This document shows positions 1-64,000 of a stretch of DNA of 64,000 nucleotides, in pieces. Each line of letters starts with the position of its first letter. Position 1 is the first letter of the stretch. The notes under the pieces are model-generated. The model had not been told where the DNA came from. It saw nothing but the letters and a program-made list of their open reading frames with translations, and did no database searches. Source of the stretch: Nemertoderma westbladi (taxonomy: Eukaryota > Animalia > Xenacoelomorpha); contig JAUCBJ010002777.1 in assembly GCA_032718475.1 (NCBI GenBank), positions 1 to 64,000 on the forward strand, in the 5' to 3' direction. The translations under genes and the position numbers were made by a program.

Positions 1-489
1 ATCTTATGAAGTATCGGAAGAAATAAAAAATTAAATTTAAATGTTGAATTATCGCAGAGTAGGCCTAGAGTTAGTCAATTCTTATGTTATTCTTATGGAA
101 GATCTGCCGTTACGCCACACATAGCCGCTATGATCCCACATCCAGAAGATGAGAGAAAGTCAGTTGCATTAATTTTCTAAAGAATATGCTGTATCTTGAT
201 GGTAATTAAATTCATTTACAGGCCATCACCATAAATCAGGAGCAGAATCATTGAGTAAAGAAGTTGCCCTAGTTTACAGTACAAGGTTGTGTGGCATTCT
301 GATCCTCCCATTGAAACTTTGGAGAAGAGGGATTCGGCAGTGATGTGCTACCATATTGTTGGACACCTTGTTTATTAATGTTTATTTTTTGTTTATATTA
401 TATTACTAATAACATTTCTTTCAGAACCATTTTTTCGCTACGTGTTTATAATTTTAACAGTCCGTTTTGCATATCAGCTAAGACCCTAC

Positions 490-1742
490 GCTTACTGTAG
501 CCCTACTGTAGGCTCCTACTGTAGGCCCCTACTGTAGGCCCCTACTGTAGGCCCCTACTGTAGGCTGTAGCCCTACTGTAGCGGCCCCTACTGTAGGCCC
601 CTACTGTAGGCTCCTACTGTAGGCCCCTACTGTAGGCTTACTGTAGCCCTACTGTAGGCGGCCCTACTGTAGCGGCCCCTACTGTAGCGGCCCCTACTGT
701 AGGCTTCTGTAGCCCCTACTGTAGGCCCCTACTGTAGGCTTACTGTAGCCCCTACTGTAGGCTACTGTAGCCCTACTGTAGGCGTCCCTACTGTAGGCTT
801 ACTGTAGCCCTACTGTAGGCTTCTGTAGCCCTACTGTAGGCCCCTTACTGTAGGCCCTACTGTAGGCCCCTTACTGTAGGCCCCTACTGTAGGCCCCTAC
901 TGTAGGCCCCTACTGTAGCTTACTGGCCCCTACTGTAGGCCCCTACTGTAGGCCCCTACTGTAGGCCCCTACTGTAGGCCCCTACTGTAGCCCCTACTGT
1001 AGGCCCTACTGTAGGCCCCTACTGTAGGCCCCTACTGTAGGCCCCTACTGTAGGCCCCTACTGTAGGCCCCTACTGTAGGCCCCTACTGTAGGCCCCTAC
1101 TGTAGGCCCCTACTGTAGGCCCTACTGTAGGCCCCTACTGTAGGCCCCTACTGTAGGCCCTACTGTAGCCCCTACTGTAGCGGCCCCTACTGTAGCGGCC
1201 CCTACTGTAGGCCCCTTCTGTAGCGGCCCCTACTGTAGGCCCCTTACTGTAGGCCCCTACTGTAGGCCCCTACTGTAGGCCCCTACTGTAGGCCTACTGA
1301 GCCCTACTGTAGGCCCCTACTGTAGGCCCCTACTGTAGGCCCCTACTGTAGCGGCCCCTACTGTAGGCCCCTACTGTAGGCCCCTACTGTAGGCCCCTAC
1401 TGTAGGCCCCTACTGTAGGCTCTACTGTAGCCCCTACTGTAGGCTTCTGTAGCCCCTACTGTAGGCTTCTGTAGCCCTACTGTAGGCCCCTACTGTAGGC
1501 CCCTACTGTAGGCCTCTACTGTAGCCCCTACTGTAGGCCCCTACTGTAGGCCCCTACTGTAGGCCCCTACTGTAGCGGCCCCTACTGTAGGCCCCTACTG
1601 TAGGCCCCTACTGTAGGCCCCTACTGTAGGCCCTACTGTAGGCCCCTACTGTAGGCCCCTACTGTACGGCCCCTACTGTAGGCCCCTACTGTAGGCCCCT
1701 ACTGTAGGCCCTACTGTAGGCCCCTACTGTAGGCTACTGTAG
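490..1742. repeat. Minisatellite, ~13-bp unit GCCCCTACTGTAG with palindromic core CCTAC-T-GTAGG
   Basis: Near-continuous tandem copies of ccctactgtaggc with small indels over ~1.25 kb. Confidence 0.97.
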
Positions 1743-2636
1743 ATGTATGACGTACATGTGTGAACGCCCTCTATTATACAGTTATTTGCCAGGATACACA
1801 TCATAAAATACTACAGTATGCCAAAAGCAATAACTTAGGCATTAAACCCCACGCGGAATCCATGTCCGTGTATGGTTGTGTGTGTAGGCATACTTTTATA
1901 GGCCTGTGTGCCGACACTTACGGCTATACAGTAATACAGTATAATGGAGTCCAGTATGCCAAATAATATGTAACGTATTGTTATCTTAATTATTAATCGT
2001 AAGGTATTGCCAAGTATATTATAAATTAATGAAATATCGGTGACTTTACTTTATTATAAATAAAAAACTACATCACATTAGTTTGTATTTCTCTGTCAAA
2101 TTAAATCTATCTGTTTTTAAGCCTTTAATGTGTTTTATTTATGGGTCTAAAAGTAATCCTACCCTACAATATTTGGGTAAAATTCTATTCTACAAAATTA
2201 ATTTTGGGTTATAAATTTTAAGTAGGTTGTAATACTGTATGAAGACATACATGCATTCCGTCCATGTCTCAAGGTTCTACTGTATATTTCTGGATACACC
2301 CATAACACCTAATCTCATAGCACCAATAACCCGTAGCACCTATAACCCACAACACCTATAACCCACAGCAACGATATCCCGTAGCGTCTATAACCCATAG
2401 CACGTAGAGCATAATTTGTTTGATCGTACGTTTGTATGATTGTTTTGTTAGGGTGGGTTGGTCTGGCACAAAACATAACAAAAGTGTCCTGTAACCCTGA
2501 CGTAAGTCATACAAGTAATCAAATAAATTTAGCGGAATTTCAGATATTTTTGCTTGTGTATGGAATAACGTAATTATGTTTTGCAAACTGTAAACTAAAA
2601 TCTTTTTTTAAAAGATAATTATTTCGAACTAACAAC

Positions 2637-2844
2637 ATGTACACGGCAGCTATTTGCTTTTCCATATTCTGTTTTATTACAAGATGCACAGCCGTCAATT
2701 GGGGTGGAAGTTGTAGCGGCGGAGGTCAGGGAAATTGCGATACCGCCAATATGATATGTTCGGCGGCCGCGACTAAATGCGAATGCAAAGGGGCGACTAC
2801 GGGTGACGGACTCTTCGTACCTAACCAAGCTGGTACAGATTGCG
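2637..2844 (+). CDS. Exon 1 of a secreted/cell-surface Cys-rich protein (signal peptide + EB/EGF-like Cys module)
   Basis: ATG in aacaacATG context. MYTAAICFSIFCFITRCTA is signal-peptide-like and is followed by a six-Cys module containing CxC. Consensus donor G|GTGAGT at 2845, phase 1. Confidence 0.75.
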
Positions 2845-3299
2845 GTGAGTTATATACGTGAGTTATTGTTGGCATAAAGAACAGCAGCTCCTGAAACTGC
2901 TTACCTGCTTGTTACTACTACTAACGGCGTGCTGCATTGCAGCTGCATTATATATATTGTGATTATTATTATAATTTAATAACACCAGGTTCTGGCAAAA
3001 ATTAGGATTAAACTATATTATTATTATTACCAATAAAACTGTAAAATTAAAATAACGTACAATAATATTTAGTTACAAATACAGAAACAACTAAAGGAGC
3101 GGGGGGGGGGGGGGGGGGGGCTTGGGGGAGGGATATCATCACTTCATCAGAGCTCAAACATGCAGTGGTTTCGTGTTTTTATTACAAGACACAATGTGGT
3201 ATTGGTCAGCCGGTTCGCCACGAAGATTACACAAGATCGGTAGTGCTGTGATAAGTCTTTGTTTTACAAACCACATTATCTACATATATTGCATATATA

Positions 3300-3668
3300 T
3301 TAAGAATGCTGTACCGGCTTGACAATAAAATTTCGCCACCACAACTCCATACCCCCCCACCTGATTTCCGGGAGATTTTCCGCATCTTCAAGACCAGTGT
3401 CCTTTAAGATGCGTCTCAAGAAAGTCATGGGCTGTCCACCATGCTTATTCACTCCATGAGGCTGCCAAAGTACAAGATTATGCACTGGCTGGTCCTCACG
3501 GTGAAAGCAATGTCCTGCAAAGCTGGGGCGATTTTGTTCTAGTGTCAAGCTTGGGGGAACTAATGAGACACGTTATATAGTGTCTGGTGTGTTCACACGT
3601 GTGGTCACATGTTATATAGTGTCTGGTTGGAGATGTGTGCATTGTACTTGACACAATGAACCCGGGGT
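3300..3668 (-). mobile_element. RTE-clade LINE 3' fragment
   Basis: TLEQNRPSFAGHCFHREDQPVHNLVLWQPHG...; near-identical to the copies at 53850-54090 and 59968-60300. The matching 3' tail (gctgcattgcagctgcatt) lies at ~2925-2948, separated by a ~350-bp insert. Confidence 0.85.
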
Positions 3669-3742
3669 AGCATTCTTGTACATATAAGTGCCACCCAGAT
3701 ATTTATAACTTGTGTTGGGCACAACTTCGCAATGTCGGTAAT

Positions 3743-3814
3743 GAGGTCCAGGAGGGATCGAACTAGTGACCTCATATTTCGAAGTCTGACGTTCTAAACA
3801 TTCAGCTAGAGGCT
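3743..3814 (-). mobile_element. tRNA-derived SINE head / tRNA pseudogene (Arg-TCG-like)
   Basis: The reverse complement shows A-box-like TAGCTGAATG, an anticodon arm gacTTCGAaat and B-box AGTTCGATCC. Stems are imperfect. Confidence 0.55.
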
Positions 3815-4834
3815 TAGGTAAAAGGTAGACCTGTAAAATTGTACTACGTGATAGTCTGTCCGCAATTTAATCAAAAAAATCAATGGCCTCCCATCTGTCA
3901 ATTCCATCATCTGCCTCAACTGTGCTAATTGCTTAGTCCTAATGTACTTGGTCGCCTTGGCTGTCCCAGATATTTGGAATACTCAGCAATTAGTTCAGCA
4001 TTGATCAGCATTGTATCGGACCTTGTTATATAAGCAAGGTTTTGGTTGCGAGGGAACTGTTGGTTACCTAGCAACAGTGAAATTAATTATAGAATGACCG
4101 ATCATATTCGTAGAATTTACTCAATCAAAATTCCGTCGACACCCCGTAGGGAGCATCTATTGGACATGCTTTCTGCAAAATTCCGCTTTATTTCGTTTAG
4201 AAATGTAGGAGAATATACATTTCTTACTAACAGTGTAATCTAAAAGTACAATATACTTTAATACTTTTGTATATGTGTTTAACATCCATAGATTGTATAA
4301 ATTATTAAGTAATTTAACAGGACTAAGGATGATCCAACTCTATAGCAAATGGAGCGGAAAAAATGAATTCGTCACCAGCGGGGATCGAACCCGATAAACG
4401 TTCAGGTATGCTAACCACTACACCACGGAGGCTCCTGCATCTTTCCGATTGATTTGCTATAGGTGGTAAGCTACCTTACGGTTGCTATTGAATACAGTCC
4501 TCCTTACGGATGGATTTAACCTTTATTTTAATACAGTAGCATACAGATGCAGGAGCCTCCGCGGTGTAGTGGTTAGTATTATGTTTACAAAGTATTTATT
4601 TGATATTCAAGATACTAATAATTATCTCTCCATCCCTGTCCTATATACATACACAAGTGAACACATACAATAGCACTATCAGCTGTACGGCATCCTAATG
4701 TAATTGACTACTATTAATAATGTAAATAATGTCCCTCCACCAATACCAATAAATGATATCATACCAAGTCCTCTTTTTTGAGATCTACAGTGTGCAAAGT
4801 ACAAAGTGTCCAATATCCGTTGGGGAAAGCAGAT

Positions 4835-7790
4835 CTAGCAACCTCCCAGTTTATGGTACTGTAATCGGTCTGGCTTGATGTGTGGACGATTACTACGCCA
4901 TACAGTATCTGCGACTTTTGGTTTGGTATTCGATAGTTGATTATTATCTGGAGGAGATTGCAGTAACTCTTTCTGAACTGCACGTATATGGGCCCGATTG
5001 CGCCAATAGAAGTCGTCCTGATGGGAATCGTAGTCGGTATCGACGGTGGTTTGTTGTTCCCACAACGATTGCCAGTCTATCCCAACGTTTTGAAATAACA
5101 TCATGTACGAGTACGGTTGCGCCTTCCACTATATTTGTGAGGGCGACAGCTGAATGGTCAAAATAAAATTTATGTTTCTCTGACGTATTCAATCGGCTAT
5201 GATCTGCTGAATCAGCATTTTTCTGCCACTCAGGTGAATAAGCTTTCCAATGCGCGGGTAAAAGGGAGCGTAGTGGATGGCCATATAATCGCTGTGCTGG
5301 CGATAATCCGTCCTCATTTGGGGTGTTATGTAACTCTAATAAACCGGCTGAGAAATCTTTACTATAAATCTCGCCACCAGTTTTCGCCAATAAAAGTTTT
5401 ACTTTTTTCACATTAACTTCCGCATGACAGTTTCCAATAGGGTGATACGGCGAAGACGGGTTCCATTTAACACCCCAGTTCTGAAAGAAACAACGTGTTT
5501 GTTCTGCAGTAAACTGAGTGATGGCTGGCATGCAGCTTTCGCAAAACATCTTTTATGGCTGACTGTGGTATAACTATCTGTTGACCTCTAAGTATAAGGC
5601 CATCTTTAACAGAAAGTTCGTTTTGTGATTTTTTGAATTGATTGATATATTTGTTATCGACGTTAGCAAAACTATTTACTATCGCGTTTATAAGCTGCTG
5701 ATAATCGGGATCTAAGTGGGCGGATTCCTGAAATTTTTATAGAGTTAAGTCAGGGATGTTATGTACGGCTTCTTCTATAGCATTGACAAATAAAACTTCC
5801 TGCTCAATTGCTAATGATTCAGACTCTTCGTTTTCAATATCTATATCCTCGATGGGAGCACGGGAGAGGTCATCTGGGATCGCATGGTCTTTCCCCTTTT
5901 TCCAAATAACATTGAATGTGTATGGCGTCAATTTGGATCGATATTTTAATACCCGGTTATTATCGATATCAACTAATCCATATTTATTAAAAATGGACAC
6001 CAAAGGTTGGTGATCTGTAATCACAGTGAAATCAGGGAGTCCTCCCAAATATAAATGGCATTTTCTAGTCGACCACAAAATTGCCAACGCTTCAAGTTCC
6101 AGCATCGCGTATCTTGTCTCTGCATCCTTTAAAAAACGGCTTCCACACTGGATGAGTCTCCATTTATCGGATTGTTTTTGTAACAAAACAAACCCGAGTC
6201 CATACTTCCTTGAAGCATCAGTTTGGAGGACTGTCTCACATGAGGGGTCAAACATTCCCAATATCGGCGGAGACACTAAAAGTTTTGTAACTTCTTTGAA
6301 AGCAATGGAATGCTCTATTAACCAATTGAATTCATTTTTTGTGCTGATTAGATCCCGTAATGGGCTTACTGCAGCTGCTATTTGAGAACTGAACGAGCCC
6401 AATTGGTTTACAAGACCAAGAAAACTACGTAATTCGAAATTGTTGGAAATTCTGCAATGGCTTTTAATTTTGTACCATTAACTGAAATATTACCATGAGA
6501 AATTCTGTAGCCGACAAATTCGATTTCTTCCGCGCAGAGGATTGGTTTATGTTTACTAACAGTGATGTTATGTCGTGCACATCGTTCTAGAACATTACAC
6601 AATCGAATGAGGCTATGTAATGTAGGGGCACCTATACCAATATCATCGATTACCTTTTGTACATTTAAGTCTATAAGTGCACAATCCCCACGGAAGGAGT
6701 AGCTGTCTCCTGTGGAAACAAAACCCATTGGTGACCGAAGAAATTTAAATTTGCCGAAAGGGGTTATAAAAATCGTCAAATTTTGAGCTGAAAAATCGAG
6801 AGGCATTTGCCAATAACGTTTCACAAAATCTAGTTTGGCAAAAAACTTGTCATCATTGGTAAATCCCGCAATAGCCTCTATGGGAGTTTTGGTGTGGTAA
6901 GATGTTCTCAGCACTTGTGCATTTAATTTCGTAACATCGACGCAAAATCGAATGTCCCCATTTGGTTTGGGTGTCACTACAATAGGGTGGCACCACTCAG
7001 TTGGCACATCACCCACAGGTTCGATAATCTTACTCTGTACCATGTAATCAAGGTTTTCCTTAACCTTATCTCGTATGGCATATGGGATAAGTCGTGCTGT
7101 GTGTACAGCGTAAGGTTTGGCGTCGGGTTTGAGTGTGATTGACATGGGGGATCCTACTATTTTACCTTTCATTGGGCGTAGTGTATCAGTGGCATTAAAT
7201 ACTTCTGAATATACTGAAAGGAATTTTTCAGTTATTTCATCACTGGTTTTTCGTAACAAGTGATCGTCTTCGGGAAGTGTTTTAATCGAAGTCTCCCGGT
7301 CTGACCAAGTTTCAGAAACATCATTTGCTATGTCGGTGGCGATAGGACTAACTTTAGTGATCTCGTCTACAATGTATAGCTGTTCATGGTCACTACCAAT
7401 ATTATTTATAGTGAGAGCATGTTCCATAGGATGTGGAAATGTTGGACTTACAATTGTTAGGTTTCTGCAAGTCTCCAGTGATAAGTAGCAACCAATGACG
7501 TCAAATCAAACAACAAATACTGTTGTCGCTGAATGGTCACCAACAACAACAGTCGCCATAAAAGTACCTGCCTGTTCTAGAACGTTTCCACCCACAGCTA
7601 CAATACGGCACTTTAACTTATCCTCAAGTTTTATATAATTTGCTAAACCGGATGAATTAAATATATCAACACTCATTACAGTTGCTCCGGCTCCTGTATC
7701 TGGCAGGACAGCTATGTCTGGGGTAAAATTTATTGTGGAGTATCTGGTGTAAAGTTTACCACAAGGAGTGGTTGTGATGCCTTTCTAATA
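4835..7790 (-). pseudogene. pol: Gypsy pol, frameshifted and partly deleted (protease, RT, RNase H, partial integrase)
   Basis: Protease VLPDTGAG near 7700. RT WCHPIVVTPKPNGDIRFCVD...YWQMPL...VIDDI. RNase H LQTDAS...YAMLELEALA...TDHQPL. Integrase SSPYHPIGNCHAE. Split over several ORFs. Confidence 0.92.
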
Positions 7791-7858
7791 GCTTGAAACA
7801 ATATTTGTTTTTCACATTCGTTATTTAGTATATGATACTTTTGAAGAACATTGACACA

Positions 7859-9076
7859 TTAATCAGAATTCTCAACTTCATAAATGTCATCACAACTATC
7901 ATCATCATTTTCGATCTCATCAGCTAACATTGCCATAGAAGCGAATCTAGATGGGCACACAGTTGAAAAATGACCAGTGCAAGAACATGAAACACATCTA
8001 GCATTGCTTGCTAGACATTTATTAGCTGGATGTGATCGTTGCCCACATCGACTACACCTTTGGTTGTTGCTATCAACAGTCTTATTTTTAACTGATGTGT
8101 TGTTATGCGCTGGCTCATTATATGACTTATCTGGCTCAACCACTTTACATTTATTTTTACGTTTACTGTAGTCTGTTCTACCTGCATTAACCAATTTGTC
8201 ATCTATAGGGTAAGAAGAAGACTGGCATAAAGATTTAGTTGCTTTACGAGCTGACTCTAATGATATATTAAACTTACGTGATTCGATGAAAGAGAGAGGA
8301 GGGTCTTTGGCAATCAATTTTTCTTTGTCATCTTCATTCACCATTGCTAGAATAAGCAATGCGGGATGTAGCCGATCTCTAGTCACCGCACTGGTATTAG
8401 CATACTCCCCAAGTTCATGGATTTCAATGCAAATCGATGTATAGTTCTGCCCGTCTTTCTGACGTACTGACAATAACGCTCGCCAATCTAAATTGGCATT
8501 ACGCAGTGAACGCAGGTGATCACGTATCCGATCGTGTATTTCGTTAATATCGAGCTCTGTATCGGCGGGAATAGCCAGAGTGCGGTTGATTATTGTTATA
8601 AAACCGTGTGAACAGCAATCCCAAAACGCTGCAATACGTATTTCATGTGAACGCGAATTGAGATCTAATAAGCTTGAATAATTATGCCAGAGGGGGCTCC
8701 ATTCTTGGAAGCGTCGGAAGTCAGTGTCACTTTCCAGAGTTAGAGGCCGCCGGGCGGTAATCTTAGGTAAATCCGTGTTGGCTCTCCTCCCAGCAGTAAC
8801 TGGGGCTAAGCCACGTGGAGCTGCAGCAGCTGCGGCAGCTATGGCGATTTCACGTTCCTGACGACCCTTTGCTGTAGCTTCAAACTCAGCCAACTTTTCC
8901 TGGGCTTCAAGAAGACGTTCTTCCATATCCTCAATATCTTTATCACCATCATCTGGTTTATATTCGGGATGACACACTATACCGGTATCCGATTCCCGAA
9001 ACCGTTCGAACTTCTTCGTCCAGTCGATAATGCGTGTTGATATTGACGTGGGAAATAAGCGTTCATCTATTGCCAA
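7859..9076 (-). CDS. gag: Gypsy Gag with two CCHC knuckles
   Basis: CSRCGQRSHPANKC and CVSCSCTGHFSTVC; located directly after the PBS. Confidence 0.85.
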   Translation of the reverse strand: MAIDERLFPTSISTRIIDWTKKFERFRESDTGIVCHPEYKPDDGDKDIEDMEERLLEAQEKLAEFEATAKGRQEREIAIAAAAAAAPRGLAPVTAGRRANTDLPKITARRPLTLESDTDFRRFQEWSPLWHNYSSLLDLNSRSHEIRIAAFWDCCSHGFITIINRTLAIPADTELDINEIHDRIRDHLRSLRNANLDWRALLSVRQKDGQNYTSICIEIHELGEYANTSAVTRDRLHPALLILAMVNEDDKEKLIAKDPPLSFIESRKFNISLESARKATKSLCQSSSYPIDDKLVNAGRTDYSKRKNKCKVVEPDKSYNEPAHNNTSVKNKTVDSNNQRCSRCGQRSHPANKCLASNARCVSCSCTGHFSTVCPSRFASMAMLADEIENDDDSCDDIYEVENSD

Positions 9077-9353
9077 CGCTTCATATTTCCTAATAAATAG
9101 TATCCAGACCCGCGTTACACGCCCTTGTCACAGACGCTTTGTATCCACGCCGGGAAGCTTTCAAGCTTTGAATATCTAACTTCGACGCCGTATAATTTGT
9201 TTAAAATTTATATTTATTGCAACTAATTACACTAAACAGTACAGTTTCTTAATTGCAAATGTAATATAACAATGTTGATTATTTATGAGAAAGCACACTG
9301 CGCCATATTATGTTTACAAAGTATTTATTTGATATTCAAGATACTATATAATT

Positions 9354-9950
9354 TTTTTTTTTTTTTTTTTTAAACACAATCTTTGCAGTGTATATTCATT
9401 ATCAAATTACTTGTTTAACAAATTAAGTATTATAGTCAAACAGGTATTAAGTTAAACCAATGCAGCTGCCTAAAGTTAGTTATTCTAATAATGCCCGAAA
9501 AGGCGGTTAGACTATGTAGTACAGTAGAGTTTAATCTACCACCCGTCTATACGTGCCTCCGCCACCGCTGCGCTGATGCCAGTCTCCCTCAAGCTACGCG
9601 AGTTCAACTTTGCCCTTGAACTCCGTGCGCCCCTCAAGCACATTATTGATGCCCGTAGTAGGGCAAAACTAAGTCGGGCTCTGATAAATGCCAGAGTGGT
9701 GGAATAGGGGCTTTTGCGCTTTGTCGAGAGAAGCAATGCGATTCTGTTTAACAGCGCGTGCGATGCTCTGCTTGCTCCGCCAGTTGTAGCCATAACAAAT
9801 GGCGAAAAGCCAGCATGCTCGATCTCGTTAATTCTTTGTTCGTATTTTCTTCGCTTTTCTCGCTCGTGTTTGTTATACGAAGCATCGATAGAGCGTGGGT
9901 TTGACGAGCATAAAGGGTTAAAGACTTTTACGTCCACAAACACACGTTTG
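9354..9950 (-). mobile_element. 5'-truncated CRE-like (restriction-like endonuclease) non-LTR retrotransposon inserted in the Gypsy 5' LTR
   Basis: Poly(T) at ~9352-9371 is the poly(A) tail on the minus strand. ~16-bp TSD AAGATACTATATAATT (9338-9353, 9951-9966). ORF FVDVKVFNP...HEREKRRKY...FSPFVMATTGG...RLSFALLRASIMCLRG. Confidence 0.85.
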
Positions 9951-10394
9951 AAGATACTATATAATTATCTCTCCATCCCTGTCCTATATACATACACAAG
10001 TGAACACATACAATAGCACTATCAGCTGTACGGCATCCTAATGTAATTGACTACTATTAATAATGTAAATAATGTCCCTCCACCAATACCAATAAATGAT
10101 ATCATACCAGTTAGCATACCTGAACGTTTATCGGGAGACGCGGGTTCGATCCACACTGGTGGCAAATTCATTTTTTCCGCTCCATCTGCTATAGAGTTGG
10201 ATCATCCTTAGTCCTGTTTAATTACTTAATATAATTCTCTAATACTATTGTGTACTTTGCCTAATGTTGCGTTTTTCGTTATTAGGCTTCTCTGCATAGG
10301 CGCGTATATTATTACAACAATATTGGTAACATTGGATCCGTCCATTATTGCCAGCTTTCGCTTCTCATAAATAAAAGTCGATTTATTGTTGCAG

Positions 10395-10603
10395 TTGATT
10401 GCACAGCCGGTACAGCCAAGAGTTGCGGTGACGAGGGTGACCTCGGGTATTGTAACTGGTCGAGTAAACGATGCGAGTGCATACAACGAGACGGGAAGGA
10501 AGTGTTCAACCCGTCCGCGGATTACGCAACTAAATCGTTCGTCTGTAAGGCGCCGGGGGGACCGCCTGACTGCAGAACAACTGGATCCAGTGATTTGTTC
10601 AAG
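10395..10603 (+). CDS. Exon 2 of the Cys-rich protein gene (not shown in this frame in the ORF track)
   Basis: Acceptor ttattgttgcag| at 10394. The phase-1 reading is stop-free: (V)DCTAGTAKSCGDEGDLGYCNWSSKRCECIQRDGKEVFNPSADYATKSFVCKAPGGPPDCRTTGSSDLFK. Donor AAG|GTAGTA, phase 0. Confidence 0.75.
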
Positions 10604-11109
10604 GTAGTAATCAATCGTGTTCTAAAATGTTTTCTAATAATTATGTAAATTCTATATAATGATTAATTAAATTCTTAATTCCTTTGGTTAAATTTGTAGT
10701 GTCCTTCATTAAAATATGCATTTAAATGAATTAGCCCACATGGAGGACTCGATATCACAAATACATTAGACAAAGACTGCAACACGATTAGGACTACAGT
10801 ACTGTACGGCCAAAATTATTACCAAAATACTTTATAAAACATAATAGCCCCACGTAAACCAAGGGCATACAGTGTGAGAAGAACATGGCCAACAGGCCCA
10901 ATTCTACAACTTGCGACATCGGAAACATAAAATTATGCGAATGCAGTGCCACCACGCACAGGCCCGATGGATGAGTCTAGCCGGTGGCCTACAGTACTAA
11001 CAGCAGGTGATGGAGAAGGTAACTCCACCTACAGTCCCTATCTCATTCTGAATATCAATATAAATATGAATATTAATTAAAATTAATTAAAATATGAATA
11101 TTAATATGA

Positions 11110-11610
11110 TGATGGGGTGATGATAACTCCACCTAGTTGCTCAAGAAGTCGACGAAATCCTGCCGAGTACCTAACCGATCTAGACTTTGCTGATGACTTA
11201 GGAGTACTCTCAGAATCACTAGAGGGAGCCCAACGGCTCCTCAGCTCATTAGAACATGCTGCTTCTAGTGTTGGTCTTTTTATTAACTCCAGAAAGACCA
11301 AAGTTTTGACAGTTAACTTTGAAAGTTCTCAGCAAGTCTCTGATCGGATGAGCATAAGTTCAAAGGATGGTATGCTTGAGCATGTGGACGACTTCTGCTA
11401 ACTGGGATCATTGATCCGGAAGTCAGGTGAGGACCTTCGAATACGTAAGGGAAAGGCATGGGCAGCCTTGAATAGGCTCTCCAGGATTTGGAAGTCACCG
11501 AGAATTAATCGGAAACTTAAGGTCCGATTATTTAGAGCAGCAGTAGTTCCAGTTCTCCTCTATGGGAGTCCATGCTGGGCTATAACTGCCAAGGATACCA
11601 AATCTCGGGA
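11110..11610 (+). mobile_element. RTE-clade LINE reverse transcriptase fragment
   Basis: LTDLDFADDLGVLS...GLFINSRKTK...RKGKAWAALNRLSRIW...VVPVLLYGS, with stops. Confidence 0.9.
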
Positions 11611-13263
11611 CGCAAAGAACAGCTAATTACCCCCAAAAAATATAACTGTGGGGCGAGCCACGAAGTGAGTGAGCCTTAGCGTAGTTGCACCATTAATCAA
11701 CCTGTGGGGCGAGCCACGAAGTGAGTGAGCCTTAGCGTAGTGGTACCATTAATCAACCTGTCGTTCTGTCGTTCTGTCGCGTTTTTTTTCAATATTTTAT
11801 TTTAAACGTTAATAACTCGGCCAATCCTTGATGAAATCTATCCAAACTTGGTACACATGTTGTTTGGCAAAAGTTTGAAAATTTTCCAAGTAGAATTTGC
11901 GTGGGGCCTTTGTGCAGCATCAGTGTAACTGTTATTGTAGTTATAATATATTTATTTATCCAAAATTAACATGCGTTAAATTATTATTACTGTAGGATAA
12001 ATCAGCTGGTTTTCTGACAAATTTTGCAAAACATAGGGGCTGTCTGCCAATCTGCATGTACCATTTGTACCGGTACTGTCAGGCTGTACTCAATTCCTGA
12101 ATCGAGAATTCTGCAATCAGTCAATACTGCAATACAGGTCAGCCGGTACCATACACTGCAGACATGCCATATCATGTAATCTAAACATGGCCCCGGAAAC
12201 CCTTGCGGTGATTATAGTTTAGGCCTAATTAGCCTAGTACCGGTAATAATAATATAATAGTTTAGATAGTTCAGTAGTTACCGCTAATCATTCAGTCATT
12301 GGCACGGTACACCGTATTGCTGTACTGCCGTTGTAGTGCGCACCGTAGGTACCACCCATGCGTAGGCTGACTGTGCTGATTATGGTACTGTCAGACTGTG
12401 GTACCTAAGCTATATACTGTTAGGTATATTGCTGTATTGGGGTGGGGTTAGGAATAATCCATTTGTTTTAGCATTGAACTGTTGAATCCCCTTATTTATT
12501 ATAAAACCATTGGAAATATTCGCAAATGCCGCTCCATTACTGTCTGAAACGCTCCCGACAGTCCGATGTATCTGGACCCGAGCAGCCGAGTTGCTTCAAG
12601 AGGTGATTAACGGGGGAATACTACGGAATTGCTTGTTTGTCAGTACGATTCTATTTGGGTATTTACTACACTCAGACACTGGGAATACGGCGGTCGGTCA
12701 GATCGTAATGCAGGCCACTGCCAAGTTCATCATGCCTCACTCCGGTCACCCACCTTGGAGTGCGGTGGGAAGAGTCCCACTTACTGACTTACGTCGACGA
12801 CTGGACGAATCGACGAGGATTGCGATCTGGGTTTAGCGGCGGCCCGGATCCTGGGATCGCCTGGGGGAAATGGTTGAACGTTGGGCAGACGTGATCGCAC
12901 TGGATTACGTTCTCTGTGACGCAAAAGTGTGAAGCGAATTCGTTGTCGAATTGGGTCGGAAGCTGCGGGAATTCTACTGTTCTACGGGAGTAAACCGCAG
13001 CGGTCCGGTGACTATGGACGGATACTACTGGGATAAGCAGGTATTTCGATCGAGTTTCTCGTATTCTCAATGCTCGAGGCGGATAGAGAGTTGGTTGTGT
13101 TGGGCGGTGTTGTTCAATTCTATCAAACATATTAAATAATTGGTAAAATAATAAAAACACACCAGATAAAGATACTGAGCTTATGGTAAAGAGATAGGCC
13201 GAACTTACAATTTCCAAATAGATTGTTCATATAATAAATATATTTATGGTATTTGATTTCAAG

Positions 13264-13515
13264 ATAGGGGGGGGGGGGGGAACTGGACGCAATAAAAATT
13301 CATCCCTCTCCAGGGGAAATTGGACGCAAATAACAACAGCTGATTACTCTCAAAAATAAAACTGTAACCTGTTCTATTGTGTTTACTTTATTGTTTTGGT
13401 CAAAATAACGTGCCACTGTAACCTGCTCCTTTCCCAAAATTTAGAAATTAATATTGAGGCGGGATATTAATTCGCCAAGATGGGATTTGCGTCCAGTCCC
13501 ACCCCCCTCCTATCT
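13264..13515. mobile_element. MITE-like element with imperfect TIRs (second copy ~16598-16852)
   Basis: Left GATAG(G)nAACTGGACGCAA versus right TTGCGTCCAGTCCCACCCCCCTCCTATC. Confidence 0.5.
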
Positions 13516-14329
13516 CTTGATTTCACTAAAAAATAGAATACATTGCATTTTACTGTTATAATTACTGTATTTAATAAAATAATTAATTGATTGTTTATTA
13601 AACCGTGCTAAGCACGTTGAACTGGAGCTCTAACAATTCCCCACTAGCGGCAGACAGGAACTGTAAAAGTCTCTGTAGAATTTCTAATTAAGCAATGCTC
13701 TTAGGTAACTACTACTAAATTTCAGATGAACCTGATCGTTGGTTCTATAATTACAGCTATTTTTACGTTTCTGTTAATTCGCCCCCTAGAGGCAGACCGG
13801 GGAACCGTAGAAGTCTGTCTGTGTGTAGAATTTCTAAATTTTTTTAAAGACTACAAGTGTACCAAGTTTGGTTCCATTTCATCCATGATTGACCGACTTA
13901 TTAGCGTTCAAACATTCCTGCCACGAATAAAAGCTGCAGGAACTCGAGCGATAATTAATTTATTTATTATTAAATACTGTTTCAATTAAATTTGTTACGA
14001 AAATCTAGTCATCTTCTTTTAAATATGGACCCTGCATTCATGGAAAATATAATATTTGATAATTCATCAGTCAGCCTACGCTAATTTCACAGCAAAGTCC
14101 TTGCCATGGCCTGTGTGTAGTAGGCCATGGTACCACCCTACTACCGGTACCGGATGACCGGTGGCAACTAGCACTTGCACAGCAACAGCACTACCGGCGA
14201 TACACAGGTTGGAATTTATGTAGAGTTTGCTCAACAGTACAGATATAAAATAGTTATCTAAATTATCTATATTACTATTGACAAGTATTGAAATATATAC
14301 CGTTATTCGTATTTGCAACATCTGACATT

Positions 14330-14697
14330 GAAGAGGTGAGAGAAGATGAATACCGGCACTCAACAAAACCAACACTTATCACAGGTCGGTATGGTTACCT
14401 CGAAACCGGCGCGACTGTCCACTCGAATACAGCTTCAAAACACAAACGCCAACAATAAACTGAAAGCGAATCGAACGTCTTCAGAAGAATCTGTCATTGG
14501 GACGAAGAAAAGGAAGCCGAAACCACGGGAATGGACCACAGCTAAGATTGAATGCTCCCATTGTCAGAGTTCCTGGACCGAAATTGAAACACCAATTGCC
14601 GATGGGCTTGATCTCTCAAACCAAAACTTCCTCTGCGGGGTTTGCGCGGCAGTAAAGATTGAAAGTCTGGAAGCTGGCATCCCTAGGTATTATTATT
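14330..14697 (+). mobile_element. CR1/L2-type LINE 5' end, ORF1 fragment (truncated copy)
   Basis: Basic N-terminus followed by CSHC...FLCGVC, resembling a PHD-like zinc finger. Matches the longer copy at 17685. Confidence 0.55.
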
Positions 14698-17669
14698 ATA
14701 AAGAGCGTCAGCCTGCGTTTAATAAATATATTTTAATACAAAACAGGTCGAACGCAAAGAGGCTTATAATGAAGACGAGTACTGCATTGATTATATTCCT
14801 ATAAACCACCTGGCTTTGCATATTGAACGTGCGTTTGGAAATAAGTTCGTGCTACCCTTCCGTGGGTGGTAGATGTCGCGGTTATGTATTGGTGGGTGGG
14901 GGAGGGGGGGGGAGGGGTGCAGATTAAAAGGGGTGAACACGTACTGTCCGGCCCCCTTTCTTTGATTAATTGGTGGTGTGGGTTAATCTCTCATAACCTG
15001 ATTTTGTGATACAGTCGCACAATTTTAATTTGTATCTCATAACTGGGCCTCGTGCTGCGCGAAGGCCCCACGAACGTGTCGTTCTGTCGTTCTGTCGTTC
15101 TGTCGCGTTTTTTTTCAGTATTTTATTTTAAACGTTAATAACTCGGCCAATCCTTGATGAAATCTATCCAAACTTGGTACACATGTTGTTTGGCAAAAGT
15201 TTGAAAATTTTCCAAGTAGAATTTGCGTGGGGCCTTTGTGCAGCATCAGTGTAACTGTTATTGTAGTTATAATATATTTATTTATCCAAAATTAACATGC
15301 GTTAAATTATTATTACTGTAGGATAAATCAGCTGGTTTTCTGACAAATTTTGCAAAACATAGGGGCTGTCTGCCAATCTGCATGTACCATTTGTACCGGT
15401 ACTGTCAGGCTGTACTCAATTCCTGAATCGAGAATTCTGCAATCAGTCAATACTGCAATACAGGTCAGCCGGTACCATACACTGCAGACATGCCATATCA
15501 TGTAATCTAAACATGGCCCCGGAAACCCTTGCGGTGATTATAGTTTAGGCCTAATTAGCCTAGTACCGGTAATAATAATATAATAGTTTAGATAGTTCAG
15601 TAGTTACCGCTAATCATTCAGTCATTGGCACGGTACACCGTATTGCTGTACTGCCGTTGTAGTGCGCACCGTAGGTACCACCCATGCGTAGGCTGACTGT
15701 GCTGATTATGGTACTGTCAGACTGTGGTACCTAAGCTATATACTGTTAGGTATATTCAGATATTGCTGTATTGGGGTGGGGTTAGGAATAATCCATTTGT
15801 TTTAGCATTGAACTGTTGAATCCCCTTATTTATTATAAAACCATTGGAAATATTCGCAAATGCCGCTCCATTACTGTCTGAAACGCTCCCGACAGTCCGA
15901 TGTATCTGGACCCGAGCAGCCGAGTTGCTTCAAGAGGTGATTAACGGGGGAATACTACGGAATTGCTTGTTTGTCAGTACGATTCTATTTGGGTATTTAC
16001 TACACTCAGACACTGGGAATACGGCGGTCGGTCAGATCGTAATGCGGGCCACTGCCAAGTTCATCATGCCTCACTCCGGTCACCCACCTTGGAGTGCGGT
16101 GGGAAGAGTCCCACTTACTGACTTACGTCGACGACTGGACGAATCGACGAGGATTGCGATCTGGGTTTAGCGGCGGCCCGGATCCTGGGATCGCCTGGGG
16201 GAAATGGTTGAACGTTGGGCAGACGTGATCGCACTGGATTACGTTCTCTGTGACGCGAAAGTGTGAAGCGAATTCGTTGTCGAGTTGGGTCGGAAGCTGC
16301 GGGAATTCTACTGTTCTACGGGAGTAAACCGCAGCGGTCCGGTGACTATACGGACGGATACTACTGGGATAAGCAGGTATTTCGATCGAGTTTCTCGTAT
16401 TCTCGATGCTCGAGGCGGATAGAGAGTTGGTTGTGTTGGGCAGTGTTGTTCAATTCTATCAAACATATTAAATAATTGGTAAAATAATAAAAACACACCA
16501 GATAAAGATACTGAGCTTATGGTAAATAGATAGGCCGAACTTACAATTTCCAAATAGATTGTTCATATAATAAATATATTTTTGGTATTTGATTTCAAGA
16601 TAGGGGGGGGGGGGGGGAACTGGACGCAATAAAAATTCATCCCTCTCCAGGGGAAAATGGACGCAAATAACAACAGCTGATTACTCTCAAAAATAAAACT
16701 GTAACCTGTTCTATTGTGTTTACTTTATTGTTTTGGTTAAAATAACGTGCCACTGTAACCTGCTCCTTTCCCAAAATTTAGAAATTAATATTGAGGCGGG
16801 ATATTAATTCGCCAAGATGGGATTTGCGTCCAGTCCCACCCCCCTCCTATCTCTTGATTTCACTAAAAAATAGAATACATTGCATTTTACTGTTATAATT
16901 ACTGTATTGAATAAAATAATTAATTTATTGTTTATTAAACCGTGCTAAGCACGTTGAACTGGAGCTCTAACAATTCCCCACTAGCGGCAGACAGGAACTG
17001 TAAAAGTCTCTGTAGAATTTCTAATTAAGCAATGCTCTTAGGTAACTACTACTAAATTTCAGATGAATCTGATCGTTGGTTCTATAATTACAGCTATTTT
17101 TACGTTTCTGTTAATTCGCCCCCTAGCGGCAGACAGGGGAACCGTAGAAGTCTGTCTGTGTGTAGAATTTCTAAATTTTTGTAAAGACTACAAGTGTACC
17201 AAGTTTGGTTCCATTTCATCCATGATTGACCGACTTATTAGCGTTCAAACATTCCTGCCACGAATAAAAGCTGCAGGAACTCGAGCGATAATTAATTTAT
17301 TAATTATTAAATACTGTTTCAATTAAATTCTTTACGAAAATCTAGTCATCTTCTTTTAAATATGGACCCTGCATTCATGGAAAATATAATATTTGATAAT
17401 TCATCAGTCAGCCTACGCTAATTTAACAGCAAAGTCCTTGTCATGGCCTGTGTGTAGTAGGCCATGGTACCACCCTACTACCGGTACCGGCTGACCGGTG
17501 GCAACTAGCACTTGTACAGCAACAGCCCTACCGGCGATACACAGGTTGGAATTTATGTGTAGAGTTTGCTCAACAGTACAGATATAAAATAGTTATCTAA
17601 ATTATCTATATTACTATTGACAAGTATTGAAATATATACCGTTATTCGTATTTGCAACATCTGACATTG

Positions 17670-19066
17670 GAGAGGTGAGAGAAGATGAATACCGACACTC
17701 AACAAAACCAACGCTTATCACAGGTCGGTATGGTTACCTCGAAACCGGCGCGACTGTCCACTCGAATACAACTTCAAAACACAAACGCCAACAATAAACT
17801 GAAAGCGAATCGAACGTCTTCAGAAGAATCTGTCATTTGGGACGAAGAAAAGGAAGCCAAAACCACGGGAATGGACCACAGCTAAGATTGAATGCTCCCA
17901 TTGTCAGAGTTCCTGGACCGAAATTGAAACACCAATTGCCGATGGGTTTGATCTCTCAAACCAAAACTTCCTCTGCGGGGTGTGCGCGGCAGTAAAGATT
18001 GAAAGTCTGGAAGCTGACAATACTCGTCTACAATTTGAAACCAGCAAACTTGAAAGACAGTTAGCTTCGCAACTCCACCATCTGGTTGATGAAAGCGAAG
18101 CACAAACCGTCGCCATGAATGCCATGCGGACTGTTCTTGAAACACGGCTAAACAACGTAGAAATTACTCAAACAGAGTTTTAAATCGAAGTTGGAGTTGA
18201 TTGACAATTTATTGACTACGAAACTGCCAGCGCCTATACAGACCCCAGCTGCGTCACCAGTGTTATCATGGCCCCCGGCGTCGTTTTCCGCTGCCACATG
18301 GTCCCCAGCTGCATTACCCGCAGCCACACGGTCCCCAGCTGCATTACCCGCAGCCACACGGTCCCCAGCTGCATTATCCGCAGCCACAGTCCCCAGCTGC
18401 ATTATCCGCAGCCACACGGCCCCCAGCTGCATTATTCGCAGGTACGTGGTCCCAAGCTGCATTATCCGCAGCCACGTGGTCCCCAGCTGCATTATCCGTA
18501 GACACACGCTCCCCAGCTGCCCCAGCTGCACTATACGCGCCGACACGGTCCCCAGCTGCATTATCCGCAGCCACGTAGTCCCCAGCTGCATTATCCGTAG
18601 ACACACGCTCCCCAGCTGCACTATACGCGCCGACACGGTCCCCAGCTGCATTACCCGCAGCCACACGGTCCCCAGCTGCATTACCCGCAGCCACACGGTC
18701 ACCAGCTGCACTATCCGCGGCCACGTAGTCCCCAGCTGCATTATCCGTAGACACACGCTCCCCAGCTGCCCCAGCTGCACTATACGCGCCGACACGGTCC
18801 CCAGCTGCATTACCCGCAGCCACACGGTCCCCAGCTGCATTATCCGTAGACACACGCTCCCCAGCTGCCCCAGCTGCACTATACGCGCCGACACGGTCCC
18901 CAGCTGCATTACCCGCTGCCACACGGTCCACAGCTGCATTACCCGCAACAAAGAAGTCGAAGTAGAAGGCTATCTCCTTTACAGAGCAGATCGCAGACGA
19001 GATGGCGGCGGCGGCCTTATATATTCCATCTACACTCTCATTCAGCCAAATAATTATTTTAACTGA
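17670..19066 (+). mobile_element. CR1/L2-type LINE 5' portion: disrupted ORF1 plus an APE endonuclease fragment
   Basis: CxxC...CxxC followed by a coiled coil. Ends with EVEGYLLYRADRRRDGGGGLIY, matching the APE motif GY...R.DR...GGGV..Y. Confidence 0.65.
18295..18946. repeat. 30-bp minisatellite (CACACGGTCCCCAGCTGCATTACCCGCAGC) inside the LINE ORF1 region
   Basis: ~21 units, some with a 9-bp CCCAGCTGC duplication. It produces the repetitive ORFs at 18148-19066. Confidence 0.92.
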
Positions 19067-19184
19067 TTTAACGTCAAATTAGAAATTCCAATTCCAACAT
19101 GTGTGGCGCGCATTAAGGATCCTGGCGCGGAGCAACAAGGTCGTGTGGCGCGCATTGAGGATCCTGGCGCGCATATGGATGACA

Positions 19185-20647
19185 TGTGGGGCGAGCCACG
19201 TAGTGAGGCCGCCTTAGCAGCTTAGCGTAGGGGTACCATTAATCAACCTGTCGTTCTGACATGAGGGTAAAACCCAAGCAATCATTTTCTGAACATCCAA
19301 TGATATTGCCTGTTTTATAAATGCTTTAAGTTGTTATGGGCTGTTCTGTGTGATTGATTGTTATGTGATTACTTGCTATCTTGGCCAGTATTAAATACAC
19401 TAAATCAACAAGCAATCGATGTAACTTAGTAGTTTACATTTAAATATTAGCAGTATGCCGGTAGCTCTATGTACTCTCAGACTCTAACCAATGGGAAGGT
19501 GGCTGGATGGGAATGTGGAAATCAATAAACGATGTTGTTACCACGAGAGTATTGTACATAAAAACACAAGGTAACAGTCTAAATGGCGGGTTTAAGTAAG
19601 CCCGGAAATACAATTTTGAAAATCGGCTGTAATTAGAACTACAGATTTGACGTCACTACGCAGTGCTCTGATAATTTCGTATATTGCTTTCAATGGAGGG
19701 TGATTTTAGATCTTTTCTTAGATTCATTTATACACATTTAATATCAATCATTTGACACGTAGCTTGTATCAATTGAAAGTGAAGATTAATTAACAATTAA
19801 TTAATTAAATGCATGATGATGATCGATGATGAAGATTGATAAAATGCTGTATTGCTGCTGGAAATACTGTTGGAAACAGCATTTTATCAACGTTCCTCGT
19901 CATTAATTTAGTCAATGTAGGTCATAAGACGCGCTAGATTCTCCACTTTTAATAGATATAATAAGCCACATGTGAAATGATTGAGATTTAATATTTATTT
20001 GAATGGTTTGAAAATCACTGTCCATACAAACCAAGATAATATATTATCAGAGCACTTTGTAGTGACGTCAAACATGTAGCAGCCAATTACAGCCAGTTTT
20101 CAAAATTGGCTTCCCATGCTTACTTAAACCCCCAATTTCGACCGTTTCCTCGTGTTTACACAAAAAACACATCCCGTTACTCGATTCAGGGCACCTTGTT
20201 ACCCCTTATTCAGTTGTTATATTGCTTTAAATTGCTCAACAATTTTGTCGCGCAACAACCCTTCTTATGCAATAATTTATTTTAATCGTATAATTAATTT
20301 CTTTTTTTGGCTATCTATATTATTCAATTTAAGTAATATATTGTATATATAATCATTTCTATCTGCGTTTAGGAATTATATTTAAATACAAAACAGGACG
20401 AGCACAACGAGGCTTATAATACCCTTCAATGGGTGGTAGATGTCGCGGTTATGTATTGGCGGGTGGGAAGGGTGGGGGGGGGGGGGGGGGGTGCAGATTA
20501 AAAGGGCTGAACACGTACTGTACCCCTTTCTTTAATTGATTGGTGGTGTGGGTAAATTTCTCAAATACTGATTTTGTGATACAGTCGCTCAGTTTTAATT
20601 TGTATATCATAACTGGGCCTCGTGCTGCGCGAAGGCCCCACGAACGT
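19185..20647 (+). mobile_element. HINE-like element (same termini as 11647)
   Basis: TGTGGGGCGAGCCACG start and GCCCCACGAACGT end; the 3' block is shared with 14850-15077 and 32210-32426. Confidence 0.55.
19560..20158. mobile_element. Long imperfect palindrome / fold-back MITE (~600 bp)
   Basis: TTTAAGTAAGC...TTTGAAAA..GGCTGTAATT...TTTGACGTCACTAC..AGTGCTCTGATAAT is mirrored at 20043-20130; centre near 19865. Confidence 0.7.
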
Positions 20648-22415
20648 GTTACCTGTTCTATTGAGTTTGGTTTATTGTTTTGGAAAAGTGCCACTGTAAC
20701 CTGCTCCCTTCTCTAAATTGATTATTTAACATTGAACAGTTGAAACGAGATATAAATTCGCCAAGATGGGATTTGCATCCTCGAATACGAACTGTGAAGG
20801 TGCGTTGTTTGTCGGTGATACATACTATCACCGACGATAAACGGTAAACGATAAACACTTTGGATCACAATTCGCTAATATTTTGGTGTATCAGTCAACT
20901 TTTTTCAGTTACCTAAGTATTTTCATATTTTGTTGTATTTCAATAAATCTTCATGTGTTACCAAAGTTGTAAATTTTGTCTTAACAATATTTTTCCACCA
21001 TCTTTCTCGCCTAAGTTTATTTATCTTTTGCTGGCTGTATAATATTAATGTATTGTCTCGTTAATTATATAATTATTGTTTATTTGTATTCTTGTTATGG
21101 TCGGTGCTGTATTTAATATGTATATTTTTGTAGTAAGCCGGTTGCGACTGGGGGCTATCGCCCACGACATTAAAGATTTACTTAACTTAACTAATAGTGG
21201 TGTGCCAGTTTTATGTCCATGTTGAATGTATGTATATAGCAGATTTTATAATTTATTTAATATTATACTTTACATTACTAGAAAGCCAGCAAGCTGGCTG
21301 GAAGGAGCCCGGGGGAAAAATCCTAGCCAAGACTATTACAAAGAACTATGTCAGTCAGCAGTAAGTAAACTAAAATTGTCTAAACTGCAAGGCGTGAGGC
21401 TAGCTGACTTTGTGGCTCGCCCCACATAATAAAAAATGCAACTTAGCTACCACTAACAAAAATATAATATGAAGCAAATAATTTCATTATCAAGAACGTT
21501 TACAAGATATAAGATGCGATTACCGAATATTTATAAAAAATGCCCATGATGCGCAACCAGATAAATAACAACGAATAGAGCCAAATAACAAATTTAGTTT
21601 CCTTCTATAGGTATTACCCCGTCGTCAAGCGGAATATCTCTTCCCAGTGAATTCTATGTGAATATGTAATATAGGTACTCCTTAGGTGGTAGGCCAGAGC
21701 GGGCTCCTTAAATACATGCAACTACTGTATTATAGTGTAGGTCAACTATAAAACATTTTGCAATCCACAGTGAGTATCGACTGCAATAGGACACAACACA
21801 CTGCTTTGTGTAACTAAAATTCATTCTCCTGATCCACCCCCTAACATAGCAGAGTGAGTAACCTTATTGTAGATATACCCTTAGGAAGCACTGGGAGAGC
21901 AATCAGCTTATGGGGTAATACATTAGAAACCAACAGCTTATGTGTGAGTAAACATTGCCTTTCCTTATAGCCTACTAGTAAAACTTGGCAACCAACACGT
22001 TTTTCTATGACTGTGTATAACATATTAAGCCATATTTCATCATGAACACCAGCTGTTATTTTACCATTGATTTTAATTTCGCGACAAAACAATGTCAAAA
22101 AACGAAATATATCGAATACCACACATAGAATCGATCTGAAATTTTGTAACGCGATTATGAACCACCAAAGCAATGTACTTGCAAAATTTCATCAAAATCG
22201 CCAGGCAGGAAATGCCTTAACCTAGATAATTATCAGTCAGTATGTCAGTCAGTCAGTCAGTCAGTGTAATGTATCCTGAGATTTTTACAGAAAGTATCCC
22301 TGAGATTCTTACAGTAAGTATCCCGCTGTCAAGCGGGCTCCTAATTAACTCTCACGAGAAGTAAAACGTTGATTAACCTGTTATCGGCATTAACACAGTG
22401 TTCCTTCAATTTCAG

Positions 22416-22664
22416 GTGGTAGACAGTAAATGCGTTTGTAGCCAAGATATGAAGACAGTCTACAACCCTGAAACTAGTCGCTACCTATGTATGGATCAGG
22501 CTTGCGTTAGCTCTGCTACGGATCTTACTGCCACGAAGCTCACTCTCGATGCGGCTACAAACAAACTCAGTTGCACTGCCACCAGCCATGCACCGCAGCT
22601 TGTTTACGGTTGCTGGGTAACGATGTTGATTATCATGACACTGGTAACCCTGGTGATTACTTAA
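22416..22664 (+). CDS. Terminal exon 3 of the Cys-rich protein gene; hydrophobic C-terminus (GPI signal or TM helix)
   Basis: Acceptor ttccttcaatttcag| at 22415, phase 0. Reads VVDSKCVCSQDMK...CTATSHAPQLVYGCWVTMLIIMTLVTLVIT*. The CxC motif matches those in exons 1 and 2. Confidence 0.72.
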   Translation: MVDSKCVCSQDMKTVYNPETSRYLCMDQACVSSATDLTATKLTLDAATNKLSCTATSHAPQLVYGCWVTMLIIMTLVTLVIT

Positions 22665-23544
22665 CTGGTCGCTATTTGTTGATGATGATTTTAAATAAGA
22701 TGATCCGAACTACAATTTTTGTATAAATAATCATTTTAATTATTCTACTCTAATCCGTAATGATTCATTACCTGTTACACTATTCTACTCAAATTTTAAC
22801 TCATGTGTTACGTATTGTACTGAACAATAAGCCTAGGTTGTTAATTCACATGTTTGTTAATAATGAGCATGGTGTCTGGAGTCACCCAGTAACCTGTCGT
22901 CTTGGTCATGTGTGGATTTATCCTACTCTGCAAATTTTCCATTTAATACTTACCTTTTAACATTCTGTATATATTTAATCTTTAAATCAAATATACAGTA
23001 GTAGAATTTAAACATATGCTATTATGTAACATAATGGTACTTAAATATACTCGAAGTAATTGGAATAGTTTTGATTGTATTACTGAATTAAGTTTGCCAA
23101 TGTTACGTAAGTTGCAGGTGGTAGTCGGACAATAGCAAGGATAGTGTAGTCCGACTCCAGCTGCTGAGGGTGGGGATTGAGGTTTCAGATTGGGGATTTG
23201 GGGAGGAGGGGGGGGGGATGGTAAAACAGAATCCTGTGCCCGGGTAGAAGGGGTGTTGGTATGAACTCAAGATTCTAAACTATTTATTTTTGATCTGAAG
23301 TGGGTGAGGCTGGGCGCTTATCAAATCTAACAGTGTTTATATAGATGCTTAGAGCAGCCTACCGTGTTTTATGTTTATGGATAGTATTTGTTTTCCTAAA
23401 TAATGTCTGGTATGTTTTTTTTAAAAATGATACAGTATTTGGTTAGTATTTTATTGCGAAAATGAAGATTTCTACTTGGTATTAATTTTTTTTGGTCACT
23501 TTTTGATTAGCGCCGTAACGCAACGACAGGAAGGGAATACAGGC

Positions 23545-26500
23545 CGCTCCCCGCTAGTACAACTCTATAAGCAGCCTGTTCTAATGAACTGAGGGGCCGT
23601 TGGGCTCTCCGCTCACCGCTAGTACAACTCTATAAGCAGCCTGTTCTAATGAACTGAGGGGCCGTTGGGCTCCCCGCTCCCCGCTAGTACAACTCTATAA
23701 GCAGCCTGTTCTAATGAACTGAGGTGCCGTTGGGCTCCCCACTCACCGCTAGTACAACTCTAGAAGCAGCCTGTTCTAATGAACTGAGGTGCCGTTGGGC
23801 TCCCCACTCACCGCTAGTACAACTCTAGAAGCAGCCTGTTCTAATGAACTGAGGGGCCGTTGGGCTCCCCGCTCCCGCTAGTACAACTCTATAAGCAGCC
23901 TGTTCTAATGAACTGAGGGGCCGTTGGGCTCCCTGCTCCCAGCTAGTACAACTCTAGAAGCAGCCTGTTCTAATGAACTGAGGGGCCGTTGGGCTCTCCG
24001 CTCACCGCTAGTACAACTCTAGAAGCAGCCTGTTCTAATGAACTGAGGTGCCGTTGGGCTCCCCACTCACCGCTAGTACAACTCTAGAAGCAGCCTGTTC
24101 TAATGAACTGAGGTGCCGTTGGGCTCCCCACTCACCGCTAGTACAACTCTAGAAGCAGCCTGTTCTAATGAACTGAGGGGCCGTTGGGCTCTCCGCTCAC
24201 CGCTAGTACAACTCTATAAGCAGCCTGTTCTAATGAACTGAGGGGCTGTTGGGCTCTCCGCTCACCGCTAGTACAACTCTATAAGCAGCCTGTTCTAATG
24301 AACTGAGGGGCCGTTGGGCTCCCCGCTCCCCGCTAGTACAACTCTATAAGCAGCCTGTTCTAATGAACTGAGGTGCCGTTGGGCTCCCCACTCACCGCTA
24401 GTACAACTCTAGAAGCAGCCTGTTCTAATGAACTGAGGTGCCGTTGGGCTCCCCACTCACCGCTAGTACAACTCTAGAAGCAGCCTGCTCTAATGAACTG
24501 AGGGGCCGTTGGGCTCCCCGCTCCCCGCTAGTACAACTCTATAAGCAGCCTGTTCTAATGAACTGAGGGGCCGTTGGGCTCCCTGCTCCCAGCTAGTACA
24601 ACTCTAGAAGCAGCCTGTTCTAATGAACTGAGGGGCTGTTGGGCTCTCCGCTCACCGCTAGTACAACTCTAGAAGCAGCCTGTTCTAATGAACTGAGGTG
24701 CCGTTGGGCTCCCCACTCACCGCTAGTACAACTCTAGAAGCAGCCTGTTCTAATGAACTGAGGTGCCGTTGGGCTCCCCACTCACCGCTAGTACAACTCT
24801 AGAAGCAGCCTGTTCTAATGAACTGAGGGGCCGTTGGGCTCCCCGCTCCCCGCTAGTACAACTCTATAAGCAGCCTGTTCTAATGAACTGAGGGGCCGTT
24901 GGGCTCCCTCCCAGCTAGTACAACTCTAGAAGCAGCCTGTTCTAATGAACTGAGGGGCCGTTGGGCTCTCCGCTCACCGCTAGTACAACTCTAGAAGCAG
25001 CCTGTTCTAATGAACTGAGGTGCCGTTGGGCTCCCCACTCACCGCTAGTACAACTCTAGAAGCAGCCTGTTCTAATGAACTGAGGGGCCGTTGGGCTCCC
25101 CGCTCCCAGCTAGTACAACTCTAGAAGCAGCCTGTTCTAATGAACTGAGGGGCCGTTGGGCTCCCTGCTCCCTGCTAGTACAACTCTATAAGCAGCCTGT
25201 TCTAATGAACTGAGGGGCCGTTGGGCTCCCCGCTCCCAGCTAGTACAACTCTAGAAGCAGCCTGTTCTAATGAACTGAGGGGCCGTTGGGCTCCCCGCTC
25301 CCTGCTAGTACAACTCTATAAGCAGCCTGTTCTAATGAACTGAGGGGCCGTTGGGCTCCCCGCTCCCAGCTAGTACAACTCTAGAAGCAGCCTGTTCTAA
25401 TGAACTGAGGGGCCGTTGGGCTCTCCGCTCACCGCTAGTACAACTCTAGAAGCAGCCTGTTCTAATGAACTGAGGTGCCGTTGGGCTCCACGCTCACCGC
25501 TAGTACAACTCTAGAAGCAGCCTGTTCTAATGAACTGAGGTGCCGTTGGGCTCCCCGCTCCCAGCTAGTACAACTCTAGAAGCAGCCTGTTCTAATGAAC
25601 TGAGGGGCCTTTGGGCTCCCCGCTAGTACAACTCTAGAAGCAGCCTGTTCTAATGAACTGAGGTGCCGTTGGGCTCCCCGCTCACCGCTAGGACAACTCT
25701 AGAAGCAGCCTGTTCTAATGAACTGAGGGGCCGTTGGGCTCCCCGCTAGTCCAACTCTAGAAGCAGCCTGTTCTAATGAACTGAGGGGCCGTTGGGCTCC
25801 TCGCTCCCAGCTAGTACAACTCTAGAAGCAGCCTGTTCTAATGAACTGAGGGGCCTTTGGGCTACCCGCTAGTACAACTCTAGAAGCAGCCTGTTCTAAT
25901 GAACTGAGGGGCCGTTGGGCTCCCCGCTCCCAGCTAGAACAACTCTAGAAGCAGCCTGTTCTAATGAACTGAGGGGCGTTTGGGCTCCCCGCTAGTACAA
26001 CTCTAGAAGCAGCCTGTTCTAATGAACTGAGGTGCCATTGGGCTCCCCGCTCACCGCTAGTACAACTCTAGAAGCAGCCTGTTCTAATGAACTGAGGAGC
26101 CGTTTTGCTCCCCGCTAGTACAACTCTAGAAGCAGCCTGTTCCAATGAACTGAGGGGCCGTTGGGCTCCCCGCTCACCGCTAGTACAACTCTAGAAGCAG
26201 CCTGTTCTAATGAACTGAGGGGCTGTTTGGCTCCCCGCTCACCGCTAGTACAACTCTAGAAGCAGCCTGTTCTAATAAACTGAGGGGCCGTTGGGCTCTC
26301 CGCTCACCGCTAGTACAACTCTAGAAGCAGCCTGTTCTAATGAACTGAGGGGCCGTTGGGCTCCCCGCTCACCGCTAGTACAACTCTAGAAGCAGCCTGT
26401 TCTAATGAACTGAGGGGCCGTTGGGCTCCCCGCTAGTACAACTCTAGAAGCAGCCTGTTCTAATGAACTGAGGGGCCCGTTGGGATCACCGCTAGTACAA

Positions 26501-28455
26501 CTCTAGAAGCAGCCTGTTCTAATAAACTGAGGGGCCGTTGGGCTCCCCTCTAGTACAACTCTAGAAGCAGCCTGTTCTAATGAACTGAGCGGCCATTGGG
26601 CTCCCCGCTCACCGCTAGTACAACTCTAGAAGCAGCCTGTTTTAATGAACTGAGGGGCCGTTGGGCTCCCCGCTCACCGCTAGTACAACTCTAGAAGCAG
26701 CCTGTTCTAATGAACTGAGGGGCCGTTGGGCTCCCCGCTCACCGCTAGTACAACTCTAGAAGCAGCCTGTTCTAATGAACTGAGGGGCCGTTGGGCTCCC
26801 CGCTCACCGCTAGTACAACTCTAGAAGCAGCCTGTTCTAATGAACTGAGGGGCCGTTGGGCTCCCTGCTCACCGCTAGTACAACTCTAGAAGCAGCCTGT
26901 TCTAATGAACTGAGGGGCCGTTGGGCTCCCCGCTCACCGCTAGTACAACTCTAGAAGCAGCCTGTTCTAATGAACTGAGGGGCCGTTGGGCTCCCCGCTC
27001 CCCGCTAGTACAACTCTAGAAGCAGCCTGTTCTAATGAACTGTGGGGCCGTTGGGCTCCCCTGTATTACAACTCTAGAATCAGCCTGTTCTAATGAACTG
27101 AGGGGCCGTTGGGCTCCCCTCTAGTACAACTCTAGAAGCAGCCTGTTCTAATGAACTGAGGGGCTGTTGGGCTCCCCGCTCACCGCTAGTACAACTCTAG
27201 AAGCAGCCTGTTCTAATGAACTGAGGGGCCTTTGGGCTCCCCGCTAGTACAACTCTAGAAGCAGCCTGTTCTAATGAACTGAGGGGCCGTTGGGCTCCCC
27301 GCTCCCCGCTAGTACAACTCTAGAAGCAGCCTGTTCTACTGAACTGAGGGGCCGTTGGGCTCCCCGCTCACCGCTAGTACAACTCTAGAAACAGCCTGTT
27401 CTAATAAACTGAGGGGCCGTTGGGCTCCCCGCTCCCCGCTAGTACAACTCTAGAAGCAGCCTGTTCAAATGAACTGAGGGGCCGTTGGGCTCCCCTCTAG
27501 TACAACTCTAGAAGCAGCCTGTTCTAATGAACTGAGGGGCTGTTGGGCTCCCCTCTCACCGCTAGTACAACTCTAGAAGCAGCCTGTTCTAATGAACTGA
27601 GGGGCCGTTGGGCTCCCCTCTAGTACAACTCTAGAAGCAGCCTGTTCTAATGAACTGAGGGGCCGTTGGGCTCCCCGCTCCCCGCTAGTACAACTCTAGA
27701 AGCAGCCTGTTCAAATGAACTGAGGGGCCGTTGGGCTCCCCTCTAGTACAACTCTAGAATCAGCCTGTTCTAATGAACTGAGGGGCCGTTGGGCTCCCCT
27801 CTAGTACAACTCTAGAAGCAGCCTGTTCTAATGAACTGAGGGGCCGTTGGGCTCCCCTCTAGTACAACTCTAGAATCAGCCTGTTCTAATGAACTGAGGG
27901 GCCGTTGGGCTCCCCTCTAGTACAACTCTAGAAGCAGCCTGTTCTAATGAACTGAGGGGCCGTTGGGCTCCCCTCTAGTACAACTCTAGAATCAGCCTGT
28001 TCTAATGAACTGAGGGGCCGTTGGGCTCCCCTCTAGTACAACTCTAGAAGCAGCCTGTTCTAATGAACTGAGGGGCCGTTGGGCTCCCCGCTCCCCGCTA
28101 GTACAACTCTAGAAGCAGCCTGTTCTAATGAACTGTTGGGCCGTTGGGCTCCCCTGTATTACAACTCTAGAATCAGCCTGTTCTAATGAACTGAGGGGCC
28201 TTTGGGCTCCCCGCTAGTACAACTCTAGAAGCAGCCTGTTCTAATGAACTGAGGGGCCGTTGGGCTCCCCGCTCCCCGCTAGTACAACTCTAGAAGCAGC
28301 CTGTTCAAATGAACTGAGGGGCCGTTGGGCTCCCCTCTAGTACAACTCTAGAAGCAGGCTGTTCTAATGAACTGAGGGGCCGTTGGGCTCCCCGCTCACC
28401 GCTAGTAGAACTCTAGAAGCAGCCTGTTCTAATGAACTGAGGGGCCGTTGGGCTC
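23545..28455. repeat. Satellite, 65-bp unit (58-bp variants), derived from RTE reverse-transcriptase sequence
   Basis: Unit GCTAGTACAACTCTAGAAGCAGCCTGTTCTAATGAACTGAGGGGCCGTTGGGCTCCCCGCTCACC; its reverse complement matches 11224-11275. Confidence 0.95.
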
Positions 28456-29645
28456 TGTAAAGGCTTTTGCGGAATTAGCTAGTCATTTTCCCCGCAAAGT
28501 ACTCTGTAGATGTTTTAACGGACATAAAAGCCGTTTCCTTACTGTACCGGTATTTTAGTGGACATAAAAAGCTATTTTTCTGTATGTGTACTTTAGCGGA
28601 CATAACTAGCGATCTTATGCCACAATACGCCATAATACTCTCTACACAGTGTAGTTCAGATTACGACATCTATCAGCTGATTTGGTGTACTCGTGGAACT
28701 TTCTTTGTTCAGGCCCACTCTGTGCAATCACTCGACCAATCAGAGCGATTTTCAGTTTATTTCACAGAGGCCTCCGGGAACTCGCGCAATGCATTATGGT
28801 TTATGTTTACCTTTTTTCCTGATGCCATGAACATCGGCTATGGAATTATTCTATGTTTCAGACTTTAGCAAAACATTAGAACGGCTTTGATTACCGGAAC
28901 GTATAACTGTTATCACGGCATCACACACAACATAAAACGAACCTCAAACTTACACACCGCATTATTTTACTGTTATTTACTGTCGGTTATTAATTGTATC
29001 GGTTGATGGAATATTGTTATATTTGGATAATATCGATAAAGAATCATAAAACCCCCCATCTTCTTGATATACTGAAGGTAAGAGACCGGTTACATATAGC
29101 AATTGCGACTTACATTATATTGGTTTTGGAGTGAATCTAATGCTATTTCATAGGCACTACATGAGTCAATTGCTGTTCTCTTTATATATGATCAAATTCA
29201 GTGAAGGTCGGCAGATTGGTATGCAGTATTGTGCGGTAGTGTGCATGAATGTTACTGATAACTAAGCATCTCCTAAAGAATGCGCCTTATACGTGAATCA
29301 TTAGCCATCCAGTTGTGTTTAGTATAAGTCATAACTCTGTTTACATATTTAGAGCGCCACGTCCTAAAGAAACTGTTAATATTTCCCGAAAGTGAATAAT
29401 ATTTGTCAGAGATTATATATTAACGATCAATCGAATAATACAGTAGGCTTACACCGCAATAAGGTCAGAGCTTCCGAATCCAGTCTCCCGGGTATATCCA
29501 GCGGGTGAATGGTCGCGCATAGGCTGGCTTCGGCTAATGTAGTGTTTATTTGTATCAAATACTTGTCATAGGGTAAAGTCGATTTACAAACTAAAAGACA
29601 CCTAAAATTAGCGGGTTAAACTGCTAAAGTCTAAAAGCGCGAACA
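28456..29645. mobile_element. Non-autonomous TGT...ACA element with 5-bp TSD (Ginger-like DNA transposon, or solo LTR)
   Basis: TSD GGCTC (28451-28455, 29646-29650); termini TGTAAAGGCTTTT / AAAAGCGCGAACA; subterminal repeats tttagcggacataa. Confidence 0.65.
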
Positions 29646-30520
29646 GGCTCCCCGCTCACCGCTAGTACAACTCTAGAAGCAGCCTGTTCTAATGAACTGA
29701 GGGGCCGTTGGGCTCCCCGCTCCCCGCTAGTACAACTCTATAAGCAGCCTGTTCTAATGAACTGAGGGGCCGTTGGGCTCCCTGCTCCCAGCTAGTACAA
29801 CTCTAGAAGCAGCCTGTTCTAATGAACTGAGGGGCCGTTGGGCTCTCCGCTCACCGCTAGTACAACTCTAGAAGCAGCCTGTTCTAATGAACTGAGGGGC
29901 CGTTGGGCTCCCCGCTCCCCGCTAGTACAACTCTATAAGCAGCCTGTTCTAATGAACTGAGGGGCCGTTGGGCTCCCTGCTCCCAGCTAGTACAACTCTA
30001 GAAGCAGCCTGTTCTAATGAACTGAGGGGCCGTTGGGCTCTCCGCTCACCGCTAGTACAACTCTAGAAGCAGCCTGTTCTAATGAACTGAGGGGCCGTTG
30101 GGCTCCCTGCTCCCAGCTAGTACAACTCTAGAAGCAGCCTGTTCTAATGAACTGAGGGGCCGTTGGGCTCTCCGCTCACCGCTAGTACAACTCTAGAAGC
30201 AGCCTGTTCTAATGAACTGAGGGGCCGTTGGGCTCTCCGCTCACCGCTAGTACAACTCTAGAAGCAGCCTGTTCTAATGAACTGAGGGGCCGTTGGGCTC
30301 TCCGCTCACCGCTAGTACAACTCTAGAAGCAGCCTGTTCTAATGAACTGAGGGGCCGTTGGGCTCCCCGCTCCCCGCTAGTACAACTCTAGAAGCAGCCT
30401 GTTCAAATGAACTGAGGGGCCGTTGGGCTCCCCGCTAGTACAACTCTAGAAGCAGCCTGTTCTAATGAACTGAGGGGCCGTTGGGCTCCTTCTAGTGATT
30501 CTGAGAGTTCGCTAAGGACG
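29646..30520. repeat. Continuation of the 65-bp satellite, ending in unamplified RTE RT sequence
   Basis: Same unit. The last copy runs into ...tctagtgattctgagagt, which reads LSESLEGAQRPLSSLEQAAS on the minus strand. Confidence 0.93.
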
Positions 30521-30861
30521 TGCTCAAATAACATAGTCAAACTCATTAAATTATAAATATGAATCGTGATAAAGTTAACCTGGAGGACTCCCAATATTAC
30601 TACAATCCACCATTAATATGAGAATAAATAGCGTTTTTGCGACTAGTTTGATTTAAAATTTCAATTTTTGTTGCTCTTTGGCCTTCCCCACGTTGGCTGA
30701 ACACATCATAACAATGATATTGACATACAACACGAAATTTGAGCTGAGGCGGTACCCCCCCCCCCCCCCCCCCCCCTTAAGTAAAATATAAAGCTTGCAT
30801 CTTCACTTCCAGTTAAGATGTAATATTGTCTGAATGTCAAAGTACTGTAAGAGCTAGCTAC

Positions 30862-32426
30862 TGTGGGGCGAGCCACGAAGTGAGTGAGCCTTAGCGTAGT
30901 GGTACCATTAATCAACCTGTCGTTCTGTCGTTCTGTCGTTCTGTCGTTCTGTCGTTCTGTCGTGTTCAATTTTAAACGTTAATAACTCGGCCAATCTTTG
31001 ATGAAATCTATCCAAACTTGGTACACATGTTGTTTGGCAAAAGTTTAGAAATTTTCCAAGTAGAATTTCCGTGTGGCCTTCGAGAAGCTAAGATAATAGC
31101 AGTTAATTAGTTAATTAAGTTGATTGCGGTGAAAACGCCATTTTCAACCTGCCTTTTAAAGGAAATTAATTGTTTTACAGTATAAGATTTAAATAATTAT
31201 ACTTAAAAATTATACAGATATAATCCCCATACGCCATTCTATTATAGTTTTTAATTAGTTTAAGTGATTTGCTTTAATAAATGTGTCTTTAATTGATCTA
31301 AACGTAATTAAACCGCACAATTATTGAGTACAAATTTAATCCTTCCCATTATTGGTCAAGTCTCTGCTGGTGTGGAGCTAGCTGCTGGGAGTTGTGGCTG
31401 TAGACTAACCTGAGAGGAATTGTAATAGAGGCAACCAGTATTGCTATTCCAGCCCAATCACTGAATTGTGTTTATTATAGGCTGGACGGGCCGCATAACC
31501 GTTCGACTATTACTACTATTGCTATCTCAGTTAAATGACAGATATAATAACATAAATACAATCCATGGCATGGCTGTTGTAGGCTTCTGAAATAGTTTAT
31601 TCCACAATGTATATGTCTGGTTATTTTTTAATTGAATTTTTGCAAAGTAGTAAAATTAATGTTCTTAAAAATAATATTATTATTTTATATGTAACCTAGG
31701 AAATTAGCTACATTTTTTCGCTGCAGCTTTAAGAGTGTACATTGATTTAATATTATTTCAATACCCATATTACTACATCGGCATAAGATGCGTTGGCGTT
31801 GTATCACACATCTCCACATATCACACATCTCCACATAGATGTATCAACAGTTACTCGCACAGTTTCGAAACTTCGCATAGTTATAACTGTATAAAGATCG
31901 TCAGTCTGCGTTTAGGAAAAATATTTTATGACAAAACAGGACAAGCGACGAGCGCAACGAGGCATATAATGAAGACGAGTACTGCGTTGACTAAATTATT
32001 ATATAAACCACCTGGCTTCACATATTGATCGCATCCCTAGTTATTATTATTATAAAGATCGTCCTAGCTTGCGTTTAAGAAATATATTTAAATACAAAAC
32101 AGGACGAACGCAAAGAGGCTTATAATGAAAACGAGTACTGCGTTTATTATATTCCTATAAACCACCTGGCTTTGCATATTTAACGTGCGATTGGAAATAA
32201 GTTCGTGCTACCCTTCCTTGGGTGGTAGATGTCGCGGTTATGTATTGGTGGTTGGGAAGGGTGGGGGGGGGGGAGATTAAAAGGGGTGAACACGTACTGT
32301 CCACCTTTCTTTGATTGATTGGTGGTGTGGGTAAATTTCTCAAAACCTGATTTTGTGATACAGTCGCTGCATTTTAATTTGTATATAATAACTAGGCCTC
32401 GTGCTGCGCGAAGTCCCCACGAACGT
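30862..32426 (+). mobile_element. HINE-like element
   Basis: Same 5' end, (CTGTCGTT)5 microsatellite, core and 3' end as the other copies. Confidence 0.65.
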
Positions 32427-32909
32427 GTATAGTATATAACCTGGTGGGATAAATAACTTGTCTCGTCTGGAACTCTTATATTTTTCTTGTTTCTGATTCT
32501 CCATATTCCTATGTCTATCCTTGGCAACCAACCAATGAGATTCCTCCATACTTAGTCCACTACAAGCATTATTAACCAATGATGATCGACTCTAATTAAT
32601 TTTACTAATCAATGTTAAACAATCTCTATGATTATTTTAATTCGAATTCGCTGATCATTCAGTGGCTTTTTATGATTTTATTTAATTAAAATGTTTTCAA
32701 ATTATTGACTACCGCTAATCTCCTTTCTTAGATACCGGTAATTAAACTTATTTATATCATTATTGTAAATTATTATTGAACGTATTATTTATTTACAATT
32801 ACCGGTACAATAAGTAATATGGAATTGTCATATTATTTGTCGTTTTTAATGTTTTTCGCAATTACTTTTGAAGGTGAGTTACAGGCCTACCGTTCTACAG
32901 TTATATGAG

Positions 32910-33181
32910 ACGTTCGTGGGGTCTTCGGCACCACGATATGAAAAAGCCTTAGCATATGGGGGCCCCATTAACGAGTTGTCTGTCGTTAGTCAGAAGTCGT
33001 CAACACAATACTCGTCTCCTTCATTTGCCTAGTTGCGTTCGTTCGTTTTTTACCAAAATTCAGATTCGTTCTAAACTTTTGACGGACTACATACGTACCA
33101 AGTTTACGACGACGACAGACAACTCTTTAATGGCACAAATGCTAAATGCTAAGGCTCCCTCACTTCGTGGCTCGCCCCACA
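32910..33181 (-). mobile_element. HINE-like element, short copy
   Basis: ACGTTCGTGGGG...CACTTCGTGGCTCGCCCCACA, i.e. the family termini reverse-complemented. Confidence 0.6.
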
Positions 33182-33325
33182 ATGCATTGTAAATCAGATT
33201 CGCGTAGGTTATGCCAACTGTAGAATACCGATATCTTCGTATATTCTGAAATTGCACTGTGTAAATTCATGGATTAATTGAATCAGGCATAACTAATTGC
33301 AGGGTATCTAACTAATATGGGTACC

Positions 33326-33956
33326 ACGTTCGTGGGGCCTTCGCGCAGCATGAGAGCCTAGATTAGAAAGTACATTATATACTAATCTCTATTAGATATA
33401 CGAAAAATGTCTTTCCTAACATATATATGAGTAAAGGCGATGCTATCAGTTTGTGATAAACTAGTTGTAAAAATAGAGATTCATTTCAGTTTTCCCTTAC
33501 ACACTTTAACTGTCATTTGTAAACCTTCTAACTAGGGCTATTTAAGTTAAGTATGACATTTTTAGTTTTACAATACTATTCTCCTTCATTAGCCTCGTTT
33601 CGCTCGTCCTGTTTTGTCTTAAAATAATTTTCCTTACTATTTTCATTACGACCTTTATAACTATGCTAAGTCTCGAAAATATAAGAGTAACTGCAGATTT
33701 ATAGCAGATGGATACTCGTATCGACTGTAAACTCGTTGCGTTCGTTCGTTTTTTACCAAACTTCCGATTCTTTCTAAACTTTTGACGGACTACATACGTA
33801 CCAAGTTTCGTTTAAATTCATCAAGGAATGACCGAGTTATTAGCGATCAAAAATTTACGACGACAACGAAGACAGACGACGACGACGTCGACAACAGACA
33901 ACTAGTCAATGGCGCCCATATGCTAAGGCTTCGCTCACTTCGTGGCTCGCCCCACA
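33326..33956 (-). mobile_element. HINE-like element
   Basis: ACGTTCGTGGGGCCTTCGCGCAGCA...(GACGAC)n...CTTCGTGGCTCGCCCCACA. Confidence 0.62.
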
Positions 33957-34129
33957 TTCCCTGGGTAGAACACAGGCCGTTCGTTTTCTAATTGCCTACA
34001 ATAAATTGCGTAATATTTATTAGAAATCCTAGTGATTGTTTAAACATTTTACCGCATAGGCGCCAGGTGTGTAACTTATACTGTATATACAGTAGTATGA
34101 TATAATACTATCCCCCCCAAATATATACT

Positions 34130-34268
34130 CCCCAGTAGAAACTGGTTCTCATTTCACTACAATTTAAGATTGCCAGGCAGAATAGTCCCTAGTTAGTCCC
34201 GTTAAAGCATTCGTACCGAAACGATAACTTCCCAGGCCCCTATGCGGGGATCGAACCCACGACCTCCA
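34130..34268 (-). mobile_element. tRNA-derived SINE fragment
   Basis: Minus strand GGAGGTCGTGGGTTCGATCCCCGCATAGGGGCC (B-box and T-arm); A-box missing. Confidence 0.45.
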
Positions 34269-34529
34269 TATAGATGTACATTAACGGCAACAAATTTCAC
34301 TACCTCGCCTTCGTATCCTATATCCATGACGTCATCTTCTCCAATAACCCCGCAAGAACCCCTTGATTTTGTAATCTCTAGCGCCCCCTAGCGTACAAAT
34401 CGGTAACGACTTATTGACCTGCTATGATAAAGCGCATAACATATGTTTCACAACGGATCCAAATCTCATTTATTCGAAACAAATATCCGCAAATGCCAGA
34501 GATTAATTTTTTCAACTCCGAAACTTATC

Positions 34530-37500
34530 AAAGATGAAATGTTGTTTATACCAGGACGATCTCGAACAAAATATAAATTAAATAATTATGAAGGACGTGC
34601 TTTCTCGATTGCTGCTCCGATTATCTGGAACTCCCTCCCCGGAGATGTAAGCCACGCTGCTGGACCCCTGCTTTCTCGATCGCTGCCCCGACTAACTGGA
34701 AATCCCTCCCCGGAGATGTAATCTACGCTGGACCCCTGCTTTCTCGATCGCTGCTCCGACTATCTGGAACTCCCTCCCCAGAGATATAAGCCACGCTGGA
34801 CCCCTGCTTTCTCGATCGCTGCTCCGACTATCTGGAACTCCCTCCACAGAGATGTAAGCCACGCTGCTGGACCCCTGCTTTCCCGATTGCTGCTCCGACT
34901 ATCTGGAACTCCCTCCCCAGAGGTGTAAGCCACGCTGGACCCCTGCTTTCTCGATCGCTGCTCCGACTATCTGGAACTCCCTCCACAGAGATGTACGCCA
35001 CACTGGACCCCTGCTTTCCCGATTGCTGCTCCGACTATCTGGAACTCCCTCCCCAGAGGTGTAAGCCACGCTGGACCCCTGCTTTCTCGATCGCTGCTCC
35101 GACTATCTGGAACTCCCTCCACAGAGATGTACGCCACACTGGACCCCTGCTTTCCCGATTGCTGCTCCGACTATCTGGAACTCCCTCCCCAGAGATGTAA
35201 GCCACGCTGGACCCCTGCTTTCTCGATCGCTGCTCCGACTATCTGGAACTCCCTCCCCAGAGATGTACGCCACACTGGACCCCTGCTTTCCCAATCGCTG
35301 CTCCGACTATCTGGAACTCCCTCCACAGAGATGTACGCCACACTGGACCACTGCTTTCTCGATCGCTGCTCCGACTATCTGGAACTCCCTCCCCAGAGAT
35401 GTACGCCACACTGGACCCCTGCTTTCCCAATCGCTGCTCCGACTATCTGGAACTCCCTCCACAGAGATGTACGCCACACTGGACCACTGCTTTCCCGATT
35501 GCTGCTCCGACTATCTGGAACTCCCTCCCCAGAGATGTAAGCCACGCTGCTGCACCCCTGCTTTCTCGATCGCTGCTCCGACTATCTGGAACTCCCTCCC
35601 CAGAGATATATGCCACGCTGGACCCCTGCTTACTCGATCGCTGCTCCGACTAGCTGGAACTCCCTCTCCAGAGATATACGCCATGCTGGACCCCTGCTTT
35701 CTCGATCACTGCTCCGACTAGCTGGAACTCCCTCCACAGAGATGTAAGCCACGCTGCACCCCTGCTTTCTCGATCGCTGCTCCGACTAGCTGGAACTCCC
35801 TCCACAGAGATGTAAGCCACGCTGGACCCCTGCTTACTCGATCGCTGCTCCGACTAGCTGGAACTCCCTCTCCAGAGATATAAGCCACGCTGGACCCCTG
35901 CTTTCTCGATCGCTGCTCCGACTATCTGGAACTCCCTCCACAGAGATGTAAGCCACGCTGCTGGACCCCTGCTTTCTCGATCGCTGCTCCGACTATCTGG
36001 AACTCCCTCCCCAGAGATATAAGCCACGCTGGACCCCTGCTTTCTCGATCGCTGCTCCGACTATCTGGAACTCCCTCCCCAGAGGTGTAAGCCACGCTGG
36101 ACCCCTGCTTTCTCGATCGCTGCTCCGACTATCTGGAACTCCCTCCACAGAGATGTACGCCACACTGGACCCCTGCTTTCCCGATTGCTGCTCCGACTAT
36201 CTGGAACTCCCTCCCCAGAGATGTAAGCCACGCTGGACCCCTGCTTTCTCGATCGCTGCTCCGACTATCTGGAACTCCCTCCCCAGAGATGTACGCCACA
36301 CTGGACCCCTGCTTTCCCAATCGCTGCTCCGACTATCTGGAACTCCCTCCACAGAGATGTACGCCACACTGGACCACTGCTTTCTCGATCGCTGCTCCGA
36401 CTATCTGGAACTCCCTCCCCAGAGATGTACGCCACACTGGACCCCTGCTTTCCCGATCGCTGCTCCGACTATCTGGAACTCCCTCCACAGAGATGTACGC
36501 CACACTGGACCACTGCTTTCCCGATTGCTGCTCCGACTATCTGGAACTCCCTCCCCAGAGATGTAAGCCACGCTGCTGCACCCCTGCTTTCTCGATCGCT
36601 GCTCCGACTATCTGGAACTCCCTCCCCAGAGATATATGCCACGCTGGACCCCTGCTTACTCGATCGCTGCTCCGACTAGCTGGAACTCCCTCTCCAGAGA
36701 TATAAGCCACGCTGGACCCCTGCTTTCTCGATCACTGCTCCGACTAGCTGGAACTCCCTCCACAGAGATGTAAGCCACGCTGGACCCCTGCTTTCTCGAT
36801 CGCTGCTCCGACTAGCTGGAACTCCCTCCACAGAGATGTAAGCCACGCTGGACCCCTGCTTACTCGATCGCTGCTCCGACTAGCTGGAACTCCCTCTCCA
36901 GAGATATACGCCATGCTGGACCCCTGCTTTCTCGATCACTGCTCCGACTAGCTGGAACTCCCTCCACAGAGATGTAAGCCACGCTGCACCCCTGCTTTCT
37001 CGATCGCTGCTCCGACTAGCTGGAACTCCCTCCACAGAGATGTAAGCCACGCTGGACCCCTGCTTACTCGATCGCTGCTCCGACTAGCTGGAACTCCCTC
37101 TCCAGAGATATAAGCCACGCTGGACCCCTGCTTTCTCGATCGCTGCTCCGACTATCTGGAACTCCCTCCACAGAGATGTAAGCCACGCTGCTGGACCCCT
37201 GCTTTCTCGATCGCTGCTCCGACTAGCTGGAACTCCCTCCACAGAGATGTAAGCCACGCTGCTGCACCCCTGCTGTCTCGATCGCTGCTCCGACTAGCTG
37301 GAACTCCCTCCACAGAGATGTAAGCCACGCTGGACCCCTGCTTACTCGATCGCTGCTCCGACTAGCTGGAACTCCCTCTGCAGAGATATAAGCCACGCTG
37401 GACCCCTGCTTTCTCGATCGCTGCTCCGACTATCTGGAACTCCCTCCACAGAGATGTAAGCCACGCTGCTGGACCCCTGCTTTCTCGATCGCTGCTCCGA

Positions 37501-39635
37501 CTAGCTGGAACTCCCTCCACAGAGATGTAAGCCACGCTGATGCACCCCTGCTTTCTCGATCGCTGCTCCGACTAGCTGGAACTCCCTCTCCAGAGATATA
37601 CGCCATGCTGGACCCCTGCTTTCTCGATCGCTGCTCCGACTAGCTGGAACTCCCTCTCCAGAGATATACGCCATGCTGGACCCCTGATTTCTCGATCACT
37701 GCTCCGACTAGCTGGAACTCCCTCCACAGAGATGTACGCCACACTGGACCCCTGCTTTCCCGATCGCTGCTCCGACTAGCTGGAACTCCCTCCACAGAGA
37801 TGTACGCCACACTGGACCCCTGCTTTCCCGATTGCTGCTCCGACTATCAGGAACTCCCTCCCCAGAGATATACGCCACGCTGGACCCCTGCTTTCTCGAT
37901 CGCTGCTCTGACTAGCTGGAACTCCCTCCACAGAGATGTAAGCCACGCTGCTGGACCCCTGCTGTCTCGATCGCTGCTCCGACTATCTGGAACTCCCTCC
38001 CCAGAGATGTACGCCACGCTGGACCCCTGCTTTCTCGATCGCTGCTCCGACTAGCTGGAACTCCCTCCACAGAGATATACGCCGAGCTGCTGGACCCCTG
38101 CTTTCTCAATCGCTGCTCCAACTAGCTGGAACTCCCTCCACAGAGATGTAAGCCACGCTGCTGGACCCCTGCTTTCCCAATCGCTGCTCCGACTATCTGG
38201 AACTCCCTCCCCAGAGATGCACGCCACACTGGACCACTGCTTTCTCGAACGCTGCTCCGACTAGCTGGAACTCCCTCCCCAGAGATGTACGCCACGCTGG
38301 ACCCCTGCTTTCTCGATCGCTGCTCCAACTAGCTGGAACTCCTTCCACAGAGATGTAAGCCACGCTGCTGGACCCCTGCTGTCTCGATCGCTGCTCCAAC
38401 TATCTGGAACTCCCTCCCCAGAGATGTACGCCACGCTGGACCCTTGCTTTCTCGATCGCTGCTCCGACTAGCTGGAACTCCCTCCCCAGAGATGTATGGC
38501 ACGCTGCTGGACCCCTGCTTTCTCGATCGCTGCTCCGACTAGCTGGAACTCCCTCCACAGAGATGTAAGCCGCGCTGCTGGACCCCTGCTTTCCCGATCG
38601 CTGCTCCGACTATCTGGAACTCCCTCCCCAGAGATGCACGCCACACTGGACCACTGCTTTCTGGAATGCTGCTCCGACTAGCTGGAACTCCCCCCCCCCC
38701 CCCCCCCCCAGAGATGTACGCCACGCTGGACCCCTGCTTTCTCGATCGCTGCTCCGACTATCTGGAACTCCCTCCCCAGAGATGTACGCCACGCTGGACC
38801 CCTGCTTTCTCGATCGCTGCTCCAACTAGCTGGAACTCCCTCCACAGAGATATACGCCGAGCTGCTGGACCCCTGCTTTCTCAATCGCTGCCCCGACTAA
38901 CTGGAACTCCCTCCCCGGAGATGTAATCCACGCTGGACCCCTGCTTTCTCGATCGCTGCCCCGACTAACTGGAACTCCCTCCCCGGAGATGTAATCCACG
39001 CTGGACCCCTGCTTTCTCGATTGCTGCTCCGATTATCTGGAACTCCCTCCCCGGAGATGTAAGCCACGCTGCTGGACCCCTGCTTTCTCGATCGCTGCCC
39101 CGACTAACTGGAACTCCCTCCCCGGAGATGTAATCCACGCTGGACCCCTGCTTTCTCGATCGCTGCTCCGACTATCTGGAACTCCCTCCACAGAGATGTA
39201 AGCCACGCTGCTGCACCCCTGCTTTCCCGATCGTTGGTCCGACTATCTGGAACTCCCTCCCCAGAGATGTAAGCCACGCTGCTGGACCCCTGCTTTCTCG
39301 ATCGCTGCTCCGACTATCTGGAACTCCCTCCCCAGAGATGTATGGCACGCTGAAACACTGACTTTATTTAAATCCCGACTGAAAACCCACTTTTTACACA
39401 GGAATATTGCTAATTTTATTATAGAATAATACTTTTTAATGTGTATTTGTATTTGTATAGGCCTAGTGCATTTTTAATCTAATTGTATTTTAGACGAGTT
39501 GTTTTTTAGTAGTGATTTTCTTTTTTAGTTGTTTTTACTGAAATTGTTGATAAATTTTATTTATTTTTATAAATATCTATGTGGTACAGAAAGGTCTGGG
39601 CAGAAAGGAGCTGTATAAATATTTTATTATTATTA
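34530..39635 (+). mobile_element. L2/CR1-type LINE 3' end hosting an internal satellite
   Basis: LFIPGRSRTK...GRAFSIAAPIIWNSLP before the array and AETLTLFKSRLKTHF after it. AT-rich 3' UTR ending gctgtataaatattttattattatt. Confidence 0.8.
34598..39351. repeat. Satellite, 68-bp unit (71-bp variants) with higher-order duplication
   Basis: Unit TGCTTTCTCGATCGCTGCTCCGACTATCTGGAACTCCCTCCCCAGAGATGTAAGCCACGCTGGACCCC. The variant pattern recurs at a 1026-bp offset (identical ORFs at 35127 and 36153). Confidence 0.96.
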
Positions 39636-40565
39636 TGAATAATATCAAATTTCGGCCCCTTTAGCCTTTATTATACTGTAATAGAAAATTATAACACAGT
39701 AATATAATAAGGCACCTGGTCAGAAGGAGGAACAATTAGGAAGGATGTTATAGAGGGTTGAACCTGCGCTGTATTGTACCATTTCAGGTTAATAAATGAG
39801 GTAGATTGCTGTATTTAATAACCTACACGATGGTAAGGTTGTATGAGTTTATGTGTATTATTGTTTCAGAAGAATATAACAATTGTGGTGTAAAAAATAT
39901 ATACCGGATGTTCCATAATGATCCCCCCCCCCCTGGCCAGCCAAAACTACCAGACATGTACTTTAGTGTAATATATCATTCGAAAGATAATTTAATTCTG
40001 AGCTTGCATGCAAAAGTTTAGGGCCCAATACGAAAGTATAAAAATTGTATAGTCAATTCTTTAAACCTATCTTACTTCCAGGTCAGGTTTGGTCAGGTCA
40101 GGTCAGGTCAGGTAGGTCATTGATCAAGAAAATTTGTCACCTCCATGCAGCATAAAGGAGGTGCCACCTGTAGCTGCTTACACCCTCGTACTAGGGCAAA
40201 TCTGGTCCTGTAACTAGGACACCCTTCGTTCTGGGATAAGGACGCCCTTGGTCCTGGATTAAGGACCCATATACTTGGCTGCAGGGGTATATGGCCTGAC
40301 CAGGCAGATGGTGATCTACCAATGGCTGGTCAGGAGTAGAGTGTTCTCATGTCCACTCTGAGTACACTTCACTGCGACCTGCACCTGGCAGCAAGGGTAC
40401 AGGGCATGACCCAGCAGATGAGCTGCACAGCCAATGGTCGGTCATGTGCGCCATAGTAGATATGGGTGATGGGCCTCATATCTGACTCCATTGCGACACC
40501 CACCCTGTGGAATGGCAAACCAGGGTGTGGTATTTGTCCCGAGAGCTAAATCGTCAAATCTCTAA

Positions 40566-41106
40566 TGTTAGCTTATTCAATCCCGCCAACACCCCATAAA
40601 GTTATAAGCCGATAAGCAATATTGGGAGCCACGAGATTGGGCAATTAACCAACTCGTGCCATCCCAATAAGAGTGGGAAGGAAGCACACAATAGAGGGTC
40701 AGGGGCCAAACCCCTAACCCAGAGAGAACAGGTGGAGTGAACGGGAATACTCCACGGGGCGCCAACAAGGGTATCAACCAATCAGAGGGGGGCAAGGCAT
40801 CGATTGAGTAGCAATAAGGCCACCGTGCAATATAACCAATAACCTATTAATCAGTGATTCAGTTATCTCAGTGCAGCAGTGCTAGCGTAGGTTGGTAGTC
40901 AATTAGTTTAGTTAGGGGATCACGGGACTTTAGTTACCGTATCCCGCCTTGTACACATTATATCTATATCTATATCCTATGCCCTATTATTATTATACAC
41001 CGAACTTCAGAACTCAGTTACTTTATTTCACCCTTATACACGGCGGGGACGCGTGGACTAAATTACCACACCGGATAAATCGGGATCCCTCCTGGATCCC
41101 GTCACA
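40566..41106 (+). repeat. 5' LTR
   Basis: TGTTAGC...CCCGTCACA; no differences from the 3' LTR seen by eye. TATA-like AATATAA at ~40829 with TCAGT initiator-like motifs ~25-40 bp downstream. Confidence 0.97.
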
Positions 41107-41186
41107 GTAACTAAATCCGAGCTGCCGCCCCAGTTAAACTCTAAGAACTACACTGCTAGCTAGCCGAACTCCACCGACCAGACGAG

Positions 41187-44100
41187 ATGAGTGAATCGGG
41201 CGAGACACCGACGCGGACCCCGGACGAAGATCAAACGATCCGCGAGGCCGCGACCAAGCGATACAGGCCCACGACGCCGGAGCCATCGATAACGGGCGAA
41301 CCGGAAGTCCAGAACGAGGAGAGTCTGGAACCCGAAGTCGAGCCAAGAGAGAAAGAGAGCGAGATGGAGGGAGATGGAGACGAGTCGACACGAGACGGAG
41401 AACGGCACGCCGATGTCGCCGGCCAGCTACCGGCCGAGGGCGACGAGCGGCCCACCGAAACGGCGACGGTGGGGCCGACGGTGCGACGCCGGACGCGAAG
41501 AGACGGAGGAGAGATCGGTACCGATGTCACCGGCCAGCTACAGGCCGAGGGCGACGGACGGCCCACCGGAACGGCGACGGTGGAGCCGCCGGTACGACGT
41601 CGAACCCGGAGGGACGGAGGAGAAGTCGGCGAGGAGGACGTCGGGGTCTCTGAGCGACTTCGACGAGCCTACATCGCGGCCCGGAGGATGCTAAAGGATG
41701 CCAAAAAGGAAGGGGCGAAGGTAGACGAGGTGAGACTGAGAAAGCGACTAGGTGAGTCGGATAGACACTTTAATTATCTAATACGTTTTGGGCAGAGAGA
41801 ACTAGCCGAAACGAGAGCACATGAGATTGCCGGGGAACTGTTTGAACTATGGGAATGTGGGAGTATGGAACCTAGCGTAGCATCAGTGTACATAGGGCCA
41901 TACTTGGTCGATGCCCGGGGAGTAAAACCGGCGGGTTGGAGGGGACTCGAAGGGGGCGAATCCGAGGTTAACCCCGAGGATTCGGCCTCGTCGGTCGGAG
42001 AAAGCTCCGGGAAGCGGGGGAAAGTTGGTAGGTCGGGAAGGCGGGGGAAGTCCGTCGTAACCGATAAGTCTGTTACATCCTCCGCGAAAGAAAGAGCGGT
42101 GAGGGAAATAGGTGCCGCATACCGTCTCAGCATGGCAGAGCAAGGTCAGAGAGAAATGAAGGAACGGCTAGAGGAGGGGAGAGTGCGGTTAGAGAGGGAA
42201 GCGGCATTGCTTAAAGAAACCGGAGAGAGGGCCGAAAGGGCTTTGAAAAGCCTAAGGGAGTATGATGAGATAGAGGAAAGGGAGTGTAGGGAGCGTGAGG
42301 CGAGAGAGGAAAGGGAACGCAAGGAGCGTGAGGCAAGGGAGGAAAGGGAACGCAAGGAGCGTGAGGCGGAACGCAAGGAGCGTGAGGCAAGGGAGGAAAG
42401 GGAACGCAAGGAGTATGAAGCGAGAAGGGAAAAGGAACGCAAGGAGTATGAAGCGAGAAGGGAAAAGGAACGCAAGGAGCGCGAAGTGAGACGAAGGGAG
42501 AGCATTAAGAGTGCTGCAGAGTCGGCCATCAGGGACACCCAGGAGCGTGAGAGGAGAATGGCAGAGACTGAAAAAGAGCGCAAGGAATTAGAGAGACGGC
42601 AGAGTGAGTTTGCGGGAGATAAGATTAGACGGGCGCACGAGTTGCAACTCATGCGAGCAACGCCGTCTGAAAGCGGGGCCGGCTCGAGTATTTTTGAGGA
42701 GCCGGGGGCCGTGGATACATTTATTAACACCCCACTGACAGGGACCGCACAACAGACCCAAAACTGGTGTGACCGTACAGGCGGGGGGGGGGGTAATAAT
42801 AATAATGGTACAGTAGACGTTGTTAATATTAATAGTACCGTATGGGATAACTCTAACCAAACCTTTATTACAGGGAATGCTTTACATAGTGGTAGTAATT
42901 TAAATTTAAATCAGAACGCCCCTAGTATTAATGTAGGAAATAATTCTGATATTAATGTAGCTACGCAAAATAATTCAAATAATCAAAATAATAACCCAGA
43001 TTCGAATCTACAAAATAATTTAAATAACGCAATTACGCAAAATAATTCGAATAATTTAAATAATGACCTATGCCCGAATTTACAAAATAATTCAGATAAC
43101 GTAGTCGTGCAGAATAATACAAATGATTTTGTTTCAAACGAGCAAATTAATTCCGTTTCCAATATGGGTGCTATTAATGTAAACACGTCAGGCCTACATA
43201 ACCAGGCGGAAGAGGGCCTGGTAGGTCGCATAGTCGGTAGCCAGACGGATGAGGGCCTGGTAGGCCACGTAGTTAGTAGACAGGGAGCAGAGGGCCTGGT
43301 AGGCCACGTAGTTGGTAGGCAGGGAGTAGAGGGCCTGGAAGGCCACGTAATAGCAGAGGGAGAGGCGGGGGTAAATAGACCCGACCGTGGTAGGGTTGAT
43401 GTGTCGACTAGAGAGGTATATAATAGCGGGGAGAGAGGTAGCGAAGTTAGATGTAGCGAGTGGGGGGGGGGGCTACGAGGACCCCACAACAGAGAGTTAG
43501 CGGCGAAAGGGGGGGGGACAGGGAGTGTCCCACAGCCGTCAGCGGATAATGCGAGGGCCGAAATAGGTAAACTGCAACAACCGGCGACGGAAAGTAACAG
43601 GGGGATTGTGGGTATCCCCAGCGGCGTGCGACCGAGCAGAGAGAGACAGGTTGACGTCGCGAGAGGGCGGACGAAGCGTCGTGCCCGATCAGAGGAGGGA
43701 AGAAGAACAGTGGGGTTTAACCGGGAGGTCGACGAGAGATCTCGCGAGCGGGAATATTCCACTGATAGGAGAAGAAAGGAAGACAGTAGTAGAAGTATCG
43801 CCGCAAACGATAGAAGAGCGAGGACGGACAGCGAGCCGTCGGTAGTCGAGATGAGAACGGAGAGTCAGTGGGGTCGGACTCCGGGAGATTGCCGTCGCCC
43901 CGGAGGGATGCGATCCGGTGAGACGCATTACACGCCGAGAGAGGGGTACACGATGTACCAGTACGAAGATGAAAACAGTAGAGAGGGGGGTCGAAGAGAA
44001 ACTTTCCGACCGAATATACCTACCCGTCGAGAATACGGTAGCCGCGGGGAGGATTATTCAAGAAGAATAAACTTCGATCCCGAGCAACACATGCAGACTG

Positions 44101-44396
44101 TAGGGCATACTGTAGGTCTTACTGCAGATACCGTAGGCCATACTGAGAGAGGCAATGTAGGCGATAGGATAGCGTGGACAACGGGATTAAACCCGGAAGT
44201 CGCGGAATACATACCGGCGGGTAGGCCAGAAGCTGATAGGCCTATACCGGTACCAGCACAGCAGTATGACTACAGCATGCAGGGACATAACATATACCCA
44301 GGGGAGGGGGGAATTATTGCGGATAGGTGCATGGGCCCCAACATATTAACATCAACCCCATTACCAAACATACCGGTGGGGGGGGGGACAGGGTGA
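41187..44396 (+). CDS. gag: N-terminal part of BEL Gag (acidic repeats, E/R coiled coil, Asn-rich tract)
   Basis: 1069-aa ORF starting 80 bp after the LTR. Joins the next ORF if one G is removed from the G10 run at 44378-44387. Confidence 0.75.
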   Translation: MSESGETPTRTPDEDQTIREAATKRYRPTTPEPSITGEPEVQNEESLEPEVEPREKESEMEGDGDESTRDGERHADVAGQLPAEGDERPTETATVGPTVRRRTRRDGGEIGTDVTGQLQAEGDGRPTGTATVEPPVRRRTRRDGGEVGEEDVGVSERLRRAYIAARRMLKDAKKEGAKVDEVRLRKRLGESDRHFNYLIRFGQRELAETRAHEIAGELFELWECGSMEPSVASVYIGPYLVDARGVKPAGWRGLEGGESEVNPEDSASSVGESSGKRGKVGRSGRRGKSVVTDKSVTSSAKERAVREIGAAYRLSMAEQGQREMKERLEEGRVRLEREAALLKETGERAERALKSLREYDEIEERECREREAREERERKEREAREERERKEREAERKEREAREERERKEYEARREKERKEYEARREKERKEREVRRRESIKSAAESAIRDTQERERRMAETEKERKELERRQSEFAGDKIRRAHELQLMRATPSESGAGSSIFEEPGAVDTFINTPLTGTAQQTQNWCDRTGGGGGNNNNGTVDVVNINSTVWDNSNQTFITGNALHSGSNLNLNQNAPSINVGNNSDINVATQNNSNNQNNNPDSNLQNNLNNAITQNNSNNLNNDLCPNLQNNSDNVVVQNNTNDFVSNEQINSVSNMGAINVNTSGLHNQAEEGLVGRIVGSQTDEGLVGHVVSRQGAEGLVGHVVGRQGVEGLEGHVIAEGEAGVNRPDRGRVDVSTREVYNSGERGSEVRCSEWGGGLRGPHNRELAAKGGGTGSVPQPSADNARAEIGKLQQPATESNRGIVGIPSGVRPSRERQVDVARGRTKRRARSEEGRRTVGFNREVDERSREREYSTDRRRKEDSSRSIAANDRRARTDSEPSVVEMRTESQWGRTPGDCRRPGGMRSGETHYTPREGYTMYQYEDENSREGGRRETFRPNIPTRREYGSRGEDYSRRINFDPEQHMQTVGHTVGLTADTVGHTERGNVGDRIAWTTGLNPEVAEYIPAGRPEADRPIPVPAQQYDYSMQGHNIYPGEGGIIADRCMGPNILTSTPLPNIPVGGGTG

Positions 44397-44430
44397 CATT
44401 CCCCCATCACAATATCAACAATATACCCCG

Positions 44431-47112
44431 ATGGTAGCAAGAACAACGAGACCCTTGGACGAAAACAGGTCGTGCGACACAGATATATGGAGGGGGCCGC
44501 TACCCCCGATGACATACCCAAGCCAGAGAAAGTCAAGAAATAGGACAGACGGAACGCATCAGCCAGGGGAAACTATACAGCACCCGTTGAATCCATTGGA
44601 AGCGCAGGCGATAGGGATGGCCACGTTGATCGATGCTTTGAAAACGAGGATCGAGTTACCACCCGTGGAACCATTCAAGTTCGATGGGAGTAGGCCGGAA
44701 GAATATCTACAGTTTCGGCGAATGTATAGTAACGAAATACTAACAATAAACTTGACACAGGCGGAGTGCCTAAAGTATCTACAAGTGTACACGGGAGGCC
44801 CAGCATACGACATTGTGAGGCAATATCAGGGAATAGAGGGCGGCTTCACGACAGCATGGCGGGCACTGGATAGGGAATACGGGCACCCGGCCAAGATCAT
44901 CAGGCAGACACTGAGAGGCATAACATCGGGTGGCCTACAGGATAAGCCCGTTAGCATCAAGACGTTTGCTAACAAAGTCGAAAAGGCGCTAATCGTGCTG
45001 AAGACGCTAGACGCGCCGTACGAGCTCAATGCGTCCAACAACATCACCACGATAGCGCAGGCACTACCAAACTGGCTGCGCAACAAGTGGAGAAAAATCG
45101 CCTTCTCCACTCGAGATAAGAAGGGTGCGGAACCGGGTTTAGAAGAAATGTCAAACTTCTTAAACTACGAGGCTGAACTAATAACTGACCCAGTCTATAG
45201 CGAAGACAGCCTGGGAAAGGGACCGAAGACAGACTACCATAGACCAAAACCAGAGCACAACACATCGAACGCATTACCGAGACTCAGGCAATCATTGCCA
45301 TATGCAGCAACGCAGGGGACTGCAAGTCCACAGGCAAACGAAGATAAGACAACATCATGGGACGGACAGGGGAACAATAACAACATGAATAAACATAACC
45401 CCAGTACGTCCAGTAGGCCAAATCCAGTCAACAAGAATAGTAGGGACTTTGGTACGAATATAACTGCGATACGCAATGCATTGTATAAAGAGGGCTACGA
45501 CCCAAAGAGCAAATGCCAGTTACACGCAAATGCGCTTCATAAAACCATGAACTGCAGGTACTGGCAGGCGCTACCGAGGCAAGACCAGATAGATTACGCG
45601 TCGAGCAATAAAATCTGCTCGCGATGTGTGAAGAGTGGACACAAGGCCAGGGAGTGCCAAGAGAAGCCGGTCAAGTTTGGCCAAAGGAGAGGCCAAACGA
45701 TGGCAACGAGCACGGTAGGGGCGAAGAAGAGAGGCACGGTGTTACTTGGAGTAGTACCGGTGCGAGTGATCGGGGAGGGCAATCGATCAGTAACAACACT
45801 AATGCTGATTGATAGTGGAGCTGCCTTCACATTAGTCGAGGAATGGGTAGCCGAAGAAATAGGATTGAGAACAAGGCCAAGCAGAATGGCGGTAACAACC
45901 ATCTCTAGCAAAGATGAGATCCTAGAGATGAGGACAGGACGGTGCGCAATTGCAGCAGTGGCACCAGGATGCGATTATGGGGCAACCATCGACCCCATCC
46001 AAGTAATAGAGTCAATTAACATCAATGCCAGGCGGCCAACCAACATCGAGGTCGAGCAATACAAATTCCTGGACGACATTGACTTCTCGATCCCAGACGT
46101 GGACATTAGGAAGGTATCCATCATAGTAGGAATGGACTGCCCGACGGCCCATGAAAGAATGCAAACGGTCTTCGGCGAAGACAAGCAGAGTGACCCGGTG
46201 GCCATATTAACACCATTCGGGTGGACACTGACAGGCCCAATTAAGAGTAATATACCATTCCATGTGTCCGAGAGTTCAGGATGCATGGTGCCAGGAACTG
46301 ACGAGATAGAGGAGAGGCCAGAGATGGGCAATAGTGGTAGACAGCTAGAAGTAGAAGCAACACCAAGAGAGTGGGCGGAGGAGAATGGTATGGATGCAGA
46401 AGATCTAGAGACGATGGGTTGGAATAAGGGTCCCAGCAAGTATCGGTATGGAGATGGGGAGGAGCGGACGGTGGAGTGTCGGGAGGACAAACCGGAGAAG
46501 TGTCCGGTGGAGTGTCCAGAGGAGCGCCCGGAAGAGACGCCGGTCCGGTTGAGAGGCATACCGACAAGGGGGAAGCCGAGTAAGAATACAAGATGGAAAG
46601 GGAGAAGATGTGAGACAATCAGACCAGGGGCAGAGAAGCCCATGAATAAACATATGGTGGACAAAGGAGGCGGGAGAGTAGGAGGCGTGCTGCGTACGCA
46701 CGCGGAACTGACAGAGTGCGAGGGGGCATTACATGGGCAGACATCGTGTATACCGAAGGACGAACAGGGGTCGTTGAAGCCTTTAATGCCAGCACACATA
46801 TTAAGGGGGAGGCCAGCAGAGGTGGCATCTAAGATTAAGGAGAAGAACAGGGGCGGCATTATACCGCCGGGTGACACGTTGAAGGGTGGCACTTTGCCGC
46901 CAAGGGACGACCACGAGATCAGAAACATAAATAACAGACAGCATTTGCCAAAACAGGAGAAAAGACCACCTATCGAATTGACAAGGAGAGCGGAGCGAAG
47001 AATTAGAGAACCTATAGGGGGGCAGTGGGAGAGTTGCCTGCTGGAGGAATCACCCCTTGGGTCGCTGAGTTGTCCAACAGGTTGGACTGGGATGGAAGAG
47101 TTAGATCCGTAA
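44431..47112 (+). CDS. gag-pro: BEL Gag core (DUF1759-like) + zinc knuckles + aspartic protease + vestigial pol tail
   Basis: PFKFDG..EEYLQF...LKYLQVYTGGPA...AWRALDREYG; CQLH....HKTMNC; CSRCVKSGHKAREC; VPVRV...LIDSGA; AILTPFGWTLTGP. No Y/FxDD RT core and no integrase DDE core. Confidence 0.88.
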   Translation: MVARTTRPLDENRSCDTDIWRGPLPPMTYPSQRKSRNRTDGTHQPGETIQHPLNPLEAQAIGMATLIDALKTRIELPPVEPFKFDGSRPEEYLQFRRMYSNEILTINLTQAECLKYLQVYTGGPAYDIVRQYQGIEGGFTTAWRALDREYGHPAKIIRQTLRGITSGGLQDKPVSIKTFANKVEKALIVLKTLDAPYELNASNNITTIAQALPNWLRNKWRKIAFSTRDKKGAEPGLEEMSNFLNYEAELITDPVYSEDSLGKGPKTDYHRPKPEHNTSNALPRLRQSLPYAATQGTASPQANEDKTTSWDGQGNNNNMNKHNPSTSSRPNPVNKNSRDFGTNITAIRNALYKEGYDPKSKCQLHANALHKTMNCRYWQALPRQDQIDYASSNKICSRCVKSGHKARECQEKPVKFGQRRGQTMATSTVGAKKRGTVLLGVVPVRVIGEGNRSVTTLMLIDSGAAFTLVEEWVAEEIGLRTRPSRMAVTTISSKDEILEMRTGRCAIAAVAPGCDYGATIDPIQVIESININARRPTNIEVEQYKFLDDIDFSIPDVDIRKVSIIVGMDCPTAHERMQTVFGEDKQSDPVAILTPFGWTLTGPIKSNIPFHVSESSGCMVPGTDEIEERPEMGNSGRQLEVEATPREWAEENGMDAEDLETMGWNKGPSKYRYGDGEERTVECREDKPEKCPVECPEERPEETPVRLRGIPTRGKPSKNTRWKGRRCETIRPGAEKPMNKHMVDKGGGRVGGVLRTHAELTECEGALHGQTSCIPKDEQGSLKPLMPAHILRGRPAEVASKIKEKNRGGIIPPGDTLKGGTLPPRDDHEIRNINNRQHLPKQEKRPPIELTRRAERRIREPIGGQWESCLLEESPLGSLSCPTGWTGMEELDP

Positions 47113-47299
47113 AAGGTGCGGGCAGAGGTGTTACCTGTCTATTAGAAGGGGCACCTTAACAGAGTTAGAGAGAAGTTTAGTCGTCCAAGTTTTGGACTGA
47201 GGGGGGTGGGATTGAGGGCGAGACGCCCTTCCCACAAACAAAATAATAAAAATAAAAAAATAGTACATGGTAGGTACGCAGTTAGTAGGCAGAGAGTTA

Positions 47300-48070
47300 G
47301 TAAGAAGGTACGTAGTACCTAGTTAGTTAGTTAGTTAGTTAGGAGGTACGTAGTACCGCCAGTTAGAGAGTCAGTTAGAGGGTACGTAAGTACCGTTAGT
47401 TAGTTAAGTTAGTAGGTACGTAGTACCTAGTTAGAGAGTTAGTAGGTACGTAGTACCTAGTTAGAGAGTTAGTAGGTACGTAGTACCTAGTTAGAGAGTT
47501 AGTAGGTACGTAGTACCTAGTTAGAGAGTTAGTAGGTACGTAGTACCTAGTTAGAGAGTCAGTTAGAGGGTACGTAGTACCGATAGTTAGTTAGAAAAGT
47601 TAGAGGGTACGTAGTACCAATAGTTAGTTAGAAAGTTAGAGGGTACGTAGTACCGATAGTTAGAGAGTTAGAGGGTACGTAGTACCTAGTTAGAGAGTTA
47701 GTAGGTACGTAGTACCTAGTTAGAGAGTTAATAGGTACGTAGTACCTAGTTAGAGAGTTAGAGGGTATGTAGTACCGATAGTTAGAGAGTTAGAGGGTAC
47801 GTAGTACCAATAGTTAGAGTTAGAGTTAGAGGGTACGTAGTACCGTCAGTTAGAGTTAGAGTTAGAGGGTACGTAGTACCGCTAGTTAGAGTTAGAGTTA
47901 GAGGGTACGTAGTACCGCTAGTTAGAGTTAGAGCTAGAGGGTACGTAGTACCGCTAGTTAGAGTTAGAGTTAGAGGGTACGTAGTACCGCCAGTTAGAGT
48001 TAGAGTTAGAGGGTACGTAGTACCGCTAGTTAGAGTTAGAGTTAGTAGGTACGTAGTACCATTAGTTAGA
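47300..48070 (+). repeat. Array of ~23 GGTAC-GTA-GTACC hairpin motifs with AGTTAG/AGTTAGAG linkers (30-38 bp period)
   Basis: Counted directly in the sequence; lies between gag-pro and the extra ORF. Confidence 0.95.
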
Positions 48071-48680
48071 AGAGAGAGAGTAAGAGGTAAAAGGGGTAAA
48101 TAGGATATAGATATTAGTTAGCAGTAAGTAGAGTCAGTAGCGAGAGGGGGGCATATGAGTACAGCTGGATAAATCGTGTGGCCACACGACGCATACTGCT
48201 GTACTGCATGGGCCCACAGAGTAGGCCAGAATATAGATCAGAGAATAGAATAAACCCATAGGCAGTAGTAGGTAGTAGGACAGTAGAATCAAAGCAAACA
48301 AACAAATAAATAGAATAGGGCTAAAAATCGTAAAATAGTGGCAACACAAGGGAAGTCATTCTAGAACATAATAAAAGTAACGGACGGAAATTGTAAATTA
48401 GGCTGATTTACTAGCTCCGAAATTAATTAGGTTAAATTTAGCTTGAAAGGCGCAATTAAGTAGAAAGTAGGCCATTATCGAACTGTACGAAACATCTTAA
48501 ATACTTCACTCATCTGTATTGCGCCTTGGTAAGGCACCACCCTGCAGGTGAGCGAGTGTAGTGTTCGGAATGGCGAGTAAGCTGATCAGGAAGAGAAAGG
48601 CGGAGTCAGGAGGAAAAGAAATATTGGTGGATTTCACCGAAAGACACCCGGAAGAGAAGACGAGAGGATACTAGAAGAGG

Positions 48681-51104
48681 TTGGAAAGGGGTCACGCGGC
48701 ACGAGCGCTGCAGGATCACTTCCGGGAGGCGCACGAACAGCGGCTGGTCGGGACCTACGGGACCCCGTCACTAGACAACGCGATCTTCCAACACTTCCAC
48801 TACGTGGTGAAAGGGGACGAGGCGAAGTTCGGGATTCCGAAGTATCCGAGGGAATCGCCGAGGAAGGACTGGAAAAGATTCATAGAGTCCGTCAACAGAG
48901 GAGGATATATGATCCTAGATGACGAGGGAACCGTGGAAGACGAAGCGGGTTCGAGACGAGGAACGGCAGGGTCGGCCAGGACCATACTCCTACATTTGGC
49001 CGCGCCAAATGGGGACATCTTCTTATTCGACCTAGGGACGTATGGGAAGAAGGACGGGCCGAAATTAGACCGATTGCCGAAAGCGGTACAAGTATTAGTA
49101 AGAGAGAAGTCGACGACGAAAGTGGGATCGGCGATTCGCGAGGATGCGGAGAGGATCATCGGTCCGGACGCCACCAACCTCCTGGATATGCAGAAAGTCT
49201 TTATGGCTATGACGGCACCGGATGGATTGGGGGTGGTCGAGAACACAGGCCAATGCGGGGCGGTGGCGATGGGCCAATTATTGGGGCTCGTATGCCACAA
49301 ACCAATGGATTGGGGGAAGTTTAGGGAAGAATACGGAGCAGAACTAGCGAACTCGCTGAAGTGGGGAGCGAGACCGGGAAAGCAGGAGGTATATCAGTTT
49401 CGCAGAGGTGCGATAAAGGTATATCAGAAGCGATATATCCTGCAGGAGGACTGGATGATGATAAGTTTGCTTAACTTATTCATGACCGTAGTTATCGAAA
49501 GGGAACCAGGGGCATTTCTGTTATCGGGATCACCCCTAAGCTACAGGAGAGCCTTTAAGACGGCCTTTGACGGTCTGGTAGACCACCCGGGGCTGAAGGG
49601 CGAGTCGGTGTACTACAACAGCCGACATCTGGTAGACGGGGAGACAGATACACCGTATCAGAGATGGGAGCAGCTAGAGGCGGACAGACGAGAAGCAAAG
49701 CGACTGGAAGAAGTCGCTAGACGGGAGAGGATAGAAGCAGAGGAGAGGGAAGAGGAGGCCAGGGCACAGAGTTACGGCTTCGAGGAACAGGCGGGCCTAG
49801 ACGAACTTCATTGGACTTCGTCAGGGAGTTCGGGGGAGTCTCTAGGGCGAGAATTGGGATGGACGGTGGGATCGCCGAAACAGTCGACGTCGGGGTTGCA
49901 AACGATGCCCATACCAGCGGGCGCCGAGGGCGACCAACCACCAAGGAAGTTAAGGGAGCTAGAGGGATGGAGAGCTACGGGCGAGAGCCAAGGCGGGAAG
50001 GGACATAGTGGATCCATCGGGATACCGGGATTGGAGACACTACCAGAAGAGGAGGACGACGACGACGAGTTCGGAGAGATGCCGCCCATCGAGAGGATAG
50101 GCCACTCGGACACGGACTGGGTTGGCGGAAGGGTGGTGACGGCCAGTGGGGCGAGGGCCTTCTGGAACAGATCCGGCAAGCGGACCTGGGTGCACGAGGA
50201 GCCGGCGATGGATTTCGCGGGGAGCACCATCAGGTTGGGCGAGCAACCGGGGACGGCACCACGGATAGTATTCGGGGAGACGATGCCCGAGAGGGGCGGA
50301 GAGATCGACGTAAACAGGGAGAGCAACGTAGAGAAGTTCGCCTACCAGCGACTCCATAGACCGCGGAGATCGCTTGGGACGAAAGACGAGGTGGGATGGG
50401 AGACATTGGTACTCGGCTGCGACTACTGTGGGAGACAGACCCATTGGGAAAGCGGCTGCCTATACCGGTTCCAAAAGGGAACCTTTTGTCTCTACTGCAG
50501 AGAACCAAGTCACAGGATGGGGGCGTGTCCACGGTTGCATAACCGATGTCCAAAGTGCCACTTTCGGGGACACTACGGGCGCGAGTGCGACTGGATGAGC
50601 GACGAGGAGAAGTTCACAAGATTCGAGGAGTGGGCCGACGTCGGGGCCATGACGCGCCAGCGCATGAAGGCCCAAGAGTTCAAGTGGGGTTTCTTCCTCA
50701 TAAACCAGGAGACCCACATGGAAATCATAAAGCGAAGGTTACCGTTTACCTATCAAGAGGTAGCAACGGCGGCGTCGTTCGCCGGAGTTATGAACACGCA
50801 ACGGTACCTGGACAGGTGGACACCAGAGAACCGGAGGGAGTTTAGGGATTTCTTGGCGGAACACGTACCAAAGGCAATGAAAATGATCCTATGGGACGCC
50901 ACACGAGGGAGACAACCAGGCCATTCTGAGGGGCCACCGGCGAAGCGGTATCGGGCATTAATAACACCAGCGCCCAAGGAGCCAACGACCGGGATCAGCA
51001 AGGAAGTGGCGGCGAAGGTCCGGAAGCAGAAAGCGGATGATGCCAGAGGAGCGGTGATAACCAAGAAACGGGCCAGGGAAGAGGACGTGAGGAGGAACAG
51101 ATAA
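48681..51104 (+). CDS. DEDDy/RNase D/WRN-like 3'-5' exonuclease fused to three CCHC zinc knuckles (extra ORF of the LTR element)
   Basis: ExoI ILDDEG; LLHLAAPNGDIFLFDL; LPKAVQVLVREKSTTKVGSAIREDAERI (ExoII); LLDMQ; QKRYILQED (ExoIII-like). Knuckles CDYCGRQTHWESGC, CLYCREPSHRMGAC and CPKCHFRGHYGREC. An in-frame ATG at 48570 is separated from the ORF by one TAG at 48672. Confidence 0.75.
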   Translation: MERGHAARALQDHFREAHEQRLVGTYGTPSLDNAIFQHFHYVVKGDEAKFGIPKYPRESPRKDWKRFIESVNRGGYMILDDEGTVEDEAGSRRGTAGSARTILLHLAAPNGDIFLFDLGTYGKKDGPKLDRLPKAVQVLVREKSTTKVGSAIREDAERIIGPDATNLLDMQKVFMAMTAPDGLGVVENTGQCGAVAMGQLLGLVCHKPMDWGKFREEYGAELANSLKWGARPGKQEVYQFRRGAIKVYQKRYILQEDWMMISLLNLFMTVVIEREPGAFLLSGSPLSYRRAFKTAFDGLVDHPGLKGESVYYNSRHLVDGETDTPYQRWEQLEADRREAKRLEEVARRERIEAEEREEEARAQSYGFEEQAGLDELHWTSSGSSGESLGRELGWTVGSPKQSTSGLQTMPIPAGAEGDQPPRKLRELEGWRATGESQGGKGHSGSIGIPGLETLPEEEDDDDEFGEMPPIERIGHSDTDWVGGRVVTASGARAFWNRSGKRTWVHEEPAMDFAGSTIRLGEQPGTAPRIVFGETMPERGGEIDVNRESNVEKFAYQRLHRPRRSLGTKDEVGWETLVLGCDYCGRQTHWESGCLYRFQKGTFCLYCREPSHRMGACPRLHNRCPKCHFRGHYGRECDWMSDEEKFTRFEEWADVGAMTRQRMKAQEFKWGFFLINQETHMEIIKRRLPFTYQEVATAASFAGVMNTQRYLDRWTPENRREFRDFLAEHVPKAMKMILWDATRGRQPGHSEGPPAKRYRALITPAPKEPTTGISKEVAAKVRKQKADDARGAVITKKRAREEDVRRNR

Positions 51105-51804
51105 GTTCCCAGAGACGAGGGAGTGAGACTGAGACTGGGACGTGGTGCGCCTGGAAGGCGCCGCATACAACGTACGAACCATTAAGTACAAATTTAATTA
51201 ATGCAAATAATCATATAAGTGCAATTTGTATGTACGTACGTAGTAATTAGCAGTAAAATACACGATCGGAGTAAGTACTATAGTCATACAACCTTTCTCA
51301 ACTAGCTAGTGGGACTGGGGGATAACTGACTATGGCACTATGGACGAGACGCCAGACAATTTCACACTTCTTGAGTGCGACGGCACGAGAGGGGGGGGAG
51401 ATTCGTCAGAAGGGAAGAGACAGTCGAAGTGAGGTTGAGGGACGGAATAATAGTGCGGAGTGCGGAGAGAGTGCCGATGCAATTCCAGTGTGGGGGGGAG
51501 AATAAGAGGCTGAGTAAGGGACGAGGAGGTCCGAATGTGAGAGAGTTAGGGTGAGAGTGAAGGTGAGATAGGGCGAAAATGTTGGGGAAACAAAAGTTGC
51601 GTGGGAGGTGAGCGCGATCGGCCCGACATGAGACGCCAGGCACACAGGGTAGCGTTATCATACCCATAGGGGGCGGCCTGGAAAGCCGGCTCCTAGAGAA
51701 AAGAATTCCACCCCACACCCGATACTAGATTGGGATCCAGCGGGATTGTAGCGCACTTTTAGGTTGATGCTATCTTCTTACCGGGAAGATAGCATGGGGG
51801 GGAG

Positions 51805-52345
51805 TGTTAGCTTATTCAATCCCGCCAACACCCCATAAAGTTATAAGCCGATAAGCAATATTGGGAGCCACGAGATTGGGCAATTAACCAACTCGTGCCA
51901 TCCCAATAAGAGTGGGAAGGAAGCACACAATAGAGGGTCAGGGGCCAAACCCCTAACCCAGAGAGAACAGGTGGAGTGAACGGGAATACTCCACGGGGCG
52001 CCAACAAGGGTATCAACCAATCAGAGGGGGGCAAGGCATCGATTGAGTAGCAATAAGGCCACCGTGCAATATAACCAATAACCTATTAATCAGTGATTCA
52101 GTTATCTCAGTGCAGCAGTGCTAGCGTAGGTTGGTAGTCAATTAGTTTAGTTAGGGGATCACGGGACTTTAGTTACCGTATCCCGCCTTGTACACATTAT
52201 ATCTATATCTATATCCTATGCCCTATTATTATTATACACCGAACTTCAGAACTCAGTTACTTTATTTCACCCTTATACACGGCGGGGACGCGTGGACTAA
52301 ATTACCACACCGGATAAATCGGGATCCCTCCTGGATCCCGTCACA
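51805..52345 (+). repeat. 3' LTR
   Basis: Same 541-bp sequence as 40566-41106, preceded by the PPT. Confidence 0.97.
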
Positions 52346-55300
52346 TCTAACCGCATCTCATGCCACGATGCCCGTTGCCACTTCTCAGTTGTTCTGGAAG
52401 ACTGGCTAAGAAGTTCCCTAAGGAACTAGTGTTGCCAACTAGTGTTGCCCCTGTAGAGGAGGTGGAAAATTTCCACCACAATCTACAAGCAGCTACTGAT
52501 GGAGTGGATCAGCAGCATGCATTCTTACCATTCCTGGGAGACTTTAATGCAAGTCTGCATCAATCACCTATATCGCCCTGGGCCTATAGCAATAGTGTTA
52601 ACCGAAATTCCATCCATCTTCAGGATTTTATCTCTGGAAATGGATTGTTTTCGGCTGGAACCCAGTTCAAGAAGCAAACTGGAACGCTATGGACTCATAG
52701 TGGACCCAGTGGTCACAAGTCCCAGATAGACCATATTCTATACATAGATAGACCATAGTCTATACAAGACTGTAATGCATTTACACTTCGACCCTTCTCC
52801 AGTGATCACCGCGTTATTGTGGCCAAGGTAAGACTTAGTCTGCGTGCTAGCAGAACAACGAAATCTGCCTTGCCGCGGCATGACTGGTCCTCTCTGTTCC
52901 AACAGCCAAGTGTGAGATCCCGCTTCACATTACAGCTGAGCAACAGGTATGAGGCTCTTGCCTCTGAGGCGGCAGATTACTGTGAGGGCTATACTGCCTT
53001 CACAGAAGCAGTTAAGTTAGCAGCTGCAGAAACAGTTCCTGTATACCCTCGAAACAGGAAAAGGGCCCCCTGGACTGACAACAAAATTCAGAAGTGCCGA
53101 AATTACCTATAAAAGGCGCAGAAAGAGTCGCGCTCAAACAGACTGCAGCGGCCAAGAATGCAGTTAAGGCTGCATCTAGGTCCCTGAACGGGCAGTACTC
53201 TGTTAATCTACAGGAGCTAATAAACCAACAGGTTGATGCCATCAATGATGCTGACGACAGCAGGCAATCATCCCAGGCATGGAAATCGATCAACTTGCTT
53301 ACTGGTCGGAAAAGCCAACCAACCACCAAGGTTAAGGCTGAATCACCTGCCGATCGCCTCAATGGTTGGAAGGCCCACTTTGAAAAGCTCCTCAATAATG
53401 ACAGGGTATTGCCTGATAACTTTATAGAAGTAAAAGTGTCTGAGTCTGTACTCCCAGATTTTCCCATTGGCGATGCCTCCTTTGCAGAAGGGAAGACTGC
53501 TGCAAAGAGAATTAAGACTAATCGTGCCAGTGGAGTAGATGGTGTTCCCCCTGAGGTCTTTAAAATACCTGAGTGTTTAGAGCTCATCTATCCCATCATA
53601 GTAGACACTGGCACTTAGTTTGGCACTTAGAAGGATAATTGAAGAGATATCAAAAAAGAAAGACAGGCATCTGGCTGTTATCTTTGTTGACTTCTTCAAG
53701 GCCTTTGATTCAGTCTCTCGCTCACGTATGTTCAGCATACTTTCATTATATGGGATTCCTGATGAAATTATTGCAGCAATCAGATCAGTATACGATGGTT
53801 CGACAACATTTGTGTCTACTGTTGATGGTGACACACTTCGAACGAGCTTCACACTAGAACAAAATTGCCTCCGCTTTGCAGGACATTGCTTTCGCCGTGA
53901 GCACCAGCCAGTGCATAATCTTGTAGTTTGGCAGGCTCATGGAGTGAATAAGCATGGTGGACAGCCCATGACTTTCTTGAGACGCATCTTAAAGGACACT
54001 GGCGTTGAAGATGCGGATGATCTAGCAAATGTCATGGGTGATAGGGAGTTGTGGCGGCGCAATTTTGTCGATAAGCCGGCACAGCATTCTTAAAAATGCA
54101 GCAGCAATGCAGCATGCCGATCCATCATCATATTCTTCCAATATTTATGATTTAATCACAATTAAAAAATATATATAACTTATCCAGCGTTAGTCATCAG
54201 AATTGCAACCCTGTTTAAACAGTTATTACTGCCTGACTTTTGAAGTGCGGTCAATTCCCCCTTCCCCCTTCGACATGTTTGATAAAGGTACAATACTACT
54301 AATATGCAACGTACCCAAATATCGCAACAAACAACAAACTATTATTATTAACTATTTGTTTTAGCAGCTAATTCGTCAATGAAATCATAAGTTTTGATTG
54401 ATTTGAAAACCAACTTGCCTAATTCTATATGATTAATCATTGTCAATGTATCAGTGCAATATATATAGGCCTAGACTTTATGCCTATGGTAACTAAATAC
54501 GGCCATCTGTTTCTACATTATACAGTAGCCAATTCTAAATGATATTTTTTATCTTTATCTCCCAGCAGTGCAGTGCTGGCCTGGCCTGGGTCCATTTCTC
54601 TTGAACTTCGAATTGATTTGATTTCACCTTTAGATTTCAAGTTTCAACTGAGTCCACCACACTGAATCTATACGAAACAAGAATCGTATTATTATCTTTA
54701 CCGGTTAAAAGATCGCAATACGAGCTATGAAACAATTAATACAGTACTACTACAGTATTATATTAACCATATAATATGGTGTATTGAAATATTCCCCCCA
54801 CCCACCCCCCTAAAAAAATAAAAAATGGACCCTCCCCCCACCCTCTCTCCGTAGCTTCTGCAGATATTTTTTCCAATAACCATTTATTACAGTCGCCAAT
54901 AAGCGACATTTACAATTAGACTGTTTATGTGGTGTCTGACTGTCGGTCGGTCTGTCTACCCATATAGTCCATAACACACTTTACTTTTACGTACATACAA
55001 TACATACAGTGTAATTTTGAAAAGGTATTATACGATTGCTACTATATGATATTTTTATTTCATTATTTAGCATTAAAACAATGTTTAATAAACCTATTTA
55101 AAGTATCCCCTTCTCCTTCCCCTTCTCCCCAGAAGTCTCTAAGTCATGATTTTAATATGATTTCGGAGATAGGGAGGAAACTGAACGCAAATCACATCTT
55201 AGGCGAATTAATCGTCTCAAGTTACAGTGGGACGTTATTTTAACCAAAACAATAAACTAAAGTCAATAGAACAGGATACAGTTTTAATTTTTCCGAGTAA

Positions 55301-55424
55301 TCAGCTGTTATTTGCGTTGATTTTCCACGGGAGAGGGATTAATTGTCATTGATTCGAAAGTCCCCCTTTCTGTAATTTCGACAGAAAAGTGATAACCTTG
55401 TAATCTTCTATTAACTGAATATGT

Positions 55425-58400
55425 TCCGTACAACTACATTCCTTATCATTTGACCCAGTTACACCGTACACCTACATTCCTTATCATTTGACCCAGTTAC
55501 ACCGTACAACTACATTCCTTATCATTTGACCCAGTTACACCGTACAACTACATTCCTTATCATTTGACCCAGTTACACCGTACACCTACATTCCTTATCA
55601 TTTGACCCAGTTACACCGTACAACTACATTCCTTATCATTTGACACAGTTACAACTACATTCCTTATCATTTGACCCAGTTACAACTACATTCCTTATCA
55701 TTTGACCCAGTTACACCGTACAACTACATTCCTTATCATTTGACCCAGTTACAACTACATTCCTTATCATTTGACACAGTTACAACTACATTCCTTATCA
55801 TTTGACCCAGTTACAACTACATTCCTTATCATTTGACCCAGTTACACCGTACAACTACATTCCTTATCATTTGACCCAGTTACAACTACATTCCTTATCA
55901 TTTGACACAGTTACAACTACATTCCTTATCATTTGACCCAGTTACAACTACATTCCTTATCATTTGACCCAGTTACACCGTACACCTACATTCCTTATCA
56001 TTTGACCCAGTTACACCGTACAACTACAGTACATTCCTTATAATTTGACCCAGTTACACCGTACAACTACATTCCTTATCATTTGACCCAGTTACACCGT
56101 ACAACTACATTCCTTATCATTTGACCCAGTTACACCGCACAACTACATTTCTTATCATTTGACACAGTTACACCGTACAACTACATTCCTTATCATTTGA
56201 CCCAGTTACAACTACATTCCTTATCATTTGACCCAGTTACAACTACATTCCTTATCATTTGACACAGTTACACCGTACAACTACATTCCTTATCATTTGA
56301 CACAGTTACACCGTACAACTACATTCCTTATCATTTGACCCAGTTACACCGTACAACTACATTCCTTATCATTTGACCCAGTTACAACTACATTCCTTAT
56401 TAATTGACACAGTTACAACTACATTCCTTATCATTTGACACAGTTACACCGTACAACTACATTCCTTATCATTTGACCCAGTTACACCGTACAACTACAT
56501 TCCTTATCATTTGACCCAGTTACAACTACATTCCTTATTAATTGACACAGTTACAACTACATTCCTTATCATTTGACACAGTTACACCGTACAACTACAT
56601 TCCTTATCATTTGACCCAGTTACAACTACATTCCTTATCATTTGACCCAGTTACAACTACATTCCTTATCATTTGACACAGTTACACCGTACAACTACAT
56701 TCCTTATCATTTGACCCAGTTACACCGTACAACTACATTCCTTATCATTTGACCCAGTTACAACTACATTCCTTATTAATTGACACAGTTACACCGTACA
56801 ACTACATTCCTTATCATTTGACCCAGTTACAACTACATTCCTTATCATTTGACCCAGTTACAACTACATTCCTTATCATTTGACACAGTTACACCGTACA
56901 ACTACATTCCTTATCATTTGACCCAGTTACACCGTACAACTACATTCCTTATCATTTGACCCAGTTACAACTACATTCCTTATTAATTGACACAGTTACA
57001 CCGTACAACTACATTCCTTATCATTTGACCCAGTTACAACTACATTTCTTATCATTTGACCCAGTTACAACTACATTCCTTATCATTTGACACAGTTACA
57101 CCCTACAACTACATTCCTTATCATTTGACACAGTTACACCGTACAACTACATTCCTTATCATTTGACCCAGTTACACCGTACAACTACATTCCTTATCAT
57201 TTGACCCAGTTACACCGTACAACTACATTCCTTATCATTTGACCCAGTTACAACTACATTCCTTATTAATTGACACAGTTACACCGTACAACTACATTCC
57301 TTATCATTTGACCCAGTTACAACTACATTCCTTATCATTTGACCCAGTTACAACTACATTCCTTATCATTTGACACAGTTACACCGTACAACTACATTCC
57401 TTATCATTTGACCCAGTTACACCGTACAACTACATTCCTTATCATTTGACCCAGTTACACCGTACAACTACATTCCTTATCATTTGACCCAGTTACACCG
57501 TACAACTACATTCCTTATCATTTGACACAGTTACACCGCACAACTACATTCCTTATCATTTGACCCAGTTACACCGTACAACTACATTCCTTATCATTTG
57601 ACCCAGTTACACCGTACAACTACATTCCTTATCATTTGACCCAGTTACACCGTACAACTACATTCCTTATCATTTGACCCAGTTACACCGTACAACTACA
57701 TTCCTTCTAATTTGACCCAGTTACACCGTACAACTACATTCCTTATCATTTGACCCAGTTACACCGTACAACTACATTCCTTATCATTTGACCCAGTTAC
57801 AACTACATTCCTTATTAATTGACACAGTTACACCGTACAACTACATTCCTTATCATTTGACCCAGTTACAACTACATTCCTTATCATTTGACCCAGTTAC
57901 AACTACATTCCTTATCATTTGACCCAGTTACACCGTACAACTACATTCCTTATCATTTGACCCAGTTACACCGTACAACTACATTCCTTATCATTTGACC
58001 CAGTTACAACTACATTCCTTATCATTTGACCCAGTTACAACTACATTCCTTATCATTTGACCCAGTTACAACTACATTCCTTATCATTTGACCCAGTTAC
58101 AACTACATTCCTTATCATTTGACCCAGTTACACGACAACTACATTCCTTATCATTTGACCCAGTTACACCGTACAACTACATTCCTTATCATTTGACCCA
58201 GTTACACCGTACAACTACATTCCTTATCATTTGACCCAGTTACACCGTACAACTACATTCCTTATCATTTGACCCAGTTACACCGTACAACTACATTCCT
58301 TATCATTTGACCCAGTTACACCGTACAACTACATTCCTTATCATTTGACCCAGTTACACCGTACAACTACATTCCTTATCATTTGACCCAGTTACACCGT

Positions 58401-59142
58401 ACAACTACATTCCTTATCATTTGACCCAGTTACACCGTACAACTACAATTCCTTATCATTTGACCCAGTTACACCGTACAACTACATTCCTTATCATTTG
58501 ACCCAGTTACAACTACATTCCTTATCATTTGACCCAGTTACAACTACATTCCTTATCATTTGACACAGTTACACCGTACAACTACATTCCTTATCATTTG
58601 ACCCAGTTACACCGTACAACTACATTCCTTATCATTTGACCCAGTTACAACTACATTCCTTATCATTTGACCCAGTTACACCGTACAACTACATTCCTTA
58701 TCATTTGACCCAGTTACACCGTACAACTACATTCCTTATCATTTGACCCAGTTACACCGTACAACTACATTCCTTATCATTTGACCCAGTTACACCGTAC
58801 AACTACATTCCTTATCATTTGACCCAGTTACACCGTACAACTACATTCCTTATCATTTGACCCAGTTACACCGTACAACTACATTCCTTATCATTTGACC
58901 CAGTTACACCGTACAACTACATTCCTTATCATTTGACCCAGTTACACCGTACAACTACATTCCTTATCATTTGACCCAGTTACACCGTACAACTACATTC
59001 CTTATCATTTGACCCAGTTACACCGTACAACTACATTCCTTATCATTTGACCCAGTTACACCGTACAACTACATTCCTTATCATTTGACCCAGTTACACC
59101 GTACAACTACATTCCTTATCATTTGACCCAGTTACACCGTAC
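55425..59142. repeat. Minisatellite, 38-bp unit TACAACTACATTCCTTATCATTTGACCCAGTTACACCG (31-bp variant)
   Basis: About 100 tandem units. Confidence 0.97.
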
Positions 59143-61185
59143 GGTATACAGACGTTTCGGCCTAGGACGTTTCGGCCCAGGACGTTTCGGCCCGGACGAT
59201 TCGGCCTGGACGTTTCAATGTAGAAGTTTCGGCTCATGGTTGACAATGAATGAAAAGACCAGGTACTTTAATCACAATAATTATTCATTAAAATTATTAT
59301 TATATTTATCACAATAAGCTACTGTATAACACAATAACATACGTCTATTTCATAATTAATAGAAATTCAAACACAATCATTATCATTCACAATTATAAAA
59401 ATAACAGTATACAATATAACCAATGAGATGTAATTCTTTTTATTCAGGAATAACATTTTTATCTGCCAGATTAAACCAAATGGCTTCCATGAAGTTTTGT
59501 ATGGAACGAGCGCCGGTTGCCCTTTGCTGAGTGATCGTTCGCAAACGCTTATGTAAAGCTTCGATCTTAACAAACTTCTTAACCCTATCCATACCGGGGG
59601 GGGACTTTTGGAGACGCACTTTATTTGATTGCTTGGTTCAAAGCCAATCCACATTTATTGCAAGTGAAATTCCGTTACTTTTCCTAAAATTTATTATCAG
59701 GTGGATCAGTTCCCACCGATAACTGTGCCAGTAACGTTTCGACTTCAGCTTGCTTGGCTTGTAGTGAACTCAGCAATTCAGAGAATGTGAAATTATCTTC
59801 GTAGATTTAGAAAATGGAGAGGAGGTTTGGTTCATAACATCCTGTCTAAATTGCGCAACCGAAATATCTGTCTCATCAGTGTGGCAGTCCTTCGAGTGGC
59901 CATTTAATTCTACTACTAGGACTACTAGGATCGGCATGCTGCATTGCAGCTGCATTTTTAAGAATGCTTATCGACAAACCGGCTTATCGACAAATTTGCA
60001 CCGCCACAACTCCCAATCACCCATGACATTTGCTAGATCATCCGCATCTTCAAGGCCAGTGTCCTTTAAGATGCATCTCAATTGCAAAGTCATGGGCTGT
60101 CCACAATGCTTATTCACTCCATGAGGCTGCCAAAGTACAAGATTATGCACTGGCTGGTCCTCACGGCGAAAGCAATGTCCTGCAAAGCGGAGGCGATTTC
60201 GTTCTAGTGTCAAGCTTGGGGGAACCAATGAGACACCTCCAATGTTATGTAGTGTCTGGTTGGAGATGTGTGCATTGTACTTGACACAATGAACCCGGCG
60301 TATCATTTTTGTGAATGTGCCATCCAGAGATTTGGTGTCCTCAGCAGTTAGAGCAAAGCATGGACTCCCATAGAGGAGTACTGGAACTACTGCTGCTCTA
60401 AATAATCGGACCTTAAGTTTCCGATTAATTCTCGTTGACTTCCAAATCCTGGAAAGCCTATTCAAGGCTGCCCATGCCTTTCCCTTACTTGCCTTTGCCC
60501 ATGCCTTTCCCATTTAATTCACTGGGGTCAGAATGATCAATTAAAGTTCTAGCAGATCCAAAACACTTTGGCCTATTCACACAGCGCCAAACGATCGAAG
60601 TTTCGTATTTAACCTTTATAATATACAACTTGTTGTTAAAATTAAGTTTGGCTTATTTCCTCTCAGTAAGGAAAGGTGATGATGATGACATAATTTAAAA
60701 TAGTTGAAGAACATAACAATTGAAGTTAAATAAAATAATTCAAAATAAAATATAAAATAATTGATTTAAAATTGCAACAATACAGTATCTTTCTATAGGA
60801 TGTTAATTAAAATAATCCATTAACTAAAAAAAAGTGATAGCGATTCTACACGTTGTGACTGTATGACCTCTTTATTATAAGGCCAATTAATAACATACAA
60901 GCCCATTTCTCCAACAGATACTATATTGCGCAGTATAATAGCGATTGGGGATCAAACAGTTTAATTAATTAAAATAATGAATGTGTGAGTTGAGTGTGAA
61001 TGACCTACTGTACATATTGCAAAGTGTAATAATTAATTACTGCAAGAATGCAAAACTCAATTTGATTTATTCATGGGATTGATTGACTCTTTGGGCCAAA
61101 ACGTCCGACAAGCAAATTGGATGTTCCAGTCATTGGGCCGAAACGTCCTAGGCCAAAACGTCTTAGACCGAAACGTCTGTTACCC
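59143..61185 (-). mobile_element. Mutator-like (MULE) DNA transposon, deleted derivative
   Basis: TIRs GGTATACAGACGTTTCGG / CCGAAACGTCTGTTACCC with subterminal GGACGTTTCGGCC repeats. 9-bp TSD ACACCGTAC (59134-59142, 61186-61194). Minus-strand remnant ...RLRTITQQRATGARSIQNFMEAIWFNL resembles a MULE transposase C-terminus. Confidence 0.78.
59915..60513 (-). mobile_element. RTE LINE 3' fragment nested in the MULE
   Basis: KGKAWAALNRLSRIWK...LLYGS...LRFAGHCFRRE... plus the tail shared with the other RTE copies. Confidence 0.9.
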
Positions 61186-61527
61186 ACACCGTACAACTAC
61201 ATTCCTTATCATTTGACCCAGTTACACCGTACAACTACATTCCTTATCATTTGACCCAGTTACAACTACATTCCTTATTAATTGACACAGTTACACCGTA
61301 CAACTACAGTACATTCCTTATTAATTGACACAGTTACACCGTACAACTACATTCCTTATCATTTGACCCAGTTACAACTACATTCCTTATTAATTGACAC
61401 AGTTACACCGTACAACTACAGTACATTCCTTATTAATTGACACAGTTACACCGTACAACTACATTCCTTATCATTTGACCCAGTTACACCGTACAACTAC
61501 ATTCCTTATCATTTGACCCAGTTACAC
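61186..61527. repeat. Continuation of the 38-bp minisatellite
   Basis: Same unit resumes after the MULE. Confidence 0.95.
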
Positions 61528-61591
61528 AACAGCCAATTACTGACAAAGAAGCAAAAAGAGAAAGAGAGCACCTACAGAATGTATATTAGTG

Positions 61592-61863
61592 ATGGGGCGA
61601 GCCACGCAGTAAAGGCAAGCCTTAGCGCACAATTATAATTAGTAAATAGGGCAAATCCGTCCGTCTATAATGAGAAATTCATTCGTAAATAACTTTTAAA
61701 GATTTTTAGCATTTTCATCAAAATTTTATATGGGCATACTAGAGAAAAAGTTCCAATATTTTTGAAAGTTACGGCAAATATCTCTTGAACTTTTGACTCC
61801 AGATCAAATCGAACTTGTTTCGACTTGCTCAAGTTCGCGTGCTGCGCGACGCCCCACGAACGT
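61592..61863 (+). mobile_element. Diverged HINE-like element
   Basis: TGGGGCGAGCCACG...TCCGTCCGTC...GTGCTGCGCGACGCCCCACGAACGT. Confidence 0.55.
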
Positions 61864-62423
61864 GTAAGGAAATGGAATGGCTTTCGAGTTGCAACCCAAA
61901 ATAATAGTTGAGTCACACTCTACAACATTTCCAGTCCATTGACCTTTTAATAATGCTTTATTACCAGGTAAATAGCCAGAACCGCTCCCTGTCAGATTTA
62001 TAGACTTCCCATTTCGCCCTGAGGCCTAACATTACGGATTACCCCACATAGATTCTCTATTATTTATAGCTATGGGTCTGGTTGTTTGGCTTCCTAGCGG
62101 GTGGGCGCCAGGCCGGTTGGTACTGTACACTAGCTACTGTAATACATTACATTCACTTGCACTGTTGTTTATTTCTAACTCGACAACAAAGTAAATAGCC
62201 GGTAGCGCTATAAACATCCACCCTGTACAGTACTGAATACAGGTAATAACAATATAGCCATAAAATAAATTACTCGTTATTAATTCTGTGAAGCTGCCAT
62301 TGAATTTATACATTGAATAAATGAGTTATTATCTAATGTTAAGATTATAACTGGACCTCTTGTACGAGTTCCTGAGCCTATTATTATTACAGTATTACAC
62401 GCTATGTCCACCAAACATTTTGT

Positions 62424-62800
62424 ATGAATCCAATTTTATCAACTGGTTGCGATGTAGAACCACACCCCATTTACTCCTGTTTAAATCCGCTGATCCCCGA
62501 CCACAACAGAAAACATTTCACTAAATTGCGTCTAATGTCCCACAGACTTAAGGTTGAAACGGGTCGTTGGAGTCGCATCCCTCCTGAGCAACGTATCTGC
62601 TGCTGTAACACAAACCTAGTACAAGACGAGCCTCACGTACTATTATTTTGTCACCTGACGGATGATATACGAATAGAATACGGACTAAAACATAATAGTT
62701 TGATAGACTTGTTTAAAGAAACGTACAGTGCACCGGTACTACTATGTAAATTTATTGAAGCAGTATTAAAAGTTTTTTCGAATAATTAATTAATAAATTA
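62424..62800 (+). mobile_element. LINE 3' end with C-terminal CCHC (RTE-X-like)
   Basis: TKLRLMSHRLKVETGRW...RICCC...VQDEPHVLLFC...IR. Confidence 0.75.
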
Positions 62801-63450
62801 GAAATAATAATATTAGTAAGTGTTATTTACTTTTATATTTACTTAGTTTGTGCAAAAATATACTGAGTATATTAATATTGCTGTTTGTTGCGATCGTAAT
62901 ACATTACTATTACGCTATACTGTAGTGTGCAAAATATGATTTTGGCGAAAATTAAAGGCTGAACGGGCCAGTAAACCGTTCACTACTACTACTACTTATT
63001 AATCATATATATTTAATATTATTATTAAATTACTACTACTACTAGACAGTAACAGTTGATTTTTTGCTAGAAATCCATTGTTAATAATAATATAATACAA
63101 TTATAATTATTATCTAACAAAGCAGGATCTAATGACCAATGGCGCGTTACTACAGTATTTAAAACTTAAGTCGCCCCACTTCATATGGGCCGCTTATGCG
63201 CTGCAACGCGAAATGAAAAGTGATAATTTTTTAGTAAAAAAAATACAATTGAAAGAAAATAACTTTAGCGGAAAGTGATTGAATTTTAATTGATTTTTAG
63301 TGAAATATAATTATAGTTTGTTGTTACAAAATTATAAATAGTTGAAACACAATTATTTTTAGTGAAAATCAAATTAGAATTTTAATGATTTTGTTATTTT
63401 TGGTGAATGAAAATTTATTTGACGAATGATAATTTTACCCTTAGCAGAGT

Positions 63451-63518
63451 AAACTCAGTGGGAAATAAACTCAGTGGGAAATAAACTCAGTGGGAAATAA
63501 ACTCAGTGGGAAATAAAT
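63451..63518. repeat. 16-bp tandem repeat x4 (AAACTCAGTGGGAAAT)
   Basis: Four exact copies. Confidence 0.9.
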
Positions 63519-64000
63519 TTGTTGCGTTGATTTTTTCTTTCCCTTTCCGAATCATACGAAACCGAAGAGCCATTATCCTTGCAACTACTGTATAGACCTC
63601 TGTAACCCGTTAATACATAAAGTAAGAGACCAGTGCACAGCACACATCCAACTTCATTCATTTAACGCAAAATCCCGTGAAAAGCAAAGGCCATTTATCT
63701 AAAAATCTAGTTTGGACATTCTTGACTAAAATCAATAATTATCTGTTCATAATAGTAATTATGCCTTTATGCCATCCAATAACCGATCACATTGAACAAC
63801 CCTGATCTGTTTTTTTTTCTGTCTCCTACTAATTAATTTGTCGCAATCCCGGGCTATAATCAGTCGGGCACCGACTGTTTACATAAATATTTTCCGTTTT
63901 ATTGATGGCTTCTTTCTCCTCTAGAGCGGATAAACAGTGAGATGTTAGACTATTTCACTAAATAGGCCAACTTCAACCTTATAACAGCCAGCCATTAATA

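Follow-up and report, generated by a model that had tools for sequence, protein, structure and literature searches.

An LTR retrotransposon copy occupies positions 40566-52345 of the window, i.e. of the whole 64-kb stretch of DNA that was analysed, and all features described below lie on its forward strand. The copy is bounded by two LTRs with TG..CA ends (40566-41106 and 51805-52345), which have the same sequence (0 differences in 541 bp) and are flanked on either side by the target-site duplication TCTAA (40561-40565 and 52346-52350). The 5′ LTR carries a TATA-like motif (40830-40835) and the hexamer TCAGTT (40859-40864), which we take, from its consensus, to be initiator-like. Directly upstream of the 3′ LTR, a 12-bp hairpin (z -5.29) is followed by the polypurine tract G7AG at 51796-51804 (hairpin and tract together 51767-51804). 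Two TG..CA LTRs, a short target-site duplication and a polypurine tract are structural criteria for BEL/Pao elements, and all are found here. An earlier reading of this DNA, made from the sequence alone, had listed identical 541-bp LTRs, an intact 5-bp target-site duplication and a polypurine tract, and each of these is borne out. Its layout of Gag-protease, hairpin array and third ORF is correct in order, but Gag is split over two frames.

The first of these frames, ORF1 (1078 codons, 41160-44396), is of low complexity and has no match in Pfam. It includes an E/R-rich stretch with weak similarity to the E/R-rich region at the N terminus of BEL polyproteins, and ORF1 likely represents the front part of Gag. 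ORF2 (920 codons, 44350-47112) encodes a DUF1759 capsid domain (about 44680-45096, Pfam E 5.5e-10), a CCHC knuckle (45616-45657), an aspartic protease (Asp_protease_2, Pfam E 4.5e-5, with a DSG motif near 45811) and an open tail. The frame changes at a run of ten G (44378-44387) inside the overlap of the two ORFs, possibly as a sequencing slip, a mutation or a frameshift site.

The four longer homologues are without exception BEL polyproteins that contain Peptidase_A17 and DUF5641; those compared were P0003-P0006, one of them from Amphibalanus amphitrite. A profile of the BEL homologues matches ORF2 in the Gag domain (E 4.8e-15) and in the protease domain (E 3.5e-23), and the match ends where the protease ends, with the nearest BEL polyproteins only 21-23% identical. 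A BEL/Pao derivation of the element, as proposed from the sequence alone, is thus supported by homology of Gag and protease. The BEL homology of ORF2 stops at about 46270, and beyond this point lies a tail of 280 codons which is kept open to an extent that none of 1000 shuffles matches.

RT, RNase H (Peptidase_A17) and an intact integrase gave no family match within the element. What is observed instead are integrase relics, one of the late BEL integrase core (46690-46810) and one, frame-shifted, of the integrase C-terminal domain (DUF5641) together with the old end of pol (46990-47159). Their recognition is not reproduced by shuffled sequences, either overall (0 of 300) or for each of the two scraps (0 of 100), while the stretch that precedes the scraps is unrecognisable, 85 of 100 shuffles scoring equally well. 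The statement of the sequence-only reading that RT and integrase were dropped is therefore right for RT, but the integrase persists as a decayed relic. With LTRs, Gag and protease and without RT, the copy falls under the definition of a non-autonomous Gag-protease (TR-GAG-like) element. Downstream of the relics, two hairpins enclose a G-run (47181-47233, z -4.36) that may be an old or internal polypurine tract.

The relic is covered by near-identical contigs in sets X2 and X3 (0-2 differences per 120-152 nt) and is also found in set X6 (9 differences and 3 gaps over 465 nt); these contigs come from three studies, and relics with different deletions are present among the contigs as well. That identical LTRs enclose a pol which is already decayed suggests that the RT-less form has moved as such. 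Loss of RT before insertion of the present copy is supported in this way, and mobility of the RT-less form in trans is highly probable. A one-off deletion, suffered by an ordinary full-length copy after its insertion, had been named beforehand as an outcome that would speak against this reading. The copy does have further breaks (the G10 junction and a TAG before ORF3) and a second full-length copy was not seen, but the decay of the relic is incompatible with identical LTRs, and the same relic recurs in sequencing runs from three studies. We regard such a deletion as very improbable.

The other RT within the 64-kb window (5740-7505) was considered as helper and rejected, as it is not BEL-like, and no helper or autonomous partner sharing the LTR was identified there.

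Between the Gag-protease region and the third ORF, where the sequence-only reading had placed a hairpin array, about 23 tandem copies of a 30-37 nt unit are indeed found (47291-48078). A 13-nt hairpin core with a stem of 5-7 bp and a GTA loop occurs 21 times without change in the array and is absent from the rest of the window. An Rfam search returned no family and a tRNA search no tRNA.

ORF3 comprises 809 codons from stop to stop (48675-51104). Directly 5′ of it, in the same frame, lies a stretch from 48570 to 48674 made up of an ATG and 34 codons with a TAG (48672-48674) at the end. This ATG, likely the start of ORF3, is thereby cut off from it, and another Met does not follow until 48909. 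The long ORF noted earlier is present, but the version of 807 aa begins at TTG. Three CX2CX4HX4C zinc knuckles (50418-50588) are encoded, in agreement with the number reported from the sequence alone, and about 300 residues of low complexity separate them from the likely nuclease domain. Splicing out of a donor-like site at 41751 was considered and rejected, since by simple arithmetic ORF3 would fall out of frame with ORF1.

A likely DEDDy 3′-5′ exonuclease domain extends from 48858 to 49520. The three motifs quoted in the sequence-only reading, among them ILDDEG and QKRYILQED, are present, and the active-site positions are D 48918, E 48924, D 49143, Y 49434 and E 49446, with D 49449 adjoining the last of these. 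The DxE of ExoI and the D of ExoII are in register with a profile of the PF01612 family (RNase D, WRN, EXD2, Mut-7), and the motifs are collinear through ExoIII. In the YxxxD motif of ExoIII, the Y and the preceding Q align while the acid is E with D adjoining, and the column test is weak. Alignment with a DEDDy profile by hhalign gave an E-value of 1.2e-4 with ExoI and ExoII aligned; local hhalign was not equalled by any of 200 shuffles (z 5.5), and in hmmsearch with DEDDy profiles 0 of 1000 and 2 of 1000 shuffles reached the ORF3 score (4.9 bits). ORF3 also beats all 320 other frames of the window in the directed profile tests. Taken as sequence evidence, this gives moderate support for an RNase D/WRN-type DEDDy domain, and we consider it very probable that ORF3 has the DEDDy fold.

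Blind searches were blank. ORF3 matches nothing in Pfam, PHROG, NCBIfam or PDB, and PF01612 stays below the Pfam cut-off, with no match even at E up to 10. No true homologue was found among 1.84 billion proteins, nor among 7996 candidates of 443-1413 aa from a search of 5.8 billion clusters; the lone match among the 1.84 billion (P0002) was rejected as a repeat protein of which only 19 residues matched. Plasmids, phages, metagenome and viral contigs yielded nothing, and in 301 bacterial genomes there were only chance-level matches (38 genomes at E up to 1, best 7.6e-4). The structure predictions that had been suggested as a check gave a divided answer, as did the earlier assignment to DEDDy/WRN/RNase D-like proteins as a whole: the motifs and the directed hhalign comparison are positive, but the last acid is E rather than D, and AlphaFold without an alignment produced no usable fold (pLDDT 31.7). 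When a DEDDy alignment was supplied, a DnaQ-compatible model with a pLDDT of 72.6 was obtained, but this model and its structural matches are circular.

It may be argued that the DEDDy resemblance has arisen by chance, which would make ORF3 a conserved orphan that carries zinc knuckles. Apart from the blank blind searches, the low scores would fit this view, as would a WRN-only alignment with an E-value of just 0.021, global hhalign, which is not significant (67 of 200 shuffles as good), and a weak invariant-column test (9 of 300 shuffles; conserved columns not significant). However, the DEDDy hypothesis had been set beforehand and then outperformed the 200 and 1000 shuffles as well as the other frames, and the collinear order of the motifs is retained. 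Chance resemblance is thus improbable in our view.

A rather unlikely alternative, though less so than chance, is that the DEDD domain is catalytically weak or dead and functions in RNA binding, in transport or against small-RNA silencing, similar to Egalitarian or Exd1. The substituted or shifted ExoIII acid agrees with this, the three knuckles could provide RNA binding, and inactive DEDD derivatives in piRNA biology are named in PMC5408684; moreover, the guided model fits Egalitarian and Exd1 roughly as closely as it fits active enzymes, a comparison that is again circular. On the other hand, the active-site D, E, D and Y are all retained, and bdelloid ORF3s with a D-to-E variant are thought to be possibly active in the same source (PMC5408684). 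On balance, we lean slightly towards catalysis of RNA trimming by the ORF3 product rather than binding alone.

ORF3 belongs to an abundant family. The region 48100-52400 is covered by 9757 contigs in set X1 and 5402 contigs in set X3, while set X5, which we guess to be RNA, contributes 18 contigs. Because thousands of diverged contigs tile ORF3, the gene seems to be carried as cargo throughout the family, and it is probably not a speciality of a satellite; we find it reasonably probable that ORF3 is common to pol-bearing members instead of being confined to RT-less ones. The variants evaluated come from lists of the 40 places with the best support, out of 657 and out of 307. Of 35 variants listed for ORF3, 28 are silent (a fraction of 0.30 expected, P 1e-9), including all 16 listed in the nuclease domain, and none of 12 listed indels falls in ORF3. 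For this reason ORF3 is, as judged from these variants, under purifying selection across the family. For the dN/dS comparison across copies that had been proposed, contig variants taken in place of individual copies support non-neutral evolution.

The summed contig depth medians drop past the end of the protease from 73.6k to 7.8k (X1), from 38.7k to 4.7k (X3) and from 26.7k to 5.0k (X2), i.e. about 5- to 9-fold, while ORF3 stays at 54.9k and 46.6k; contig depth can neither rank gene parts nor give copy numbers, and the drop is a lead only. It would be expected both from pol-bearing relatives and from diverged relics.

The same data bear on a satellite partnership, in which most ORF3-bearing copies would be RT-less and a separate autonomous BEL element would receive Gag, protease and exonuclease from the lineage in return for RT and integrase. 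The integrase relic is heavily decayed, so that the loss may be old, several relics differ in their deletions, the ORF2 tail has been kept open, and variants in Gag-protease are also biased towards silent changes (28 of 37 listed). However, the silent bias was measured over all relatives, with or without pol. In addition, between one X6 contig and the window there are 5 differences in the last eight codons of pol, all silent as read, which hints at relatives that may still translate pol, and no partner sharing the LTR has come to light. This partnership appears unlikely to us, slightly more so than a weak or dead domain. We give a modest preference to the view that the copy is a recent RT-less insertion from a large BEL/Pao retrotransposon family. 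The conserved third gene would encode a DEDDy 3′-5′ exonuclease with three zinc knuckles, its product would serve the element by binding RNA ends and trimming them, and pol-bearing relatives would lend the RT and integrase that mobilise the RT-less copy in trans. For this proposal as a whole, we judge the chances to be somewhat better than even.

Juno and Vesta are Ty3/gypsy-like elements. These bdelloid LTR elements carry a DEDDy ORF3 downstream of pol, for which 3′-end processing has been proposed (PMC5408684), and the precedent for DEDDy capture that the sequence-only reading had claimed is thus real. They resemble the present element in that an RNase D-like DEDDy ORF takes the place of env and shows a D-to-E motif variant (DEED), but have a full pol, are of low copy number and, in the available text of PMC5408684, are not described as BEL and are not associated with a triple CCHC knuckle. 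Bdelloid ORF3 variation, tested there for the env and GDSL types only, looked neutral (PMC5408684), whereas ORF3 is strongly silent-biased here. No sequence link between ORF3 and the bdelloid ORF3s was detected.

With BEL/Pao elements (Belpaoviridae), the element shares the DUF1759 Gag, the knuckle, the protease and the integrase C-terminal relics, and its TG..CA LTRs are within the range of 0.2-1.2 kb given for that group (PMC3118150, PMC7642597). Some BEL/Pao elements carry a captured gene, such as the chuvirus glycoprotein in Anakin, defective copies included; the present element differs in lacking RT and RNase H, in its length (11.8 kb versus 4.2-10 kb) and in that the extra gene is a likely nuclease (PMC3118150, PMC7642597). 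RT-less elements that retain other genes and are mobile in trans are also known: TR-GAG elements keep Gag or Gag plus protease (PMC6022998), RLG_Quinta supplies Gag to RLG_Cereba (PMC11302176), and the bdelloid TelKA2n keeps an ORF3 (PMC5408684). These are from plants or bdelloids and belong to other superfamilies, and no exonuclease is reported for them in the available texts. Trypanosoma brucei RNase D (TbRND, PDB 7C42/7C45) combines a DEDDy domain with a CCHC zinc-finger domain at its C terminus and trims RNA, but is a cellular enzyme acting on guide RNA (PMC7797062); it provides the top Foldseek rows for the guided ORF3 model, which is circular, and a weak knuckle match (E 0.84), but no significant sequence match. 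Dada DNA transposons and Terminons have DEDDy exonuclease cargo too, but are not LTR elements (PMC3706591, PMC6431247).

RT-less Gag-protease elements and DEDDy ORF3s are thus each already known, and the earlier statement that their combination is undescribed holds in the sense that no report of a DEDDy ORF in BEL/Pao was found in the open-access literature. Since the bdelloid description, DEDDy cargo in retroelements has had no demonstrated function or selective value. Here, DEDDy-like cargo is under clear purifying selection and is carried by a family that belongs to another superfamily, is abundant and has recently been active, and this makes the role of the cargo testable.

LTR elements usually have a tRNA-type primer site starting with TGG. 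None is present within the first 25 nt after the 5′ LTR. The first 11 nt of the primer-binding-site position (41107-41118) also occur in diverged X6 contigs, and the sequence is missing from 7 supplementary files of PMC13524379. As noticed after the fact, this position is complementary to an LTR segment, a candidate self-primer at 40925-40937, with 9 perfect pairs, a bulge and 3 more pairs; 70 of 20000 shuffled LTRs have at least 9 perfect pairs, and the complementarity is one base below the criterion of PMC6317226, which asks for 10 bp or more between the LTR and the region 0-5 nt behind it. The pairing has a probability of 0.93 in folds that reach 41300 and of 0.18 in the shortest fold. Judged from the promoter-like motifs, the transcript presumably starts about 65 nt before the candidate. 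In Tf1, the first 11 nt of the RNA act as primer. Tf1/Sushi, Tcn1 and TAR likewise are without a tRNA-type primer site and have a position after the 5′ LTR that is complementary to the LTR, but self-priming is known there from Ty3/gypsy and Ty1/copia groups (PMC6317226), whereas the present element is BEL/Pao and its primer would lie at an internal position unless the transcript begins close to 40925.

Self-priming, if real, is a mode that we did not find reported for BEL/Pao in the literature searched, and it would provide a concrete nuclease substrate. With no TGG at the primer-site position and an LTR segment paired to it, an RNA end produced by cleavage would have to be shortened as far as the duplex. 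That the element's own primer is the substrate of the nuclease is, however, doubtful. It is still less probable that the copy represents a BEL/Pao lineage without tRNA priming, self-primed from LTR RNA, in which the element's own DEDDy-zinc-knuckle nuclease trims the primer and RT-less copies trade shell, protease and nuclease for a helper polymerase.

The element (40566-52345, plus strand) is bounded by two LTRs of 541 bp each with ends TG and CA, which show zero differences in a pairwise comparison. TCTAA is found on either side as a target-site duplication, and a G7AG polypurine tract lies directly 5' of the 3' LTR. The structure described in the sequence-only reading is confirmed; with none of the 541 positions differing, LTR divergence is bounded at <0.6%. 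Three long open frames occur on the plus strand, ORF1 (41160-44396), ORF2 (44350-47112) and ORF3 (48675-51104), with a tandem array (47291-48078) between ORF2 and ORF3.

In profile searches, ORF2 matched DUF1759 and an aspartic protease. Four longer homologues emerged from 4094 candidates, each of them a full BEL polyprotein (21-23% identity), and their profile covers Gag, the knuckle region and the protease, the alignment ending near 46270. As the homologous polyproteins are single-frame, with an E/R-rich front resembling ORF1, ORF1 and ORF2 probably represent one Gag-Pol front broken at a G10 run (44378-44387). A sequencing slip, a mutation or frameshifting may be the cause.

The same profile searches gave no match in ORF2 to RT, RNase H or integrase families, in line with the earlier claim that RT and integrase had been dropped. 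However, two decayed integrase scraps persist on the plus strand (46690-46810 and 46990-47153), 3' of the protease and in correct order. Each beats 100 of 100 shuffles, and in a separate test the relic score was reached by 2 of 1000; the same shuffle-controlled comparison found no recognisable pol sequence in 46270-46690. The 3' scrap is not in frame with ORF2. The ORF2 frame is open for 280 codons across the relic (equalled by 0 of 1000 shuffles) and may be the old pol frame retained. As relic decay cannot be younger than an insertion with identical LTRs, the RT-less form itself most likely transposed, pol having been lost before insertion.

Of 8608 pieces and 19 joints, 32 and 15, respectively, were listed; these include near-identical relic contigs from three studies (sequencing runs X2, X3 and X6) as well as relics with other deletion patterns. 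In one X6 contig the last eight pol codons, read by eye, differ from the window silently only (5 of 5 changes), which hints at relatives that still translate pol. An X6 contig over 46723-47187 is 97% like the relic, and its opening letters resemble what we take to be a cDNA template-switch adapter. X6 may therefore derive from cDNA, in which case transcription of the RT-less form is possible.

For ORF3, blind searches of Pfam, PHROGs, NCBIfam, PDB, clusters and 1.84 billion proteins returned no homologue or domain, and plasmids, phages, metagenome and viral contigs were likewise blank. Directed profiles were therefore built from bacterial PF01612 proteins; the top PDB matches of the WRN-like profile were WRN, EXD2 and Mut-7. 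The mixed DEDDy profile matched ORF3 with E 1.2e-4, ExoI and ExoII being in register, and the WRN-only profile with E 0.021. In hmmsearch, 0 and 2 of 1000 shuffles scored as high, as did none of 320 other window frames; the local hhalign score was equalled by 0 of 200 shuffles, but the global-mode score by 67 of 200. In a multiple alignment, D, E, D, G, W, Q and Y of ORF3 fall on invariant columns (equalled by 9 of 300 shuffles), with E at the ExoIII acid position. The AlphaFold check proposed in the sequence-only reading failed for ORF3 alone, yielding no usable model, and a pLDDT of 72.6 was obtained only with the DEDDy alignment supplied. This guided model resembles RNase D, NrnC, Nibbler and TbRND (Z up to 13.5, rmsd 2.9, 167 aligned), which indicates compatibility with a DEDDy fold and nothing further. 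The earlier DEDDy assignment gains from the directed profiles and is weakened by the blank blind searches, the global alignment and the ExoIII residue; we consider a DEDDy fold highly probable.

Three CCHC knuckles (50418-50588) lie 3' of the nuclease domain. An ATG at 48570 is in the ORF3 frame, but this frame closes at TAG 48672; the next Met is at 48909, and silent-biased variation already starts upstream of it. A CAG-GTGAG site (48537-48553), 22 nt 5' of ATG 48570, is both acceptor-like and donor-like and could act as the acceptor if the ORF3 message is spliced.

The family is abundant, with 9757 contigs from X1 and 5402 from X3 on 48100-52400, mostly 90-99% alike, and 4350 from X1 on 45300-47285. 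ORF3 holds 35 of the best-supported 40 of 657 variable places, and 28 of these 35 are silent where the substitution mix predicts a share of 0.30 (P 1e-9), a bias from all relatives pooled and so not specific to the use of ORF3 by RT-less copies. Among the same 40 places, variants in the nuclease domain are silent throughout (16 of 16). This is the opposite of the neutral ORF3 evolution that had been named as evidence against the earlier proposal. Of the best-supported variants listed for the Gag end and protease, 28 of 37 are silent. Deletions in ORF3 are present at low depth.

The solid part is an orphan, probable nuclease gene under selection within a BEL family; the earlier idea of a satellite partnership, in which the RT-less element with its Gag, protease and exonuclease would be the partner of an autonomous BEL element, and self-priming are both tentative. 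Most likely, BEL Gag would package the genomic RNA, RT and integrase of a relative would copy and integrate it, and ORF3 would bind RNA through its knuckles and, by its predicted activity, trim 3' ends within or near the particle. Alternatively, ORF3 may remove host-added tails or interfere with small-RNA silencing, or may bind RNA without catalysis. For 3' end trimming, the most specific substrate proposed is a candidate self-primer. No TGG, as in a tRNA-type primer site, occurs in the 25 nt after the 5' LTR; 41107-41118 is complementary to 40925-40937 (9 pairs, bulge, 3 pairs), a pairing spotted post hoc. At least 9 perfect pairs occur in 70 of 20000 shuffled LTRs and an equal duplex energy in 15 of 2000. 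Three folds give a pairing probability of 0.93-0.96 at the primer position and a fourth gives 0.18, and the stability of the whole leader is unremarkable (z -1.15). We regard the LTR segment 40925-40937 as a lead, a candidate self-primer.

In the array, a hairpin core with the loop GTA is present in 21 exact copies; loops of the C-GNA-G type have unusual stability in DNA. Strong hairpins lie 5' of G-runs at two sites, the old pol end and the polypurine tract. At the former (47176-47242), contig depth is far above that of neighbours in X1, X2 and X3, and this stretch may be common to further element families.

DEDDy ORFs are already known from bdelloid LTR elements (as ORF3), Terminons and Dada DNA transposons, and the combination with CCHC from TbRND. 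RT-less Gag-protease elements, an RT-less element carrying ORF3, Gag-donating partner elements and capture of extra genes by BEL elements are also known. No report of a DEDDy gene in BEL/Pao was found in the literature, Repbase and subscription journals aside.

Elsewhere in the window, a 154-codon frame (14340-14804) shows a weak match of cysteine-rich metal-binding type, which at E 2.3e-4 stays below the cut-off. A broken retroelement of non-BEL type with RT and RNase H (4944-9127, minus strand; RT_RNaseH E 9.5e-26) has no match to a BEL polyprotein. Large satellites with units of 65, 68 and 38 bp (23544-30489, 34598-39352 and 55426-59142, respectively) surround the element, which sits in a satellite-rich region. 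A broken LINE-like relic with weak endonuclease and RT matches (52351-54093) adjoins the 3' target-site duplication; its front end may have been the insertion target of the LTR element.
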